Shown here: one piece after another, positions 1 to 64,000 of the stretch
How the letters are laid out: each line of letters opens with the position of its first letter
Position numbering within the stretch: position 1 is the first letter of the stretch
DNA from: an uncultured Bacillota bacterium
Lineage (GTDB): Bacteria; Bacillota_I; Bacilli_A; RFN20; CAG-826
Direction: 5' to 3'
Assembly (NCBI GenBank): GCA_937876465.1
Contig: CALEHV010000043.1
Span: 3,198-67,197 of the forward strand
DNA length: 64,000 nt
Notes under the pieces: model-generated
Databases searched by the model: none
What the model was told of the DNA's origin: nothing
What the model saw: the letters and a program-made list of their open reading frames with translations, nothing else
Position numbers and translations under genes: made by a program

Positions 1-795
1 CAACAATTATTTGCTGGATTTAGCGGTGGAAACTCTGCAGTTGTTACCATCTTCTTTAAAGTATTAGGATGGACGCTTTTATGGGCTTTAATCGCTACAT
101 TTACAAACTATTTCTTAGGAATGGTTGTTGCATTATTAATTAATAAAAAAGGAATTAAACTTAAAAAGTTATGGAGAACCATTTTGATTTTAACAATCGC
201 GGTTCCTCAGTTCGTTTCGTTGTTATTAATTAATAGAATGCTTTCCAATACTGGTTTGTTAACTAGATTATTTACCGATTGGGGTTGGATTGCTAAAAAC
301 TCATCTCCCTTTGATAACGTCTTATTAGGTAGAACATTAATCGTTATTGTTAATATGTGGGTTGGTGTTCCATACACAATGTTAATTTGCTCAGGTATTC
401 TTATGAATATTCCTGAAGATTTATATGAATCTGCACGTATTGATGGCGCATCAACATTTAAGATGTACACATCAATTACACTTCCATATATGTTATTTAT
501 TACTCTGCCTTACTTGATAAGCCAGTTTGTCGGTAATATTAATAACTTCAATATCATTTATCTCTTATCTCAAGGTGCACCAAAATTTGCTGCAAATATT
601 CCATCTTCTTACGGAGATGTTGGTGAAACCGATTTACTTATTACTTGGATTTATAAGATGTCCATGTCTGGAGACGAAAAGAACTATGCTGTTGCATGTG
701 TTCTTGGCGTTTTAGTCTTCATTGTTATTGCTGTAATATCATTGATATTCTATGGCCGTAGCAATTCAGTTAAGAACGAGGAGGATTTCCAATAA
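1..795 (+). CDS. Carbohydrate (maltodextrin-type) ABC transporter permease, MalF-like; 5' end cut by the window edge
   Basis: Frame 1 is open from base 1 with no stop before the listed ORF. Multiple hydrophobic helices. Permease EAA-loop motif ESARIDGASTFKMYTSITLPYM. Stop overlaps the next start (ATAATG at 795). Confidence 0.85.
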   Translation, partial: QQLFAGFSGGNSAVVTIFFKVLGWTLLWALIATFTNYFLGMVVALLINKKGIKLKKLWRTILILTIAVPQFVSLLLINRMLSNTGLLTRLFTDWGWIAKNSSPFDNVLLGRTLIVIVNMWVGVPYTMLICSGILMNIPEDLYESARIDGASTFKMYTSITLPYMLFITLPYLISQFVGNINNFNIIYLLSQGAPKFAANIPSSYGDVGETDLLITWIYKMSMSGDEKNYAVACVLGVLVFIVIAVISLIFYGRSNSVKNEEDFQ

Positions 796-1667
796 TGGCA
801 CAAGAAAAACATTATTCAAGCAAACGTTTTGCTGAGAAGTCCAGCCGTGTTTTAGTTTACGTTATCTTAACTGCAATTTCGGTTGTTTGGATTTTCCCAT
901 TCATTTATTTGATTTTCCAATCATTCGTCAAAGTTCCTAACCCATCCTCAATTTTCCCAGGAGCAGGTAACTGGACACTTGATAACTATGCAGCATTATT
1001 TACAAATTCATTAACTCCATTCTTCTCATGGTGGATCAATACATTTGTTATTGCATTTGCAACTGCTGCTCTTCAAACAATCTTAGTTTTAATGACATCA
1101 TATGCATTATCAAGATTAAGATTTAACGGAAGACAAGGATTAATGAAATTAATTCTTATCTTAGGTATGTTCCCGGGATTCCTTGGAATGCTTGTTATTT
1201 ATTACATATTGAGATTGCTTGGTCTTAATACATCTATTTATTCGTTAATTATCGTATATGCGGCTTCGAGCGCGATGAGTTATTACGTTGCAAAAGGATT
1301 CTTTGATACAATCCCGAAAGCTCTTGATGAAGCTGTCTTAATTGATGGTGGTACAAAGAATACAGTTTTCTGGAGAATCATTCTTCCACTTTCAAAACCA
1401 ATTATTATTTATACAATTCTTGTTTCATTTACAGGTCCTTGGGGCGACTTTATGTTTGGTAAATACATTGCAGTCGCTGGTGGACTTCAACCTGATCAAT
1501 ATACAGTTGCAGTTGGACTTCAATATTTAACTGAATCAGATCCAACTCAATTCTATGGAATATTCTGCGCAGGCGCAGTACTTGTTTCCATTCCAATTAC
1601 CGCGTTATTCTTCTGGTTGCAACGTTATTACGTTGAAGGAATTGCCGGTGGTGCGGTTAAAGGATAA
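795..1667 (+). CDS. Carbohydrate ABC transporter permease, MalG-like
   Basis: 290 aa and polytopic. EAA-loop motif LDEAVLIDGGTKNTVFWRIILPLSKP. Translationally coupled to the upstream permease. Confidence 0.85.
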   Translation: MAQEKHYSSKRFAEKSSRVLVYVILTAISVVWIFPFIYLIFQSFVKVPNPSSIFPGAGNWTLDNYAALFTNSLTPFFSWWINTFVIAFATAALQTILVLMTSYALSRLRFNGRQGLMKLILILGMFPGFLGMLVIYYILRLLGLNTSIYSLIIVYAASSAMSYYVAKGFFDTIPKALDEAVLIDGGTKNTVFWRIILPLSKPIIIYTILVSFTGPWGDFMFGKYIAVAGGLQPDQYTVAVGLQYLTESDPTQFYGIFCAGAVLVSIPITALFFWLQRYYVEGIAGGAVKG

Positions 1668-1678
1668 AGGAGAAAATT

Positions 1679-4231
1679 ATGGCTTCACTAAAATTAGAAC
1701 ACATTTACAAAGTCTATTCGAACGGTCACAAAGCTGTTAGTGATTTTAACATGGACATTAAAGATGGTGAGTTTATTGTCTTCGTTGGTCCTTCTGGATG
1801 TGGTAAATCTACTACATTAAGAATGATTGCTGGACTTGAAGAAATTACATCTGGTGAACTTTATATCGGTGATACATTAGTTAACGATATGCAACCAAAG
1901 GATAGAGATATCGCCATGGTTTTCCAAAACTATGCTCTTTATCCTCATATGACTGTTTATGAAAACATGGCATTTGGTTTAACTTTGAGAAAAGTTCCAA
2001 GAACTGAGATTCACGAAAAGGTCATGTGGGCTGCAGAAGTCTTAGGACTTAAAGAATATTTAGACCGTAAACCAAAAGCTATGTCTGGTGGTCAAAGACA
2101 ACGTGTTAGCTTAGGACGTGCTATTTTACGTAATCCTAAGGTTATGCTTCTTGATGAACCATTAAGTAACCTTGATGCTAAGTTAAGAAGCCAAATGAGA
2201 AGCGAAATCTCAAAACTTCATCAACAATTAAAAACAACATTTATTTACGTTACTCACGACCAAGTCGAAGCTATGACTCTTGGTACAAGAGTAGTTGTTA
2301 TGAAATTAGGAAGAATTCAACAAATTGATTCTCCTCAAAATTTGTACGATCATCCAATTAACAAATTCGTTGCAGGATTCATTGGAACTCCTCAAATGAA
2401 CTTCTTTAACGTTACTTTAAAAGAAGAAAAAGACGGTATTGCAGTTAGATGGAATGATTGTGAACAAAAACCTCTTAAATTATCTTTTGATTCAGTTTTG
2501 AAAGCTGAAAAGAAATATCTTAATGGCGACAAAAACATTGTTCTTGGCTTTAGATGTGAAGCAGTTAGTGCAGAAGATGTTAAAGATGGCGACAATGTTG
2601 TCGATGTAGTTATCTCTCACTTTGAAGAACTTGGAAACGAAACACTTATTTATGGTGATTTAAAAGAAGTTTCCGGTTTAGGTGGAGAATCTACTACAGG
2701 AATTATTATTAAAGCATCCTCAAAGATGGGACATGTTCCTGGAGATGTTATTAAAGCAAAGATTGATGTATCAAAGATACATTTATTCGATGCAGAGACA
2801 GAAATGACAATTATTCCACCTGTCCCAGATCATAACGTTTTACCAGTTGAAATTATTAACGGAAAGATGAATTTGTTTGGCAATGAAACAAAACCAGATT
2901 CAATCCCTGTTGATATCTTACAAAAAGGAACAATTTCTATTCCTTTAAATGCTATTAAAGTCAATGAAGGAAAAGTTGAAGGTAAGATTGTTTTAGTTGA
3001 ACAACATAAAGACAAATATCTCGCTTTAGTTGAATCTAACGGAAAGAAATTATTCTTATTCGTTGACGAAAATGCAAAAGTGGGCGATAAGGTCACCTTC
3101 TCTATTGATTACTCGCGCGCAACATTTAAAGATGAAAATGAACAACTTGTTGCTTCACCTTTAATTGAAAAAGATGAATTAAATGCAACATTTGTTAACT
3201 TAAAGACTGCATATGAAGTAACTAAAAACGAACAATTTAATAAAATTAAAGATGAACGTGTAATAGCAGTTGAAGAAAAATATAAAGCAATTAAGGAAGA
3301 ATTCCAAAAAGAAAAAGAATCCAAGTTAGCTGAAGCAGTTGTTAAAGAACAAGCAAATGCATCTTTTGTTGCTACAAATAAGGCTAAGATGGATGAAGAG
3401 AATTCAAAACTTAGTGAAGAGCTTAAACAAGCCAAAGATGCTTATAAATCTGAAATGAAAGAAGCAAAAGCTAAACATAAAGCACTTGCTAAAGAAGAAC
3501 TTTCTAAGATTGAAGAACAATATAAGAAACTTTGGGCTAAAGAAAAAGAAGACTACAAGCAATCAATGCTTAAAAATAAGGATAAAGATTCTCGTCGTTC
3601 AAGAAGACTCTCATATCAAATTTTTAAAGAATCATTCCCTCAAATGAAGGCTAATGATTTAGAAAGAAAAGAAAATGCATTAGAGTTTGATAAAGAAACC
3701 GAAATCAACGCCTTAAAAGCTCGTTTTAATCAAAAGAAATCTCTTGTTAACGATTCAATTAAAGAAAACAAGAAGAAATTCATGTTAGAAAACTATCCTG
3801 CTAAAGCACTTGAAGCAGAATATAAAGATAAAGAAAAGAAAATGGCTAGGGAAGAAGCGGAAGAAATGCTTCGTGCTCAACTTATCTTCTTCTTTAAATT
3901 TGAAGACACATATCAAATTATTCCTGATGATATTACAAATAAGATCATTCAAGGTTTAGGAAACAAAGTTTTCACAAAAGTATTCCGTGTTGCAGTACCT
4001 CACGATTGTTTCATTGAAGTTGAAAAAGACGGTATTCCATTTAAGGTTGTATCTTTTGTTAACTACGGTGATACAAAGATGTATAAGTGTACAGGCGAAA
4101 TCTTTGGAGAAAAAGCTGTTGTTTATATCAAGAAAGAAAGAGAAATGGAACTTGGCTCAAACGTTTTGTTACTTCCATCCTTAAAGGATTCTGAAATTTA
4201 CGAAACAGAGCTCAATATTAGACTTTATTAA
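1679..4231 (+). CDS. Sugar ABC transporter ATP-binding protein (MalK/MsmK-like) with an approximately 480-aa C-terminal extension
   Basis: SD AAAGGAG upstream. Walker A GPSGCGKST, signature MSGGQRQRV, Walker B VMLLDEPLS, H-loop YVTHDQ. The ORF continues unbroken to 850 aa with a K/E-rich coiled-coil segment and extra OB/TOBE-like segments. Confidence 0.85.
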   Translation: MASLKLEHIYKVYSNGHKAVSDFNMDIKDGEFIVFVGPSGCGKSTTLRMIAGLEEITSGELYIGDTLVNDMQPKDRDIAMVFQNYALYPHMTVYENMAFGLTLRKVPRTEIHEKVMWAAEVLGLKEYLDRKPKAMSGGQRQRVSLGRAILRNPKVMLLDEPLSNLDAKLRSQMRSEISKLHQQLKTTFIYVTHDQVEAMTLGTRVVVMKLGRIQQIDSPQNLYDHPINKFVAGFIGTPQMNFFNVTLKEEKDGIAVRWNDCEQKPLKLSFDSVLKAEKKYLNGDKNIVLGFRCEAVSAEDVKDGDNVVDVVISHFEELGNETLIYGDLKEVSGLGGESTTGIIIKASSKMGHVPGDVIKAKIDVSKIHLFDAETEMTIIPPVPDHNVLPVEIINGKMNLFGNETKPDSIPVDILQKGTISIPLNAIKVNEGKVEGKIVLVEQHKDKYLALVESNGKKLFLFVDENAKVGDKVTFSIDYSRATFKDENEQLVASPLIEKDELNATFVNLKTAYEVTKNEQFNKIKDERVIAVEEKYKAIKEEFQKEKESKLAEAVVKEQANASFVATNKAKMDEENSKLSEELKQAKDAYKSEMKEAKAKHKALAKEELSKIEEQYKKLWAKEKEDYKQSMLKNKDKDSRRSRRLSYQIFKESFPQMKANDLERKENALEFDKETEINALKARFNQKKSLVNDSIKENKKKFMLENYPAKALEAEYKDKEKKMAREEAEEMLRAQLIFFFKFEDTYQIIPDDITNKIIQGLGNKVFTKVFRVAVPHDCFIEVEKDGIPFKVVSFVNYGDTKMYKCTGEIFGEKAVVYIKKEREMELGSNVLLLPSLKDSEIYETELNIRLY

Positions 4232-4233
4232 TT

Positions 4234-5034
4234 ATGAAAAAAGCTACTGGATTATTAATATTGTTACCATTGATGCTTGCCTCTTGCGGTAAGAATCATA
4301 CTGATTTTAATGTATTCAAAGAATACATTGATGGTATTGAAGTATCCACAGAACATCCATATTATCGTGTAAGAGGCTCATTAGATTTCAATAACTCTTT
4401 AATTGAAGTCGATTCTACATTTAATAAAAATCCTACAGGCGATAGTTATGTACCTTACGCAAGATACAATGAAGGATTTTATTGTGAAGCCGCAGGTGAC
4501 AATGTCGTTGATGACGAATCTGATGTAATTATTTATGCAATGTCAAGCCGCAGCTATTGGCTAAGAATGCCTCTTAAATTAGATAGAGAAAACTTCTTAC
4601 AATATTTAGATGATGATAGTGAAAACCCAACATGTGCTCACTACGCATTTACACATTTAATTACAGCTTGGATGGACGAAAGCGGTGCAGCAAATCCATC
4701 AAGTTGTTATCCGTATTTCGATTTGCTTCCTAATGGAGGTTTTGTAATTGGTGGAGATAAAGTTCACACCAAATTTACAATTGATAATTATCCATATTAT
4801 CCAGATCCTGCAGCTCATCCAGAAATTTTTGGACCAGATGTTTGGGATTTTGATATTAGACCACGTCCATCATATGATAACGTTGTTGATGCTAAAGTCG
4901 ACATTAGATTTGAATACGATAAAGATGGTTGGTTAGTAAAAGAAGAATTAACTAGTATTGGATATGATTATTCAGTTTCTAGTGATATTCAAGTTGCGCT
5001 CTACGCAGAATATACATACAAATTTTCGGAATGA
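4234..5034 (+). CDS. Predicted lipoprotein, function unknown
   Basis: N-terminus MKKATGLLILLPLMLASCGK (lipobox LASC). Starts 2 nt after the ATPase stop. Confidence 0.7.
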   Translation: MKKATGLLILLPLMLASCGKNHTDFNVFKEYIDGIEVSTEHPYYRVRGSLDFNNSLIEVDSTFNKNPTGDSYVPYARYNEGFYCEAAGDNVVDDESDVIIYAMSSRSYWLRMPLKLDRENFLQYLDDDSENPTCAHYAFTHLITAWMDESGAANPSSCYPYFDLLPNGGFVIGGDKVHTKFTIDNYPYYPDPAAHPEIFGPDVWDFDIRPRPSYDNVVDAKVDIRFEYDKDGWLVKEELTSIGYDYSVSSDIQVALYAEYTYKFSE

Positions 5035-5702
5035 AATTTAATAAGTTAATTTTAGTTATATTAGGAACTTCTTTACTTTCGTCTTGCACGATTCCTTTAA
5101 GAGCGGATTTAGATGAATTTGTATCTACTTTTTCAATTGAACAAGCATTTGAAGAATATAAAGAAGCAAAGTATGTTTCGACATGGAATATAGTTACCGA
5201 TAGCGAAACAAAAACTGAAACTGACGAGTTTTATATTAATGTCAAAGACATTAATAATATGCAATATCATAGATATGGTGAAACATTTGTTGACGATGTT
5301 TTAAGCAAAACAAAATATGAATGTTGCTATAAAGAAAACGATAAATATTATTACGAAAAAGAAGGTCAAAAAGTTGAATGTTTAGACACTCAAGTTTCTG
5401 GCCTAATTTCTGGTTTCTTTTACCAAGAAGTAATACAAGACGCTTATCATTCTGGTGGAATGTATTATGGCGACTTTATTTTAGACAATATTCGTAAAGC
5501 TCAAAACTTCTATAGTGTTGTAGATAATTTGCCTGGTACAAAGTCTTTAAAATATAGCTTTGAAGAACTTGATGAAAATAACGTTTATACCAAAATTACA
5601 TTTAATGTAAATAGGCTCGGAATGCTTGAAAATTATTCATATTCTGGTGATAACGGAACAATAAGAATTACTCAAGAAATTATTGTAGAAAATATCAAGT
5701 AA
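5031..5702 (+). CDS. Predicted lipoprotein, function unknown
   Basis: N-terminus MKFNKLILVILGTSLLSSCTI (lipobox LSSC). ATGA overlap with the upstream gene. Confidence 0.7.
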   Translation: MKFNKLILVILGTSLLSSCTIPLRADLDEFVSTFSIEQAFEEYKEAKYVSTWNIVTDSETKTETDEFYINVKDINNMQYHRYGETFVDDVLSKTKYECCYKENDKYYYEKEGQKVECLDTQVSGLISGFFYQEVIQDAYHSGGMYYGDFILDNIRKAQNFYSVVDNLPGTKSLKYSFEELDENNVYTKITFNVNRLGMLENYSYSGDNGTIRITQEIIVENIK

Positions 5703-5771
5703 AAACTTTCTACAAGTATATAAAATTAATTAATATTTTTTGAAATCTAGTTATTTAACTGATTTCATTAT

Positions 5772-5800
5772 TTGACTAATAAAAAATCAAAGTTTAAACT
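5772..5800 (+). promoter_or_regulatory. Candidate sigma-70-type internal promoter upstream of the amylase gene
   Basis: TTGACT (5772-5777), 17-nt spacer, TAAACT (5795-5800), inside the 132-nt gap before the 5835 start. The background is AT-rich, so this is weak evidence. Confidence 0.3.
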
Positions 5801-5834
5801 AATAGTATAACTATTAATCGTTAGGGAGAACTAT

Positions 5835-8800
5835 ATGAAAAAAAGCTTGATCGTTTCAATGCTCTTTTTGCCTTTATTGTTATGCGCGTGTAATGCACAA
5901 GAATATGAGGTTACCGAAAAAGAGGATGGAATTAGTGAATTCATGGTCACTAAAAAAACCATGTCACTTTCAATTGGACAATCTGAAGTCCTTTCAGCAT
6001 TTGCTCAAGTTGAAGGCGAACAACCAACTTATACTTTTACAGTCACAGGCGATCAGTCCGCAATTCAAATCTCAAGTCCTTACGATGATAATGGTTTTAA
6101 ATCCGTTTTAGTTACTGGTGTTGCAAAAGGAAATGCAAAAGTTGTTGTCAATGCAGGCAACCATTTTGCAATGTGTGATGTTACTGTTGGTGGAGGTTCG
6201 GGTGTAATTGTTCCTGTTGAATCTATTTCTCTTTCACCAAGTTCAAAAACTGCTTATGTTAGTGAAACAGAAACATCAAGTTTTGAAATCTATGCAACAG
6301 TTTTACCTCAAAACGCAACAAATAAAACAATTTCATGGTCAACAACTGATGAAACAATTGCATCTATTTCTGCTCAAGGTGAAGTAGGTTCTGTCGTATG
6401 TAAGAAAGCAGGAACTGCAACTATTAAAGCTAAAGCTGGAAATAAAGAAGCAAGTTGTGTTGTTACAGTTAAACAAAGAAGTGATTCTGATGAACTTGAA
6501 ATTACATTAGACAAACAAACAGCCTCATTAAAAGAAGGCGAGAATTTACAATTAAATGCAGATCTTAACAAAGAAGCAACAATTACATGGCAAAGCGATA
6601 AGCCTGCAGTTGCCTCAGTTAGTAATACTGGTTTTGTAAACGCATTATCTCAAGGAACTGCAACAATTTCCGCAACTGCAACTAATGGAACAGAAACCGA
6701 TACTGCAAGTTGTACAATCACTGTTACATCACAAGGTGGTGGATCAGATTATGAAAATGAAATTGCTCTTTGGTCAAAACCAGGACACTTATATTTACAC
6801 TATTTACGTGAAGACAAAAATTATGATCCATGGGCAGTTTGGATGTGGCAAAAACTTCCAAATGGCTTAGAAGGTTCTTTATGGGGTGCAACACATTGTC
6901 CTGAAACTGTTACATCAATGACAGACCATTGGATGACTAATGCTGAAGTTGGTAAATCTGGCAATGATGTCTATAGCGATTTATATGGTCAAGTTTGTGA
7001 TATTGATTTAACTAGAGACGATATTGTTGATGGAAAAGAAGGCGAACCATCTCCAATTATTCAAGATTGGGATAACCTCGCAAAAGCAAGAATCGGCTTC
7101 TTAATTGTTGATCAAAGTAAGATGGGTGGCGGTTCTCACTGGACAAGTGATGGTGGAATTGAAGCCTACATCAAAAACTTAGCTGAAAAATTCCCAGAAG
7201 GAAAAGAATCCTACTTACACATCTACTGTGTTTCTGGCTCAGTTGCATCATTTACATATTCAAGCGGTCAAAGCGTTGCTCCAAACCCAACTGCAACTGA
7301 TACAACAGGAAACTATCGTTCAAAGAATGATATTACCAATCTTAAACAAGATGCCTATAAAGCAGGCGTTAGTACTTCTCAAACATTCTTAGAAGATCGT
7401 CCAGGAACTGGATATCAAATCTTTGTTCCTTCATATGCCGACTCAGACGGAGACGGAATGGGCGACTTAAGAGGTATTATCAATAAACTTGATTATATTG
7501 AAGACCTTGGTGTTAAAGTTTTATGGTTAACTCCAATTCAAGAATCTGATTCATATCATGGATATGATGTTACAGATTACTATAAGATTGATTCTAAGTT
7601 TGGAACACTTGAAGACTATCAAGAATTGCTCTTTAAAGCACACCAAAAAGGCATGAAAGTTTTAATGGATATGGTTATTAACCATACATCAAAGAACAAT
7701 GTCTTATTTACAAAATCTCAAAGAGCTGAAGTTGAAGAAATAAACGGCAAGAAAATTAACTACCGTGATATGTATTTATGGAAATTCGAAGGTGATAAAG
7801 TCAGAGAATGGGATGGCGTTGTATCAGAGGTATCAACAACTCCAGCAACATATAAAAATATCAATGTTGAAGATAGTGAAGACTGGTACCGTGATGGTTC
7901 ATCTAAATACTATTACTTCGGTAAGTTTGGTAGTGGAATGGCTGAACTCAACTATTCAAATCAAGCTACTCGTGATTACATGACTGATATGTGTAAATAC
8001 TGGTTAAGTTTTGGCCTTGATGGCTTTAGACTTGACGCTATTAAGCATATTTATCTCTCCGCAGAACTTGATCCAGTTACTGCTAGTGCATATGCAAATG
8101 ACAACATTACATATGATGTTAGCTATCGTACCGCTTATGATGAACAAATTGGTGATTATGTCACAATGAAGAACGATTATTCATATGACCGTGACTTAAA
8201 CGTTATGTTCTGGAAGCAATTCTCAGGTGCTATTAAGTCTGCATATCCAAATTGTTACTTAGTTGGTGAAAACTTTGATGGATGGAACGAAAGAATTGCT
8301 CCATTCTATGAAGCTATTGATTCTCAATTTGACTTCTCAACTTACTATCATTTAAACGAACTTCAAGAAAGCTCAATTGGTAGTGATATCAAAGCAACAC
8401 TTTCTTATAACAAAGCAAAACGTTCAAATCATATTAATGGTGCATTTACTTCTAACCACGATATTGCACGTATGTTAAACCATGCGGGTGCAAATGGCGA
8501 TGCATCACATACAAGTGAAATCACAAATGCAAATAAGGAACTTGCAAATAATAGAGCAAGATACTTTGCTGCTACTACAATTCTCACTCCAGGTGTTAGC
8601 TGGATTTATTATGGTGATGAACTTGGAATGAGTGGAAACTTAAAAGATATAGTTACCGATTCCAAAGGAAATATTGTTGATGACCACGGAAATAACATCG
8701 ATAGATGGTACCGTCAACCAATGAGATGGGGAAGAGAGCAAGGAAAAGATAATGTCCCAATTTATATCTTCTCTGGCTTAGAGGTTAACTGGGATCTTTA

Positions 8801-9122
8801 TAACAGAAACTTAGCAACTGCAAGTGAACAACAAGTAGACAACAATTCTATGTTCAATCTCTTTAAATCAGCATGTACTGCTAAGAACGACCCAAGATAT
8901 CCAACATATGGTTATATCGATTGGTCAGGAACATGTGGTGCAGTTACTCAATCAGTTTCAATGCAAATCTCTGACGGAACTAGAACTGCTCGTGTATTTA
9001 TTAATAACACCGGCAGTCCAATAGATATTCCAGCAATGGATCAAGGTGAACTTATTGGTTCATCTTATGGAGGAACATCATCGAAAGTTCCTGCATATGG
9101 ATTCGTTGTTGTTAAAGGATAG
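5835..9122 (+). CDS. Lipoprotein-anchored GH13 alpha-amylase with N-terminal Big_2-like Ig repeats
   Basis: SD GGGAG. Lipobox LLLCAC. Repeated Big_2-like segments in aa 40-300. GH13 conserved regions DMVINHTS, GFRLDAIKH, LVGENFD, FTSNHD. Confidence 0.9.
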   Translation: MKKSLIVSMLFLPLLLCACNAQEYEVTEKEDGISEFMVTKKTMSLSIGQSEVLSAFAQVEGEQPTYTFTVTGDQSAIQISSPYDDNGFKSVLVTGVAKGNAKVVVNAGNHFAMCDVTVGGGSGVIVPVESISLSPSSKTAYVSETETSSFEIYATVLPQNATNKTISWSTTDETIASISAQGEVGSVVCKKAGTATIKAKAGNKEASCVVTVKQRSDSDELEITLDKQTASLKEGENLQLNADLNKEATITWQSDKPAVASVSNTGFVNALSQGTATISATATNGTETDTASCTITVTSQGGGSDYENEIALWSKPGHLYLHYLREDKNYDPWAVWMWQKLPNGLEGSLWGATHCPETVTSMTDHWMTNAEVGKSGNDVYSDLYGQVCDIDLTRDDIVDGKEGEPSPIIQDWDNLAKARIGFLIVDQSKMGGGSHWTSDGGIEAYIKNLAEKFPEGKESYLHIYCVSGSVASFTYSSGQSVAPNPTATDTTGNYRSKNDITNLKQDAYKAGVSTSQTFLEDRPGTGYQIFVPSYADSDGDGMGDLRGIINKLDYIEDLGVKVLWLTPIQESDSYHGYDVTDYYKIDSKFGTLEDYQELLFKAHQKGMKVLMDMVINHTSKNNVLFTKSQRAEVEEINGKKINYRDMYLWKFEGDKVREWDGVVSEVSTTPATYKNINVEDSEDWYRDGSSKYYYFGKFGSGMAELNYSNQATRDYMTDMCKYWLSFGLDGFRLDAIKHIYLSAELDPVTASAYANDNITYDVSYRTAYDEQIGDYVTMKNDYSYDRDLNVMFWKQFSGAIKSAYPNCYLVGENFDGWNERIAPFYEAIDSQFDFSTYYHLNELQESSIGSDIKATLSYNKAKRSNHINGAFTSNHDIARMLNHAGANGDASHTSEITNANKELANNRARYFAATTILTPGVSWIYYGDELGMSGNLKDIVTDSKGNIVDDHGNNIDRWYRQPMRWGREQGKDNVPIYIFSGLEVNWDLYNRNLATASEQQVDNNSMFNLFKSACTAKNDPRYPTYGYIDWSGTCGAVTQSVSMQISDGTRTARVFINNTGSPIDIPAMDQGELIGSSYGGTSSKVPAYGFVVVKG

Positions 9123-9134
9123 GAGGAAAGCAAA

Positions 9135-9902
9135 ATGAAGAAACGTAATTTATTAGTCTTATTACCTTTATTCGCTTTAGTAAGCTGCGTTCAGACAGAT
9201 GTTTTAGAAGCAGCTTATCTCATTTCAAATAAAGATGGCTTACCTACTATCGCAAAATCTGCAACTGCAGAACATTCTACTTATTTGATGATGTCTCGTT
9301 ATGGATATTTATCAATTGGTGGAGAAGATATTTATCCTGGCGTTATTGCTGATAAATTTATTGAAAATGTCATTGAATGGAAAACTGAAGCAGGTGGAGA
9401 CCTTCCATCAGTTTCAAGTGTTCATTCAACTGTAAGTGGAGTCACATTTAGAGGTTGGGCTCAATATAACGGAAATGTATATCCTGATTATTTGGACAAA
9501 GTCCCATCTGTTTCAGGACAATTTGTTTACGCAATTTTTGATGGTCCAACTGGTGGTGGCGGTTCCGGCGGTGGCGGAGAAGAAACAGTTATTAATTTCA
9601 CTGTTACTGATATGCCAACTTGGGTAAAAGATGACGGCTGCGTTATCTTTGCTTGGGCTTGGGGTGCTACTGACAATGGATCATGGAAAGCATTAACTTA
9701 CACTTCAGATACAAGTGCAACTTTTGATGCACCAAATGATACTACTGGATTCCTTCTTGCTCGTTGTAAAGAAGGTACAGTAACTCCAGACTGGAATATT
9801 CATACTGATGTAGCTGGTAGAATTTATAACCAAACTGAAGATATTAGTGTCACTTCCGGAACAACAAGCTATGCTTGTTCTTCATGGAAAGAATATCACT
9901 AG
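9135..9902 (+). CDS. Predicted lipoprotein with a poly-Gly linker; possible glycan-binding accessory protein
   Basis: SD AGGAGG. Lipobox ALVSC. GGGGSGGGG linker in the middle. Lies in the operon between the amylase and pullulanase genes. Confidence 0.65.
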   Translation: MKKRNLLVLLPLFALVSCVQTDVLEAAYLISNKDGLPTIAKSATAEHSTYLMMSRYGYLSIGGEDIYPGVIADKFIENVIEWKTEAGGDLPSVSSVHSTVSGVTFRGWAQYNGNVYPDYLDKVPSVSGQFVYAIFDGPTGGGGSGGGGEETVINFTVTDMPTWVKDDGCVIFAWAWGATDNGSWKALTYTSDTSATFDAPNDTTGFLLARCKEGTVTPDWNIHTDVAGRIYNQTEDISVTSGTTSYACSSWKEYH

Positions 9903-9916
9903 AAAGGGGCGCACAA

Positions 9917-12900
9917 ATGAAGAAAAAATTACTTTCATTAATCGCGTGTGTAGGCGTTGGCGCAGGACTTGTAGTTACCTCAATTAACTATAAACCAGTA
10001 TTTGAACCTAACGACCCTTCTTTAGGTTTTGAAGAAGAAAAAGTCGTTGATTACAATTCGCCATATAAAGTAGTGAAGGCTGATGATGCCCCTGCTTTTG
10101 TTTGTCCAACTAAAATAGTTCTTCATTATCATAATGATGATGGAAATTGCTTAAATAGACGTTTCTATACTTGGGTTACCGGTGTAGACGGTATTGAAAG
10201 AAAAGCTGACACAGAAGACTGGACAGCAACTGATATGAAGTTAACCCTTTATTTAAATAGACCTGGTGAAACTTCATATGATTATAGAGATATGCCTTCC
10301 CTCTTCTTCATTATGAAGGTAGCAGGAACTTGGGCAGGTCAATCAGAAGATATTGAACTTAAATACGAAATGTTCCCACCTGATGAAAATGGAACACTTG
10401 AAGTATGGACCATTCCTGGAGAAGGTAGTTCAGTAGAAATTTATAAAACAGAAGCAGAAACTAAATTCCCAAAGATTAAGACTGCAAAGTTTACAAACTG
10501 GAAAACAATCCATTGCGAAGCTGATGAAAAACCAACATATTATAAGCTTTATGCTTTTGATAAGAACTATTTGAAAGGTACAACCGATGAACAAGTAGCA
10601 AATAAACAATTCCACTTGTTCAAACAAGGTACACCAAATAGTAATGAATTTGATATTTCATTCAACTATACCGCAAAGATTAATGTCCAATATGTTATTG
10701 AATCTGAATATAGTTCAAATCCTGGTCGTATTCAAAGAATCGTTGTTAGCAGCGAGAATTTATACGAAACAGAAAGATTTGAACAATATTACACATATAG
10801 TGGAAACGATTTAGGTGTTACTTATACTGATTCGTTAGTTAAGTTTAAACTTTGGAGTCCTATATCTGCTTTCGTTACAGTTAATATTTACAATACAGGC
10901 ACACCAAAATCTTTAGGTGGCGATGACGCTTGTAGAAGATATGAAATGAACTACACCAAAGGTGGTGTTTGGGAAATTGGTATTTCAAGTGATGAATTAT
11001 CACTTAAAGGTAAATACTATACATATTCTTTAACTCATTCTTCTGGTAGCGTTGAATCCATGGATCCATATGCTAAAGCATGTGGAATCAACGGATTACG
11101 TGGATTTATCTATGATAAAGATGCACCTGAAGCAAATCCAGAAGGATGGAACACAGTTCCTTCTAAATGGGATGGAGTTAGTGGATATGATATTCAAAGT
11201 CCACAAGATTTATCCATCTATGAAGCACATATCCGTGATTTCACAATGGATGAGACTTGGGTTTCAAAACAAAATAACAAACGTGGAACATATAAAGCAT
11301 TCTCTGAAAAAGGCACTACCTATTCAAAAAATGGCAAAACAGTTAAAACAGGTTATGACCATATTAACGAATTAGGTGTTAAGGCAGTTCAACTTGTTCC
11401 TGTTTTTGATAACGACAACGATGAACGTCCAGAAAAAATCAAATTTAACTGGGGTTATAACCCACTCAACTATAACTGTGTTGAAGGTGGATATTCCTCA
11501 GACCCATACAATCCTTTAGCAAGAATTGTAGAATACAAAGATTTAATTAAATCTTATTCCGAAAATGATGCACATACACGTATCATTATGGACGTTGTCT
11601 ATAACCACGTTTCTAGTGCATCAAGCTCATGCTTTACTAAAGTAATGCCAAAGTATTACTTCCGTTATGATGAAAAATGGAATTACTATGATGGCTCAGG
11701 CTGTAGCAATGAATGTAAAACAGATGCAACAATGATGTCAAAGTACATCGTAGATTCTCTTTGCTGGTGGGCAAGCGAATATAAGATTAAAGGTTTTAGA
11801 TTTGACCTTATGGGTCTTATTGATAGCTGGACTCTTCGTAAAGCAAAAGAAGAATTATACAAAATTGATCCAGATATTTATATATATGGTGAAGGCTGGA
11901 CTAGTGGTGGATACCACGGAAAAATTGAAAAGAGTGGAGACACACTTATCAATGGCGGTAGTGAAACTGCATTAGTCTATCAACAACTTTATGATAGTTC
12001 GACTTCAAGAGGCTATGTCGGTGCATTTAATGATGCAGGACGTAACGCTTTAAAAGGTAGCAATGATGATGGATACAATCAAAATCCATATCCACAATGG
12101 GGCTTTATCTCTCAAGTAGATGATGTTGGAGGTAAATCTTCAATTGTCGCTGATATGATGAAAGGCATTCATACAGGCAAAGGCGCAAATCCAAAGCAAA
12201 CTGTTAACTATGCATCATGTCATGATAACTACACATTGTGGGATCAACTTAACTATACACATGCTTCTTCATATACAGATAAGCATGTTCCTGTTGGAAG
12301 ACCAGCAGTCACAGATATGGTAGCTGCATCACTTGCATGTCATGGTGTTGTCATGTCATCAAATGGTGTTGCATTCATCCAAGGTGGTGAAGAGCTTTAC
12401 CGTACAAAGATGTATGGCGATGCTGAATTAGCAGAACTCATGGAGAAAGGAACAGTTCGTCCATTCCCAGATTATGTTCACTATTCAGAAGATCCTGAAG
12501 TCGAATCGGCTACAAGTGATGTTCGTTGGTTTGATAATAAAGTTATTACCCATAACTCATATAAGGCTAGCGATGCAGTTAACTCCTTTAAATGGGATCG
12601 TAAGATTGAAGTCGATGGAGTTGATGTTTCTAGCTATAACGAAATCTGGGCTAAAACAATTAAGATTCATAGTCAAACTGCAAAATATGAATATCCAGAC
12701 AACTTAGATACTCCAAAATTAAATACTTGGAATGTCTTTGATGGTTCAACAACATTTGGTATGTGGAATGGAAATACAGAGGGAACAAGCGGTTACTACT
12801 TTGTAGTAAGCAATCGTAAGAGTTCTTCTTCTTTAGGCATCGGATTAGATGGTGCAAATTTGTTATTTGCATCACGTAATGACTATTCATATTCAGGTGG

Positions 12901-12949
12901 CAATTTAAATATGAAGCCATTTACTTTCGTGTGCTACAAGAAAGGTTAA
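9917..12949 (+). CDS. pulA: Type I pullulanase (GH13), membrane- or lipid-anchored
   Basis: Preferred start is ATG 9917 (MKKKLLSLIAC) behind GAAAGGGG. Motifs FNWGYNP, VVYNHV, GFRFDLMG, YGEGW, ASCHDN. Confidence 0.9.
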   Translation: MKKKLLSLIACVGVGAGLVVTSINYKPVFEPNDPSLGFEEEKVVDYNSPYKVVKADDAPAFVCPTKIVLHYHNDDGNCLNRRFYTWVTGVDGIERKADTEDWTATDMKLTLYLNRPGETSYDYRDMPSLFFIMKVAGTWAGQSEDIELKYEMFPPDENGTLEVWTIPGEGSSVEIYKTEAETKFPKIKTAKFTNWKTIHCEADEKPTYYKLYAFDKNYLKGTTDEQVANKQFHLFKQGTPNSNEFDISFNYTAKINVQYVIESEYSSNPGRIQRIVVSSENLYETERFEQYYTYSGNDLGVTYTDSLVKFKLWSPISAFVTVNIYNTGTPKSLGGDDACRRYEMNYTKGGVWEIGISSDELSLKGKYYTYSLTHSSGSVESMDPYAKACGINGLRGFIYDKDAPEANPEGWNTVPSKWDGVSGYDIQSPQDLSIYEAHIRDFTMDETWVSKQNNKRGTYKAFSEKGTTYSKNGKTVKTGYDHINELGVKAVQLVPVFDNDNDERPEKIKFNWGYNPLNYNCVEGGYSSDPYNPLARIVEYKDLIKSYSENDAHTRIIMDVVYNHVSSASSSCFTKVMPKYYFRYDEKWNYYDGSGCSNECKTDATMMSKYIVDSLCWWASEYKIKGFRFDLMGLIDSWTLRKAKEELYKIDPDIYIYGEGWTSGGYHGKIEKSGDTLINGGSETALVYQQLYDSSTSRGYVGAFNDAGRNALKGSNDDGYNQNPYPQWGFISQVDDVGGKSSIVADMMKGIHTGKGANPKQTVNYASCHDNYTLWDQLNYTHASSYTDKHVPVGRPAVTDMVAASLACHGVVMSSNGVAFIQGGEELYRTKMYGDAELAELMEKGTVRPFPDYVHYSEDPEVESATSDVRWFDNKVITHNSYKASDAVNSFKWDRKIEVDGVDVSSYNEIWAKTIKIHSQTAKYEYPDNLDTPKLNTWNVFDGSTTFGMWNGNTEGTSGYYFVVSNRKSSSSLGIGLDGANLLFASRNDYSYSGGNLNMKPFTFVCYKKG

Positions 12950-12966
12950 TAAGGAGGTAAAACAAA

Positions 12967-14115
12967 ATGAAAAATAAAATTAAATTATTATTTACTCTTA
13001 TTGCATTATCAGTTACTTCCTTAGCTTCATGTAACAATAATCCAGTAAAAGAAGACACAGATACTTATGTAACTGATGTTTCTTTAAACGTTAATTCAAT
13101 TACGTTAGAAAAAGGTCAATACGCTAACCTTCAAGCAATAGTTTATACAGTGGAAGGACACACCTTTGATGGACAAATCCAATGGATTTCTTCAAATAAG
13201 AGTGTTGCCACTGTTAATGAAAGTGGCTTAGTAGTCGCTATTGGAGAAGGTAGAAGCTATGTATCTGCAATTGCAGGATATAGAGCTTCAACTTGTGTTG
13301 TTAATGTTATTGATCCAAATGCTCCTATTGGCGATTCTTATATCATTTCTGAAAACTCAGTAACAATTCGTCCAGGAACAACAAAACAACTTTACACAAC
13401 ATTTAATGGAGAAAGCGTTTCTTCAGAATGGTCAACAAATAATGCTTCTGTTGCTACAGTTAACGAAACAGGTTTAGTTACTGCAATTCAAGCTGGTAAA
13501 GCAACAATTAAAGCAACATACGAAAACGCAATTGTCGAATGTAATGTTACTGTAAGCAATGACGCTCCAGAACAATTTACCATTTCAATTTCTCCAACAA
13601 AATTAAATATCTTAAAAGGTGCGACTGCACAACTTAATGCTACAACATCTAAACCAGCAGATATTACTTGGTCCAGTGAAAACGAAAACATTATCACTGT
13701 CGATAATACAGGTTTAGTTACTGCTCTTGCAGTAGGCAGCACATATGCAGTTGCAACTGCAAATGACAAAGTTGCTAAATGCTTTGTTGAAGTTAGCGAA
13801 GGCGAAGATGAAGACAAAGATGTTACAGTTTATTTCTTCCTCGACTACAACAATGTTGATGATGAAGATACAACAGGAACAAAACTTGTCGCTAAATTCA
13901 AATGGTATCAAAACGTACCACTTAAAGAAGCACCTATTCCTGCTAACCCAACTCAAAGTGCTGATCCAGCATTCCCATACTTTGTAGGCTGGTCAGCTCA
14001 TACAATCATTGATTCAAAAGCAGATCTTTGGGATATGGAAAAAGATGTAGTTTCTGGTTCATATCACTTAAATCTTTATGGTATTTGGTCAGATACGGAG
14101 GACTTTTCAAAATGA
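12967..14115 (+). CDS. Lipoprotein with three Big_2-like repeats and a C-terminal Listeria/Bacteroides-type repeat
   Basis: SD AAGGAGG. Lipobox LASC. Repeated V(A/S)TVNE(S/T)GLVTA(I/L) segments. C-terminal FVGW ... LYGIW motif. Confidence 0.7.
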   Translation: MKNKIKLLFTLIALSVTSLASCNNNPVKEDTDTYVTDVSLNVNSITLEKGQYANLQAIVYTVEGHTFDGQIQWISSNKSVATVNESGLVVAIGEGRSYVSAIAGYRASTCVVNVIDPNAPIGDSYIISENSVTIRPGTTKQLYTTFNGESVSSEWSTNNASVATVNETGLVTAIQAGKATIKATYENAIVECNVTVSNDAPEQFTISISPTKLNILKGATAQLNATTSKPADITWSSENENIITVDNTGLVTALAVGSTYAVATANDKVAKCFVEVSEGEDEDKDVTVYFFLDYNNVDDEDTTGTKLVAKFKWYQNVPLKEAPIPANPTQSADPAFPYFVGWSAHTIIDSKADLWDMEKDVVSGSYHLNLYGIWSDTEDFSK

Positions 14116-17018
14116 GAAAATTTAAAGCACTAATTCCTCTATTACTTGCAACTGCATTACTTGCAGGTTGTGCAGACAAAGGACTTCCTAAACCAAGTGG
14201 TGATGGATCAATTACAAGTCCATGGGTTGATTTTAACATCCCTATGACTGAATTAAATTTTGATGAAGAAGAAATGTCTTTATCTATTTATAAAGGCGAG
14301 ACACATCAATATGAATATTCATATTTGCCATTAAATGCGACTATTTCGCAACTTAAATGGGAAAGTGATGATGAAAGTGTTGCTTCAATTTCTGAGAGCG
14401 GATTATTAACCGCTAATAAAGGAGGCCATGCAACAATTACTGTTTCTTCCAAAGCAGATGTTCCATGGCAACCAAAGAAACTTGATGTTGATGTTTTAAT
14501 TGCATTAGAAAGTTTTGAATTTGATGAAACTGATTTACATCTTGATTACAACGAAACCTATGAATTAGCTCCAACATTCTATCCTGAAGATGCAAGTGAT
14601 AAGACATTGAATTACACATCTAGTGATTCTTCTATTGCTACAGTTATAAACGGAAATGTTACTGCAAAAGCAAATACAGGTGAATGTGTTATTACAGTTA
14701 CAAGTAATCAACTCTTAGGTTTCTCAAGAGAAATCAATGTTTCTGTCAGTGATAAAACAATTCACGTTGATTCTGTTGAAGTTGAATTACCTGAAGATAC
14801 TTTAGAAGTCGGTAAACAAATGACTGCAGAAGCTAGTGTTACTCCAAGTGATGCAAAAGAATATTTAGAACATGGTGTTTTATTTGAAACAACAACACCT
14901 GATTTAGTAGACATTGATGGAGAAACTGGTGTAATTACTGCAAAAGAGCCAGGAACTGCAAAGATTATTGCTTCTTGTGAAGGAGTTGATTCTGAAGAAG
15001 CAGAATTGGAAATCTTTGAAATTGTTCCTGATTCACTTGCCCTTACAAATAGTCAAGGAAGTGTGATATCTTCTACAACCATCAACATGTCAAACGATGA
15101 AGGTGAAGATACATATCAACTTTCTTATAAATATTTAGATGACGAATCAACTGAAGTTATTCCAAGCAGAACAAGCTTAGAATACCAAGTTCTTAATAAT
15201 GAAGTTTTAACTGTTTCTGAAAATGGATTACTTACAATTAAGAACAGCGGTGAAACTGATGTTGTTTTAAGAGATAATCTTCATGAAATTGGAACATCAG
15301 TTCATGTTGTTGTCACAATTAATGCTGTTTCAGTTACACTTCAAACTGAAGGAACAACTTTAGGTATTGGAAAAACAATGACCTTAAGAAGTTCAATCAC
15401 TCCATCAAACGTAACCGATGGAAGTGTTACATATTCAATTGATTCAACTAACTATGCAACATTAACTCAAGAAGCGGGTAGTTCTACTGCTGTTTTAACA
15501 GGTGTTGCTAAAGGTAATGTTGAAGTTACTGTTACAACAAGTAATGGTATTGAAGATTCCAAGATTATTTCAGTAGAGAAAATTCCTGGAAAATTTAAAG
15601 AAGGTACCCCATATATTGTTGGTAGTGCTGATTTTTCAAGCGGAACTTCAACTGGAAGTGACGCAAGCTGGGATGATGCAGACTTAGCATATGAAATTAA
15701 AGATGATATTGTTGACCCATTATATACAGTTCAAAAACTTGCTAAGGTTACATTTAGAGCAAATGACCAATGGAAAGTTAGACTTGGATCAACATATTTA
15801 GAGAATTCACAATACGAAAGAACCGAAGGCAATGCATTTGATGCAGGATATATGGCTTTCGATAGTGAAACCACAAACGTTAAAGTCTTAGAAGCCGGTC
15901 GCTATGATATCTATTACAAGATTTATGCCGATACAGGTTATGAAGCAGTTTATATTAAGAAATCTGCTCCATTATCAATTGATAAGACATTAATTTATCT
16001 AACCCCATCTGATACAGAAGCAATTAATGTATCAAATGTTGCTGGAACATTAAGTGCAGTAAGTGATGATACGGGTGTTGCTACAGTTGCGCTTAACGAT
16101 AATGTAATTACTGTTACTGCAGTTGCAGAAGGTGACGCAACAGTTACTGTTAGCGATGATTTATATTCATTAACATGTGCTGTTTCAGTTAGTGCAACAC
16201 CAGTTACAACACACAACGTAACTTATTACTTACCAGATTCTGGTGATTCATCTCAAACAACCTTTGTTAGCGATATTATTCCAGTTGCTGAAAATAGTAA
16301 CTTATATGATGCTTTACAAAGTGTTACAGACGATATATTAGGATTTGAATTTGATAGTTGGTATGAATCTGCAAGTCACTTCAGAACTGATGATACTGAT
16401 AATGATCAAATTAGTGATGATGTTACAGTAACAAGTGATTTAACTATTTACGCAAAATACGTTAAAAACAATAGCCTTTACTATTACAATCAAACAGAAA
16501 GTAAAGATTATTACGTTGAAAAATCGTATGCAGAATACGGCATTGACGCTCCAAACGTTTATATTGGAACACATATATATTCTGTAGGAGGCGTTGAAGG
16601 TACTGAAGTTTCTTTAGGAACATCTTCCGGTGTATACAAACTTACTCAAACACAAAATTCTTGGGAAATTTTAAGAAAAGTTTCCTTTAGCGTATTAGAC
16701 GTCAGTGAATGGTGGTATTCAAATTCTGCGCACACTCATATTTATTATGAAAACACATCATCTGTTGGTAATTTCTTAACGAACATATCTTTTGTTGATA
16801 ATACTTATACAGGATTCTTCCCTCTTGACGTTAACAAGTTTGTTGTCTGTAGATCCCCTTCAGATTCAACTGATTGGAACGTCTTCTGGAATCAAACTTT
16901 TGATGCATATTTGGATCAACAAAGTGTTGGTGAATATAGTTATTCAAAAGACCACAATACCTTATACGTTCAAAATAATCCATCTGAAGGAAAGAAAAAG
17001 AATTACACGTGGTATTAA
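14112..17018 (+). CDS. Large surface lipoprotein with multiple Big_2-like repeats
   Basis: Preferred start is ATG 14112 (MRKFKALIPLLLATALLAGC, lipobox LAGC), which overlaps the upstream stop as ATGA. Repeated Ig-like segments are present throughout. Confidence 0.7.
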   Translation: MRKFKALIPLLLATALLAGCADKGLPKPSGDGSITSPWVDFNIPMTELNFDEEEMSLSIYKGETHQYEYSYLPLNATISQLKWESDDESVASISESGLLTANKGGHATITVSSKADVPWQPKKLDVDVLIALESFEFDETDLHLDYNETYELAPTFYPEDASDKTLNYTSSDSSIATVINGNVTAKANTGECVITVTSNQLLGFSREINVSVSDKTIHVDSVEVELPEDTLEVGKQMTAEASVTPSDAKEYLEHGVLFETTTPDLVDIDGETGVITAKEPGTAKIIASCEGVDSEEAELEIFEIVPDSLALTNSQGSVISSTTINMSNDEGEDTYQLSYKYLDDESTEVIPSRTSLEYQVLNNEVLTVSENGLLTIKNSGETDVVLRDNLHEIGTSVHVVVTINAVSVTLQTEGTTLGIGKTMTLRSSITPSNVTDGSVTYSIDSTNYATLTQEAGSSTAVLTGVAKGNVEVTVTTSNGIEDSKIISVEKIPGKFKEGTPYIVGSADFSSGTSTGSDASWDDADLAYEIKDDIVDPLYTVQKLAKVTFRANDQWKVRLGSTYLENSQYERTEGNAFDAGYMAFDSETTNVKVLEAGRYDIYYKIYADTGYEAVYIKKSAPLSIDKTLIYLTPSDTEAINVSNVAGTLSAVSDDTGVATVALNDNVITVTAVAEGDATVTVSDDLYSLTCAVSVSATPVTTHNVTYYLPDSGDSSQTTFVSDIIPVAENSNLYDALQSVTDDILGFEFDSWYESASHFRTDDTDNDQISDDVTVTSDLTIYAKYVKNNSLYYYNQTESKDYYVEKSYAEYGIDAPNVYIGTHIYSVGGVEGTEVSLGTSSGVYKLTQTQNSWEILRKVSFSVLDVSEWWYSNSAHTHIYYENTSSVGNFLTNISFVDNTYTGFFPLDVNKFVVCRSPSDSTDWNVFWNQTFDAYLDQQSVGEYSYSKDHNTLYVQNNPSEGKKKNYTWY

Positions 17019-17044
17019 TTTGAGTTAAAATTTTGAGGTTGATT

Positions 17045-18460
17045 ATGCAAAAACATGGTGTTTTATTAGCCATATCTTCTTTGCCTGGAAAATATGGTGT
17101 TGGAGACTTCTCTGATGAAGCTTTTAAATTCATTAATATTCTAAAAAGAAATAAGGTCGATTTATGGCAAATTTTGCCATTAAATCCAATTGGTTATGGA
17201 CATAGTCCATATCAACCTTTTTCTTCATATGCATTTGATGAAATTTATATTTCATTAGAAGACCTTAGAAAAAGAGGTTGGATTGGCAAAGTTAAACATG
17301 TTAGAGCACGTTCAAAATCTAACTATGAACTTGCAAGAAAAATAAAAGAAGAAGCAATCTGGAAAGCTTTTGAATGTTTTAAACAATCTTCTAGAAATAT
17401 GAAGAAACTTCAGAAGTTTATTGAAGACAATCCATACATTGATGAATACTCTACTTTTATTACTTTAAAAGAGTTTAATGACGGTTTTTCTTGGAATGAA
17501 TGGAAAGTATTTGAAAATGATAGACCAGATGACTTTAAATACAACAAAGCAAAACATGCTTTTGTTCAAATGATTCTTTTTGACCAATGGAACAAAATCA
17601 AAAAATACGCTAATAAGCGTAACATTGAAATTATTGGCGATGTTCCATTCTATGTTGGATATGATTCAAGTGATGTTTATTTCCATAGAGAATCATTCAT
17701 GTTAGATCAAGAAAATAAACCATCATGTATTGCTGGTGTACCTCCTGATTATTTCTCAAAAGATGGTCAAAGATGGGGTAATCCAATTTGGAATTGGGAT
17801 TATTTATATAACAATGATTTTAAGGCAATGATGGATAGACTTTATTTTGCATCTAAATTCTACGATATTATTCGTTTAGACCACTTTAGAGCTTTTGATT
17901 CTTATTGGGCTATTAATCCTTCTTGTCCAACAGCGGTGGACGGTGAATGGAGATACCCAGATGGATATAGATTCTTCTCTCGTTTATTTGAAAAATATCC
18001 AGACATTAACTTAATTGTTGAAGACCTTGGAGACTTAAGACCAGAGGTTTTAACTCTAAGAGATCATTTCAATTTAGCTGGAATGAGGGAAATTGAATTC
18101 ACAATTTTTGATGACGAAGTTAACGGCAAGCATTTAGAACTTGAGAACCAAGTTTATTACACATCAACACACGATAACGAAACATTATTGCAATGGATTG
18201 CTAATCTCTCTAAAAAGGATAGAAAAGCGTTATCTTTAAGCATGGATAAACTTGGAATTAAAGGTAAGAATTTAACTGAGAAATTAGTGAAATATTCTTT
18301 TCTAAGAAAAGAACGTATCTCAATTGCATCGGTTTCTGATATCTTAAATTTAAACAAAAAATATCGTATGAATATTCCGGGAGAAGTTAACGACGAGAAC
18401 TGGACATTTAAACTTAATAATTTCAAAAAAATAGGCAATGAATTAAGGAAATATTTTTAA
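17045..18460 (+). CDS. malQ: 4-alpha-glucanotransferase (amylomaltase, GH77)
   Basis: GAGGT lies 5 nt before ATG 17045. Motifs GVLLAISSLPGKYGVGDF, IGDVPFYV, RLDHFRAF. Confidence 0.9.
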   Translation: MQKHGVLLAISSLPGKYGVGDFSDEAFKFINILKRNKVDLWQILPLNPIGYGHSPYQPFSSYAFDEIYISLEDLRKRGWIGKVKHVRARSKSNYELARKIKEEAIWKAFECFKQSSRNMKKLQKFIEDNPYIDEYSTFITLKEFNDGFSWNEWKVFENDRPDDFKYNKAKHAFVQMILFDQWNKIKKYANKRNIEIIGDVPFYVGYDSSDVYFHRESFMLDQENKPSCIAGVPPDYFSKDGQRWGNPIWNWDYLYNNDFKAMMDRLYFASKFYDIIRLDHFRAFDSYWAINPSCPTAVDGEWRYPDGYRFFSRLFEKYPDINLIVEDLGDLRPEVLTLRDHFNLAGMREIEFTIFDDEVNGKHLELENQVYYTSTHDNETLLQWIANLSKKDRKALSLSMDKLGIKGKNLTEKLVKYSFLRKERISIASVSDILNLNKKYRMNIPGEVNDENWTFKLNNFKKIGNELRKYF

Positions 18461-18582
18461 ATTTCTTTTCTTAAGCCCATATTTTTTTGAATACTTATCA
18501 AAAATTTGCATCTACTTTTTTGAAATGCTTATTTATATAAGTAGATTTTTTTTAAAAACTACTTTAGAATAAATAAAATTGT

Positions 18583-19020
18583 ATGAGAGTGAAAACGGAA
18601 ACTAAAAAATACAAAATTGGTTATACATCAGGTGTATATGATTTATTTCATATTGGACACCTTAATATTTTGAAAAATGCAAAAAAGTATTGCGATTATT
18701 TAATAGTTGCAGTGAGCACAGATGAACTTGTAGAAAAGGCTAAAGGAAAGAAACCTTGGATTCCGTTTGAAGAGAGAGTAGAAATTTTAAAGTCAATTCG
18801 ATATGTGGACAAAGTAATTCCTCAATATGATTATAATGATAAACTAACACCTGCCTTAGAAAATAAAGTAGATGTGATGTTTGTAGGAAGCGATTGGAAA
18901 GGAACTGAAAAATGGAACAAGATAGAGGCAGATTTGAATATGCACTCTATCGATTTAATTTATTTGCCTCACACCAATGGCACATCATCTACTATTTTAA
19001 AAGAAAAAATTGGAAAATAA
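18583..19020 (+). CDS. tagD: Glycerol-3-phosphate cytidylyltransferase
   Basis: 145 aa. HxGH motif YDLFHIGHLNIL, RYVD motif and typical length. Confidence 0.85.
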   Translation: MRVKTETKKYKIGYTSGVYDLFHIGHLNILKNAKKYCDYLIVAVSTDELVEKAKGKKPWIPFEERVEILKSIRYVDKVIPQYDYNDKLTPALENKVDVMFVGSDWKGTEKWNKIEADLNMHSIDLIYLPHTNGTSSTILKEKIGK

Positions 19021-19024
19021 TTTT

Positions 19025-19870
19025 ATGAGAATTCGCAATTTGATTGAACTATCAGAAAAAGAAAGAAACGAGTTGAAACAAGTACAATTAGATTTGCTTG
19101 TCGAATTTTCAAATTTTTGCAATGCTAATTCATTAACTTTTTATTTATTTGGTGGGACATTGCTTGGTGCAGTTCGACATCAAGGTTTTATTCCTTGGGA
19201 TGACGATATCGATGTCTGCATGCCGCGTTCTGATTACGATAAGTTTTGTGAAATTTACAAAGAAAATGAAAATTTTTTTCTTCAAAATACTAAAACAGAT
19301 AAAAAATATTTTTATCATTTTTCAAAACTGACAAAAAAAGACACTACCTACAATGAATATCTAACGCAAAGAATAGGCCATATTAAAAATGTTTTTATTG
19401 ACATTTTTCCTATTAATTGTGTGCCAACAAAAAGGTCCTTCTCATATCTCCATTATAATTTTTGGGTTTTTATATTAAATAAAAAGTCATATCCAATTTC
19501 TTTAACTCCATTGAAGAAAAAAAAGCAAACATTTACTTACAAATTAATGACAATAGTATCTTGGATTCTACTTTGGTGGTGTTCTTATCATTTTGCATCT
19601 ATTTTAAGAGATCGTTTTATGAAAAAACACCAATATGCAAATAGCGGATTATGTATTGTAGGAACTAGACTTAAAAAATATTATCCTACTTCTTGTTTTG
19701 AAGGTGAAACTCTTGTAAAATTTGAAAACCTTTATATGCCTGCACCATTAAATTACAGGGAATATTTAAAAATAATGTATGGCGATTATTTATCTTTGCC
19801 ACCTTTGGAAGAAAGAATTGCACACCATTATTTAGTAGAGTTTAAGGGAACAAAGAATGAGACTAGATAA
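19025..19870 (+). CDS. licD: LicD-family phosphotransferase (phosphocholine/polyol-phosphate transfer)
   Basis: Motif FGGTLLGAVRHQGFIPWDDDIDVCMPRSDY. ATG 19025 is preferred over the TTG at 19010. Confidence 0.8.
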   Translation: MRIRNLIELSEKERNELKQVQLDLLVEFSNFCNANSLTFYLFGGTLLGAVRHQGFIPWDDDIDVCMPRSDYDKFCEIYKENENFFLQNTKTDKKYFYHFSKLTKKDTTYNEYLTQRIGHIKNVFIDIFPINCVPTKRSFSYLHYNFWVFILNKKSYPISLTPLKKKKQTFTYKLMTIVSWILLWWCSYHFASILRDRFMKKHQYANSGLCIVGTRLKKYYPTSCFEGETLVKFENLYMPAPLNYREYLKIMYGDYLSLPPLEERIAHHYLVEFKGTKNETR

Positions 19871-22853
19871 AAGAAAAAAAATATCTTTTTCTGTTGCCAT
19901 TTCATTAATAAGTTTGGTGGCATCTTTTGTCTCAAGTTTTTTATTTACAAAATTTTTGTTATCTCAACCTCAAATTGGGGATGTTAACTTTGGTTTAAAG
20001 ACAACAGTTGATTCTTTTGTTTCTTTTGTTTCAATTTTTACATTTGGAATGTCATCAACTTTTATCAGATTTCATAAAAAATATGCTAACGAAGAAAAGA
20101 CGGTTATTTCTTGTTTTAATATTGTTACTTCAATAATAGCTATATCTGCATTAGTTTTCGGTGTTGTACTTGTGGTGTTGACCTTAAACAACGTTATTTT
20201 GAATCCTGCCGATGGTAAATACACTCAACAACAAGTTTATGATTTTCTTTTAATACTGATTGTCTCAATTTCGTATATTGCTCTATCAATTGTTCTTGGA
20301 AATAGTAAATGGTTTCTTGAATCTAAAAAATCTATCGTTTTTGTTCGAATTATTAATTTCTTAGTAATTATTTTATATCCTTTGATTTCAATTCCTGTTG
20401 TTCTTAGTGGCGGCAATATGGTTGCCGTTACAATAGTTTATTCATCGGTATATTTGTTGGGCTTTTTGTCTTATTTAATTTATCGTGTATTTATTTTAAA
20501 AAATCACGACTTGTTTTTATACAAAAATGTTAAAAAAGAAATGTTAAAAGAGATTATAGTTTTCTCTTTCTTTGTTATTGTTTCAGTTGGAATGGAAACT
20601 TTAAATCACTCTGCGGATAAATTGATTTTAACTATCTTTTTAGGAGCTGCTGAATTAACTACAATATATCAACTTAGTATGACTTTAAATCAGGTTTTGC
20701 TTTCTTTATGCAGCACAATTTATGCACCTTATCTTCCTTATTTAACAGAAGATATTGTCAACAACAAAACTGATGAAGTCCAAAAAACATACGATAAAGT
20801 TAGTAAAATTCTATTATTATTATCGTTTTTACTGCTTGTCGGTTTTGCTGCATGTGGTAAGGATTTTGTTTATCTTTGGGTAGGGGAAGGCAAAGAAATT
20901 GTTTATTACTTTACTTGTATTATTTTTGCTGCTTGGCCTTTATATTCGATGGTTATGTTTTCTACATTAATTCATCGAGCGTCAAATAAACATGTAGTAA
21001 GTTCTCTAATGCATGTTGCTTCATTTTTATTACATATTATTTTTACTTTATCATTTGTCTCATTACTTGGAATTTGGGCATGTATAATTGGCACAGCTAT
21101 TTCTATGGTGAGTTTGGGTATTGGGTTTTTAATTTATAACAAAAAAGTTATTGGCTTAAAACAAAGGCAATTTTTAATTACCTTTTTTAAACTATTTTTT
21201 GCTTCTATTTTAACTATTGGTATATGTCTTCTTTTCAATTTCCTTATTGATAGCTATGTTCATATAGAAAGTAGAGTTATTTGCTTTGTATTAAAAGGAG
21301 CTTTCTCTGTTATCATATTTACCTTTTTACTGTCCATTTTTTTCCTAAAAAAAGTCAAACATTACTTTGGTTTAGCTTTTCATGATGAATATTCATTTTC
21401 TGTAACGGGGAAGGCGTCAGTTTTTAGTAGGTTTAGATTTCGCATCATTTCCAAGAAAAACAAGATTAACAAATTATTTTCTATTATTTTTATTGCATAT
21501 TTTTTAATAAATTTTTCTTCCTACTATTTAGGAGGAATACCTTTTGTTTCTAGTGTGATTAATACAACAATATATGCCTATTTATCCAAATTCATATCTT
21601 ATTGTTTAATTATTTCGTATATTTCCATTTTTGTTATTGCAAATGAAAGACGAGTTAAAATTACCCAGTTGCTTCCTTATTTGATTTTAATATCTATCTC
21701 TTTATTATCTTGTTTTGCCGTTCCAAAGACGATTTCTTTTATTGCAATTAATGATTATAACTTTAATGTTTATACTACATTTTCGGTTGGTATTGCTGAT
21801 TTAGCAACCGGATTTCTTAATTTGTTAATTGATCTTTTTGTTATGTTTGCGTATGTGTTCATTTTTCGCGGGATAGTAACAAAACAAAATATATATCTTT
21901 TCCTTAGATTTATTGTTATATTCACTTTGTGTGAGTGCATATATTCATTAATTTTTCAATTTAATGATTACGCATATTTCTTCGCAAAAGCGACAGGAAC
22001 AGGCTCTTTCCCAGGATATGAAACAAACTTATCTGCAACATTTTCGAGTAAAAATGGATTTGGTTTCCTTCTTTTTCAATGCACGATTGCATGTTATTTT
22101 CTTCTAATAAATGAAAAGAAAAAAAGATATATTCCTGCTTTAATAGTTAGCCAGTTAGTTACTTTTTTTACAATATGTAAAACAGCCTTAATCTCAGTTT
22201 TGCTTATTGACATAATTCTGTTGATATTTTATTTGGCAAGTATTTTCAAAAAAAAGAGAAAACAATTTGTTATTTGGATTGCTTCGATTGCTGCAGTTGC
22301 TTGCGTTATAGGTTTATTGTTTACTCCTTTATTTAGGAAAATTGAAATAATTGATATGATTGATAAGAAAATAATTGAATTATTCTTCTTGTCTGGTGAT
22401 GCGACAATCAAGTCAAGAGAAATGATTTGGTCTTATGCTTTTAGGATGATAAAGGGGCCTTTTATTGTTCTCGGCTATGGAAAAACTGTATCGCCTTATT
22501 TTTTGAATGTTAGTTCTAATTTTATTACTCATACATTTCACAATGGTTTGTTAGATATTTTATGTAGTTATGGCATTTTTGGTGTGTTTTTGTATTTTAA
22601 TTCAATTGTTAAGGTCTTTAAATTTGCTAAGCCTAAGAAAAAAGCAATTCTGTTGCAGTATGGAATCGTTATTGCGGTAATATTTGGGACATTAGCATAT
22701 GGACTAATGGAGAACGTTTTTCTATTTATGAGCAGTACTAGTATTGTATTGACTTCTAACTTAGTTTTATCAGTTAATACCGATGACGAGAACGAAGAAA
22801 AATATTTATGCACATCTGGCATTAAGGAGACTTATTATGAACTTTACATCTAA
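19857..22853 (+). CDS. Fused polysaccharide flippase (Wzx/MOP-like, N-terminal half) and O-antigen-polymerase/ligase-like (Wzy_C-like, C-terminal half) membrane protein
   Basis: A single uninterrupted 998-aa polytopic ORF. The C-terminal half carries THTFHNGLLDILCSYGIFGVFLYF, typical of the Wzy/O-antigen ligase family. The N-terminal half has MOP-flippase-like topology. Confidence 0.6.
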   Translation: MRLDKRKKISFSVAISLISLVASFVSSFLFTKFLLSQPQIGDVNFGLKTTVDSFVSFVSIFTFGMSSTFIRFHKKYANEEKTVISCFNIVTSIIAISALVFGVVLVVLTLNNVILNPADGKYTQQQVYDFLLILIVSISYIALSIVLGNSKWFLESKKSIVFVRIINFLVIILYPLISIPVVLSGGNMVAVTIVYSSVYLLGFLSYLIYRVFILKNHDLFLYKNVKKEMLKEIIVFSFFVIVSVGMETLNHSADKLILTIFLGAAELTTIYQLSMTLNQVLLSLCSTIYAPYLPYLTEDIVNNKTDEVQKTYDKVSKILLLLSFLLLVGFAACGKDFVYLWVGEGKEIVYYFTCIIFAAWPLYSMVMFSTLIHRASNKHVVSSLMHVASFLLHIIFTLSFVSLLGIWACIIGTAISMVSLGIGFLIYNKKVIGLKQRQFLITFFKLFFASILTIGICLLFNFLIDSYVHIESRVICFVLKGAFSVIIFTFLLSIFFLKKVKHYFGLAFHDEYSFSVTGKASVFSRFRFRIISKKNKINKLFSIIFIAYFLINFSSYYLGGIPFVSSVINTTIYAYLSKFISYCLIISYISIFVIANERRVKITQLLPYLILISISLLSCFAVPKTISFIAINDYNFNVYTTFSVGIADLATGFLNLLIDLFVMFAYVFIFRGIVTKQNIYLFLRFIVIFTLCECIYSLIFQFNDYAYFFAKATGTGSFPGYETNLSATFSSKNGFGFLLFQCTIACYFLLINEKKKRYIPALIVSQLVTFFTICKTALISVLLIDIILLIFYLASIFKKKRKQFVIWIASIAAVACVIGLLFTPLFRKIEIIDMIDKKIIELFFLSGDATIKSREMIWSYAFRMIKGPFIVLGYGKTVSPYFLNVSSNFITHTFHNGLLDILCSYGIFGVFLYFNSIVKVFKFAKPKKKAILLQYGIVIAVIFGTLAYGLMENVFLFMSSTSIVLTSNLVLSVNTDDENEEKYLCTSGIKETYYELYI

Positions 22854-23280
22854 GATTGCATTGCTGATGATGTTCATCGCATCTTTATCGTCTTGTTCAT
22901 TAAAAACAGAAATAGTCGGTGAATTTTTGTTTGATACAAATTTTGTCTTAAAAAAAGAATTTGATTCCACTGGTTTAGAGAGATCCGATTTTTATTTTAT
23001 TCACGACTCTGTTGGAACTCAAATTTTCCTAAAAAATGATAGAACATGTCGGCTTACTATAAAGTATCAAAGCGAGGAAACAAAAATCATTAGTGGAAAT
23101 TATAGGATTGTTGTAGGCGATGTTGGACATTCTGGGCATGGTTCTTTAAACTTTCCAAATTATACTGTTCCTGTTAATTTTAAAGAATCTTATTGGCTAA
23201 TATTTGATATGCCACCGGAATTAAATCCAAGCGGCAAAACTGACATAAGAACTGTCCAGTTTCAAAGGTGGGGATCATGA
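22837..23280 (+). CDS. Small lipoprotein, function unknown
   Basis: ATG 22837 behind AAGGAG. N-terminus MNFTSKIALLMMFIASLSSC (lipobox). Confidence 0.6.
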   Translation: MNFTSKIALLMMFIASLSSCSLKTEIVGEFLFDTNFVLKKEFDSTGLERSDFYFIHDSVGTQIFLKNDRTCRLTIKYQSEETKIISGNYRIVVGDVGHSGHGSLNFPNYTVPVNFKESYWLIFDMPPELNPSGKTDIRTVQFQRWGS

Positions 23281-23660
23281 AAAAAATGTTTGATAAAAGA
23301 TTTAGTTTTTATCTAGTTGTTGATTCTTTATTTGTCTCTTTAGTTTTTGTTTTTTACTGTTTTTATGAAAGCAACAAAAACTTAGGGTTGCAAATCGCTT
23401 TTTTTATTTTACTTCCAATAAGTGTCATTTTCCGTTATTTGTTTTTCATGCCAAAAGCTGGTGTTCTGAATATTAAAAATAGTACCTTATTCTTAAAAGA
23501 TTCCATTCTTTTAGTATTTTTTGCTTTTATATTTGGAATTTTATACAGTTTATTTAATTGGTTACATTTGTATGCCGAAATTGAAGTAAGTGCTAATATT
23601 GCATTTACAATTTACTGTTTGATTATTGTTGTATCCAATTTTGTAACTATTAAAAAATAG
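23277..23660 (+). CDS. Small integral membrane protein, function unknown
   Basis: ATGA overlap with the upstream stop. Four predicted hydrophobic helices. Confidence 0.55.
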   Translation: MKKMFDKRFSFYLVVDSLFVSLVFVFYCFYESNKNLGLQIAFFILLPISVIFRYLFFMPKAGVLNIKNSTLFLKDSILLVFFAFIFGILYSLFNWLHLYAEIEVSANIAFTIYCLIIVVSNFVTIKK

Positions 23661-23681
23661 TAAATTACTTATAATTTATAT

Positions 23682-24944
23682 ATGGATAAAAAGATTCTGT
23701 TTATATCTACAACCGATTTAGCCGATACCGATAGCAATGGTAGAACCTTAAGAGATGTTTTTGGTTTTTTCGAAAAAAAGAACATTTTTTGCTTTTGTAC
23801 ACATCGAAAGAATAAAGACTTAGATAAATTCAATGCATTTTGTGTGGATGAATCAAAATTGTATCGATTTGGTATTAATAATAAAACCATTCACAGAAAC
23901 GTTAAAGATACCTGTGAGCCAGAAAAAAAATATAAAGGATTTAAAAATAAAAAAAATCCTTTGACATGCTTATTAAGAATCTTTTTATGGAACTTTTTCT
24001 GGTTTATTTGGAAAAACAAATTTAAAAAATGGGTATTATCAATTTCACCAGATTATATAGTGTACAATCCTGGCGATTTTCCTTTTATGCATAAATTAGC
24101 TACTTGGACGTCAAAAATTTTAAAAAAGAAGTTAATAGTCTACAATACTGAAGATTATTATTTTAAGACGTGGAATTATTTACACGATGATAGAGGATTT
24201 AAGTTTCTTTACCCGACATTTAGAAGAAAACTGAGAAAAAGTTTTGATAAAATGATTACCAAAACTTCTTTGTTTATTTGTAACATACCAGGTTTAACAG
24301 ATTTATATAGTTCCTCGTTTCCTAACTTAAAATGTTATACATGTTATCATAGTTCTAGTTTAAAATCTATTGATAAAGAAACAGTAAACCAACATTCTTT
24401 TAAAGACTTTTATTATGCTGGAGATTTAGGAAAAGGCAGAGACGAAACATTAATGACTTTTTCGAAAAAACTAAGTAATATTTTACCCGATTCGAAAATA
24501 TATGTTAACGGAACTCTTGGAAGAAAATTTACAATAGATGATTTTAAAAATACGAATAATATAATCTTTAAAGGCTTTTGCTCATATCAAGAAGTTTCAA
24601 GTAATTTGCTAAAGGATTATGTGCTATTAAATTTAGGTTTTTTAAACGAATATGATGCAAAAGATAAAAGATATGGATTTTCAACAAAACTTGGCGATTA
24701 TATTTCTAGTGGAAATTTAATTATTCACTTTGGCCTTGAGTGCGAAGAGTCTAGAATATTGAATTTCAACAAGTTAGCTTTCGTTGCTGATAATGAAGAA
24801 AAATTAGTTATGTGCTTAAAACAAATCAAAGAAGGAAGAAAAAATCCTTTTTATATAAATCAATTGAAATTTAAAAAATATTTTTTAGATAGAGAAACAA
24901 ATAACAAAACATTGGAAAGGATCATTTATGAAACCGACTTTTGA
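23682..24944 (+). CDS. Putative GT-B fold glycosyltransferase or glycan-modifying enzyme
   Basis: 420-aa ORF in the glycan operon. The C-terminal segment GFSTKLGDYISSGNLIIHFG resembles the GT-B donor-binding region. No strong motif was found. Confidence 0.4.
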   Translation: MDKKILFISTTDLADTDSNGRTLRDVFGFFEKKNIFCFCTHRKNKDLDKFNAFCVDESKLYRFGINNKTIHRNVKDTCEPEKKYKGFKNKKNPLTCLLRIFLWNFFWFIWKNKFKKWVLSISPDYIVYNPGDFPFMHKLATWTSKILKKKLIVYNTEDYYFKTWNYLHDDRGFKFLYPTFRRKLRKSFDKMITKTSLFICNIPGLTDLYSSSFPNLKCYTCYHSSSLKSIDKETVNQHSFKDFYYAGDLGKGRDETLMTFSKKLSNILPDSKIYVNGTLGRKFTIDDFKNTNNIIFKGFCSYQEVSSNLLKDYVLLNLGFLNEYDAKDKRYGFSTKLGDYISSGNLIIHFGLECEESRILNFNKLAFVADNEEKLVMCLKQIKEGRKNPFYINQLKFKKYFLDRETNNKTLERIIYETDF

Positions 24945-26787
24945 GTATTTAATTACAACAGTTAATAAGACGCTTGATGAAATTAAAAATTTAATAATCA
25001 AATCAAATGTCAAAGGAAGAATTCTAATTGGTAATCAACAATCTTTTGAAGAATCACAAACCGATTTTGAATTAAATGGTTCGTTTGTTAGTGTTTTCAA
25101 TATGAGAAGTAAAGGCGTTTCAAAAAACAGAAATTTTTTATTAAATAAATCTATTGGTGACTTTGTCACCTTCTTAGATGATGATATGAGTTTTTTTGAA
25201 AATTCTCAGACTGTTGTTGAAAAAAATGTCTCTCAAAATTTAAAATTCAATGCTGTTAGATTTAACGTCAAAACAGACAATAGAAAACGTAAAATTAAGC
25301 AAATTCGAAACAAGAAATCTCTCTCTTTTAAAGACTTAAGTTCTTATGGCGTGTGGGGTATTTTCTTTAAAAGAGATTATTTAATAAAAAACGACATTTA
25401 TTTTAGAGAAGATGTTGGCCCTGGGACAGAGATAAACCATGGAGAAGATGGAGTTTTCTTAAAAACATTTTTAGATTTTTCAAAAATTTTACAAATACCG
25501 AAATGTGCTTTTGTTGTTAGTCAAAACGAATCTACATGGCACGGACAAGAAAGAGATTTAGAAAAGGAATTAATTTCTCACGGATATGTTTATTCAATTC
25601 TTTTTGGAGAAAAAGCTTTTAAAAAATCTAAAATATTTTTATTAACACATCGTTGGTGCTATCCAAAAAGTGTTAAATTATGGGAACTTAGAAGATGGAT
25701 GCGTTTAGGAATTTTAAAGGAAAGAAAAAGAAACTTAAAACTAGATGATGTTAAAGTTGTAGTTCTGGGCCCAATTGTTAATGATAAATTATCTGGTGGT
25801 GTTGGAGTTTTTGATGAAAGCTTATATCGTGGTTTTGAGTCTATTGGTATAAAATCACATATTATTTCTCTCGCAAAATCTAGTTCAGTAAATAATATTG
25901 TTGTCGGAGATGGACGTAATAAAGTTAAAAAAATTGGCCTTTATTTTAGGAAAATTGCTAAGGAAATTAAAAAAATAAAACCAGATATTGTGATTTCATC
26001 CACTCAATATAGTATGGGTATACAAACGTATAAGAAAATCTACCGTAATGCATTGTATATTCAAGTTTTGCATGGCGTTGCCTGGCCGTCGAACGGCAAA
26101 TTTAAAGCATGGGCAGTGAACACTGTTGCAAAGTATTCTAGAAAAACTTTTGATTATTTATCTACTGTATCGTACTTATCATATGCGTTGAATCTTCAAT
26201 ACAATGGTATTAAATGTGATAAGGTTATTCATAATGGCTGTAATATGCCATTAGTGAATGAATCAACTAAGGATATAGACTTTTTGTATGTTGGTCGTCT
26301 TTATAAAGATAAACAGGTTGAAATGATTGCTGATGCTTTTGTTCAATTAGCAAAAAACAATAGCTCAATAAAGTGTGTAATTGCAGGCTATGGCGATTTA
26401 GAGAGTCTATTTGTCAATGGAAAATATAAAAATAGCTCAATTAATTATTTGGGTCGATTAACTCAAAAGGAAACTCAAGAACTTATGCTTAGAAGCAAAT
26501 TTTTTATTTCAATGCATCCATTCGAAACTTTTGGAACAGTTTTTAATGAAGCAGCATTAAATGGATGCAACATAGTCACTCAATCAACTACTGGAGTCAT
26601 TCCTCTATATATGAAGAAAAAATATTATCATAATGTTGATTCGGAAAATGCTGCCGAACTGTGTAAAGAATTATTAGATATTAAAAACAACTATTATCTT
26701 ATTGAAGAAGACGAAAAGATTAGACTGAAAAAATATTTATCGTATGATAGAGTTGCAAAGGATTATTTGAGCTTCCTAAAAAAATAA
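24928..26787 (+). CDS. Two-domain glycosyltransferase (GT-A/GT2-like N-terminus, GT4-like C-terminus)
   Basis: N-terminal KGVSKNRNFLLNKSIGDFVTFLDDDMSF (DxD motif). C-terminal FLYVGRLYKDKQ and HPFETFGTVFNEAALNGCNIV (GT4 E-x7-E region). Confidence 0.7.
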   Translation: MKPTFEYLITTVNKTLDEIKNLIIKSNVKGRILIGNQQSFEESQTDFELNGSFVSVFNMRSKGVSKNRNFLLNKSIGDFVTFLDDDMSFFENSQTVVEKNVSQNLKFNAVRFNVKTDNRKRKIKQIRNKKSLSFKDLSSYGVWGIFFKRDYLIKNDIYFREDVGPGTEINHGEDGVFLKTFLDFSKILQIPKCAFVVSQNESTWHGQERDLEKELISHGYVYSILFGEKAFKKSKIFLLTHRWCYPKSVKLWELRRWMRLGILKERKRNLKLDDVKVVVLGPIVNDKLSGGVGVFDESLYRGFESIGIKSHIISLAKSSSVNNIVVGDGRNKVKKIGLYFRKIAKEIKKIKPDIVISSTQYSMGIQTYKKIYRNALYIQVLHGVAWPSNGKFKAWAVNTVAKYSRKTFDYLSTVSYLSYALNLQYNGIKCDKVIHNGCNMPLVNESTKDIDFLYVGRLYKDKQVEMIADAFVQLAKNNSSIKCVIAGYGDLESLFVNGKYKNSSINYLGRLTQKETQELMLRSKFFISMHPFETFGTVFNEAALNGCNIVTQSTTGVIPLYMKKKYYHNVDSENAAELCKELLDIKNNYYLIEEDEKIRLKKYLSYDRVAKDYLSFLKK

Positions 26788-26796
26788 AGCAAAGCA

Positions 26797-27543
26797 ATGA
26801 TTACTGTATCAATAATAACACCTATATATAATTCATCATCATTTGTTGGTGAAACATTTAAGAGCGTTTTAAATCAAACATTTCAAGATTGGGAATGGAT
26901 TATTGTTGATGACTGTTCAACAGATAATTCTTTTGGAATTGTTTCCGATTATGCAAAACAAGATTCTAGAATTAAAGTTTTTAGGTTAGAGAAAAATAGT
27001 GGAACAGCTGTAGCTAGAAACACTGGTTTAAAACATGCTTCTGGACGTTATATAACATTTTTAGATTCAGATGATTTATTAGATCCAGATTATTTAGAAA
27101 AGCAACTAAACTTTATCAAAGATAATGGACCTTTAATTTCTGCTGGATATAGAAGAAAAACAGATAAGACTTGTACAGATTTTTATGTACCTGATGTGGT
27201 GGACTATAAATTAGATTTAAAAGGGAATCCTATATCTTGTTTATCTACTATGTACGATAGAAGCGTTATAGGAGATGTATATTTTCCTGAAGATATAGAA
27301 AAACCTGAGGATTATGTATTTTGGCTCAATATTCTAAAAAGAGGTTTTGTCTGTAAAGGCAATCATGAAATATTAGCTACATATATTATTCATTCAGGAA
27401 GTAAATCTTCTAATAAATTTAAATTAATTAAATGTATGCATAGAGTTTATCATAAGACTCAAGGAATTAACTGGTTTAAGAGTTGGTACTATGTCTTGAG
27501 ATGGGCTTTGTATGGAAAGAAGAAATATAAAAATGTTAGATAA
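26797..27543 (+). CDS. Family 2 glycosyltransferase
   Basis: VSIITPIYNSSSFVGETFKSVLNQTFQDWEWIIVDDCSTDNS and FLDSDD motifs. Confidence 0.85.
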   Translation: MITVSIITPIYNSSSFVGETFKSVLNQTFQDWEWIIVDDCSTDNSFGIVSDYAKQDSRIKVFRLEKNSGTAVARNTGLKHASGRYITFLDSDDLLDPDYLEKQLNFIKDNGPLISAGYRRKTDKTCTDFYVPDVVDYKLDLKGNPISCLSTMYDRSVIGDVYFPEDIEKPEDYVFWLNILKRGFVCKGNHEILATYIIHSGSKSSNKFKLIKCMHRVYHKTQGINWFKSWYYVLRWALYGKKKYKNVR

Positions 27544-28684
27544 CATTCAAGGAAGCATTTACAAGTATATTGTTCAAAAAAGTAACAAAAAAACGTTACT
27601 TGTGCTAGGTAATGGTTTCGATTTGAATTGTGGTTTAAATAGTAGTTTTTACAATTATTTTGAGAAATGGGTAAAAGAAAATGCTGGTATTTTCAATTTG
27701 GGCCCTAAATCTGATTCCAATATTTGGAATTGCTTGCTATACTTCGCCTTTTGGGATGATAAAAGATTTTGCAAAACGGATGATGTTGTAAAAAGTGAAA
27801 ACAAAAGCAATCCGTTTTGGATGGATATTGAATCTTTCATTAAAAAGGTTGTCACCGAAGATATCGATAATAAAAAGATTCGTTTTTTTCATAACCGTAA
27901 ATACACTGATGTTATTCTCGATGCCTTTGAACATAGAACTGATAATATGTATTTTTGCAATGCTGAACAATTCGTTTTTTTAAAAAAATTATTTTGTAAA
28001 CGCTTTTCGTGGGACCAAGAAGATTTCGATATATATAAATTTTTATATAATGAGTTATGTGCTTTTGAGTCTGATTTTAAAAATTACATATCTGAGCAAG
28101 TTAAAACAAACAAATCTTATTGCACCAAATCTTTAAATTTGATTAAAAAATTTGAGTTAGTTAATAATTGTGCTTACTTATTTAGTTTCAATTATACTAA
28201 TCCATTTCAAAAGAATGATCTTTTCAAAATCGAAAACATTAATTATGTTCATGGTTCGATTAAAGATAATGACATTATTATAGGATTTGATTCTAGCGAC
28301 TTGCAAAACAACAAAGATCACTCTATTTATTTAAGCAAGGCGTGGCAAAAAAGTAAAAATGAGCTCACTAATGAACCTCTTCCTAAACAAAACGAAATTG
28401 AAGAAATTAAATTTTATGGCCATTCATTAGGACCTCAAGATTATTCTTATTTTCATTGTTTATTTGATATTTTTGATTTGTATAACGGAAAAATTCGATT
28501 GATTTTTCTTTATTCAGATTACGAAGCGACAAAAGAAAAAAATGAAATTAATGAGATTAATTACGTTTCTTCTATTTATAGCCTTCTTGACGATTATTCT
28601 CAAAGATGTGGGAAAGAAGGAGAACATAGAACCTTGATAAGTAGATTGCAAATTGAAAATCGCCTTATCATTAAGAAAATCTAA
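27533..28684 (+). CDS. abiH: AbiH-like abortive infection protein
   Basis: AbiH family hallmarks LVLGNGFDLNCGLNSSF, FSFNYTNPF...NYVHGS and FYGHSLGPQDYSYF. The start (27533, or 27512) overlaps the stop of the GT2 gene. Confidence 0.75.
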   Translation: MLDNIQGSIYKYIVQKSNKKTLLVLGNGFDLNCGLNSSFYNYFEKWVKENAGIFNLGPKSDSNIWNCLLYFAFWDDKRFCKTDDVVKSENKSNPFWMDIESFIKKVVTEDIDNKKIRFFHNRKYTDVILDAFEHRTDNMYFCNAEQFVFLKKLFCKRFSWDQEDFDIYKFLYNELCAFESDFKNYISEQVKTNKSYCTKSLNLIKKFELVNNCAYLFSFNYTNPFQKNDLFKIENINYVHGSIKDNDIIIGFDSSDLQNNKDHSIYLSKAWQKSKNELTNEPLPKQNEIEEIKFYGHSLGPQDYSYFHCLFDIFDLYNGKIRLIFLYSDYEATKEKNEINEINYVSSIYSLLDDYSQRCGKEGEHRTLISRLQIENRLIIKKI

Positions 28685-28729
28685 TTTTCAAAAATTGTGA
28701 GTTTAGGTAAAACTTAGAAGGCATAAAAT

Positions 28730-29245
28730 TATAAAATACATTATTAAAGCCGCTTCTTTACTAAAAGATGATAACAGATTTAAATTTCATATTGTTGGTA
28801 GTGGAAGCGAATTTGATAATGTTAAAAAACTTGCTGAAGAATTAAATGCAAGTAATGTTATATTCTATGGCCAAAAGCCTTTATCTGAAATGCCAAGATG
28901 TACGCTTTAGCAGATGCTATGTTAGTAACTTTAGAAGATAAATCTTATGCAAACATGACTATACCTGGAAAAGTACAATCATACATGGCAGTAGGCAAAC
29001 CAATCATTGCGTCTATTAATGGAAGTACAGCAAACTTTATTAAAGAAAATAATATAGGTTATGTTTGCGAATCTGGAGATTACAATCAATTAGCAGAATT
29101 ATTTAAAAGTTTAGATGTAAACAATTTAAAAGAACTTGGCTTTATTTCAAAGGAAAAATATTTTGAGAAATATAGTAAAGATTCTTTTATATCTTCGTTG
29201 TTGAGTCGCGTTGAAACTGTCGTTGCTTTATCACTTAAAAAGTAA
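28730..29245 (+). pseudogene. 5'-truncated and frameshifted GT4 (WcaI/WbuB-like) glycosyltransferase remnant
   Basis: The reading IIKAASLLKDDNRFKFHIVGSGSEFDNVKKLAEELNASNVIFYGQKPLSEMP stops at 28897-28899. It continues in another frame as MYALADAMLVTLED...PGKVQSYMAVGKPIIAS. There is no N-terminal GT domain. Confidence 0.75.
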
Positions 29246-29396
29246 CATTGATGATATATTCGCGATATATCCACGTATATTTAAATTATTGAAAATAGTA
29301 GAATTTATAGAGATTTGATAAAAAGCAACAGTCAACATTAGTTTAATAACTGTTAATGCGCTGTTGGGAACATATTAAAAAAGGAGGCTAATAAAC

Positions 29397-31310
29397 ATGA
29401 TTAAAATAGACAAAAATTATGTTTCGCAATTTACAGAATACAATTGGTTGGCAAACAAAATGGATTCTTCTTTTGAAATTCCTATTAATGATGGAAAAAC
29501 TAAAATAATTTTTGGATTTAATGGGATAGGCAAATCTTCATTTACAAAATGCATGAGAGATAACAATTCTGATAATCTTAGATTTTTAGATTATGAGTCT
29601 ATTTTTGATGAAAACAAAAACGAAATAATTATTTCCCCATTTATTAAAGACATTAATGAATGCTTCACAAATCTTGTATCATTCAAAAATCAATTGAATT
29701 TTACAATTTTGAGTAAATCTCAAGGATACACTAAAACCAATGCTAACAAAGGACCTAGTTTTATGAAAGCGTTTGTTTCTTCGTCTTCTGCAAAAAGTGA
29801 AGCGGAAATTAAATGCGACGATACAACTTACCAAGCATTTTTAAATCGTAATAAAGAAATTACTCCAAAAGTATTATTCGATGTAGTAAAAGAACTTGAT
29901 TCTGTTACTGCATCTCAAGACGAACTAAACAATTATAATACTTCTAAATACAAAATGTTTTTAAATGAAAGTAGACAATATACTGATAATTTAAAAAATG
30001 AATGTCCAGTTTGTGGTTCAGTTTTTGATGATATTAACGCCTTGATTGATTCCAAAATTGCATCTTTGAAAGATTCTGAATCTAAGCTAGTAAAACTAAT
30101 GGAGGACAAAGGCTATAGTCATCAAACATCAGATATAGATAAATATATAAATTTATGTAATGAACTGAAAGCAGATCCAAAATTATTAAACGATTTTGTA
30201 ATATGCGGTAATGATTTATCACTTCATACAAATTTAAGTTCGATAATATCGAAAAAAACTCAAGAAGAAGCGAAATTAGCATCATTAGAATCTCAAAAAA
30301 CGGCGAAATATTTAGAAATTAAAAACAAAGAAAATCAGTTTAAAAATGATGTTTCTAAATATCTAAAAGTTCCAGTAACAAATATCCAATTTAACGATAG
30401 CAGCAAAGAAATTAAAATTATTTTAGATAGAGAAGCAAATAAATATTCTACTGGAGAAAGACATATTTTGTGGTTCTTAGTTGAGATTTATTCTTTTATC
30501 GGCAGTGATTCATCCACACTGATCATGGATGACCCGGCTTCTAGTTTAGACTTAATAAATATGTATAAAATAGGTTTTGAAATTGTTAAGTCTAGAAATT
30601 TTCAAAATAAGAATATAATTGTTTTTACTCATTCTACTGATTTAATTAATATCATCAATTCTCAAATTCCTGGCGAGTTTGATGTGTATTACATAGAGGA
30701 ATATAATTCAAAGTTGTTTTGTGATGAAATAGATTATAAGCAGCGTAACGACATTCCAAATATAATCACTATTGATAGATTGGAAGGAAAAACACCTAAC
30801 TTATTTAAATCATTGAAAGAACGTGAATCAGATCCGCTTTCACCCGAACACTTGGTTTATCATTATGGCTTAAATGAGCATCAGTCGCAATATGATTCTT
30901 CTCTTTCGAATACTTATTTAATTGATTTAATTGATAATTTTTCTTCTTTGCAAAAAACAGAATTTTACAATGATTGTTTTGAAAAGATTAAATATCTATT
31001 GGCAGTTAGAGTCTGGCTAGAGAAGAAATTATATAATTTGATTCCTTCTGTTGATTCTGTTAGAAAAACAGATTTTTTAACTAAAGATCAAACCATTCAG
31101 CACAAGATTAACAATCTCAAAAACGTTGGAAAATATGGTTCAGATTTATTTGCGGTTAATAATATCACACTTGAAACAATCACTTGTAAAAAAGTAATGT
31201 TGAATCAAAATCTACATTATTATAGTCAAGTACAGCCATTTGCATATGCTATGAACATATCATTAGATGATTTAAACGAAGAGATTAATGAACTAAAAGC
31301 CCTGTTTTAA
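29397..31310 (+). CDS. AAA_13-family ABC-type ATPase with coiled-coil insert and CxxC, RloC/PrrC-like (candidate anticodon nuclease)
   Basis: SD AAGGAGG. Walker A GFNGIGKSS, CPVCGS within a coiled-coil insert, signature-like STGERHIL, Walker B LIMDDPASSLD, H-loop VFTHS. C-terminal R-x3-E (RVWLE) and NQNLH resemble the PrrC/RloC triad. Confidence 0.6.
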   Translation: MIKIDKNYVSQFTEYNWLANKMDSSFEIPINDGKTKIIFGFNGIGKSSFTKCMRDNNSDNLRFLDYESIFDENKNEIIISPFIKDINECFTNLVSFKNQLNFTILSKSQGYTKTNANKGPSFMKAFVSSSSAKSEAEIKCDDTTYQAFLNRNKEITPKVLFDVVKELDSVTASQDELNNYNTSKYKMFLNESRQYTDNLKNECPVCGSVFDDINALIDSKIASLKDSESKLVKLMEDKGYSHQTSDIDKYINLCNELKADPKLLNDFVICGNDLSLHTNLSSIISKKTQEEAKLASLESQKTAKYLEIKNKENQFKNDVSKYLKVPVTNIQFNDSSKEIKIILDREANKYSTGERHILWFLVEIYSFIGSDSSTLIMDDPASSLDLINMYKIGFEIVKSRNFQNKNIIVFTHSTDLINIINSQIPGEFDVYYIEEYNSKLFCDEIDYKQRNDIPNIITIDRLEGKTPNLFKSLKERESDPLSPEHLVYHYGLNEHQSQYDSSLSNTYLIDLIDNFSSLQKTEFYNDCFEKIKYLLAVRVWLEKKLYNLIPSVDSVRKTDFLTKDQTIQHKINNLKNVGKYGSDLFAVNNITLETITCKKVMLNQNLHYYSQVQPFAYAMNISLDDLNEEINELKALF

Positions 31311-31363
31311 TCTTAAATAATTCATATGATTTAGGGACAAAGAGAAGTTAATACAATGTATTA

Positions 31364-31390
31364 AGAGGAGACAACAAATCTCCTCTTTTT
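31364..31390 (+). terminator. Rho-independent terminator after the AAA_13 gene
   Basis: AGAGGAGA / TCTCCTCT stem with a 7-nt loop, followed by TTTT. Confidence 0.75.
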
Positions 31391-31656
31391 AATATTAAAT
31401 AATACTAGTGATTTGATATTGAACTTATTAGATAAGGATAATTTTGTAATAAAGAGAGTATTTCTTGTTCCATCTAGAAAGAGTAAATGAGCCTTTTAAG
31501 TCACAGGACAATTTAATTATATTATTCTTAGACTAAAAGCTGGATTTAGAACAAAAACTGAATTAATTATGAGATTTCGCGACAAAATGGTAAGCGGAAA
31601 TAATAAAATTACTTTCAATATTCAAAGTGTTATAATACCGTTATGAGGTGTTTTCT

Positions 31657-33666
31657 ATGAACTATATTCCAACGTTAAATTTAAAAATAAAGCAGTTTAA
31701 AGATAGTTTTAATCTAAATCATTTACCTAATTCAGAATTATTTGAACGTTTTGTTAATCGTTCGCTTCTAGAACTTCACCAATCGTCATCAACTTCAAAA
31801 AGACCTAGTGTGCTTGACGCTGCTTCTACAGGTGGTAAGGACGATATGGGCATTGATGGTTTATTTATTTTGGTTAATAACATTGTCGTTACTTCTGTTG
31901 AAGAGATTCAAGCGCAAATTGAAGGAAATAAAAAAATTGATATTGATTTTGTTTTTATACAATCAAAATATCAGGACAAATATGATAGTGGCGAATTGGG
32001 GAAATTTTTAGATGGAATCATGGATTTTTTATCTGAAATTCATAATGAACCACATAATGAAAAAATTGACGACCTTATTAAATTAAAAGATTATCTTTTT
32101 TCCGATGAAGTTATGCTTAGTTGGTCTAGTTCTCCACGGGTCAAGTGTTATTATGCAATTTGTGGGGATTTAAGAAACGATGAACATTTTGAAGGAAAAT
32201 TAAAAAATTTTAAGGATTCTGTCTCTAAATTGAATAACTATTCCGATGTTTCAATTAAATGCTTAGGCGCAAGAGAGTTATTAAATGTTTGCAACGATAT
32301 AGAAAATTCTATAAAAGTTGTTTTAAATACCCTTGGTAGTATAGGATTTGATGAAACTGTTGGCGTCGATAATTCTTTAATGATTCTTTGTAGAGCTAAG
32401 GAGTTTCTGCACATTTTAGTGAATGAAGATGGTTTAATGAGAAGGTCTTTTTTTGATGATAATATCCGCGATTATCAAGGAAAAACTACAATTAATGAAG
32501 AAATAATGAGCACATTGATTAATCAACCATCATCATTTTTGTTGAGAAACAATGGGTTGACGATTGTTTGCAGTTCAATAACTCCAGTAAATAGAAAAAT
32601 AACATTAGAAAATCCTCAAATTGTAAACGGATGTCAAACCTCAAATGTATTATTTTTAGCACATAAAAATGGCATAAATTTAGAGGAAGTAACTTTAGCA
32701 ATAAAAATAATTGCTACAAAAGAGGCTGCTGTTATTAATACAATCGTTAAAGGAACAAACTCACAAAACATTTTGCCTTCATCATCCTTTGAAACAATTA
32801 AGCCCTTCCATAAAGAATTCGAAGAGTTTGTTTCATCAGTTCAATCCGATGTCAACAATCAAAACAATAAAATCTTTTATGAAAGACGATCAAATCAATA
32901 CTACCATGATAGTTCAATAAAAATATCTCGTATGTTTAGTTTGGATACACTTACAAAATCTTTTATTTCAGTTTTTCTAAGATCTCCTCACGATAATGTC
33001 CAATACATAACTAATTTGTTAGAAAAATATAGAAACCAAATCTTTTGCAACTATCACTCGTTTTACCCTTACTTTTTATCAGTACTAATGCTTTTGAATT
33101 TTGAAAGATATATGCAGGATGGTCTAATTGATAATTTGCATGATAAATTCAAATACCAAATTTTATACATTCTTGGCTATATAATGTCGGGGAATGTTGA
33201 CTTAAACATTAATTCTTATAAAGTTCAAAATACCTCGAAAGAAATGATTAAAACTTGCTTCGATTATGATAAGTATCTTGAATACTGTAAAAAAGCTATT
33301 AGTATATTTGAATCATGTAAAACAAAATGGATAGAATCATACGGGGCCAAGTTTGAAAGAGCGATTAAAGATAATAAAAATTTTACAAAATTTTTAATTG
33401 CATTTATCCATAACGACGATTTGGATAAAATTGAATTTGATGAAGATGAAGAACAATTGTTTTATGGTGTTGTTGTTCACGAAAAAGAAGACAAGACCGG
33501 CCTTCATTATGGATTCATTAGTGCAGACCCAGAAAATATTTTCTTTCACCAAAACGATAATCCTAATGTAGATTTTGCTAATATTATTCATAAAAAAGTT
33601 TTATATTCTGTTTTTTACGATTCGAGAAACGGCAAAAAGAAAGCAAAGATTTCAAAAGTTTTATAG
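31657..33666 (+). CDS. AIPR-family abortive infection protein with N-terminal PD-(D/E)xK-like region and C-terminal cold-shock/OB-like tail
   Basis: GAGGTG lies 6 nt before ATG 31657. Motifs DDMGIDG...FIQSKY, NNGLTIVCSS and IVNGCQTSNVL (AIPR hallmark). The tail FYGVVVHEKEDKTGLHYGFISADPENIFFHQ resembles a CSD. Confidence 0.75.
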   Translation: MNYIPTLNLKIKQFKDSFNLNHLPNSELFERFVNRSLLELHQSSSTSKRPSVLDAASTGGKDDMGIDGLFILVNNIVVTSVEEIQAQIEGNKKIDIDFVFIQSKYQDKYDSGELGKFLDGIMDFLSEIHNEPHNEKIDDLIKLKDYLFSDEVMLSWSSSPRVKCYYAICGDLRNDEHFEGKLKNFKDSVSKLNNYSDVSIKCLGARELLNVCNDIENSIKVVLNTLGSIGFDETVGVDNSLMILCRAKEFLHILVNEDGLMRRSFFDDNIRDYQGKTTINEEIMSTLINQPSSFLLRNNGLTIVCSSITPVNRKITLENPQIVNGCQTSNVLFLAHKNGINLEEVTLAIKIIATKEAAVINTIVKGTNSQNILPSSSFETIKPFHKEFEEFVSSVQSDVNNQNNKIFYERRSNQYYHDSSIKISRMFSLDTLTKSFISVFLRSPHDNVQYITNLLEKYRNQIFCNYHSFYPYFLSVLMLLNFERYMQDGLIDNLHDKFKYQILYILGYIMSGNVDLNINSYKVQNTSKEMIKTCFDYDKYLEYCKKAISIFESCKTKWIESYGAKFERAIKDNKNFTKFLIAFIHNDDLDKIEFDEDEEQLFYGVVVHEKEDKTGLHYGFISADPENIFFHQNDNPNVDFANIIHKKVLYSVFYDSRNGKKKAKISKVL

Positions 33667-33675
33667 TTTGTTTAA

Positions 33676-33903
33676 GAGATTCAAATTGCGTCCGATCTTT
33701 GTTTAGATGAAGAAAAATTAATTAAACCTGTTATTGATTATTATGTTTGTTCGTTGGTTGAAGCCAAATTACTCAACGGAAAAAGTTATTTAGTTGGCAA
33801 CAATAATAATAGATTGAATCCCCCAGATTACTTAATTAAGGAATTAATCGTAATAAAAAACAATCAATTACCAAAAAATACTATAGAAATTGCTACATAT
33901 TAA
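33676..33903 (+). pseudogene. Start-less 75-codon open frame, probable gene remnant
   Basis: Open frame EIQIASDLCLDEEKLIKPVIDYYVCSLVEAKLLNGK... without ATG or SD. A strong terminator follows it. Confidence 0.25.
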
Positions 33904-33929
33904 ATTTTTGATTGTTTTTGGCGATTAAT

Positions 33930-33957
33930 AAAGTTTCGATTTATCGAAACTTTTTTT
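33930..33957 (+). terminator. Rho-independent terminator
   Basis: GTTTCGA TTTA TCGAAAC stem-loop followed by TTTTTTT. Confidence 0.7.
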
Positions 33958-34046
33958 ATTAATGCCAGCAATTGCCATTACACAGAGGTTTTGTTCAAAA
34001 GTAATAAAAAAAGAGGATTTTTGCTATAAAAACTTCAATTTTCCTC

Positions 34047-34772
34047 TTAATTTATATAGATTCCGAACTTAAGATTATGCTTAGTCTTTCTGATGTAGTA
34101 AGGTTCCTGCTCAACAAGTATGTCCTTATCCATATTCTTGATGTCGCTGATGCTCTTACAAGTTCCTAATACAAAGGTTATATGATCTCTATCATGGATG
34201 ATCACTTTGGAGAAGATTTTCTTAAGCGGTATATCTTCTAATGAAGCAATCGTCTTAGTTAGTGGCATGATAGCTTTCTTAAATTGATACAAATAATCAT
34301 TAACTCCATTTGCGGTGGAGATCTCATTCTCTGGCATGACTTTTTTCTTATATAAAGGTTTTAGTTTCTGCTCATAAGCCTTATTAACATCTTTATAGAA
34401 TTCATCATCTATATCTTTATATTTATTAAACTTGGTTTGAAGCTCATTAATTTGAGCCATTATGCTTTCGATTTCTTGTTGCTTATAAATTACATTGTTT
34501 TTCTCTTCAAATGACTCTTCAAGTAATCTAATGAAGTTGTGCTTATTTACAATGATTCTATTCACTACCTTAATGGTGATAAGATCAACAACATCTAATG
34601 GCAGATCTTCATTTTTACATACTTTTCTCGATTTATTTGAGGCACAAACGAATATTCTAGATTCTGTCGGCTTGCTCCTATTGATTATCTTGAAATTATA
34701 GTTTTTACCGCATTTGCCACACATATAGAGACCGGAATAGATACTTTTATTAAAGCAGAGTTTTCCATGCAT
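34047..34772 (-). pseudogene. C-terminal remnant of a large serine recombinase (zinc beta-ribbon plus coiled coil; catalytic resolvase domain missing)
   Basis: SGLYMCGKCGKNYNFKIINRSKPTESRIFVCASNKSRKVCKN followed by a coiled-coil segment. There is no N-terminal resolvase domain and no coding continuation upstream. Confidence 0.55.
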
Positions 34773-35112
34773 TTTATTATTTTACCCATAATAACCCCGA
34801 AAGTTTTCACGCATTTGATAGAGAAAGATTTTATTCATTTATTTTAACTATAAAAAAGTATTCAAAAGAAAGTGCTAAATGGTATAGAAAAGATTACTTT
34901 TATAAAAGATTAAGTAAATATTTACGTAAAGAAGATATTGATTCTTATTGGAGTTCTTTTGTAAATATAAATGATTTTTTAAATTTGAACCCAATAGCAG
35001 TTGTTAAAAAGAATAGCGATATAATGCATGATTCATTAAAACCAATATATGAAATAAAGCATGTTGATAATGAAAAACTTTTATCATAATAAAATTTTTA
35101 AAATTCAATCTA

Positions 35113-35146
35113 ATAAAAAAGACCGGGTAAGCGGTCTTAGTTTTTT
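35113..35146. terminator. Bidirectional Rho-independent terminator
   Basis: AAGACCG ggtaag CGGTCTT stem-loop flanked by an A-run (35114-35120) and a T-run (35141-35146). It lies immediately downstream of the minus-strand gene that ends at 35149. Confidence 0.7.
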
Positions 35147-35148
35147 GG

Positions 35149-35418
35149 TTAATGTATTTTAACCATCATGGATTCCGGGACATCAAATTCAGCATCTCTA
35201 TCATTATTGTGATGCGAACATGATGGAATTATATACCAACTATTATCTGTTGAACCAACTTTTTTAACGTGTGCACCAAGCACCGCTTGTTCCATACAAC
35301 CATATACTACACAATAGTATGGCCAAGATTGTCCAGATTTAGCAATCCAGAAATCTTTCCAAGAGTTATATCCGTAAGCTACTCTGTCTGCGGAACCATT
35401 AATATTTTTGACTCGCAT
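35149..35418 (-). CDS. Small Cys/His-rich protein, HNH-like zinc-binding motif arrangement, function unknown
   Basis: YYCVVYGC...GAHV...IIPSCSHHNND. ATG 35418 behind AAAGGTGGTG is preferred over the GTG at 35433. Confidence 0.6.
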   Translation of the reverse strand: MRVKNINGSADRVAYGYNSWKDFWIAKSGQSWPYYCVVYGCMEQAVLGAHVKKVGSTDNSWYIIPSCSHHNNDRDAEFDVPESMMVKIH

Positions 35419-35439
35419 TACGTTTTTCACCACCTTTCC

Positions 35440-35522
35440 GGTCCATCTGCAATTTGCATTGCGTCTAAGGCCGTGGTAGGATATTGATGCTATAAGTCCT
35501 GTTTAGCCACGCTAGATGGGTC
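35440..35522 (-). promoter_or_regulatory. GC-enriched structured element in the 5' leader of the small Cys/His protein gene (candidate riboswitch-like or antisense RNA)
   Basis: A closing helix GGTCCATCT (35440-35448) / AGATGGGTC (35514-35522) encloses two hairpins. These are GCAAT-nnnn-ATTGC (35449-35462) and CGTGG...CCACG (35472-35511). The SD follows directly on the minus strand. Confidence 0.35.
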
Positions 35523-35688
35523 TTTTTTCTCTTTTTTCATTTTTTGTTGCCTTGAGACACTAATATAGTAAAATAAATGTATAAAAATTACAAGTTAAAT
35601 GTAAAAAAAATACGGATGAAGTGAAATTTTATTACAATAGATTTGCATTTTAAATTATTTTATTTATAATAAAGTTAGAGGTGATATT

Positions 35689-36798
35689 ATGTTAAGAAAG
35701 TTTACGGTTGAAAATTTTAAATCGTTCAAAGATAAGATAACATTTGATTTATCAAATCCAAGTAACTATAGTTTTAATGAATCATCCGTTCGAAATGGAA
35801 TCGTTAATAATGGTGCGATTTTTGGGATTAATGGAATAGGCAAGTCAAATTTTGGCTTAGCATTGTTCGATATTGTTAATACACTTACTGATAAATATAA
35901 ACAATTTAATTTTTATGATAACTTTATTAATTTAAATACAAATAAACCATTTGCTTTTTTTGAATATGAATTTTTATTCGACAACTCAATACTCATTTAC
36001 AAATATTCTAAGAGAGATGTTAATGAATTAGTTAGTGAATCATTATCAATCGATGGTAAAGAATTAATTTATTATGATTTTAGAGAGAATAAGGGCTTTT
36101 CAACAATTCGAGGCTCCGAAAACCTAATTTTAAACATGAAATCACTTAACTCGCGTGTTAAGTATATCTTAAATACAAATCTTCTTTCTGATAATGATCA
36201 TGTATCAAAAATATTGCTACAATTTAAGGATTTTGTTGATCGCATGCTTCTTTTCTATTCACTAAGAGATAATAATTTTATTGGGTATGCAGATAAAGGA
36301 GAATCGTTGTCTTCTATTATTATCAAAAAAAATAAAGTTAAAGAATTTGAAGATTTGTTAAACTCGCAAGGACTAAACCTTGAAGTTGTTGGTGCAAAGA
36401 CAGTTGATGGAAGGGACGAACTTTTAATTAAATATAAGAACGGGTTTGCAAATTTTTTCAAGGTTTGTTCCACAGGAATGTCAGCTTTAGCATTATTCTT
36501 TTCATGGTTAATTGAACTTGAAAATTGTTCATTAGTTTATATTGATGAATTTGATGCATTTTATCATTATGAATTAGCGGAAAAAATTATTGAAATTATA
36601 AAAAAACACAAAAAAACTCAAATTTTTGTTTCAACCCATAATACTGATTTATTAAGTAATGATCTTCTCAGACCAGATTGTTACTATATATTAACTTGTG
36701 ATAAATTAGAGTCATTAAACAAGTGTACAGAAAAAGAATTAAGACTTGCTCATAATTTACAAAAAATGTTTAAGGCCGGAGCTTTTACTGATAGATGA
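35689..36798 (+). CDS. AAA_15/AAA_21-type ABC ATPase (AbiLi / PARIS AriA-like)
   Basis: SD AGAGGTG. N-terminus MLRKFTVENFKSFKD. Walker A GINGIGKSN, Walker B VYIDEFD, STHNTDLL. Confidence 0.75.
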   Translation: MLRKFTVENFKSFKDKITFDLSNPSNYSFNESSVRNGIVNNGAIFGINGIGKSNFGLALFDIVNTLTDKYKQFNFYDNFINLNTNKPFAFFEYEFLFDNSILIYKYSKRDVNELVSESLSIDGKELIYYDFRENKGFSTIRGSENLILNMKSLNSRVKYILNTNLLSDNDHVSKILLQFKDFVDRMLLFYSLRDNNFIGYADKGESLSSIIIKKNKVKEFEDLLNSQGLNLEVVGAKTVDGRDELLIKYKNGFANFFKVCSTGMSALALFFSWLIELENCSLVYIDEFDAFYHYELAEKIIEIIKKHKKTQIFVSTHNTDLLSNDLLRPDCYYILTCDKLESLNKCTEKELRLAHNLQKMFKAGAFTDR

Positions 36799-37598
36799 AG
36801 AAATCGATGATTCTTATTGTTTATGAAGGGGAAAATAGAGAAGAGAAAATTTTTGAAAATCTAATTTCTATTTTCTTTTCGGGAAAGAATCAAGTTTTGA
36901 TTATTAAAGCTCCTGCCGAATCAAATATAATAATGCTATATAACAAACTTTGCGTTGATGAAGATGCCGATATTTTAGAATTAATCAGAGAAAGTTCAGA
37001 AAAAGGAGCCGAAATACTAAAAAATTATAAGAGAACTGATTTTTCGGAAATATATCTCTTTTTTGATTTTGATGAACACTCTAATAACGGAAAAGGTAAC
37101 AACCTTGAAGCTTTATCGCATATGCTTGAAAAATTTGATAATGAAACTGAAAACGGTAAATTATTTATTAGTTATCCGATGGTTGAAGCGTTAAGAGATT
37201 CAAATTTGCATAATTGTTTTACTTGTTCCAATGATTGCTTTATAAATAGGGCTGATTTTGGTAAATATAAAGAAATAAGTTCTCATAACAATTTAACGGC
37301 AAATTTTTCAAACTATAATTTCTATATATGGAAAACGCTTTCTAATTTTTATTTGAATAGACTGTGCTGTTTGTTGAAAATAAATAGGTTTGATTTTGAA
37401 GTACATTACAATATAGCAACTCAAATTAATATTTTCGAAAATCAATTAAAGGGATATGTTAATTCAGATAGTTGTTTTGTTTTGTCTTCAATACCAAATT
37501 TTCTTCTTACATATTCTAGAAAAAATTGGGATTCCTTGATAGGAAAGAAAAAAATGCCAAAGTTCGATAAATGCAAGAACAACAAAATTATTAGCTAA
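36795..37598 (+). CDS. RloB-like (TOPRIM-like) partner protein (AbiLii-like)
   Basis: ATGA overlap with the ATPase gene. ILIVYEGENREEKIF, FFDFDEH and ISYPMVEAL resemble RloB family motifs. Confidence 0.55.
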   Translation: MKKSMILIVYEGENREEKIFENLISIFFSGKNQVLIIKAPAESNIIMLYNKLCVDEDADILELIRESSEKGAEILKNYKRTDFSEIYLFFDFDEHSNNGKGNNLEALSHMLEKFDNETENGKLFISYPMVEALRDSNLHNCFTCSNDCFINRADFGKYKEISSHNNLTANFSNYNFYIWKTLSNFYLNRLCCLLKINRFDFEVHYNIATQINIFENQLKGYVNSDSCFVLSSIPNFLLTYSRKNWDSLIGKKKMPKFDKCKNNKIIS

Positions 37599-37631
37599 TA
37601 TAAAATTAATATTCTTAACTGTTTTCATTGT

Positions 37632-37932
37632 AGAATTAAAAATGCAATCCGCCGTTCTGATGTCTTTTCAGATAATGGATGCTCCGCCAGCCCTCAAAAA
37701 TTATCATGCATGGTTATATAAAAATGGTTTCGATATTAATTCGCCAAATCCAACCAATGCATTTGTATCTTCTTTTTATGGAAATATGTCATTGTGGAAG
37801 ACGAATTATTCACAGGGAATAGTCGTAAAAGTTGATGGAGATGATGATTATTTCATTGTTATGGAATGTAGTTCAAAGAATAAAGGCTATAAACATTCGA
37901 GAGTCGTTTTGACATTAGGCGGATGTTTGTAA
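37632..37932 (+). repeat. Direct repeat copy 1: 5'-truncated duplicate of the 3' two-thirds of gene 50143-50541 (a 96-codon ORF runs from 37642)
   Basis: The last 200 nt (37733-37932) are identical to 50342-50541. The first 100 nt carry about 9 mismatches. Similarity ends exactly at the stop codon. Confidence 0.9.
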
Positions 37933-38322
37933 AGGTTCACTGGTTTTAAATATTTTTCACATTAATTCACATACAAACTGCATTACCTGGTCAGATTATA
38001 ATGATTATAAAGGAATGAGCGGTTTGGGCTTTCCTAGCTAATTAAAAACATTAAGACGCAATACATCATTACTCAAGAAAACCCGCTTTGAAATGATGAA
38101 AAATTAGGTTTTTTTGCAAATTTAGAGATGGGTATTATTATTGAATTGTTGTTACAATACGCATCACTATGTTAAATAAAGAAAAAGACACGCATTTGCT
38201 TTACGTGTCTCGGCATTAATTCTTGATGATAGATTATTGAAATAGAAAACAAGAGTTGTAATATATTAGTGAGAAAAGATAACAGGGTAAGACTTTGTTG
38301 TTTCCATGAATAGGAGGATATT

Positions 38323-39198
38323 ATGATAGCTTCATCTTTAATTTTGACGGCAGTTACGACATTAAGTGGGGTTAACAATGTCGCTAAGGCGAATAAAATA
38401 GAAATATTAAAGCAAAACTCAATTGAAATAATCCAAAAAGCATCAACAGAGTTTGAATTTGATGTAATTGGATTGAATATAAATGACCAGTTTCAAATTA
38501 CAAAGGAAAAAATTCTTTCGTTTTATGAAGAAAATAATCTTCTTAATGATGATTATATTGAAGCTATGAAGACGAAAGTGGTAGAAGATGACTCTTTTCA
38601 AATCACTAATATCGAAAGTTATGAATTATCTAGTTTTGATAAAATATCAATAAAAAATATGATTAATGATATTCGTGAAATAAGCATTGTAGAGAATAAC
38701 AATAATTTGAGATTTAAAAGTGGGAATTTCCAAATTCCAGCGGAAATTTTTAGTGATTTAAATAATAAAGACAAAAGTGGAAGCAATCAGAACGACAATC
38801 AGCAAGATGGGACGGCAACATTTCAACATACATTGCCAATTTTGGAATATAATTCTTCTAATGTTACAAGTACTGTTGGTGGAAAGGTCGATGGTATAAA
38901 TTTTGTTGGAATCATAGCAAATAGAGATTCTTGTATAGGTTTGTACAACACCGTTGCAAGATTTTTAAATAATCAAGTTATGTATGGTGCGAGTGGAATA
39001 AAAGGGCCTGCCTCTATGATAATTGAAACCTTATTGACACTTACTCCAGCGCCGGTAACAACCGTTATAAGTGCGCTCGTTGGATATTTCACTGGATTGT
39101 GGTCATCATTCTGCTCTTTGTTTACATCGGGTGGCCCAATAGGGATTGTTGTCGGTTTGATAATCGGCCTTGTTGAGCTGCATGCATTGCAACTCTAG
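38323..39198 (+). CDS. Secreted protein with a Gly/Ala-rich hydrophobic C-terminus (bacteriocin/toxin-like)
   Basis: SD AGGAGG. Signal-like MIASSLILTAVTTLSGVNNVAKA. C-terminus TPAPVTTVISALVGYFTGLWSSFCSLFTSGGPIGIVVGLIIGLV. A protein-like frame continues after the stop in another frame to 39299. Confidence 0.55.
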   Translation: MIASSLILTAVTTLSGVNNVAKANKIEILKQNSIEIIQKASTEFEFDVIGLNINDQFQITKEKILSFYEENNLLNDDYIEAMKTKVVEDDSFQITNIESYELSSFDKISIKNMINDIREISIVENNNNLRFKSGNFQIPAEIFSDLNNKDKSGSNQNDNQQDGTATFQHTLPILEYNSSNVTSTVGGKVDGINFVGIIANRDSCIGLYNTVARFLNNQVMYGASGIKGPASMIIETLLTLTPAPVTTVISALVGYFTGLWSSFCSLFTSGGPIGIVVGLIIGLVELHALQL

Positions 39199-39216
39199 TT
39201 ACTATGTTTGTAATGG

Positions 39217-39807
39217 GTGCACAAGGGAAAGGCTTTGCTGTTGGTTGGAAAGTGTATAATTTGTTCAATTGGAAGTGGTACTGTGGCGAAGCAAATTAAC
39301 GACAATTTTTATGACAGGTTTATAGATGAAAGTGCTCTTCAAAATATTCCTGATGAAAAAACTAAACAAAAATACTGGGTTTTATATTTTTCTTTTATAC
39401 TATTCTGTCTAATCTCTTCATCACTTCCAACTTTTGTCGGTTATTATTTTAAACATATCTTTTCGATAATTATGTTTATATGGTATGTATTATTCATTTT
39501 TTTAGCGGTGTTATCGTTTATTAAAATTCTAATGATTGATAGTAAATATAAAGTATTTAAGAATCATTTATTATTCTTATTGAGTTTGCCATACATTATC
39601 CTGATGATACTTATGCTTACTCTTCCGATTTTTACAACACAGTTTGTGCCTTTGGAAAATGGAGCATTCGAAGTGAACTTCAACCCATTCTTTTATTTTT
39701 TATTTTTTCTTCCCCTCTTTTTTGGCTACACGATATTTATCTATTATGCATTTATGAAATGTTTCGCAAAATATGTAAAAAAGCATAAAAAAGATGTTTT
39801 TAACTAA
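39217..39807 (+). CDS. Polytopic membrane protein, candidate immunity protein; start uncertain (in-frame GTG at 39283)
   Basis: At least four hydrophobic helices. Lies immediately downstream of the toxin-like gene. Confidence 0.5.
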   Translation: MHKGKALLLVGKCIICSIGSGTVAKQINDNFYDRFIDESALQNIPDEKTKQKYWVLYFSFILFCLISSSLPTFVGYYFKHIFSIIMFIWYVLFIFLAVLSFIKILMIDSKYKVFKNHLLFLLSLPYIILMILMLTLPIFTTQFVPLENGAFEVNFNPFFYFLFFLPLFFGYTIFIYYAFMKCFAKYVKKHKKDVFN

Positions 39808-40066
39808 CTCTATACTAAAAAAGATTTTTTAAATACTGATTTCCGAGTCATAATATAACTCAAGTTAAAAAAACAAAAACAGAACGCTCAGATATGGAGA
39901 AAATTTTAATTAAAAATGCAAAAATTGATGATTTAGCGAGCATCGATCCCACAGATTCTGAAAAATCAAAAGAACAGCTTGAAATTGTTAAAAAATTAGA
40001 TGATTTAGATTAATAAAAGGAGATTAACTATTAAGAATCAAGATAAAAATTCAAAATAATTAATTT

Positions 40067-40418
40067 CCATAACGAAAACATTCCAAATAACAATGGAATT
40101 AAAAAAATATTGTGATAATTCGCAGTAATTATCTAAAAGATGATAAGTCAAAACGAGTATTACTTGTTTCGACTTAACTAATTCTAAGTAATCCCTAGTA
40201 GCAAGTGATTACTTTGTAATCTATAAGAGAAAGTTCCACAAAGAGAACTGTTTTCGTTATACAAATCAATTTTCTCTTGATTTCTAATAGTTAAAAACCC
40301 CCTTTCTTAGAAGCAGTAGAACCATATTTATTTTATCTAAAATGTTGCAACGACTTTGTCAAATAACAAGATAATTCGTTTTATCTAAAGAAAATCACTC
40401 TTTTAATGAGTGATTTTT
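40067..40418 (+). ncRNA. Candidate structured non-coding RNA ending in an intrinsic terminator
   Basis: A 12-nt inverted repeat ATAACGAAAACA (40067-40078) / TGTTTTCGTTAT (40247-40258) encloses several hairpins. The terminator is AATCACTC...GAGTGATT plus a T-run at 40391-40418. There is no ORF. Confidence 0.3.
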
Positions 40419-40460
40419 TTGTGCACAAAGACCATCGTAAATGATAATATTGTGGTAACG

Positions 40461-40652
40461 ATGAATATAGATTACGCATAGTTATTAAAACAATATAGAG
40501 AAAAGATGTTTTTGTCACAAAGAGATTTGGCATCAAAGCTTGGTATTTCTTACACAACGGTTAATAGATGGAAAACTGGAAAGTTTGTTCCAACTATTCA
40601 AATGAAGAAGAAACTATATAGTCTTTTTAAGAAAGCAGGATTGATTAAATAA
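40461..40652 (+). pseudogene. XRE-type HTH regulator with an in-frame TAG at codon 7 (or a 48-aa CDS from ATG 40506)
   Basis: MNIDYA*LLKQYREKMFLSQRDLASKLGISYTTVNRWKTGKFVP is a classic HTH_3 pattern. Confidence 0.55.
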
Positions 40653-40773
40653 CATAATTTAGGATTAAGCCCTATTTATCATCTGACAACAAATTTATAA
40701 ACATGAAAGTTAAATGAGGTTGTTGTCGCATTTAGTGATTAATAAGCATCTTATTAAATGAAAGGTAGCATTT

Positions 40774-41081
40774 GTGAACGAAAAAGATTTTGAAAATGCC
40801 TTTAAAAGAGCGTTTCAAAAATGTGATGAAAAAGGCGAAATGAAGTGCTTGAGAAAATTTATAATGAGTATTACAAAATCGTTTGTTTTTGTATCTCAAA
40901 AAATGTCCAAGGAGACGCTCTTATCGAAGATTTGGCTCAAGATACGTTTATAAGATTCTTTGAAAATGCACGGACAGTGAGGGGTTCAGCGAAATATTGC
41001 CTTGTAAAAGTCGCAAATAATCTCAACTTAGGTCTTGATCACATTGATTATGATGGTTGTCTACATTGGATGCGGCACTGA
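40774..41081 (+). pseudogene. Frameshifted, truncated sigma-70/ECF-type factor (region 2 only)
   Basis: The GTG 40774 reading VNEKDFENAFKRAFQKCDEKGE shifts frame into VLEKIYNEYYKIVCFCISKNV...LAQDTFIRFFEN. Region 4 is absent. Confidence 0.5.
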
Positions 41082-41168
41082 TTGACATAAAAACTTGACA
41101 AAAATGCAAATATATCAAAAGTGTAAAACAAAATAATTTAGAAACTGCAAGTTAGAACTTTACAATAC

Positions 41169-41196
41169 TTGACAAAATGTGTAGACACTTTATAAT
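41169..41196 (+). promoter_or_regulatory. Near-consensus sigma-70 promoter placed for a leaderless transcript
   Basis: TTGACA (41169-41174), 16-nt spacer, TATAAT (41191-41196). ATG 41203 lies 6 nt downstream and has no SD. Confidence 0.5.
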
Positions 41197-41202
41197 TTAG
41201 TC

Positions 41203-42297
41203 ATGAAACAAATTATCAAAGACCTAATTAACAACTTGTGGAATGGTAAAGCAAATGTTATCCATGTTAATAAATCAATGGATGTCAGTGATGTTTTATT
41301 GCGTGATGTAAAAAATGCAATCGACGAGAATAGCAAAAACTATTTCTTTTTCCATGCGTATCCAGGTAACACGAAAGATGTCGATTTACTAAACAACATC
41401 CAGAAAACAATGTATTTGTTAAAAGATAATAAGATGGTTTTTATAATCCAAGATCTTTTCTATTTTCAGTCTCCTCAAGCTATTATTAACGCTTTTTATG
41501 GTAAAAAAAATATTACCGCTATCATTACTACAAATATTGATATTGTTTATGCTTTAAAAAACGATGATACACAAATACGTGGTCGTTACACGAGATATTT
41601 TTTGGCTCCAGAATTATACGGAGATGTAGTAGATACAAGTGATTACCATTTGGATGGACTATTTAATTTCTTTTCAAAAAAAGAAGCAACAGAAATATAT
41701 AAGTATATTGTTTGGCATAGTGGAGAGGTTTTGTCCTTTAGACAGCTATATGAATCTATTAAGGTAAATAAAACTCTTCCATTTTATATTGAAGCGATTA
41801 ATTATATGAATAAGGCTGGCATGATTTATATCCTTGAAAGAGTAGAGATAAAAGAAGGAAAAAAACTGTCTTCTGGAATTGTTTTTTATCCAACTTATGT
41901 TTCTGATATTGATTTAACAGATTTGCCAAATGAAAAGAAATTCAAATTAAAAAACGAAGCTTATCTCGTTGCTAAAATGTTTTCTAATAATTGCATGGTT
42001 TATCGTGCGATATCTTATTATGGCGATACGATTGATGGAAAATATAAATCTAGAGTGGAATTCAACCGTGGATTTCTAATTGAATATTATGACCGTAAAT
42101 GCGTTATTAAAATTGATTTTGACGATGATGATAATGCAATTGATAGATTTAAAAAAGCAAAGAGCAATATTCCTCATATGATTGCAGTTCTAGGGCAAGT
42201 GGAACTAAGAGTAGACAAAGACGGTATGGCTTATTGTGGTTTACAAACGTTGTTTGAGAAAGGCTTAGACGGCTATGGCGGATTTCCAAAGAACTAA
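41203..42297 (+). CDS. Divergent AAA_14/DUF4143-like protein lacking a Walker A motif
   Basis: Its length and layout parallel the downstream paralogue. The P-loop position reads ANVIHVNKSMDVS (no GK[ST]). The gene overlaps the next gene by 23 nt. Confidence 0.5.
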   Translation: MKQIIKDLINNLWNGKANVIHVNKSMDVSDVLLRDVKNAIDENSKNYFFFHAYPGNTKDVDLLNNIQKTMYLLKDNKMVFIIQDLFYFQSPQAIINAFYGKKNITAIITTNIDIVYALKNDDTQIRGRYTRYFLAPELYGDVVDTSDYHLDGLFNFFSKKEATEIYKYIVWHSGEVLSFRQLYESIKVNKTLPFYIEAINYMNKAGMIYILERVEIKEGKKLSSGIVFYPTYVSDIDLTDLPNEKKFKLKNEAYLVAKMFSNNCMVYRAISYYGDTIDGKYKSRVEFNRGFLIEYYDRKCVIKIDFDDDDNAIDRFKKAKSNIPHMIAVLGQVELRVDKDGMAYCGLQTLFEKGLDGYGGFPKN

Positions 42298-43510
42298 AGA
42301 AGTTGATACATTATTATCATTTATTGGTAATGGCAAAGTTAATATTGTTGCTGGTTTAAGAAGAGCTGGAAAGACTTATCTATTAGATACAGTTTTTGTA
42401 AACAAACTAATTAATGAACTAAAAACCTATGTTGAAAAAGATATTGGTATTCTTTACCTTGATAGTGTCGATAAAGACATAAGAACAGAGGTTCAACTCG
42501 ACTCTGCGCTTGCTAATTTAGCTAAAAATAATAAGAAAATCATCATTATTGATGAAGTTCAGTTAGCAACTGGCTTTGTTAATTCATTAAAAGCATTTGT
42601 AAAAATGCATCCAGAGATTGCCGTTTTTGTAACTGGATCTAATAGTGATATTCTTTCTAAACAGATTATTGCTATGTTCCAAGGTTCTGCAGAAACGCTT
42701 ATTATAAATCCACTAACATATAAAGAAATAATAGAAGAAATTCCTGACTATCCTATTGATACTTATGTTGCTTATGGTGGGTTGCCATATATTGTATTAG
42801 AAAAGCAAGAGAAAAAAGCGATTGAATTAGAAAAGATATTTAAAGAGTTATACGAAAGAGATGTTGAATCCAAAATAAATAAAACTTTGAAGTATTTATC
42901 AACTGTCCACGCAAAAGAATTAATCAATTTAATTTCTTCTTCAGCTTCTCCGGTTAGCCCAGCTTCGATTGCGAAGAAGTTTTTGCATGGTTTAAGTAGG
43001 AAGGGATTAGATGAGGTTATTGTCGTAAAAGAAATCAACGACATTTTATCTATTCTTGAAGATTGCTTTTTATTAAAGCACATTTTAATAGACGATTATG
43101 AAAAAAGAACACCATTAGAGAATATTGGTCTTAATAAAAAATACTACTTTGCTGACAATGGTTTAAGGTACATTAAATGTTTTGACTTATCAAAGGCTAT
43201 GGGCTATTGCTTAGAAAATGCTGTATTTATTCATCTTTCCAAGAGAGGAATTATTCCGACAGGTTATCTTATGCTTGGAGAGAAAAATGACATAGTCGGT
43301 GAAATTGATTTTGATTATATGTTCGAAAAGAAGCAATATCTTCTCCAAGTTACTCACACAATTAACGAAAAGGATTATAAAAGAGAGATTGGGAATCTTA
43401 AAGATTTACCTTCTTCATTCATAAAACAAGTTGTATATATGAATAACATAACTGGAAAAGAGGAAGAAGGAATTACTTATCTACGCGGCAAAGAATTCTT
43501 TACTAAATAA
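42275..43510 (+). CDS. AAA_14 ATPase with DUF4143 C-terminal domain
   Basis: Walker A GLRRAGKTYLL, Walker B IIIIDEVQ, plus VTGSNSDIL, YGGLPYIV, KYYFADNGLRY, LENAVFIHL, GEIDFDY. Confidence 0.75.
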   Translation: MADFQRTKEVDTLLSFIGNGKVNIVAGLRRAGKTYLLDTVFVNKLINELKTYVEKDIGILYLDSVDKDIRTEVQLDSALANLAKNNKKIIIIDEVQLATGFVNSLKAFVKMHPEIAVFVTGSNSDILSKQIIAMFQGSAETLIINPLTYKEIIEEIPDYPIDTYVAYGGLPYIVLEKQEKKAIELEKIFKELYERDVESKINKTLKYLSTVHAKELINLISSSASPVSPASIAKKFLHGLSRKGLDEVIVVKEINDILSILEDCFLLKHILIDDYEKRTPLENIGLNKKYYFADNGLRYIKCFDLSKAMGYCLENAVFIHLSKRGIIPTGYLMLGEKNDIVGEIDFDYMFEKKQYLLQVTHTINEKDYKREIGNLKDLPSSFIKQVVYMNNITGKEEEGITYLRGKEFFTK

Positions 43511-43515
43511 GAATT

Positions 43516-43947
43516 GTGCATACTTACTCAACTCAATTAGCGCCATCTATTTATGTATTTAGCGATCATATTGAAGTTTTTTCTTACGGGAATCCACTGT
43601 CTGTTCAACCTAAAGAAGAGTTCCTAGATGGTGTTTCAAAGCCTATCAACCCTAAACTCATGGATATTTTCATGAAAATTCATAAATCAGAACCAAGTGG
43701 TAAAGGCGTTAATACGATTAAGAAAAAGTATGGTGAAGACGCTTTTGTAATGAATAGTGAGTCTTTTACTGTTTCTATTCCGTTTAATGAATTAGCTTTG
43801 GAGGATAATGTCCCTCAAGATGTCCTTCAACAATCCGAGATAGATATTCTTATCGAAGCAATTAAGAAAAACCCAAATATAACCAGAGCAGAATTGGTTA
43901 AGCTTATTGGCAAGACTATCAAAACTGTGGGAAGAATAATTGTTTGA
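43516..43947 (+). pseudogene. C-terminal fragment of an AlbA_2/HATPase_c_4-type (RecG-like) putative regulator
   Basis: Only the HATPase_c_4-like part is present (IYVFSDHIEVFSYGNPL...SKPINPKLMDIFMKIHKSEPSGKGVNTI), followed by an HTH-like tail. The N-terminal domain is missing and the start is GTG. Confidence 0.5.
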
Positions 43948-44110
43948 TTGGAAAATGAAAGGAATTTTCCTTTCATAATCAGAAATCTATATGACGAAAT
44001 ACAAAAATGCCAAACATTATCTCAATATGATTTATTAGAAACGGAACTTTGAAATAGAAAAATAACTAAAAAATATGGCTGTCATTTTAAAAAATATTTG
44101 CTGATAGTAT

Positions 44111-45022
44111 TCATAATTTAAATTTGTTTCTAAAGTTGTATTTATCAAGCACATTTTTCTTTCTTTTCAAATCGACATGTGTATATATTTCAGTAGTGGA
44201 TATTGATGAATGACCCATCAGTTCTTGAACAGTTCTCAAATCGCCTCCATTTGATAAAAGATTTGTGGCAAAAGTATGTCTTAGACAATGAGGGGTATAT
44301 GTACTAGAAATATGCAACTCTTTTAGCAATTGTTTAAACAGTGAATCTATTGAATGAGTTCCTAGTCTTTCTTTATTTTTGTTCAAAAAAAGATAATCGT
44401 TTTGGCATTCAACACTTTTTCTTATTCTCCAATATCTTTGAAGATTAGACCAGCAATCATTGTTTGGGATATATGCGATTCTTTCTTTCTTTCCTTTTCC
44501 ATGAATGATAATTATTCTGCTGGCAAAGTCAATGTCGTTGATTTTAATGGTACTTGCTTCATTGATACGGATACCAGTAGTTATTAGCAAATCAAATAAT
44601 GCTAAATCGCGATTAGATTTGAAGCAATCATACATAGATGTGCATTTGCTTCTTTGACTATATAGGTGAAAGAGCATTTTTTTGATGATTGATATCGGCA
44701 TTGTCTTTGGGATGCTTTTTTCATCTTTAATGTTTAAAGCAATCTCTTTAGTGTAATTGACTTTAATTTTCTTATTAACTTTTAAATAATCCAAAAATAA
44801 CGATATCGATATTCTTTTCCTTTTTATTGATGATGCTTTATAACCACCTTTTATTAGTGATTGAAAATAAGATGCAACAGTCATTTTGCTTAACAAATTG
44901 TCCTTAAAATGCGAAATGAATAAAGATACATCATATTTATATGCACTTATTGTTTCTTTGCTCTTGTTAGATGATGATTTCAAGTGATCTACATATTCAT
45001 CCAGTAATTTCATCATTTTCAT
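44111..45022 (-). CDS. Tyrosine site-specific recombinase/integrase (XerC/D-like)
   Basis: SD GGAGGAA. Catalytic motifs TGIRINEA, HCLRHTFATNLL, GHSSISTTEIYTHV. Confidence 0.85.
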   Translation of the reverse strand: MKMMKLLDEYVDHLKSSSNKSKETISAYKYDVSLFISHFKDNLLSKMTVASYFQSLIKGGYKASSIKRKRISISLFLDYLKVNKKIKVNYTKEIALNIKDEKSIPKTMPISIIKKMLFHLYSQRSKCTSMYDCFKSNRDLALFDLLITTGIRINEASTIKINDIDFASRIIIIHGKGKKERIAYIPNNDCWSNLQRYWRIRKSVECQNDYLFLNKNKERLGTHSIDSLFKQLLKELHISSTYTPHCLRHTFATNLLSNGGDLRTVQELMGHSSISTTEIYTHVDLKRKKNVLDKYNFRNKFKL

Positions 45023-45112
45023 ACTTTCTATTCCTCCTGTTTTTTGTTTGTAAATATAACAAGAAATTGATAAAATTTTCTTACAATAATTAGGAATTAT
45101 GGAGACAAAACA

Positions 45113-46426
45113 ATGGGTATTTTTGATTTTGAAAAATCATTGATCCACAATGATGAAACCATAGGCAATAGTGATTATTTTTCAGAGTTGCTACAACAAC
45201 CAAGAAGCAGTCATAAGAGAAACTCAGCAAAAGATGTTACAGTTTCAAACATATTCTCCAAAAGACAATGTTGGTCATTTTCTTCTTTAAAAAACGTTTT
45301 TTTCATCAACACAAAATTAAGCAATTTTTCATTTCAAAGTTGTTATTTGGATGGATGTTGTTTCATTAATGATAAGAAAAAGAAATGGCTTCATACAGTT
45401 TATTACACCAATTCTTTTGTAAAGAACACAACTTTTAAAAAAATCGATTTTACCAATGTAGATTTTTCAAATGCTATTTTCCAAAACTGCATTTTTTATT
45501 CAGTCTCTTTTAGATCATGCAATTTTATGCACTCAAAATTTATTAATTGTTCATTTAGATTTGTTTCAATGCGATATTCTAATTTTGAGTATTCTATGTT
45601 TATAAATCCTTCCATAAGTTCATCCGTCTTATCGTTTAATCAATCACCATACATTATTGGTGGCATTGAAATGGTTAAAAATGGTAAATATATTAGACTC
45701 AATCAAAAAGGTGTCTTCATGAAAGCTAATGAATATGGCGATTATTTTCAAGACTTTATTAATTATTATTTAAAAAAAAACGAATTCTTCCCTCTTGTTA
45801 ATCTTTATATGAATTTAAAAGAAGTCGAAAAAGCAAAAGAAGTTGCTTCAATGGGATTTAAAAAGGCAATCATGTTAAATAATCATGAACTAGCTTTTTC
45901 GTTTGCCAGATTGATTAATTATTATGGATTTTTATCTTTTGATGAAAAAAATAGCCTTCTTGAATTTGCGAATCAATCATTAGTACAGCAAGAAAATAAC
46001 GATTATTTAAAAGAAAGATTCTTTTCAATTCAAAATATTGAAGAAGAATTGTTATATCGACCATCTCAAGGCAGCATGCTTGTTGCAATTTTTAAAACTA
46101 ATTTGCTCGAGGGTGATGAAAGACTAAATGATACATTAAAAGATATCGATGAATTTGGTGAGGGGTTTAGCGATGAAAATGGATATCATGTTTTAAAAGT
46201 CTCGCACAACTCTCCGTTCGAAATAGTTTGTTTGATTGTAGGGTTTATTGGGAGTGTTGCTTCTATTTCAAGCGTTATCGATACGGTTATCAAAAAAATC
46301 AAGGAGCGGAAAGCTAAAAAAGATAGCCGCAACAACGAAGTTGATAATGTTGCTATTTCTGGGGCGAATGTCACCATTACATATTCTGATGGCAAGGTAA
46401 TAAGAATTGAAAAAAAGATAAACTAA
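45113..46426 (+). CDS. Pentapeptide-repeat protein with helical middle region and C-terminal transmembrane helix
   Basis: SD GGAG. Tandem pentapeptide repeats, e.g. FKKIDFTNVDFSNAIFQNCIFYSVSFRSCNFMHSKFINCSFRFVSMRYSNFEYSMF. TM helix FEIVCLIVGFIGSVASISSVI. Confidence 0.65.
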   Translation: MGIFDFEKSLIHNDETIGNSDYFSELLQQPRSSHKRNSAKDVTVSNIFSKRQCWSFSSLKNVFFINTKLSNFSFQSCYLDGCCFINDKKKKWLHTVYYTNSFVKNTTFKKIDFTNVDFSNAIFQNCIFYSVSFRSCNFMHSKFINCSFRFVSMRYSNFEYSMFINPSISSSVLSFNQSPYIIGGIEMVKNGKYIRLNQKGVFMKANEYGDYFQDFINYYLKKNEFFPLVNLYMNLKEVEKAKEVASMGFKKAIMLNNHELAFSFARLINYYGFLSFDEKNSLLEFANQSLVQQENNDYLKERFFSIQNIEEELLYRPSQGSMLVAIFKTNLLEGDERLNDTLKDIDEFGEGFSDENGYHVLKVSHNSPFEIVCLIVGFIGSVASISSVIDTVIKKIKERKAKKDSRNNEVDNVAISGANVTITYSDGKVIRIEKKIN

Positions 46427-47307
46427 TATCTTTTATAAATAAGTTTTAATAAGTACGTCTTGTTATCATATTCTTCGTATTGTTCTACAGCATCTGTCTT
46501 TATTTTATAAAGATAGCCATTATTAATTCTTTTAACATTAAAGAAATCCTCGTTCGTTAATATAATCGAAGAATAATTAATAACTAATGTTTCACATTTT
46601 TTAATTGTTTCTAAATCGAAGAATTCTTTTGAAAACCAGGAAAAATAATTCAGCTCTTGCAAAGAAGGTAAACCGTTATCCTTTAACGACATGTTGATTA
46701 AAAAGGAAGATGCTTGAAAGCGAGCGTTTATTTCGATTGCGTATAGTGTGTTTTTTCGATCACGCATAAAATCGACACCACATATACCTCTATATCCAAA
46801 CAATTGCATCTTATGGGCAATTTCTTTAGCTGCAAAATAAGATGACTTAAGAATTTCGTTACCAAGTATTTCGTTAGCATTGATAAAGTCTGCGCCTTGA
46901 TATGATTGCCTTTTTAGGTCGATTATTTGTATGGATGGTTGGAATATTATTACATCTTTTTCACTTATCAAAATATGTCTATTAAAGCTAATTGTGTTTT
47001 CAATAAATTCAGAAACAAGGTAAGTGGTTTCGGGTTTTGTTTCTAGTAATAACTCATCCTTTCTTAATAAAAGAGTATTGTCACATCCTGCGCCATAAGG
47101 CTGTTGCAGAACGAACAATTCAGTATCCTTAAAATATGATGAAAGAGCTTTGTCATTTATTTGAGAACCTTTCAAAACAACATATTTCGGAAATTGAAAA
47201 GAAGACAAATTGAATAGTTTTCGAAATTCGATTTTATTATTAAATAAATCAACAACTTTTTTATCGTTTACAACAAGAAAATTATTTTTAAATAATTTCA
47301 GCATCAA
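46423..47307 (-). CDS. ATP-grasp domain protein
   Basis: GYRGICGVDFMRDRKNTLYAIEINARFQASS (the E-x-N catalytic region of ATP-grasp enzymes). Confidence 0.7.
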   Translation of the reverse strand: MMLKLFKNNFLVVNDKKVVDLFNNKIEFRKLFNLSSFQFPKYVVLKGSQINDKALSSYFKDTELFVLQQPYGAGCDNTLLLRKDELLLETKPETTYLVSEFIENTISFNRHILISEKDVIIFQPSIQIIDLKRQSYQGADFINANEILGNEILKSSYFAAKEIAHKMQLFGYRGICGVDFMRDRKNTLYAIEINARFQASSFLINMSLKDNGLPSLQELNYFSWFSKEFFDLETIKKCETLVINYSSIILTNEDFFNVKRINNGYLYKIKTDAVEQYEEYDNKTYLLKLIYKRY

Positions 47308-47563
47308 AAGAATATGCTCGGCATTGATTATAAAACATGAATTTTGTATTGTGTTTCAAAGACATTTCGTTTTTGATTTGTTTTTCTATAAATTCGCTTT
47401 GGGCAGCATCTGACGCTAAATTTGGAGTTCTTATCTGCTTGAATGAAATATGGTTCGAATCATTGCTCCCATATAAAGAAATTGTTTTGCTAAAAAAGTC
47501 TCCACAATCATCGACATCAGATTGTTTGTTTCCAATCCAAATAAAACAATTATTGTTAAACAT
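47288..47563 (-). CDS. 91-aa protein upstream of, and overlapping, the ATP-grasp gene; possibly its detached pre-ATP-grasp N-domain
   Basis: 20-nt overlap with the ATP-grasp ORF. The ATP-grasp frame stays open about 16 codons upstream of its start. No recognised motif. Confidence 0.4.
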   Translation of the reverse strand: MFNNNCFIWIGNKQSDVDDCGDFFSKTISLYGSNDSNHISFKQIRTPNLASDAAQSEFIEKQIKNEMSLKHNTKFMFYNQCRAYSFDAEII

Positions 47564-47665
47564 AATTCCTAATTACTGTAAGAAAATATTAACAACTGCT
47601 TGTTTGGGTATAAAAAACCATTGTTTATAACAAACAAGGTCAAATGATGTATAATAATTTTAAAT

Positions 47666-48508
47666 ATGTGGAAAAAGAAAAATGCAATCAAATCTCTAAA
47701 TTGGTCTTTATCTATTTCTTCTTTTATTGGGGCACTTTTGTCTTTTATATTACTTCCAAGTAATTTTTGGTGGATTGGGCTAATTATATTCGTAGCAACA
47801 TTTATAATAGTGTTCTTCGCAATATATTTAGTTTTAAGATTCAAAAAACGCCACAGAATCTCTGGTAGAGGCTCGGTTTTTATTGAATCTAGGTATGGTA
47901 ATGTTTTAAACATTAAAAAGGACAAACGTGAAAAATTAAAACCGGTTGTTGTAATTCCTGTTAATTCTTCGTTTGACACTATAGTGGAAGATAGCCCAAG
48001 CATTGTAGACAGAATTGTTGAGGGGACTTCAATTCATGGACAATGGTTAAGACAATATGCTTCAACACCTGAATTATTAGAAAAACTTGATATGGATATT
48101 AGTCAATTTATTGCTAACAAACATTGGGTTCCTATTAAAGTGCTAGACAATAAAAGAGGTAAGAAAGATGTTTATCCTCTAGGAAGCTATGTATTCATTG
48201 AATCAAACGATTGTATCTTTTTGTTATTCGCGCTAACTGAATTTAACGAACATAATAAAGTTGTAAAAAAAGATGCCGAGGAATTTACTATCTTAATGAA
48301 AAAACTTATGGATATCACTGATGAATGTGCTGGTAAACACGTCTATATTCCTATAATGGGAACAAAAATTGCTCTTTTTGGAATTGATGATTTAGCTTCA
48401 TTTGAATATATAAAGAATGCAGCCTTAAATAAAAAATGTTCCTTGAGGGCATCTATATCTATCGTTATTTATGAAGCTTCTAGGGATAAAGTTTCTATTT
48501 ATGATTAA
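47666..48508 (+). CDS. thsA: Type II Thoeris ThsA-like effector (two N-terminal TM helices plus Macro-like domain)
   Basis: TM segments LSISSFIGALLSFILL and WIGLIIFVATFIIVFFAIYLVL. Macro-like VVVIPVNSSFDT...GTSIHGQW...VYIPIMGT. Confidence 0.55.
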   Translation: MWKKKNAIKSLNWSLSISSFIGALLSFILLPSNFWWIGLIIFVATFIIVFFAIYLVLRFKKRHRISGRGSVFIESRYGNVLNIKKDKREKLKPVVVIPVNSSFDTIVEDSPSIVDRIVEGTSIHGQWLRQYASTPELLEKLDMDISQFIANKHWVPIKVLDNKRGKKDVYPLGSYVFIESNDCIFLLFALTEFNEHNKVVKKDAEEFTILMKKLMDITDECAGKHVYIPIMGTKIALFGIDDLASFEYIKNAALNKKCSLRASISIVIYEASRDKVSIYD

Positions 48509-48519
48509 GGAGATAGAAA

Positions 48520-49146
48520 ATGAGCCATAGAGTATTTATAAGTTTTAAAAAAGAAGATCGTCGATATAAAGATGCGATTGTTAAAAGACTTGAAGAAAAA
48601 GAAATACAAGTTAATCATTTAGACGAAACAATTCAATCAGACAATATCGATTATGTAATGCAACAAATTCGAGATAAATGGCAAGGATCAACAACAGTTA
48701 CTGTATTTTTGATAGGCGAACACTCATCAGAAAACGAGGGTGTTGATATTTATGGAAGAAATCACCAAAGCTTTATTATTAGGGAATTAAGATCGGCTCT
48801 TTCGGATAGGGACGGAAATCCTCGCGATGGCATTTTGGGTGTTGTTTTGCCAGAAATGGAACAAAAAGTTTATGGTGGTTCATATAAATGCGAACATTGT
48901 CAACAAGTGATAAATGTTATTAATATAAATGATTCAACCGTAATTAGGGAGTTCTCCAAGAATTATTATTTAAAAGCAGATCAATGTGGACATTATTGCG
49001 AAGATGGACGGTTTTGTGTTTTGTGTCGATATAGTGAATTTATGAATGACCCAGAAAAATATATTGATAGGGCATATGATAAGATTAATGAACCAATTGC
49101 TAAGTGTGTAACTTATAAAGGAATTAATCATAAAGGAAACTATTAG
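48520..49146 (+). CDS. thsB: ThsB-like TIR-like (DUF1863-type) protein
   Basis: SD GGAGA. HRVFISFKKEDRRYKD, TVTVFLIGEHSS and FIIRELRSAL fit the TIR-like pattern. Lies 11 nt after the ThsA-like gene. Confidence 0.6.
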   Translation: MSHRVFISFKKEDRRYKDAIVKRLEEKEIQVNHLDETIQSDNIDYVMQQIRDKWQGSTTVTVFLIGEHSSENEGVDIYGRNHQSFIIRELRSALSDRDGNPRDGILGVVLPEMEQKVYGGSYKCEHCQQVINVININDSTVIREFSKNYYLKADQCGHYCEDGRFCVLCRYSEFMNDPEKYIDRAYDKINEPIAKCVTYKGINHKGNY

Positions 49147-49171
49147 TTCACTATTCAAATAGGAAATAATT

Positions 49172-50146
49172 ATGGCAAATTCAATAGAAAGAATGGGAGT
49201 TCATCATATAGGCGAAATTGCAGAAAATAGTGGATGGTTATTTCGTGAACAGCTAACAAATGATATCGGCATTGACGCTCACATTGAGTTTATTGATTCA
49301 TCTAATAAGCCAAAACAACTAATTGCCTTACAAATAAAATCTGGTAGTAGTTGGTTTAACGAGAAAACCAAAGATTATGTTGTTTTTCGCGATATCGACG
49401 AGAGACAATATTCATATTGGACAATGAATTCTTTGCCATGCATTATAGTTCTGTATAATCCTAATGATAATACTTGTATATGGCAGGAGTTATCAAATAA
49501 AACAATAGAAAAAACAAAAAATGGTAATGGGAAAGGTTATTTTGTTAAAATCCCACTTAACCAGATTTTTTTAGATTCTTCATCAAATGAAAAATTACTT
49601 TCATTAACCAATCTTCCTGAACATATCGTAAATTATAATTTCCTGTTATCTCAAAAGGTGTTTATGGAAGTGATTAACAATGGTGGGGTTGTAAAACTAC
49701 ATTCATGTGAATGGGTGAATAAATCTAGCGGCAGGGGCGAAACGGAACTAATAATAGATGATGGGAATGAAATAAAGAAATATTCCTATCCCTATTGGTT
49801 CCCTTTTACTCCATACGAAGACGTTTTTCCGCGTTTATTTCCTTGGGCTTCTTTTTCTCCCGACGAGGAATTTTATCAAGATAGTGATGAAACACTGTGG
49901 AAAGATTTAAATTGTTGGTATGACAAAGAAGAAGATGATTGGATTGTTGTGGGAGAATCTTTTGAAGAATTTCGCAAAAGTCTTAATCCAATAAGGAGCG
50001 TTGACCATGCTGGTGAAGTTGCTGAATATATGTTGATTCTTGCATTAAACGATTTAGGAAAATCATTTTTAAAAGTTGATGAATTCTTATCTAATGACCA
50101 ACCATATAATTCTACTAGGCCAAAAGAAGAGGATGATTATAAATGA
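49172..50146 (+). CDS. DUF4365 (PD-(D/E)xK-like) domain protein with unknown C-terminal domain
   Basis: ERMGVHHIGEIAENSGWLFREQLTNDIGIDAHIEF...LIALQIKSGSSWF...YWTMNSLPCIIVLYN matches the DUF4365 pattern. Confidence 0.6.
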   Translation: MANSIERMGVHHIGEIAENSGWLFREQLTNDIGIDAHIEFIDSSNKPKQLIALQIKSGSSWFNEKTKDYVVFRDIDERQYSYWTMNSLPCIIVLYNPNDNTCIWQELSNKTIEKTKNGNGKGYFVKIPLNQIFLDSSSNEKLLSLTNLPEHIVNYNFLLSQKVFMEVINNGGVVKLHSCEWVNKSSGRGETELIIDDGNEIKKYSYPYWFPFTPYEDVFPRLFPWASFSPDEEFYQDSDETLWKDLNCWYDKEEDDWIVVGESFEEFRKSLNPIRSVDHAGEVAEYMLILALNDLGKSFLKVDEFLSNDQPYNSTRPKEEDDYK

Positions 50147-50541
50147 ATATTAAGTTATCTGAGTATAAAAATCCAAATACAATTTCGGATGAATGCGAAC
50201 TAGATCCAGCACAAGAATATGTGCTAATCGATTTTGAATCAGAATTAAAAATACAATCCGCCATTCTGATGTCTTTTCAGATAATGGATGCTCCTTCGGC
50301 TCTCAAAAATTATCATGCATGGTTATACAAAAATGGATTTGATATTAATTCGCCAAATCCAACCAATGCATTTGTATCTTCTTTTTATGGAAATATGTCA
50401 TTGTGGAAGACGAATTATTCACAGGGAATAGTCGTAAAAGTTGATGGAGATGATGATTATTTCATTGTTATGGAATGTAGTTCAAAGAATAAAGGCTATA
50501 AACATTCGAGAGTCGTTTTGACATTAGGCGGATGTTTGTAA
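50143..50541 (+). CDS. 132-aa protein of unknown function (full-length parent of the 37632-37932 repeat)
   Basis: ATGA overlap with the DUF4365 gene. No recognisable motif. Confidence 0.6.
   Translation: MNIKLSEYKNPNTISDECELDPAQEYVLIDFESELKIQSAILMSFQIMDAPSALKNYHAWLYKNGFDINSPNPTNAFVSSFYGNMSLWKTNYSQGIVVKVDGDDDYFIVMECSSKNKGYKHSRVVLTLGGCL
50241..50541 (+). repeat. Direct repeat copy 2
   Basis: Matches 37632-37932. The 3' 200 nt are identical. Confidence 0.9.
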
Positions 50542-50715
50542 CATATCTTATGCAAAAAAGGAAGTAATTACTGAAATAATAATTTTCATGTATTTCTTAA
50601 ATATCATTTATAAAGAAATTCCCACGTCATAATTTCTTTGACACTTATTGGAATTTTACATTTTTATAATTGATAGGAAAATTCAATTATGATAATTTAT
50701 TGATAGGAGAAATAT

Positions 50716-50808
50716 ATGGAAACAATTTCAACTGGTTTAGAATTTAATGGTATAGACAACATTATTTGTGGTGTCAATATTCTTTGCAACACAAAATGCG
50801 GTCAATAA
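50716..50808 (+). CDS. 30-aa Cys-rich RiPP precursor peptide candidate
   Basis: SD AGGAG 5-6 nt upstream. METISTGLEFNGIDNIICGVNILCNTKCGQ. The stop overlaps the start of the radical SAM gene. Confidence 0.6.
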   Translation: METISTGLEFNGIDNIICGVNILCNTKCGQ

Positions 50809-52043
50809 AACTATCAAGGTATACCATTTTTTATCATACAAAGAATGGGCATACATATTTTTATAATACTCTTTTTAATTCATTATCTAGATTAAACCCA
50901 GAATATTCTTCCAAAATTACCAACATCGATTCGATTGATTTATGGCCCAACGACATCAAGGACTATCTTTTAAAGTTACATTTTTTGTATTACGAAGACG
51001 ACATAATCGAAAGCAATGTCATTAAAGACAAAGAATTTATGTTTTTTTCTGATGAAACAGACTTTGCTGTAATAAATTTTGTTACTAGTCTCGGTTGTAA
51101 TCTCAATTGCCCATATTGTTATGAGAATCACAGTTTATTGAATTATATAACAAAAGAAAGATATGATGATGTCATCGAACATCTTGCGAATAAAAAATAT
51201 AGAGGATATCATTTTTCATGGTTTGGAGGTGAACCACTGTTAAGAATTAATGATATTTGTTACTTTTTATCTAACTTAATATCAAAAAATGCGAAAAGTC
51301 CAATACCATTTACTTGCGACTTGACGACAAATGCCACCTTGTTAACTCTAGAAACCATCAAATTGCTTGTGAATCTTGGCATAGACACCTATCAAATAAC
51401 TTTGGATGGCATAGATGAAAACTCTCACAATAAGACTAGAAAATTTAAAAATGGCACAGGGTCCTTTGATTTAATCATGTCGAATTTGAGAAAAATCAAG
51501 AGCGCGGATATCAAATGCAAAATTGTTATTAGATTTAATGTCGCTAATGTAAGACAGTGTAAACCCTTTATTGATTTTTTTAAAAGTGAATTTGGGAACG
51601 ACAATAGATTCTCTTGCTTACTATTTCCAATTAGTAAATGGAGTGCTGTTAATTCGTTTGACAATTATTGTGACTCAGATGTTTTTGATTTAAATAAAAT
51701 CGTCATAAAAGAGAAGGCTAATTCGGAATACTTAAACATTTTGATTAATTCAAACCTATTTTGTGAATATGGCTTCTCTGATAAAATAGTGATAAATCCA
51801 AATAACACTATTGGAAATTGCACTTTACAGTTTGAAAATGTTTATGGGAAATCTGATTCTGAACATCTAAATGAAATTAAAAATTTGAGGAAAAAATATA
51901 ATAATGTTAATTGTTATCTTTATCCAAAATGTTTTGGGTTCAGATGCAAAAATATGAATGTTAATGATAATGAATGTCGAGAATTAAGATATAAATTCCA
52001 AGATTTTTTGTATGAATATTTCGAAGAACATAGTAAAAAGTAG
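50796..52043 (+). CDS. Radical SAM / SPASM-type peptide maturase
   Basis: CNLNCPYC (CxxxCxxC) about 95 aa from the N-terminus, which leaves room for an RRE-like domain. GGEPLL motif. C-terminal Cys cluster FCEYG...GNCT...NCYLYPKCFGFRC. Confidence 0.8.
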   Translation: MRSIKLSRYTIFYHTKNGHTYFYNTLFNSLSRLNPEYSSKITNIDSIDLWPNDIKDYLLKLHFLYYEDDIIESNVIKDKEFMFFSDETDFAVINFVTSLGCNLNCPYCYENHSLLNYITKERYDDVIEHLANKKYRGYHFSWFGGEPLLRINDICYFLSNLISKNAKSPIPFTCDLTTNATLLTLETIKLLVNLGIDTYQITLDGIDENSHNKTRKFKNGTGSFDLIMSNLRKIKSADIKCKIVIRFNVANVRQCKPFIDFFKSEFGNDNRFSCLLFPISKWSAVNSFDNYCDSDVFDLNKIVIKEKANSEYLNILINSNLFCEYGFSDKIVINPNNTIGNCTLQFENVYGKSDSEHLNEIKNLRKKYNNVNCYLYPKCFGFRCKNMNVNDNECRELRYKFQDFLYEYFEEHSKK

Positions 52044-53679
52044 TTTCTTTTGCAATAAATTTTTGCTTACAATAGTTTTGCTACTGTCGATTATTGAATC
52101 TTTTTGTGTTGTTTTTTTCTCGTTTGTTATTGAAAAGATAATTAATATGGGGATAGCTGGCGAAAGCATAATTAATCTCCTTTTATTTGCAATTATTTCC
52201 GTTGTATTATTTGTTACATTTTTCTTTTTATTTAATTTCACTTTTAATATTTATGCCGAAAGTGCTTCAAAGAGACTCAGGTTTAATTTATTTAACTTAT
52301 ATTTTTCAAGCAGACCATCGGTTTTTACTACGCGCGATAATGAGTATTATGTTTCTAAAATCGTTAATGACGCACGCATTATATCCAATAATTATTATTG
52401 TAATCTAATTTTATTTATTCGCAGCTTATCGAAAATAATATTAGGTTTAGCTTATGCATTCTATGTTCATTATGCAATAGCAATCTTGTTTATTGTGTTT
52501 TCGCTTACATTGTTTATTGTTGTCTTGTTATTTCCAAAAAAGTTGAGTAAAAAGAGAAACGAACAAGTTAATGCATCTGAAAAATATATAGGAGCATTAA
52601 CAAAAGCATTTAGCGTGCATAATTCCGCTTATTATTTTGATTCTAATAATTTTGTAAAAAACAAGACTGACGAATTAAATAATTATTTAAGAGAAAAGGA
52701 AACAAAAATATCTATTTTTAGTACCTTTATTAATTCTACTGCAACTTTTATAACCATTTTTGTCCAAATGACTTCTATCATTTTTTCAATTATGCTTTAT
52801 AGCAAGGGAATTATTGAGTTAGGTGCTCTAACATCTGTTTTAGTTCTCTCATCTTATATTCTTAATCCTGCCTCTGAACTTTCGATAATTATTACTTCGA
52901 TTTTTGGGTGTAAGAAAATCATTCAAAGTATCAAACTAGATACATATAAGTATGGAGTTGAGGCTGTTGAGAATCCAAAATTATTAAAAAACATCCAAGA
53001 AATTTGTGTTAATAATGCAACTTTTTTGTTCGAAAATGGCAGTGGTTTTAATAAATTAAATATAACAATTCAAAAGAATAAAAAAGTTTTAATTCTTGGC
53101 AATAGCGGTTCAGGAAAAACTACATTTTTGAAATTGTTAGCAGGAATTTACGAATGTGATAATAATTGTAAAATTATTTTTCAAAATGGAGAAAGCGAAG
53201 TTATTTCATCTTCGAATTTGATTTCTTATTGCGAGCAAAATCCAGCAATTTTTGACGCAAGTGTTGAAGCGAACATCACTTTTTCTAGTGAGATTGATAA
53301 TGAGAGACTCAAAAAGTCTATGATTAAGAGTCGCTTATGTTTTGAAGAAGACAACTATTTAGATTGTTTAAAGAAATTAAATGATAGTAATTTGTTGTCT
53401 GGTGGTGAAATAAAGAGAATTGGATTGGCAAGGATGTTTTATAAAGATAGTGAAATCATGATTTTTGATGAGCCAGCAACCTCGTTGGACAAAAACAACG
53501 AAAAAATTGTTTACGAAAACATTCTTGATTTAAAAAATAAAATTATAGTATGCGTTGCTCACAAGCCCCCAATTTCCATTGCCTCAAAGTTCGATAAAGT
53601 ATACCGCCTCGATGATTTTAAACTTACTGAAATTGATAATTTGGATGATGTTTCCGATCTTATTGAAAATGACAATTGA
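52012..53679 (+). CDS. ABC exporter (fused TMD-NBD), no C39 peptidase domain
   Basis: Six-helix N-terminal half. Walker A GNSGSGKTT, signature LSGGEIKRI, Walker B IMIFDEPATSLD. Confidence 0.8.
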   Translation: MNISKNIVKSSFFCNKFLLTIVLLLSIIESFCVVFFSFVIEKIINMGIAGESIINLLLFAIISVVLFVTFFFLFNFTFNIYAESASKRLRFNLFNLYFSSRPSVFTTRDNEYYVSKIVNDARIISNNYYCNLILFIRSLSKIILGLAYAFYVHYAIAILFIVFSLTLFIVVLLFPKKLSKKRNEQVNASEKYIGALTKAFSVHNSAYYFDSNNFVKNKTDELNNYLREKETKISIFSTFINSTATFITIFVQMTSIIFSIMLYSKGIIELGALTSVLVLSSYILNPASELSIIITSIFGCKKIIQSIKLDTYKYGVEAVENPKLLKNIQEICVNNATFLFENGSGFNKLNITIQKNKKVLILGNSGSGKTTFLKLLAGIYECDNNCKIIFQNGESEVISSSNLISYCEQNPAIFDASVEANITFSSEIDNERLKKSMIKSRLCFEEDNYLDCLKKLNDSNLLSGGEIKRIGLARMFYKDSEIMIFDEPATSLDKNNEKIVYENILDLKNKIIVCVAHKPPISIASKFDKVYRLDDFKLTEIDNLDDVSDLIENDN

Positions 53680-53923
53680 TGTTTGTATAAATAGATGTTT
53701 GAAAAGAAATAAATTTCATTATCATAATCTTTATTGAAAATATAACTTAAATTAACCAAATACTTTATGTTTGAAGAAATGGCAATTAGAAAATGCGTCC
53801 CAACATGAAAAGGAAGTTGTAAATTCTAGAACCATGATTAGGCTTAATCCTTGTAAAAATGCAAATAAAATTAAATATGCTAAGTCTGCCTAAGACACTT
53901 TTGCTATAATTGTTAAGATAGGA

Positions 53924-55991
53924 ATGATTATGATATATACAAAATTAACAATTTTTCGTTAAAATCTTTTAAAAATTATACCACACCAAACAATATGTTG
54001 TTTAAAAAGAACAGTGTGTTCTTTGGTTATAACGGCAAAGGAAAAACATCTTTGGCCAAAGGGATCGAGAAAGAAATTAGAGATATACAGGGGATTAATG
54101 ACAATGAGTTTAGAATATTTTCAAAAGATTATTTAAAACTAAAACTTGTCAACGATGAAAGAAGAATTAAAGGGGTCAAGGCTGTTTTTGGAAATAAAAA
54201 TGTAAAAAACGATGAGGAAATTGAAAAACTAAAAGAAAAAATACAGGATACAACGGTTTTGTCTAATGAAATTGTTTCAAACCTAAAATCGATTGATTCT
54301 TTGATTAAAACTATCGAAGATGGGATAAGAGGATCAAAAAAGATTCGTCATGTTTCTGTCACTAATCATGAGGAGTTGGCGAATTTTAAAGCTACTTTTC
54401 AAAATATGAAGGCAATGGCATTGAAAATTACAACCGTAGATAAACTTGAAACCATCAATGTAGAATTTGATTTTGAAAGAGCTAAATCAGATTTAGAATC
54501 ATTACCAACTATTGATTTATTAAATCTAACAGACGATTTAAATACAGCATCAAAAATAGCTAATAGCCCATATAAGATGGAGGATATTCCGGCCACGAAA
54601 GTGCTTGACTGGATTGAACAAGGAATATTACTGAATAAAGAGAGAAAAAAATGTTTGTTTTGTGGATCTGAGTTAACTAATTATGACAAAATTGTAGAGA
54701 ATTTTAAAGAATTCGTTAATTCTACTAAGCAAAAAGACGAAAGATTGTTAATTAATTTTTTTGAAGTCCTAAAAAGCGAGATACTCAAAATTGAAAATTT
54801 TATCAGCCACGAACAAATATTCGAAAACTGTGGCATTAATATCTCTTCACAAATCAAAGCACTTGCTGAATATAAAGATAGGCTTTGTTATTTCAAGGAA
54901 AGAATTAATGATAAACTATCAAACTTTGAGTCTTTAATTTCTATTGAATTTGGTGATATTGAAATTAAACGAACCATTGCATCTGGCGCTTTGTTCAAAT
55001 TAAACATATAGTTTCTGATTCCATAACGAGATTGACTAAGGAAGAAAGTAAACTTAATGACTTGTTAAAAGGATCTATTGCATTAAAGATTTTGAGCAAT
55101 AAAAAAATTAATGAACTAGCCAAGGAAACAAATGAAATGATAGTCAAACTAAAAGCTATCGAGGAGTCAAATTTGCTACTTAATAGTCAAATAAGAAATT
55201 TAAAAAATAAAGTTAAAGTTACTAGTGATTTTGCAATTTTTATCAATGGTATTTTGCTCGATTTAGATTTTAAGTTTAAATTAGATATTATTGAAGAAGA
55301 TTATCGCATTGTTCCGTTAAAAAGCGATACTGAAATCGATATCGATGAAATTAGTGAAGGTGAAAGGAATCTTTTGTCGCTACTTTTCTTTTATTTTGAG
55401 TTGTTCGACGATGATAAACAAACTCATTTTAAAGAAGATATACAGTATGTTATTGTGGATGATCCTCTCTCCAGTTTAGATGATAATAATCGCGCTTATT
55501 TAATTTCTATTTTGCAATTATTATTCAAGCAGAATAATGTTCAAGTTTTTGTTTTTACACATGATTGGGATGCCTATTGCCAACTTTTGTATAATGCAGA
55601 CAAAGATAATTTTGGTAGTTTTGAAATAAAAAAAGATAATAACGGTGTTTCGAGTGTAGAAATAGGAAAACCGACAATCACACCCTACGAACATGATTTC
55701 TTTGAATTATTAGATATGTCCAGTAAAACTGCTGATTCATTGGATGATGGTGATATTTATCATTTACCAAATTGCATGAGAAGAGTGTTGGAGTCTTTTT
55801 TGAAATTTAAAGTACCGAATAGTTCCCCAACAAATAAAAACGTTGCTAATGTTAGGAAAGGTCTCTTCAACAAAGATACTTTAGAAGCCAAAGAACAAAC
55901 CAAATTAATGCCATTACTTTTAGTTATTAATTCTCAATCACATGAAGCGGCAAGAAATGGCGAAGAAGTATATAAAGCTTTAAAATTTTAA
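53924..55991 (+). pseudogene. Decayed second AAA_13 / RloC-PrrC-like ATPase (N-terminal frameshift and a mid-gene interruption)
   Basis: MIMIYTKLTIFR* shifts into NFSLKSFKNY...FFGYNGKGKTSL. Also CLFCGS, a break at 55011-55032, ISEGERNLL, VIVDDPLSSLD, FTHDWD, CMRRVLESF and NSQSHEA. Confidence 0.65.
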
Positions 55992-56350
55992 TTTTCTAAA
56001 TTAAAGCAGTTGATGAGGCGCATTTTAATATGCTCAAGAACAAAAAATCTCTGTACGACCAAATTAATGGAACAAATTACTCCATTCACAACTAAACGTA
56101 TAGTATATTTCTTATAGTAGCAATCCCTTTTTAAGCGCGTAAGAATGTTTGTTTATTTGATTACCAACAAACATAATTCATGAGTAATTAGATATTTAAA
56201 CTGGTTGCGTGATTTAAACCCTCGTGTCCGTCTAGTTTTTTTCTAAAGCATATGAGTTGCTCTAAGAAAAGTCAAAAAAATTGGGTCAAATAAGATAAAG
56301 GTAAGAAGTTTACATTTCTATTATCTTATTCTTATATATTAGTATATAAG

Positions 56351-56386
56351 ACAAAAAGAAAAGATACATACAATTTGTACGTGTCT
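56351..56386 (-). terminator. Rho-independent terminator downstream of tRNA-Ser
   Basis: Minus strand: AGACACGTAC aaatt GTATGTATCT (one mismatch) followed by TTTTCTTTTT. Confidence 0.55.
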
Positions 56387-56399
56387 GAACAATCAAGGA

Positions 56400-56490
56400 T
56401 GGCGGAGGATAAGAGATTTGAACTCTTGCGCCCCTTTCAGAGCCTATAAGCTTTCCAAGCCTACCCCTTCAGCCTCTTGGGTAATCCTCC
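56400..56490 (-). tRNA. tRNA-Ser (anticodon GGA), type II with long variable arm, CCA encoded
   Basis: Manual fold of the reverse complement. Acceptor GGAGGAT/ATCCTCC, D stem CCC/GGG, anticodon stem TAGGC/GCTTA with loop TTGGAAA, long variable arm, T arm AAGAG-TTCAAAT-CTCTT, discriminator G plus CCA. Confidence 0.85.
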
Positions 56491-56502
56491 GCAGCAAGTT
56501 AA

Positions 56503-56531
56503 ATTATATGTGTATTTAATGTTTATTACAA
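56503..56531 (-). promoter_or_regulatory. Candidate promoter for tRNA-Ser
   Basis: Minus strand: TTGTAA (56531-56526), 17-nt spacer, TATAAT (56508-56503). This places the transcription start a few nt before the tRNA 5' end. Confidence 0.45.
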
Positions 56532-56553
56532 ATTAAATATAATTATATTTGCT

Positions 56554-57516
56554 ATGGTGGAAGTTAAAGTTTCTTTAAAAGAAGAAAATCAACGTATAGA
56601 TAAATATGTTCGTAAATATTTAAACGAAGCTCCTCTTAGTTTTATTTATAAACTTTTTCGTAAAAAAGACATTAAAGTAAATGGACATTGGGTTAAACAA
56701 GATTATGTAGTTAAGCAAGATGAAATTGTTTCTATTTATGTTACCGATGATCAACTAAAAGAATTTTCTAAACCTAAAGAATTAGAAAAGGCAAATCTAA
56801 AATATGAAATCATCTTTGAAGACGAAAACATATTAATTATTAATAAACCACGCGGACTTTTAGTCCATGGAGATTCATCAGAGAAACGTTTAACACTTTC
56901 TAATGAAGTTTTAAATTACCTTTATTTTAAAGGTGAATATAATCCAAGAAACGATCATGGATTTATTCCTGGTCCTGCACATAGATTAGATAGAAATACT
57001 TCAGGATTAGTTGTATTTGGAAAAAACTTACCTGCATTACAGTCATTAGAAGATTTATTTAAAGATAAGACCGAAATTCAAAAAACTTATCAAGCCTTAG
57101 TATACGGCCGTTTAGATAAATATACTGAAATAGACTTACCTTTATTAAAAGACCCGAATACGGGGCTTGTAAAGGTGGCTAAAATGAGAGATGGTGCAAA
57201 GAGTGCTCTCTCAAAAGTTACTCCTATTAAGCATTATTCAAAATATACATTGGTGGAAGTTAACTTAGTTACAGGAAGAACTCATCAAATAAGAGTTCAT
57301 CTTTCTAGTATTGGTTATCCAATTGTAGGTGATGGAAAATACGGAAACTTCGAACTTAATAGAATATTCAAAGAGCAATATAGATTTGAAAATCAATTTT
57401 TACATGCTAAGAGTATTGAATTTAAAGAAATAAAAGGACCACTTTCATATTTAAGTGGTCGTGTATTCTCTTCTTCTCTTCCAAAGGAAGAATTAGAGAT
57501 TTTGAAAAAGATTTAG
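56554..57516 (+). CDS. rluD: RluA/RluD-family 23S rRNA pseudouridine synthase with N-terminal S4 domain
   Basis: Motifs HRLDRNTSGLVVFGKN and GRTHQIRVHL. Confidence 0.85.
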   Translation: MVEVKVSLKEENQRIDKYVRKYLNEAPLSFIYKLFRKKDIKVNGHWVKQDYVVKQDEIVSIYVTDDQLKEFSKPKELEKANLKYEIIFEDENILIINKPRGLLVHGDSSEKRLTLSNEVLNYLYFKGEYNPRNDHGFIPGPAHRLDRNTSGLVVFGKNLPALQSLEDLFKDKTEIQKTYQALVYGRLDKYTEIDLPLLKDPNTGLVKVAKMRDGAKSALSKVTPIKHYSKYTLVEVNLVTGRTHQIRVHLSSIGYPIVGDGKYGNFELNRIFKEQYRFENQFLHAKSIEFKEIKGPLSYLSGRVFSSSLPKEELEILKKI

Positions 57517-58325
57517 ATTTTATCTTTTAAGAGTTTTTTAAGGGTAAAATAAATTCCGTTATGGTTATTATCTTTGGCAGATTCAATATCTGCTTTTTCT
57601 TTTAATTGAGGTTTACCATTTTTCATTGCAACAAATGTTCCACCTAACTCACATAATTCAATATCGTTGGTGGAGTCTCCAAAGGCAATGATGTTTTCTT
57701 TTTTAATATTGTAATGCTCGGCAATATATTTAACTGCAGAAGCTTTAGATGTTTTTTCATAGAACAATTCGAAATATGGATAACCTGTCCAGAATCTAGG
57801 TGATATATTTTCGTATTGTTCAACAATATTTACTATTTCTTCACGATTAGAGAACTCTTCTCCAGTTTGAACAATCATTGTCATAGGATCTTTATCAAGA
57901 GTTTCGTTTAGATCTCCGTAATGAAGTTGCATACTTTCATAGCAAAAGAATTTAGCAAGTCTTCCATCATCTTGATCAATCCATATTTCATCATTTGTTT
58001 CACACATAACGTTATGAATATATGGTTTTAATTTTATATATATTTCCTTGATTACTTCTTTAGGAAATTTAAATTCATATTGTGGATAGTTTTTATCTTT
58101 AGGATTAAAACAATTTGCTCCGTTATAACATACTATTGGAGTGTTTAATTTTAATTCATTATAGTAACGTTCCATTGAACGAAAAGGACGTCCGCTAGCA
58201 AGAACTACTACATGTCCTTTTTTATTTAACTTTTTTAAATAACATTTTGTAAGAAAAGAAATCTCCTTTTTGTCATTTAGGAGTGTTCCGTCTAAATCAA
58301 ATACAAGGAGATATCTTTCTTTCAT
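57513..58325 (-). CDS. Cof-type HAD-IIB phosphatase
   Basis: LLVFDLDGTLLND, ASGRP and AFGDSTNDIEL motifs. Confidence 0.8.
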   Translation of the reverse strand: MKERYLLVFDLDGTLLNDKKEISFLTKCYLKKLNKKGHVVVLASGRPFRSMERYYNELKLNTPIVCYNGANCFNPKDKNYPQYEFKFPKEVIKEIYIKLKPYIHNVMCETNDEIWIDQDDGRLAKFFCYESMQLHYGDLNETLDKDPMTMIVQTGEEFSNREEIVNIVEQYENISPRFWTGYPYFELFYEKTSKASAVKYIAEHYNIKKENIIAFGDSTNDIELCELGGTFVAMKNGKPQLKEKADIESAKDNNHNGIYFTLKKLLKDKI

Positions 58326-59308
58326 TATTTTCTATATAAACCAATTGCTTTTTGTACTCTTTTTAATGCAATTGATGAGACTTCTGTAGCTTTTCGTGCG
58401 CCTTCTGCAAGGATTTTATCGATTTCGCCACTTGCAATAATTTGTTCATATCTTGCTTTAAATGGTTCCATTTCTGCAACAACTGCATCAGCAACTGCAC
58501 GTTTGAAATCTCCATATCCTTTGCCTTCAAATTCTTTCTCTATTTCTTCAAATGATTTACCGGTTAAAGATGACATAATTGTCATTAAATTTGAGATGCC
58601 AGGTTTGTTTTCAACATCATATTTAATTTCGTGTCCCATATCTGTGACAGCGGACATAATTTTCTTTCTCATAACTTCAAGAGAATCACTTAAATAGATG
58701 TCACCTTTTGGATCAGATTTAGACATCTTCTTTGATGGGTCACTTAAAGACATAATACGTGCGCCAACTTTGACCATTTCTGCTTTTGGCATGACAAGTG
58801 TATCGCCGTATCTATGATTGAATCTTTTAACAAGATCACGAGCTAATTCAACATGTTGGACTTGGTCTTCGCCAACAGGAATGCGTTTTGCATCGTAAAT
58901 AACAATATCAGCAGCCATTAATACTGGGTAGGCAAATAAACCTAAGCCAATAGCTTCTTCTTTCATCTTTTGAGATTTATCTTTGAATTGGGTCATTCTT
59001 GAAAGTTCACCCATATAAAGATAGTTTTGGAAGATGATTGCGAGTTCACTATGGGTAGATACATCACTTTGTAAGAAAATAGTGGTGTGTTTTGGATCAA
59101 GACCTGCTGCTAAGTAATATGCTGCAATATCTTGTGAATTTTTTCTTAATACTTCTGGGTCAATTGGAAGAGTTAAAGCATGTAAGTCTGCAATAAAAAG
59201 GAATGTTTCTCCTTCATATTGAACCTTACAGAAATTCTTTAATGCTCCAATATAGTTTCCTAATGTTAATTGACCAGTTGGTTTAATTCCGCTTAATATA
59301 CGATCCAT
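58325..59308 (-). CDS. trpS: Tryptophan--tRNA ligase
   Basis: SGIKPTGQLTLGNYIGAL (HIGH-region equivalent) and KMSKS motifs. 327 aa. Confidence 0.92.
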   Translation of the reverse strand: MDRILSGIKPTGQLTLGNYIGALKNFCKVQYEGETFLFIADLHALTLPIDPEVLRKNSQDIAAYYLAAGLDPKHTTIFLQSDVSTHSELAIIFQNYLYMGELSRMTQFKDKSQKMKEEAIGLGLFAYPVLMAADIVIYDAKRIPVGEDQVQHVELARDLVKRFNHRYGDTLVMPKAEMVKVGARIMSLSDPSKKMSKSDPKGDIYLSDSLEVMRKKIMSAVTDMGHEIKYDVENKPGISNLMTIMSSLTGKSFEEIEKEFEGKGYGDFKRAVADAVVAEMEPFKARYEQIIASGEIDKILAEGARKATEVSSIALKRVQKAIGLYRK

Positions 59309-59414
59309 TGTTTTTTACCTCAAAACTAATATGTATTATATCTAAACTTATAAAAAAGTGTCAATTTAACAAGGTTATATTGACTTCGAACAAATAAAAT
59401 AAAATAATAAAAAC

Positions 59415-59852
59415 ATGATTACAATTTATGTTTCTCCAAGCTGTTCTTCTTGTCGCAAAGTCAAGAAATGGTTTGATGAACAACAAATTCCATATAAAGA
59501 GAAGAATATTTTTACTGCAGATTTAAAAGCAGATGAATTGAAAGATATTTTGATTAAAACTGAAAATGGAACTGAAGACATAATTGCAACTAAATCAAAA
59601 ATCATGAAAGAGAACAAAGTTAATATAGACGATATGAAAATATCGGAGATGATTGACTTCGTTCGTAAAAATCCTTCTGTATTAAAGCGTCCAATTATTG
59701 TTGATGATTCCAAAGATTCTATCCAAGTTGGATATAATCCAGACGATATTACTTTATTTATTCCTCCTGCAAGAAAACTTGTAACAATTCCTTGTACAGG
59801 AAATTGCGAAGATAAACTTAAAAAAGAAGCTAAATTTGAAAATAAAAAATAG
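59415..59852 (+). CDS. spx: Spx/ArsC-family redox-sensing transcriptional regulator
   Basis: N-terminal CSSC (CxxC) in MITIYVSPSCSSCRKVKKWF, and LKRPII motif. Confidence 0.8.
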   Translation: MITIYVSPSCSSCRKVKKWFDEQQIPYKEKNIFTADLKADELKDILIKTENGTEDIIATKSKIMKENKVNIDDMKISEMIDFVRKNPSVLKRPIIVDDSKDSIQVGYNPDDITLFIPPARKLVTIPCTGNCEDKLKKEAKFENKK

Positions 59853-59854
59853 CC

Positions 59855-60412
59855 TTATAGGCTATCCTTTACTCTTTTAAGCTTTGTAACGGTGTTCCAT
59901 GTAAATTGGACACCTTTTTCTTTTAGAAAAGTTTCAAGAATTTCTTTTGCTTGTTTGATTGAACAATCTTCTGCTTCAACTTCATAATCAGTAAGCTTGT
60001 TATATTCGCTTTTATCTATAGATATTAAGGAGGTTTTATAACGTAAATCAGAACGTGTACATTTTAGTGTAGCAAATATTTTTAAAGACTTTATATCAAT
60101 ATGATGAACTAATAGTTCATCTTTAACTTCTCCTTCAGGAAATTTATTTAAATTAACAAAATTTTCAAATTCGCTTTTATCTATATTTTGATTAATTTCT
60201 TTTCTTCCTTCTGGTAAATCAACTTTAACTGTGAGTTCGTATTTATTAGAGGCTAAACGAATGCGTAAACCTAAATGCAACTTAGAAACAGAAAAATCAT
60301 TTGAATCAATGTAATAATTGACTTGGACATACTTGTCTAAGTCTTTTGTCAACAATTCATAAGCTGATTCGTTTATTAATGCTTTTGCTTCAATTTCAAT
60401 ATTAGTAGACAT
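59855..60412 (-). CDS. CYTH-domain protein (YjbK-like triphosphatase)
   Basis: N-terminal EIEAKA (ExExK) motif. 185 aa. Confidence 0.7.
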   Translation of the reverse strand: MSTNIEIEAKALINESAYELLTKDLDKYVQVNYYIDSNDFSVSKLHLGLRIRLASNKYELTVKVDLPEGRKEINQNIDKSEFENFVNLNKFPEGEVKDELLVHHIDIKSLKIFATLKCTRSDLRYKTSLISIDKSEYNKLTDYEVEAEDCSIKQAKEILETFLKEKGVQFTWNTVTKLKRVKDSL

Positions 60413-60442
60413 AAGTTTCCTAGATTATGATAACATAATCAT

Positions 60443-60859
60443 ATGCATAGTTTATTAAATTACGTTTTATTTGCAGAAGGTGAAGTTGATCTCACCTGGC
60501 TTTTTATAGTTTTAGCATGCTTAGCGGGTGCAGCATTCTTAACAGTTTTAATTTTATTTTTCATAGCACTTAGCAAAAAAAGAAAAAACGAATACGCAAT
60601 TCATTATGAATCAAAACCAATAAAGGTTTCTAACCAAGATGATAAATCACTTAGCTTTATTAAGGGCTTAGGCGGACAAGAAAACATCGTAGAACATCAA
60701 ATGGTGGGTCATAGAATGAGTTTTGTTCTACAAGATTATTCTTTGATTAAAGAACAACAACTCAAAGAGTTGGGTGTTGAATCAATCATAAAAATGTCAA
60801 ATAAAATCATCCTCGTAGTCAAGGATGATTTATGCAAACTTTATAAGAAGTTATTTTAG
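60443..60859 (+). CDS. Membrane-anchored protein with a PTS EIIB-like domain lacking the catalytic Cys
   Basis: TM helix WLFIVLACLAGAAFLTVLILFFIAL. LSFIKGLGGQENIVEHQMVGHRMSFVL aligns to the EIIB pattern LGG.eNI...C.TRLR, with no Cys at that position. Confidence 0.5.
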   Translation: MHSLLNYVLFAEGEVDLTWLFIVLACLAGAAFLTVLILFFIALSKKRKNEYAIHYESKPIKVSNQDDKSLSFIKGLGGQENIVEHQMVGHRMSFVLQDYSLIKEQQLKELGVESIIKMSNKIILVVKDDLCKLYKKLF

Positions 60860-61401
60860 TCGTTGAAGCAGTGAGCTTTGATATCTTCAGTTGGGAAGCC
60901 AATGACGTTATCCATACTACCTTCAATATGATTAACTAAATCGAATTCCTTATCTTGAATGCCATAGGCACCAGCTTTATCCATTGGTGATCCAGTAGCA
61001 ATATATCTATCGATTAAGTCATCAGAAAGAACATTGAAATAAACATATGTTCTAACAGTTCTGGTGATTTCTTTTTCTTTAGAAATGTATGTATATCCAG
61101 AGATAACAACATGTCTTTTTCCTGATAATTTACGAAGCATCTCTTTTGCTTTTTCTTTTGAGTGAGGTTTTCCCATTAATTCACCATCAAGAATAACAAC
61201 TGTATCGCAAGCGATAACTGTATCATTTGGATACTTTGCAGAAATTGCATATGCTTTCATTTTTGAAAGTTGACCTGGGAGTTCGTGTGGTGGAACATGC
61301 AAAGATTCTTCATCGATATCTGCAGGCATAACTGTGAAATCATTTGTAAGTTTTTTAATTAATTCTCTTCTTCTAGGAGATTGACTAGCCAAAATAATCA
61401 T
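60856..61401 (-). CDS. maf: Maf-family nucleoside triphosphate pyrophosphatase
   Basis: Preferred start MIILASQSPRRRELI at 61401, directly after the rnj stop. AYGIQ motif. Confidence 0.85.
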   Translation of the reverse strand: MIILASQSPRRRELIKKLTNDFTVMPADIDEESLHVPPHELPGQLSKMKAYAISAKYPNDTVIACDTVVILDGELMGKPHSKEKAKEMLRKLSGKRHVVISGYTYISKEKEITRTVRTYVYFNVLSDDLIDRYIATGSPMDKAGAYGIQDKEFDLVNHIEGSMDNVIGFPTEDIKAHCFND

Positions 61402-61402
61402 T

Positions 61403-63070
61403 TTAATTCTTGTCCATAACCACTGGTACAACCACTGGTTCCCTTTCTGTTTTAATCTTAATAAATCTTCCAATCTCGGAACGAATCATGTTCTTAATTT
61501 GGTTGAAGGTTGTATGTGTTGAAATAAGTTCATCTAACTTATTAGAAACAATTGTTTTAATCTCTTCGACAATTTTATTGTCGTTGAACATAAATGCTTT
61601 GGTAAATACTATTGGTGGAACTATAACTTTTCCTGCTTTTGAATCAATACCTACAACAATTGTTATTAAACCGTGTTCTTTCATGATTTCACGATCTCTA
61701 ATAACTGCAGAATCGAGGCCATTAATGTCTCTTCCATCAATAAATACTGGTTCAACATTGAATTTACCAACATGTTTTACTTCATGGTGATAAAGTTGAA
61801 TGACATCTCCATTATCCATAACAAATATGTGATTTGAAGGTATACCAACAGATTGAGCTATTTGACCATGAATCTTTAACATACGATACTCGCCGTGGAT
61901 TGGCATAAAGTATTTTGGATTGATAAGTTTGAGCATAATACGTAGCTCTTGTTTACTTGGGTGACCTGAAGAGTGAACAGAGTAGATTGCTCCGTTTGTA
62001 ACAACATCAGCGCCTTTTCTTGAGAGTTGGTTAACAACTCTATCAATGAATATTCCGTTTCCTGGAATTGCACTTGCTGAGAATACAACTGTGTCACCAG
62101 GAATAATCTTCATATCTTTATGTTCATCATTAGCAATACGTGTTAATGCTGCCATTGATTCACCTTGAGAACCGGTACACAAAATACAAAGTTCATTTGG
62201 CTTATGTTGCTTAATAGCAGATATATCAATGATTCTATCTTCAGGAATTAATACATATCCAAAGTCTCTTGCAAGTTGTATGACTTTTTCCATGCTTCTT
62301 CCAACAATAGATATATATCTATTATGTTTTAAAGCAACTTGAACAACTTGTTGAATACGAGAAATATTTGAAGAGAATGTTGCAAGAATAACTCTACCTG
62401 AAGCAGCATCAAAAATTTCTTCAATTGAATGTAAAACAGATTTTTCACTTGCGGTATAGCCTTCGCTTTCAGCATTTGTTGAGTCACTTAATAAAAGATC
62501 AACACCTTCAGCGCCTGTTTTAGCAATCTTAGATAATTCGATTTCTTCTCCAACTGGAGTAAGGTCAATTTTGAAGTCTCCTGTATGAACAATTCTTCCC
62601 TGAGGAGTGTCAACAATTACGCCATATGCATCTGGAATTGAGTGAGTTACATAGAAGAAAGATACTTTAAATTCGCCGCCATTAATATCAATAACTGAAT
62701 CACTTTCGTATTCTACGATTGTGACAGTTTCTCTAATTCTCATATCAGCTAATTTATTCTTGATTAAAGCTGCTGCTAATCTAGGAGCATAAATTACTGG
62801 AATATGTAAACTTTGTACTAAAAAAGGAATTCCCCCAATATGGTCTTCGTGACCGTGGGTGATAAATAAGGCTTTAACTTTTTGCCTTGATGATTTTAAT
62901 TTTGTGTAATCAGGAATTACATAACTTACGCCCGGAGTATCTGCTTCAGGGAACATAACACCTGCATCGATGATGATTATTGATTCATCAGACTCGATAC
63001 AATATGTGTTTTTTCCGACTTCACAGAGTCCGCCAAGAGCATAAATAGAAATTGGCGAATTTTCTGACAT
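61403..63070 (-). CDS. rnj: Ribonuclease J (metallo-beta-lactamase / beta-CASP)
   Basis: SD GGAGG. FITHGHEDHIGG motif. 555 aa with beta-CASP layout. Confidence 0.92.
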   Translation of the reverse strand: MSENSPISIYALGGLCEVGKNTYCIESDESIIIIDAGVMFPEADTPGVSYVIPDYTKLKSSRQKVKALFITHGHEDHIGGIPFLVQSLHIPVIYAPRLAAALIKNKLADMRIRETVTIVEYESDSVIDINGGEFKVSFFYVTHSIPDAYGVIVDTPQGRIVHTGDFKIDLTPVGEEIELSKIAKTGAEGVDLLLSDSTNAESEGYTASEKSVLHSIEEIFDAASGRVILATFSSNISRIQQVVQVALKHNRYISIVGRSMEKVIQLARDFGYVLIPEDRIIDISAIKQHKPNELCILCTGSQGESMAALTRIANDEHKDMKIIPGDTVVFSASAIPGNGIFIDRVVNQLSRKGADVVTNGAIYSVHSSGHPSKQELRIMLKLINPKYFMPIHGEYRMLKIHGQIAQSVGIPSNHIFVMDNGDVIQLYHHEVKHVGKFNVEPVFIDGRDINGLDSAVIRDREIMKEHGLITIVVGIDSKAGKVIVPPIVFTKAFMFNDNKIVEEIKTIVSNKLDELISTHTTFNQIKNMIRSEIGRFIKIKTEREPVVVPVVMDKN

Positions 63071-63164
63071 CTTCTTGCCTCCAAATATTTGCGAATTATC
63101 TTCGTATGTTTAAAGCAACGACATTATAAACGTATTGTTTATATATAGTCAAGAATTAGAAAAA

Positions 63165-63851
63165 TTAATCGCTTATCAATAAGCGAATCTTTTTGAATTC
63201 TTCTTTATCTTGAACTTCGATTCTAAGTGAATCGCAAATCTTCTGAATTGTCTTTCTTGTTAAAGTAGGATTTTGCTTTGCAATATTTCTAAGCAAAGCC
63301 ATAACCTCATCTTTATGAGTGATGGCAAGAGTAGCTAAAAGCCAAGCCTCAGCCATTAATACATAATAACGTTGGTCATCATCAATCATTTCTAAGTAAT
63401 TTTTAACGTCATTTTCTTGATAAAATTTCATTGCGATAATATACGCAAATCTTTTTTCATATTCGAAATTACTTTTTGACCATTTTTTAATGTGCTTATC
63501 AACTAAATTTCTATCTAATTTTTTAAGTGATTGTTGAATTGTATCTGTAATTGCCCAACTCTTTGCAAAACGAACTTTTTTGTCTAAGAAATCTAGTTGG
63601 TCTTCTAAAGTTTTTATCTTTTTTAAAGATAATACAAAGTAAATTGTCGTTAATTCAACACTTTCATCTAAAGGAAAATTATCTAGTCTTAATTCCTCAT
63701 TATTTTGGTATTTTTTAATTACTTCATTAACATGTGGCTTTTTGATATAAGCAGTCTTTAAATCAGGACCAAACATGTTGGTGTATTTAAGACTTTTAAA
63801 ATCAAAATTTTTGCCGTATAAATCTTGTTTAAGTTGAGCAAGTATGTCCAT
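63165..63851 (-). CDS. DNA alkylation repair (AlkD-like HEAT repeat) family protein
   Basis: All-helical repeat protein. YYVLMAEAWLLATLAI resembles the DNA_alkylation family. ATG 63851 overlaps the def stop (TAATG). Confidence 0.5.
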   Translation of the reverse strand: MDILAQLKQDLYGKNFDFKSLKYTNMFGPDLKTAYIKKPHVNEVIKKYQNNEELRLDNFPLDESVELTTIYFVLSLKKIKTLEDQLDFLDKKVRFAKSWAITDTIQQSLKKLDRNLVDKHIKKWSKSNFEYEKRFAYIIAMKFYQENDVKNYLEMIDDDQRYYVLMAEAWLLATLAITHKDEVMALLRNIAKQNPTLTRKTIQKICDSLRIEVQDKEEFKKIRLLISD

Positions 63852-64000
63852 TAAATGCAAACTGCTCCTTCAAGAATTTTGAATGGATTCTTTTTATCAA
63901 TATGATCGTAGAATAAAATCCCACTTAAATGGTCTATTTCGTGTTGTAAAACAATAGCCTCATAACCATATGCGGTTATAATAACTTCTTTTTCTTGTTT
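63851..64000 (-). CDS. def: Peptide deformylase, C-terminal part (5' end outside the window)
   Basis: Reverse translation gives ...[24 protein letters not shown]..., which contains the HEIDH metal-binding motif. Stop at 63851-63853. Confidence 0.8.

Follow-up and report, generated by a model that had tools for sequence, protein, structure and literature searches.

Do four genes packed into little more than their own coding length within a bacterial defence island work as one anti-phage system, or as two that happen to be neighbours? This question is raised by the locus at positions 47666-50541 of the window, the 64,000-nucleotide stretch of Bacillota DNA analysed here. There, four open reading frames follow each other on the plus strand with intergenic gaps of 11 nt and 25 nt and then a 4-nt ATGA overlap. 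This packing had been described in an initial annotation made from the sequence alone, and all of its coordinates, gaps and the overlap were reproduced. Many full-length homologues of each of the four mark them as real genes rather than chance open reading frames. The initial annotation had read genes 1 and 2 as a type II Thoeris pair and the locus as a Thoeris system extended by two extra components, which would supply either a further effector arm or regulation; as a third option, it had considered genes 3 and 4 as an independent two-gene system joined to the operon. Our analysis leans towards this third option: it is rather probable that two independent anti-phage modules, Thoeris and a gene 3-gene 4 nuclease pair, lie side by side in a defence island.

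Gene 1 (47666..48508, plus strand; 280 aa) encodes the effector of type II Thoeris, in which two N-terminal transmembrane (TM) helices precede a Macro domain at the C-terminus. Effectors of this two-TM Macro type were formerly named ThsA and have become ThsC under the 2025 nomenclature. The protein matched the Pfam family ThsA_Macro over residues 92-269 (1.7e-23; 83.7 bits, cut-off 25), the PADLOC profile for ThsA (2.6e-46) and the solved ThsA Macro structures 9uuz and 8r66 (about 2e-6), and its hydropathy profile displayed two TM segments at about residues 11-32 and 34-60. Gene 2 (48520..49146, plus strand; 208 aa) encodes ThsB, the TIR protein that makes the signal in type II Thoeris, with matches to Pfam TIR_2 (1.3e-6; 29.4 bits, cut-off 28), to Pfam ThsB_TIR (1.1e-4; 23.0 bits, cut-off 21.2) and to the PADLOC ThsB profile (8.4e-15). 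The profile matches and the two TM segments bear out the earlier Thoeris call, and the motifs quoted for it are present in the translations of gene 1 (VVVIPVNSSFDT and SIHGQW) and gene 2 (HRVFISFKKEDRRYKD and CEHCQQ...CGHYCEDGRFCVLC). The Cys-rich region of ThsB had, in addition, been taken for a C-terminal extension. This had to be revised, since the PADLOC ThsB profile already spans residues 1-189. The cysteines C124, C127, C155 and C165 are kept in relatives down to 49% identity; three of the four relatives compared (94-61% identity) are 208 aa long and the one at 49% has 224 aa. The four-Cys insertion thus appears to be typical of the subfamily.

By architecture and domains, genes 1 and 2 are a canonical, unremarkable type II Thoeris pair. 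They share its defining two-gene architecture, and close homologues also occur as a stand-alone pair: ThsA-ThsB recurs as a unit with unrelated genes downstream in relatives at 61-79% identity, and where the ThsA homologue is 79%, 66% or 61% identical, other genes follow ThsB and genes 3 and 4 are absent. That two genes suffice for defence is known from the literature on other type II Thoeris members (bioRxiv 10.1101/2024.01.03.573942). By analogy with these, ThsB would make His-ADPR upon infection (bioRxiv 10.1101/2024.01.03.573942), which would then bind the Macro domain of the two-TM effector, and the cell would be killed or arrested.

Gene 3 (49172-50146, plus strand; 324 aa) begins with a DUF4365/DREN domain of the PD-(D/E)xK nuclease type (residues 1-148; 49172..49615, plus strand). 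DUF4365 had already been named in the initial annotation; the Pfam match (7.4e-33, residues 6-144) agrees, and the quoted stretch GIDAHIEF...LQIKSGSS occurs in the translation. The DxGxD...QxK motif, described together with mutant data in PMC11297309, is intact (D31, G33, D35, Q54, K56), and its residues are invariant in an alignment of 41 homologues. A Foldseek search against the PDB returned SPARDA DREN-APAZ chains as the top 15 matches (E 2e-10 to 1.5e-5), followed by the homing endonuclease I-Ssp6803I, Hjc resolvases and DpnI. The TM-scores to the SPARDA chains (0.36-0.39) are those that the nuclease domain alone would give. Correspondingly, the profile match to DREN-APAZ among PDB sequences covered residues 9-110 only, and the PADLOC DREN-APAZ profile, which has 429 positions, was matched only at positions 12-144. 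The N-terminal domain of gene 3 is therefore predicted to be a SPARDA-type DREN nuclease.

The C-terminal domain (residues 149-324; 49616..50146, plus strand) is an acidic, aromatic-rich alpha/beta domain in the AF2 model (pI 4.38; F/W/Y 15.9%), with a tail predicted to be disordered (residues 304-324). It had been left unassigned before, in keeping with the Pfam matches, which stop with DUF4365 at residue 144 and include none in the C-terminal half; the domain alone gave no convincing PDB match by Foldseek either. An APAZ-like nature gained no support from these searches, as the long Foldseek alignments to SPARDA had an RMSD of 20-30 Å and a sequence signal was absent. The domain family comprises 254 clusters at 50% identity and nearly always occupies residues ~150-320 of ~320-aa proteins. 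All ten relatives sampled (10/10) carried an N-terminal DUF4365, and the domain appears to occur only fused behind DUF4365. In a Rosetta-stone test, the C-terminal extensions of longer gene 3 relatives (418-566 aa) lacked similarity to gene 4. Two short proteins (P0256 and P0362), in which a fragment of the C-terminal domain is joined to gene 4 sequence, resemble artefacts of a deletion or frameshift and were excluded from the analysis.

Gene 4 (50143..50541, plus strand) starts within the ATGA overlap and encodes the 132-aa partner of gene 3. The earlier reading, which recognised no motif in it, stands: no significant match was obtained in Pfam, NCBIfam or PADLOC, nor any PDB profile match, and its homologues form 984 clusters, none of them named or with a Pfam domain. 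Alignments revealed invariant C112 and C131 and a C-terminal motif, MECSxKNxGYKH...LTLGGC. One AF2 model reached a pLDDT of 84 and a pTM of 0.80, while four of the five models were low (pLDDT 50-66), and Foldseek searches against the PDB and BFVD gave no match (best E >= 1). Gene 4 therefore probably represents an orphan family and an orphan fold, the latter as judged from one model and two libraries (PDB and BFVD). HTH, RHH or AbrB DNA-binding domains were absent in Pfam, NCBIfam, PADLOC and fold searches, and neither gene 4 nor the C-terminal domain of gene 3 displayed similarity to Macro, SLOG or other known nucleotide sensors. The invariant residues H58, Y92 and E111 of gene 4, together with ADP-ribosyltransferase (ART)-like partners of distant gene 3 relatives, had prompted the idea of a cryptic ADP-ribosyltransferase. 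This was dropped, as hmmsearch and hhalign against the distant ART-like partners came back empty and Foldseek gave no ART fold.

How closely, then, are genes 3 and 4 tied to each other? In a scan of reference genomes, one per species, with gene 4 as seed, 73 of the 80 loci had a full-length homologue of gene 3 directly upstream, the other seven being five contig-end truncations and two decayed loci. Reciprocally, gene 4 adjoined gene 3 in 69 of the 73 metagenome loci that were found with gene 3 as seed and had enough downstream DNA. The gap between the two ranged from -4 to +26 nt. When the flanking open reading frames were clustered, only genes 3 and 4 were conserved (80 and 75 loci); the next commonest family, a serine recombinase, occurred at about 20 loci in variable positions. 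Altogether, the pair was found at about 150 loci sampled across Bacillota. Its carriers in the reference set number at least 80 Bacillota species, among them oral streptococci, Enterococcus, Lachnospiraceae and rumen Bacilli. The co-occurrence that the initial annotation had asked about was thus found in both scans, and gene content shows genes 3 and 4 to behave as an obligate pair and a self-contained module. This linkage suggests that the two proteins bind each other. Gene 4 distances correlated more strongly with those of the gene 3 C-terminal domain than with those of the nuclease domain (partial correlations 0.55 and 0.20), a co-evolution signal that is confounded because the coding region of the C-terminal domain adjoins gene 4, so that recombination alone gives the same pattern.

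Genes 3 and 4 lie in defence islands, both here and elsewhere. The island in the window also holds AbiH, AIPR, an AAA_21 ATPase, PDC-S01 and a PDC-S06/PrrC-like gene; at other loci, the neighbours include Gabija GajB, AbiL, MADS, PARIS AriA, DRT, restriction-modification genes and recombinases. This company argues for a defence role of the pair. An origin from phages or plasmids was rejected: the pair is nearly absent from viral contigs, with one distant match among 2.9 million, and plasmid matches were distant as well (24-32% identity). The search for a phage origin also matched one unannotated 7.7-kb "Bacteriophage sp." record.

SPARDA is among the known systems closest to genes 3 and 4. The N-terminal domain of gene 3 belongs to the same nuclease family, with the catalytic motif conserved and the best structure and sequence matches in the PDB; likewise, a non-catalytic C-terminal domain follows the nuclease in the protein, and the partner gene lies adjacent. 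In contrast to SPARDA, gene 3 appears to lack the APAZ domain, as the profile matches end at residues ~110-147, and the partner is a 132-aa orphan protein instead of a MID-PIWI Argonaute. Argonaute families were not found among the conserved or frequent neighbours, and nucleic-acid guide machinery is not evident for the pair. Divona, reported as a single-gene anti-phage system of DUF4365 and crr6 (PF08847) from Vibrio chromosomal integrons (bioRxiv 10.1101/2024.07.02.601686), is also Argonaute-independent and also fuses an N-terminal DUF4365 to a different C-terminal domain. By domain description it is set apart from gene 3, which has no crr6 match (Pfam, E <= 1) and does have a conserved partner gene. 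EAT16, a DUF4365 toxin that is a secreted cargo of an extracellular contractile injection system in Photorhabdus, shares the two-domain layout with an N-terminal DUF4365, and its toxicity depends on the DxGxD...QxK residues (PMC11297309); however, it has no gene-4-like partner and lies outside defence islands. The PADLOC candidate system PDC-M02 is matched weakly and partially by the nuclease domain of gene 3 (PDC-M02A models, best 1e-5). As the PDC-M02A profiles (~165-185 positions) describe the nuclease fold only and gene 4 matches no PADLOC model, genes 3 and 4 are not PDC-M02. The pair is uncharacterised yet widely conserved, and its DUF4365/DREN nuclease is of a kind already known.

Genes 3 and 4 are most likely a candidate Argonaute-independent abortive-infection nuclease module. 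Gene 3 carries a DREN-type nuclease domain fused to a family-specific C-terminal domain where SPARDA has APAZ, and gene 4, a small, translationally coupled partner, stands in the place of the short Argonaute. An isolated DREN is an inactive monomer, and tetramerisation switches the nuclease on (PMC12205087). In our working model, a complex of the C-terminal domain and gene 4 would keep the nuclease domains apart and inactive until a phage-derived cue alters the assembly state; the DREN domains would then oligomerise and degrade DNA indiscriminately, resulting in abortive infection. Distant gene 3 relatives pair with other proteins, among them ART-like DUF2441 and DUF2971 proteins and several unknowns; such an ART-like partner could itself be the toxin. 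More tentatively, DUF4365 proteins with this type of C-terminal domain might form a broad group of Argonaute-independent defence nucleases, in which that domain docks interchangeable partners that determine the trigger or contribute a further activity. Genes 3 and 4 would then be the Bacillota branch and gene 4 a sensor or regulator of new fold.

Other functions can be proposed for the pair. If genes 3 and 4 were a toxin-antitoxin module, the nuclease of gene 3 would be constitutively toxic unless neutralised by gene 4 as a small acidic antitoxin, and the module would stabilise the island, with any effect on phages being optional. The tight linkage and translational coupling of two small genes would fit, as would the acidity of gene 4 (pI 4.87), the presence of the pair on integrated elements beside recombinases and the toxicity of an expressed DUF4365 protein in E. 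coli (PMC11297309). At five loci (L028, L029, L040, L053, L077), moreover, gene 3 is deleted or broken beside an intact gene 4. However, the addiction asymmetry that this seemed to suggest, orphan gene 4 but never orphan gene 3, was discarded, as decay runs in both directions among these few loci: gene 3 is intact and gene 4 missing locally in L118, L180 carries a truncated gene 4 (with a further copy elsewhere possible in these genomes), and in L170 the two lie on either side of a 1.9-kb insertion. Gene 3 is also 2.5 times as long as gene 4, so that more chance hits to it are expected. Gene 4 lacks the HTH or RHH DNA-binding domain and evolves as slowly as the nuclease (mean p-distance 0.29 vs 0.28), and the inactivity of the isolated DREN monomer (PMC12205087) leaves no obvious constitutive toxin. 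We therefore regard a toxin-antitoxin module as unlikely. Still less probable is that gene 3 acts as an Mrr-type (type IV) DNA sensor or restriction-like enzyme, with gene 4 as specificity or regulatory subunit, and that protection comes from cutting the DNA of invaders directly (modified DNA, for example) instead of from abortive infection. DUF4365 does belong in the Mrr/PD-(D/E)xK group, I-Ssp6803I, Hjc resolvases and DpnI follow SPARDA among the structural neighbours, and one distant gene 3 relative lies among restriction-modification genes. Yet neither the C-terminal domain of gene 3 nor gene 4 displayed a recognisable domain for binding DNA or reading its modifications, such as winged helix, SRA or YTH-like domains, the strong acidity of the former (pI 4.4) is unfavourable to DNA binding, and the sole characterised DREN nucleases are non-specific collateral nucleases (PMC12205087).

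The position behind thsB suggests yet another role, that of Thoeris accessories, which would form a second effector arm activated by His-ADPR or else regulate ThsA/ThsB. The 25-nt spacing without a terminator would agree with this, and so would the four-gene order kept in one clade while gene 3 falls to 79% identity. Thoeris effectors are very diverse, a survey including DNases among the predicted types, and the NAD-using ART-like partners of distant gene 3 relatives hint at ADP-ribose chemistry. Against this, the flanks of about 135 of the ~150 pair loci are free of close Thoeris genes, and homologues of genes 3 and 4 with ~70% identity follow rplM-rpsI on their own. Close ThsA/ThsB adjoin the pair only in one clade of gut and rumen Bacilli MAGs (L012-L019, L021, L023-L027, L102, L103), and even there the modules come apart or are uncoupled (L017, L021, L022, L027). 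A 4-kb pair of HTH and S8 peptidase genes splits Thoeris from genes 3 and 4 in L017 and L021, the junction upstream of gene 3 differs in L017, and L022 has lost Thoeris apart from the terminal ~27 nt of thsB, which together with the 25-nt spacer still precede gene 3. Identity within the clade is 92-99% for ThsA/ThsB but spans 79% to 98% for gene 3, an unequal divergence that indicates a mosaic history. Only two TIR-containing clusters occurred among the neighbour representatives, one of them this ThsB, and DUF4365 is absent from a survey of 29 putative Thoeris types and its supplements. With ThsA-ThsB relatives likewise lacking genes 3 and 4, and with no nucleotide-sensor similarity in the pair, an accessory role in Thoeris appears very improbable. 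The proposed extension of Thoeris by two components thus gives way to the independent two-gene system. At one further locus (L196), a 312-aa gene also lies 25 nt after ThsB; it is unrelated to gene 3.

Two independent modules may nevertheless share a transcript. A weak, consensus-only promoter-like site (ATAACA-17-TATAAT; 47627..47655, plus strand; 10/12 matches) lies just 5' of gene 1. Its -10 box ends ~10 nt before the gene 1 ATG, a Shine-Dalgarno sequence is absent there, and the gene 1 transcript may be nearly leaderless. Such sites were no commoner near the locus than in shuffles, and promoter and terminator scans of the region gave nothing above shuffled expectation, so that the transcript structure is inferred. 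The spacer between thsB and gene 3 (49147..49171, plus strand), which forms the junction of the two modules, contains an AGGA ribosome-binding site but lacks a terminator. Both modules are probably transcribed together in this lineage, and the 25-nt spacing kept in the clade of the window may reflect co-transcription and some functional cross-talk with Thoeris.

Tight packing within a defence island, then, does not make one system. Genes 3 and 4 provide a testable candidate cassette of two genes and about 1.4 kb, which places a member of the SPARDA collateral nuclease family in a setting without Argonaute. If validated, it would mean that control of DREN nucleases can lie with a protein partner and not with a guide-loaded Argonaute, and the partner swapping in the wider gene 3 family would serve as a natural experiment on how modular sensors and effectors are wired together.

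Four plus-strand genes lie closely packed at 47666-48508 (gene 1, 280 aa), 48520-49146 (gene 2, 208 aa), 49172-50146 (gene 3, 324 aa) and 50143-50541 (gene 4, 132 aa). The initial annotation had read them as a type II Thoeris pair extended into a four-gene operon. The ORF coordinates agree with the spacing it gave (11 nt, 25 nt and a 4-nt overlap), and every motif it quoted was found in the translations. No terminator-like sites were found in the gaps, and promoter-like matches around the genes were no more frequent than in shuffled sequence, which leaves a single transcript plausible but no more. An antisense ORF of 144 aa on the minus strand (47569-48003), which overlaps gene 1 in its 5' part, lies in AT-rich DNA and is most likely spurious.

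Profile searches upheld the assignment of genes 1-2. Gene 1, which carries two hydrophobic segments at its N-terminus, matched Pfam ThsA_Macro (1.7e-23, residues 92-269), the PADLOC ThsA Macro models (2.6e-46) and the solved ThsA Macro-domain structures 9uuz and 8r66 (about 2e-6). Gene 2 scored above the Pfam cut-offs for both TIR_2 and ThsB_TIR and matched PADLOC ThsB over residues 1-189 (8.4e-15). Genes 1-2 thus show the architecture of type II Thoeris, an already known system whose gene 1-type effector was renamed ThsC in a 2025 survey. In characterised type II Thoeris, the TIR protein generates His-ADPR, which is bound by the Macro domain of the effector (bioRxiv 10.1101/2024.01.03.573942). 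The supposed Cys-rich C-terminal extension of ThsB is no extension: C124, C127, C155 and C165 are kept in the four ThsB relatives compared, down to one at 49% identity that has 224 aa; the other three (94-61% identity) are 208 aa long like gene 2.

The proposed extension of the Thoeris operon by genes 3-4 was not supported. Close ThsA/ThsB proteins (92-99% identity) stand beside genes 3-4 only in the clade of the window, made up of gut and rumen Bacilli MAGs (loci L012-L019, L021, L023-L027, L102 and L103), and the two pairs are separable even there. In L017-L019 and L021 they are 4 kb apart, with a conserved inserted pair between them that encodes a 353-aa HTH_3 protein and an 855-aa S8 subtilase (L017 4207-7850). 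In L027, thsA and thsB are split by a 2.6-kb insertion that carries two ORFs (2744-5378), next to intact genes 3-4, which suggests that Thoeris was inactivated by a mobile element. Before the 97% identical gene 3 of L022 the 25-nt spacer is retained, but of thsB only the last ~27 nt are left, and the genes upstream of this remnant are unrelated; L028 and L029 retain gene 4 next to remnants of gene 3 and Thoeris. In loci whose ThsA/ThsB stay at 92-99%, gene 3 identity varies between 79% and 98%, a sign of mosaic history. The integrase-side flank is mosaic too, as L012, L013 and L016 retain an integrase and an ATP-grasp gene with other neighbours. Conversely, other genes take the place of 3-4 next to ThsA homologues with 79%, 66% and 61% identity, one of these genes being an unrelated one of 312 aa at the identical 25-nt spacing. 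DUF4365 is absent from the text and the available supplements of a systematic survey of 29 putative Thoeris types. Given the separability within the clade and the ThsA relatives without genes 3-4, the adjacency is ancestral to one clade and reflects clustering at the level of the island, not a functional requirement. Thoeris and genes 3-4 are very probably mutually independent modules.

Genes 3-4 recur as a unit of their own. Gene 3 homologues at ~70% identity are followed after 17-19 nt by a gene of 132-141 aa with 55-64% identity to gene 4, and this pair sits 3' of rplM-rpsI with no Thoeris nearby. A gene 4-seeded scan of one genome per species yielded 80 loci from Bacilli MAGs, Clostridia, Lachnospiraceae, Oscillospiraceae, Coprobacillaceae, Enterococcus, a Tenericutes genome, Gemella and many oral streptococci. 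In 73 of them, gene 4 had a full-length gene 3 homologue directly 5' of it; of the other seven, five were cut off by a contig end and two had decayed. A metagenome scan in the reciprocal direction, started from gene 3, found gene 4 adjacent in 69/73 loci, so that the two genes do co-occur elsewhere, as the initial annotation had proposed to check. The gap between them varies from -4 to +26 nt. When all 981 flanking ORFs were clustered, conservation was limited to genes 3 and 4; the next commonest neighbour, a large serine recombinase, occurred at variable positions in about 20 loci. Neighbours of the pair in other genomes include Gabija GajB, AbiL, MADS, PARIS AriA, DRT and recombinases. Among 2.9 million viral contigs the pair is essentially missing, and sequenced plasmids hold only distant relatives. 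Genes 3-4 are an uncharacterised, widely conserved candidate defence module. A pair with 67-68% identity was also seen on an archaeal-binned contig (L030, Methanobrevibacter sp. MAG, JAZLLL010000080.1); either the pair was transferred horizontally into a gut archaeon, or the contig was misbinned.

In the window, the module lies in a defence island of about 27-56 kb comprising AbiH, AIPR, an AAA_21 ATPase, PDC-S01, an integrase, Thoeris, genes 3-4, a split PDC-S06/PrrC-like gene and a tRNA-Ser. At about 17 kb, GC content falls from 0.34-0.38 to 0.27-0.30, and polysaccharide synthesis genes (a Wzy_C/Polysacc_synt fusion and a glycosyltransferase) occupy 19.8-26.8 kb; relatives of the Thoeris locus likewise adjoin dTDP-sugar genes and AbiH. 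The low-GC stretch upstream of Thoeris (27512-43947) carries AbiH (27512-28684), the AIPR protein (31648-33666), the AAA_21 ATPase with an overlapping 267-aa partner (35689-37598) and PDC-S01, an AAA_14/DUF4143 protein (42275-43510), followed by a truncated HATPase_c_4 fragment. A minus-strand tyrosine integrase (44111-45022) is separated from Thoeris by a 437-aa pentapeptide-repeat protein and a convergent ATP-grasp protein (45113-47307). Downstream of gene 4, the region 50716-53679 resembles a RiPP cluster of the sactipeptide or ranthipeptide type: a Cys-rich ORF of 29 aa (METISTGLEFNGIDNIICGVNILCNTKCGQ), which has a strong AGGAG ribosome-binding site, lies directly 5' of a radical SAM enzyme (50766/50796-52043) and overlaps its start, and a fused ABC transporter follows (52012-53679). 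Weak matches of the radical SAM protein to PADLOC pVip are probably generic. At 53995-55991, ORFs of 338 and 319 aa jointly match one ~730-aa PDC-S06/AAA_13/PrrC-like protein and are probably a single gene split by a stop codon or frameshift; the adjacent tRNA-Ser(GGA) (56400-56490) may mark the island edge. The S8 subtilase inserted in the L017-type loci has a weak sCache-like region, and with its HTH_3 partner it may form a further defence module.

Gene 3 was confirmed as a DUF4365-type protein (7.4e-33, residues 6-144). Its AlphaFold2 model, computed with 41 homologues (pLDDT 78.5), shows two domains and a disordered tail. The 15 best PDB matches were all DREN-APAZ subunits of SPARDA, the short Argonaute system with a DUF4365-type DREN nuclease domain (E 2e-10 to 1.5e-5), followed by the homing endonuclease I-Ssp6803I and Hjc resolvases. 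The top-ranked alignments, of 360-395 columns, had RMSDs of 20-30 Å; the sole compact one, to 9jsz_B, covers a nuclease domain of ~155 columns (RMSD 4.0 Å, 23% identity). The likeness to SPARDA concerns the nuclease domain, which matches DREN, and the profile matches stop within the N-terminal domain: the gene 3 family profile matched DREN-APAZ sequences at residues 9-110 only, and the PADLOC DREN-APAZ profile matched gene 3 with its first ~144 positions only. The DUF4365 motif DxGxD...QxK (D31, G33, D35, Q54 and K56) is invariant at all five positions in the family alignment. In the DUF4365 toxin EAT16, where the two Asp, the Gln and the Lys of this motif were mutated, single mutants of three of these four residues lost toxicity (PMC11297309).

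The acidic C-terminal domain (CTD, residues ~149-300; pI 4.4) has a high content of aromatic residues, and it stays unassigned as originally noted, with no Pfam match and no convincing structural match. A full HMMER search with the CTD only against 1.84 billion representative proteins returned 254 clusters, nearly all with the match at residues ~150-320 of a ~320-aa protein. All ten sampled relatives had an N-terminal DUF4365 domain, so the CTD, tied as it is to this nuclease, is no promiscuous sensor domain.

Gene 4 is strongly conserved, with invariant C112 and C131 and the C-terminal motif MECSxKNxGYKH...LTLGGC. It is unassigned, in line with the earlier view of it: none of its 984 homologue clusters bears a name or Pfam domain, its profile matched no PDB sequence, and Foldseek with the best AF2 model (pLDDT 84, pTM 0.80; the remaining four models 50-66) gave no match in PDB or BFVD (best E at least 1). 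Two short metagenomic proteins, P0256 and P0362, join a CTD fragment to gene 4 sequence (gene 4 HMM, E 2e-50 and 1e-5); rather than true fusions, they are probably products of deletion or frameshift.

Distant gene 3 relatives (CTD 41-49% identity) retain the nuclease-plus-CTD architecture with other tightly linked partners, none of which was found to resemble gene 4. One, in a restriction-modification island, is abutted upstream by a DUF2441 protein; another is flanked on both sides by uncharacterised proteins of 384 and 347 aa; a third accompanies a 508-aa DUF2971 protein with Gabija alongside, and further relatives show other arrangements. DUF2441 belongs to the Pfam ADP-ribosyltransferase (ART) clan (PMC7955679). 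DUF2971, an ART family similar to DarT/AbiGi, makes up the sole domain of Aristaios, a validated lactococcal anti-phage gene (PMC12522546, PMC11381338). The partner protein may thus have an enzymatic activity of its own, beyond serving as a mere sensor.

The DREN domain of SPARDA, when isolated, is an inactive monomer, and it becomes a collateral nuclease only once filament assembly joins four copies (PMC12205087). By analogy, the CTD and gene 4 might govern how the gene 3 nuclease assembles; its oligomerisation would then be released or driven by a cue from the phage, and the assembled nuclease would degrade DNA indiscriminately and cause abortive infection. We give this mechanism an even chance. 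Among 98 distinct pairs, gene 4 distances correlated better with those of the CTD (partial r = 0.55) than with those of the nuclease domain (0.20), which is weak support for control by CTD and gene 4, since chromosomal linkage would yield the same bias. Less probably, genes 3-4 form a toxin-antitoxin module; this reading is weakened because gene 4 has no DNA-binding domain and evolves slowly, and because locus L118 has an intact gene 3 without gene 4. Read as a defence module, genes 3-4 would place a known effector under a new mode of control.

Follow-up and report, generated by a model that had tools for sequence, protein, structure and literature searches.

The window (the whole stretch of DNA analysed, 64,000 nucleotides) holds a genuine three-gene cluster encoding a peptide, a radical SAM enzyme and an exporter, which is most likely an uncommon relative, without a name so far, of an established type of peptide natural product. 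On balance, we favour its identification as a minimal, translationally coupled RiPP operon that makes an exported peptide stapled by NxxC-type thioethers. The product is probably a tri-cyclic NxxC-type peptide of the radical SAM thioether RiPP kind. The positions of the genes and of the elements within them are listed in Table 1.

Table 1 Features of the three-gene cluster, in window coordinates.
Feature	Position	Strand	Basis
Intergenic leader region, presumed promoter-bearing	50542..50715	+	Promoter placement putative
Shine-Dalgarno AGGAG	50705..50709	+	AGGAG(G) 6-9 nt upstream in all homologous precursors
Precursor peptide gene, 30 aa, METISTGLEFNGIDNIICGVNILCNTKCGQ	50716..50808	+	Conserved family, 12 distinct peptides
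Predicted leader, residues 1-14	50716..50757	+	N-terminal motif M-[ET]-[ILV]-x-x-x-x-[YLF], alignments A3, A5
NxxC motif 1, N15-I-I-C18	50758..50769	+	N15, C18 invariant in alignment A5
NxxC motif 2, N21-I-L-C24	50776..50787	+	C24 invariant, N21 in at least 70% of A5
NxxC motif 3, N25-T-K-C28	50788..50799	+	Directly abuts motif 2
Radical SAM/SPASM peptide maturase, 415 aa	50796..52043	+	Pfam Radical_SAM PF04055, 1.1e-20
RRE-like N-terminal domain, residues 1-85	50796..51050	+	Model DSSP: four short strands, then helices
CxxxCxxC radical SAM motif CNLNCPYC, residues 101-108	51096..51119	+	C101, C105, C108 invariant, 75-sequence alignment A2
SPASM-like auxiliary cluster region	51747..51995	+	Conserved C323, C342, C373, C379, C384, C394
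ABC exporter, fused TMD-NBD half-transporter, 555 aa	52012..53679	+	Pfam ABC_membrane 20-286, ABC_tran 347-489

Precursor peptide and its family

The precursor gene comprises 30 codons and a TAA stop. A gap of 6 nt separates the AGGAG sequence from its ATG, and its 3' end overlaps the maturase ORF by 13 nt, in agreement with a previous sequence-only reading of this DNA that had proposed a short ORF with a good Shine-Dalgarno sequence running into the start of a radical SAM gene. The same reading called the precursor unannotated, which is correct for its own ORF track and not for public collections, where the exact 30-residue sequence is already recorded as a predicted protein in a singleton cluster. 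The leader/core boundary is predicted from the sequence to follow residue 14. The core consists of three N-x-x-C motifs (NIIC, NILC and NTKC), and the precursor alone contains at least two such motifs among the 368 ATG-initiated ORFs of 20-60 residues in the window. The earlier description of the core as C-x5-C-x3-C missed these motifs, and the accompanying statement that the core resembled no recognised precursor does not stand, as N-x-x-C is the family motif of the NxxC RaS-RiPPs.

Twelve distinct peptides of 27-37 residues, each with a strong Shine-Dalgarno sequence, adjoin a maturase homologue in related loci, and all related loci with sufficient flank have a homologous short ORF with an AGGAGG-type sequence adjoining the maturase gene. 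The sequence-only reading had named such conservation as a check on its proposal; together with the Shine-Dalgarno sequence, it rules out a chance ORF. Only N15, C18 and C24 are invariant among the core positions of alignment A5. Asn is found at -3 in 17 of the 32 Cys residues of the family (shuffle mean 3.1), and Asn or Gln at -3 or -4 in 27 of 32 (shuffle mean 7.5); in both cases, none of 20,000 shuffles reached the observed count. A third Cys with an upstream Asn or Gln is present in 8 of the 12 members, and the peptides of L156 and L158 fit the rule only partly. All Cys residues are located in the C-terminal half. The L155 peptide ends in its last Cys, and four other peptides have a single residue after theirs; thus, the partner of this Cys must be upstream. 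The family cores contain no conserved aromatic, Lys or Thr partner residue. A distant relative, L018 (26% identity), is accompanied by a tandem array of three precursors bearing NxxxC, NxxxC and QxxC, and another relative, L108 (29% identity), has a CefA-like "Cys-every-fifth" peptide as its neighbour.

Maturase and exporter

The maturase start (ATG 50796, MRSIKLSRYTIFY...) was set by alignment with homologues, and the enzyme is translationally coupled to the precursor. Its build appears to be RRE-rSAM-SPASM. An AF2 model with pLDDT of 89.8 and pTM of 0.90 gave CteB (5wgg) as the best Foldseek match, with E of 3e-14; sequence comparison likewise ranks CteB first among solved structures (E 1.4e-6), at an identity of only 16%. 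The fold also matches anSME (full length), EpeE and SuiB, and SkfB is among both the sequence and the fold matches. CNLNCPYC, placed about 95 residues from the N-terminus by the sequence-only reading, begins at residue 101. The RRE-like domain that this reading envisaged ahead of the motif appears in the model as a strand-then-helix domain, and a full-length structural alignment pairs the maturase with CteB, TigE and SuiB, all of which carry an RRE; Pfam RRE/PqqD and SPASM models searched against the isolated maturase termini gave zero matches.

The C-terminal auxiliary Cys cluster of SPASM/twitch type, also anticipated, comprises six of the seven family-conserved SPASM Cys residues; the seventh, in the slot at ~368-370, is missing. 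In alignment A4, the 17-sequence maturase clade, the window enzyme has Tyr/Asn in place of the Cys that opens the SPASM Cx2-4C element in all other full-length members. The position of this cysteine varies within the clade (CxxC vs Cx4C), and the window maturase retains the GGEP motif. Judged from this substitution, the window maturase might be impaired.

The best NCBIfam neighbours of the maturase are the geopeptide, TIGR04463, Clo7bot, CefB and PapB maturases, with alignments starting at residue 4-5, and no curated NCBIfam cut-off is reached. The enzyme groups with peptide-modifying radical SAM/SPASM enzymes, not with small-molecule ones. The sequence-only reading had made its case depend on a peptide radical SAM family, and the nearest models, all RiPP maturases, and the CteB fold place the enzyme there.

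The exporter gene overlaps the maturase gene by 32 nt. Pfam finds ABC_membrane and ABC_tran in the product and no C39 peptidase domain, as previously noted; the transmembrane domain begins at residue 20, and families that do have a peptidase are aligned only from about model position 145-159 onward. Among NCBIfam exporter families, all matched below cut-off, the streptosactin exporter GggC gives 1.1e-32. One or two ABC genes lie beside the maturase in most related loci. The cluster has no dedicated leader protease or immunity gene, again in line with the sequence-only reading.

Genomic setting and distribution

The cluster is situated in an accessory island, with Thoeris and DUF4365 genes on one side and a frame-split PDC-S06 ATPase gene on the other; a 132-aa gene without a family match is a further neighbour. 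No Rgg-type match was found among the flanking genes in the window, and a MerR-type gene lies upstream in some of the relatives' loci. Elsewhere the clusters follow JetABC (L002 and L003) or AAA_14 and Fic genes (L005), or are embedded among housekeeping genes, in the dcw cluster (L001 and L008) or between RNase Y and RecA (L155). Across loci, the maturase is repeatedly accompanied only by the precursor and, mostly, the ABC gene. Lesions are seen in the clade: an internal deletion affects L013, and the initial Cys of CxxxCxxC is absent from P0121 and P0123.

Within 1.84 billion representatives, the tight maturase clade accounts for about a dozen clusters, and all of these derive from uncultured Bacilli. 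A metagenome scan added three clade loci, all from one sample already represented. No Streptococcus locus is present among the best 80 of 311 relatives in species-representative genomes. A phage or plasmid origin of the cluster was rejected, as the IMG/VR, INPHARED and PLSDB records contain no close relatives, with a best identity of at most 30%.

Proposed product and mechanism

We infer the chemistry, the ring topology, the export and a possible role as bacteriocin or signal as follows. The leader of ~14 residues would probably be bound by the RRE-like domain of the maturase. The radical SAM cluster held by C101, C105 and C108 would convert SAM to the 5'-deoxyadenosyl radical, which would take a hydrogen from a side-chain or backbone carbon of Asn. 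The Cys thiol at +3 from the Asn, activated on the SPASM auxiliary Fe-S cluster, would then form a C-S bond to that carbon. Bonds N15-C18, N21-C24 and N25-C28 would generate three small, non-nested, four-residue thioether rings, with an expected mass change of -6 Da. With NxxcB as the model, the Asn beta-carbon would be the most likely acceptor, as in ranthipeptides, an assignment for which alpha and beta are indistinguishable from sequence. The ABC half-transporter would carry the product out, and leader removal, if any, would presumably be performed by an enzyme encoded outside the cluster.

The thioether layout of sactipeptide/ranthipeptide type suggested by the sequence-only reading is supported, with the qualification that a hairpin sactipeptide topology is unlikely for peptides with Cys at or near the C-terminus. 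Cys-S to alpha-carbon bridges, to the upstream Asn as in QmpB or to a nearby residue as in GggB, would make the product a sactipeptide. QmpB joins Cys-S to the Asn alpha-carbon (PMC11851443), GggB forms the small unnested four-residue sactionine rings of streptosactin (PMC13361665), and SkfB is among the matches of the maturase. Furthermore, an analysis from the Mitchell laboratory puts GggB and QmpB near ranthisynthases, with PapB/NxxcB-like ring processing (PMC10288494), so that sequence neighbourhood cannot separate alpha from beta. We nevertheless regard alpha-carbon linkage as unlikely, because NxxcB, which forms beta-thioethers, works on precisely this N-x-x-C spacing and the C-terminal Cys residues exclude the classical hairpin with N-terminal donors and C-terminal acceptors. 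Modification of another kind (epimerisation, C-C or C-O cross-linking, or Cys oxidation), with Cys residues that form disulfides or bind metal, would be compatible with a fold common to EpeE (an epimerase), SuiB (which forms C-C cross-links) and anSME, and with a maturase that falls below every curated family cut-off. This is improbable given that conservation in the core is confined to Asn/Gln and Cys at fixed spacing, that no aromatic residue, Lys or Thr is conserved as a partner, and that the nearest HMM families all work on Cys-rich peptides.

Decay of the window cluster, in which the peptide is made and remains un- or poorly modified by a maturase that has lost an auxiliary-cluster ligand, is suggested by the Tyr/Asn unique to the window enzyme among full-length A4 members, by the clear lesions in L013, P0121 and P0123, and by the accessory island with its adjacent frame-split gene. 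Against this, all three ORFs are unbroken and overlap tightly, the CxxxCxxC motif, GGEP motif and six SPASM Cys residues are retained, and the clade is already variable at the Cys position concerned; we consider decay a minor prospect, somewhat less probable than alpha-carbon linkage. The neighbouring Thoeris, DUF4365 and PDC-S06 genes, like the JetABC or AAA_14 and Fic genes preceding relatives, might also indicate that the cluster is a functional part of an anti-phage defence island and that its RiPP serves phage defence instead of acting as a bacteriocin or signal. We give this little credence, the least of these alternatives: the dcw and RNase Y/RecA loci have housekeeping neighbours, the phage and plasmid records lack close relatives, the maturase recurs with the precursor and, in most loci, the ABC gene alone, and the only PADLOC match is to the generic radical SAM core of pVip.

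Comparison with known systems

The closest parallel to the proposed NxxC-type stapling is the NxxC RaS-RiPP of Streptococcus orisratti, NxxcA/NxxcB (Caruso et al., J Am Chem Soc 2019). According to two articles (PMC9389541, PMC8326336), the motif N-x-x-C names the family, NxxcB forms a bond from Cys-S to the Asn beta-carbon within this motif (Cys23-Asn20), and the acceptor may be Gln, Asp or Ala, whereas the donor must be Cys. Both systems have a short precursor with an N-x-x-C core, in which the Asn, here the predicted acceptor, precedes the Cys donor, and an adjacent radical SAM/SPASM maturase plus a transporter; the Gln that replaces Asn in some relatives is tolerated by NxxcB. In contrast to the one reported bridge, each peptide here has 2-3 tandem motifs, and some relatives have N-x3-C spacing. 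The network that defines the NxxC family has as its criterion an adjacent shp/rgg quorum-sensing operon in a Streptococcus genome (PMC11851443), and no shp/rgg genes lie near the window cluster. The hosts are low-GC to mid-GC uncultured Bacilli MAGs rather than streptococci, and the two systems are likened by motif, not by enzyme sequence. The N-x-x-C motif common to both may be of convergent origin.

The maturase resembles CteB/SCIFF and PapB in its apparent RRE-rSAM-SPASM architecture and in its predicted thioether chemistry on Cys-containing peptides (PDB 5WGG/5WHY). It scores far below the respective cut-offs, with 49.5 bits vs 425 for SCIFF TIGR03974 and 90.7 bits vs 340 for PapB NF047865. 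In SCIFF and PapA, the precursors are ~45 aa long and the acceptor (Thr, Asp) is downstream of the Cys, unlike the upstream Asn of the scheme predicted here. The geopeptide (TIGR04280), TIGR04463, Clo7bot (TIGR04334) and CefB (NF038107) families are the best full-length HMM neighbours (residue 4-5 to ~345) and pair with short Cys-rich precursors, but they score 98-115 bits against cut-offs of 400-600 and have other precursor motifs. Streptosactin (GggA/B/C) and suisactin (QmpA/B) have small unnested rings made by radical SAM/SPASM enzymes, like those predicted here, and a dedicated ABC exporter that lacks a peptidase domain, GggC being the model matched by the exporter here; QmpB uses Asn as acceptor, as proposed for the window enzyme. 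They differ in their alpha-carbon sactionines, their GGG and QMP motifs, and their streptococcal, shp/rgg-linked setting. Classical hairpin sactipeptides have an N-terminal donor Cys and C-terminal acceptors, an arrangement opposite to the C-terminal Cys residues of this family, and the exporter lacks the N-terminal peptidase domain of C39-type bacteriocin exporters.

A more far-reaching proposal, which we put forward tentatively and with some doubt, is that the clade is an independent lineage and not an NxxcB orthologue. It would install 2-3 consecutive Asn/Gln-Cys staples on a RiPP precursor that ranks among the shortest known, with abutting rings (C24 beside N25) and overlapping rings in relatives (L155), a compact, programmable N/Q-x2-3-C stapling system in uncultured gut-type Bacilli with a product of new bioactivity. 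The cluster leaves the current understanding of RiPP biosynthesis unchallenged. If the assignment is true, NxxC-type stapling would extend from one streptococcal single-bridge enzyme studied in vitro to multi-ring peptides, and this radical thioether chemistry would reach an uncultured group of Bacilli. The three genes, with a substrate of 27-37 residues and a simple [N/Q]-x2-3-C rule, would then offer an appealing means of macrocyclising peptides enzymatically and a lead toward a new secreted bioactive peptide.

Genetic code and upstream sequence

Genetic code table 4 (Mollicutes) was rejected, as Trp is TGG throughout and in-frame TGA is almost absent; table 11 applies and therefore the ORF calls hold. 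Promoter-like and terminator matches upstream of the precursor are not above those in shuffled sequence. A TTGACA at 50638 and a TATAAT at 50665 are 21 nt apart, a spacing too large for a canonical promoter. A structured RNA or riboswitch upstream of the precursor was likewise rejected, as Rfam matched tRNA-Ser only. The precursor Shine-Dalgarno sequence and start codon are covered by a 30-nt tandem duplication (50669-50698 and 50699-50728).

The precursor gene and its family

The 30-codon ORF picked out in the sequence-only reading has a Shine-Dalgarno AGGAG 6 nt 5' of its start and overlaps the start of the radical SAM gene, as described there; the CNLNCPYC motif of the maturase and the 32-nt overlap with the ABC gene are likewise present in the sequence. 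Alignment with homologues places the maturase start at the ATG at 50796 rather than at the upstream TTG at 50766, and therefore the overlap with the precursor gene is 13 nt. The code is standard bacterial, with Trp encoded by TGG and in-frame TGA essentially absent (GC 30.7%). "Unannotated" holds for the precursor only in the ORF track of that reading, because a predicted protein identical to the peptide is already on record, in a singleton cluster. A tandem 30-nt duplication (70% identity) lies at 50669-50728; its second copy carries the precursor Shine-Dalgarno and ATG, and its first copy holds a degenerate version of these, with a 4-codon mini-ORF.

Coordinates of the cluster and of neighboring features (window positions)
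Feature	Position	Strand	Remarks
Accessory defense/mobile island	29397-56490		~27 kb
AIPR	31648-33666
Recombinase remnant	34047-34772	-
PDC-M12A/B pair, AbiL-like	35689-37598
AAA_14	42275-43510
Tyrosine integrase	44111-45022	-
Pentapeptide-repeat protein	45113-46426
ATP-grasp	46423-47307	-
Thoeris-like pair, ThsA + ThsB	47666-49146
DUF4365 gene + 132-aa gene	49172-50541		324 aa; 4-nt overlap
Precursor ORF	50716-50808	+	30 codons; METISTGLEFNGIDNIICGVNILCNTKCGQ
Radical SAM maturase	50796-52043	+	CNLNCPYC at residues 101-108
Missing SPASM Cys region	51876-51917		residues about 361-374; Tyr/Asn instead
ABC exporter	52012-53679	+	overlaps maturase gene by 32 nt
AAA_13 / PDC-S06-type ATPase	53995-55011, 55032-55991		two ORFs, different frames
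tRNA-Ser	56400-56490	-	island end

Relatives of the maturase are scarce. A protein search returned a single relative with 42% identity, then three clusters with 31-34%, followed by a continuum of matches at 38% identity or less with mostly partial query coverage. In a maturase profile search over 1.84 billion cluster representatives, two proteins scored ~620 bits and about eleven 280-370 bits; below about 250 bits the scores form a continuum. As a gene, the short ORF is conserved: the proposed check of homologous loci showed, in all relatives with enough flanking DNA, a short ORF with AGGAG(G) 6-9 nt upstream adjoining the maturase gene. Two of these loci, L002 and L005, are 27 nucleotides apart (9 synonymous and 12 non-synonymous codon changes), and the N and C positions are kept despite these changes.

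Precursor peptides at loci with maturase relatives
Locus	Peptide	Remarks
L001/L008	MEILQVQYTDESLLNIKCVQNIICGVDAKYCHLE
L002/L003/L010/L105	MTVEYISSEENTELFNLICVGKNIKCD
L005/L006/L107	MTVEYVSIEEDDELLNVFCPVKNVECK
L013/L106	MTVEYVKINDITNLLNIFCVNNNNCEAPTLS
L011	MTVAYVGAKTSGSVALGVNINCGGSCNGRCLSFVAL	downstream of maturase
L012	MELLVEGYTNFYSQSNNVLACQSRCVLNYVGCLN	L153 near-identical variant
L009/L020	MEIVVEGYDGLFTESINIIACQKKCVLNYLGCGS	GTG start
L154	MELLFDELTCDSFDEALNVFCTQNFGCK
L155	MKVVLKPNTSSTSRGLKNYGCVINKRNCRC
L156	MEEIFLPEVTVGESTTQFIICFPDDFENCAASE
L158	MKVIQKPAINKKSKKNSRQTILCTVKNIIGCTFKNCK

The N-x-x-C pattern

The core of the window precursor reads N-I-I-C, G-V, N-I-L-C, N-T-K-C and thus contains three N-x-x-C motifs; of the window's 368 short ATG-initiated ORFs, no other has at least two. 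The statement that this core resembles no recognized precursor overlooked the pattern, which is the name-giving motif of the streptococcal NxxC RaS-RiPP subfamily. In 12 distinct peptides, Asn occupies position -3 of 17 of the 32 Cys residues, and Asn or Gln position -3 or -4 of 27. Shuffling each peptide gave means of 3.1 and 7.5, respectively, and none of 20,000 shuffles reached the observed values. These counts are no strict probability, the peptides being related, but their mutual identity is only 16-35%. After Met1, only N15, C18 and C24 are invariant in the precursor alignment. The L155 peptide ends on its last Cys, and in four others one residue follows the last Cys; the reaction partner of this Cys must therefore lie upstream.

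The Asn/Gln-upstream-of-Cys logic extends past the tight clade of closest relatives, as seen in a Halothermothrix MAG (L018, 5552-5904), where three 30-31-aa precursors in tandem (MKLLVLRN...) precede a 26%-identical radical SAM gene; all three carry NxxxC, NxxxC and QxxC. A wider peptide superfamily of this kind may exist. In Mycoplasma-like, Falcatimonas and Bacillales MAGs (L024, L031, L043), more distant relatives of the maturase come with a different precursor type (...LDACGCTGNxxC), and a CefA-like "Cys-every-fifth" peptide occurs at locus L108.

The maturase

Pfam detects only Radical_SAM and Fer4_12. The comparison with rSAM-SPASM subfamily models suggested in the sequence-only reading returned peptide maturases as the best NCBIfam matches, namely geopeptide, TIGR04463, Clo7bot and CefB (RiPP maturases of Cys-rich peptides), then the ranthipeptide maturase PapB, with alignments starting at residue 4-5 and scores of at most 115 bits, all far below the curated cut-offs of 340-600. 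Among solved structures, CteB (5WGG, E 1.4e-6) is nearest in sequence, then SkfB. A confident AlphaFold model (75 homologues, pLDDT 89.8, pTM 0.90) places an N-terminal domain of ~85 residues, strands then helices, before the rSAM barrel, where room for an RRE-like domain had been noted. Foldseek ranks CteB first (E 3e-14), then anSME, TigE, SuiB, ChlB and SkfB. As modeled, the fold would be that of the RRE-rSAM-SPASM class of peptide maturases.

Cysteines conserved family-wide are C101, C105 and C108, then C323, C342, one near 368-370, C373, C379, C384 and C394. The C-terminal set, recognized earlier as an auxiliary cluster, is read from the alignment as the seven-Cys SPASM pattern. Such a pattern reportedly leaves an open site on one auxiliary cluster that binds a substrate cysteine (Grove et al. 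2017, on CteB). The window enzyme has one of the seven missing: it is the sole full-length clade member without a Cys in the 368-370 slot, the first of the SPASM Cx2-4C, which may count against its activity. Other clade members look degenerate: an internal deletion removes the CxxxCxxC region at L013/L106, and the first Cys of this motif is absent from P0121 (L154) and P0123 (L155). These cases suggest either frequent decay of such clusters or assembly errors.

Comparison with known systems and proposed product

The RiPP interpretation is supported, and the cluster is a rare and unnamed one within a known class of peptide natural products. The present family shares with the NxxC family the motif, short precursor and operon logic and, as predicted here, the upstream-acceptor topology. 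In contrast to the NxxC family, it has two or three tandem motifs, spacing that is relaxed in some members, non-streptococcal hosts and no shp/rgg genes. No Streptococcus locus is among the best 80 of 311 relatives in species-representative genomes, a weak hint that the enzyme is not closely related to NxxcB, the streptococcal maturase.

The product would be a radical thioether peptide of the NxxC type, whose three small rings the putative RRE-rSAM-SPASM maturase would form and which the ABC half-transporter would export. Asn-to-Cys thioethers are the favored, fairly probable linkage; attachment specifically at the beta-carbon is proposed with less assurance. The NxxcB-type bond was the first reported radical beta-thioether. 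SycC shows related Asn-C-beta to Cys chemistry (PMC10989515), and QmpB uses Asn as an alpha-carbon acceptor (PMC11851443). The natural product and function of the streptococcal NxxC family are still uncharacterized (PMC13361665). The cluster is a useful lead for genome mining and biocatalysis, and will not surprise specialists.

Exporter and genomic context

The domain layout of the ABC protein is as first described, a transmembrane domain from residue 20 plus a nucleotide-binding domain, and the domain search found no peptidase domain (C39). Walker A, signature and Walker B are intact by direct reading of the translation. Matches to exporter families all stay under cut-off, that to GggC of streptosactin export (1.1e-32) among them. 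Two kinds of gene recur beside the maturase gene: the precursor and, at most loci, an ABC gene or a pair of them; there are two at L001, two on the opposite strand at L011, and none adjacent at L156 and L158. A MerR-type gene lies upstream in some relatives. The cluster itself has no protease, immunity or Rgg-type gene, which bears out the earlier remark on the first two.

The cluster lies inside an accessory defense/mobile island. ThsA combines an N-terminal membrane segment with a Macro domain (PADLOC ThsA1, 2.6e-46), and ThsB is a TIR protein (8.4e-15). The DUF4365 protein is restriction-endonuclease-like, with a match to the REase module known from proteins associated with short pAgo; Pfam, NCBIfam and PADLOC assign the 132-aa gene to no family. 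The split PDC-S06-type ATPase is probably a frameshifted pseudogene. JetABC flanks the L002 locus and housekeeping genes flank others, such as L001 and L155, so that the link to defense is not a systematic one. Viral and plasmid collections contained no close relatives. Elsewhere in the window, 5835-17018 encodes large secreted glycoside-hydrolase-type proteins (an alpha-amylase with Big_2 domains, a CBM48 protein and a Big_2-rich protein), a set that fits a gut-type organism degrading starch or glycogen.
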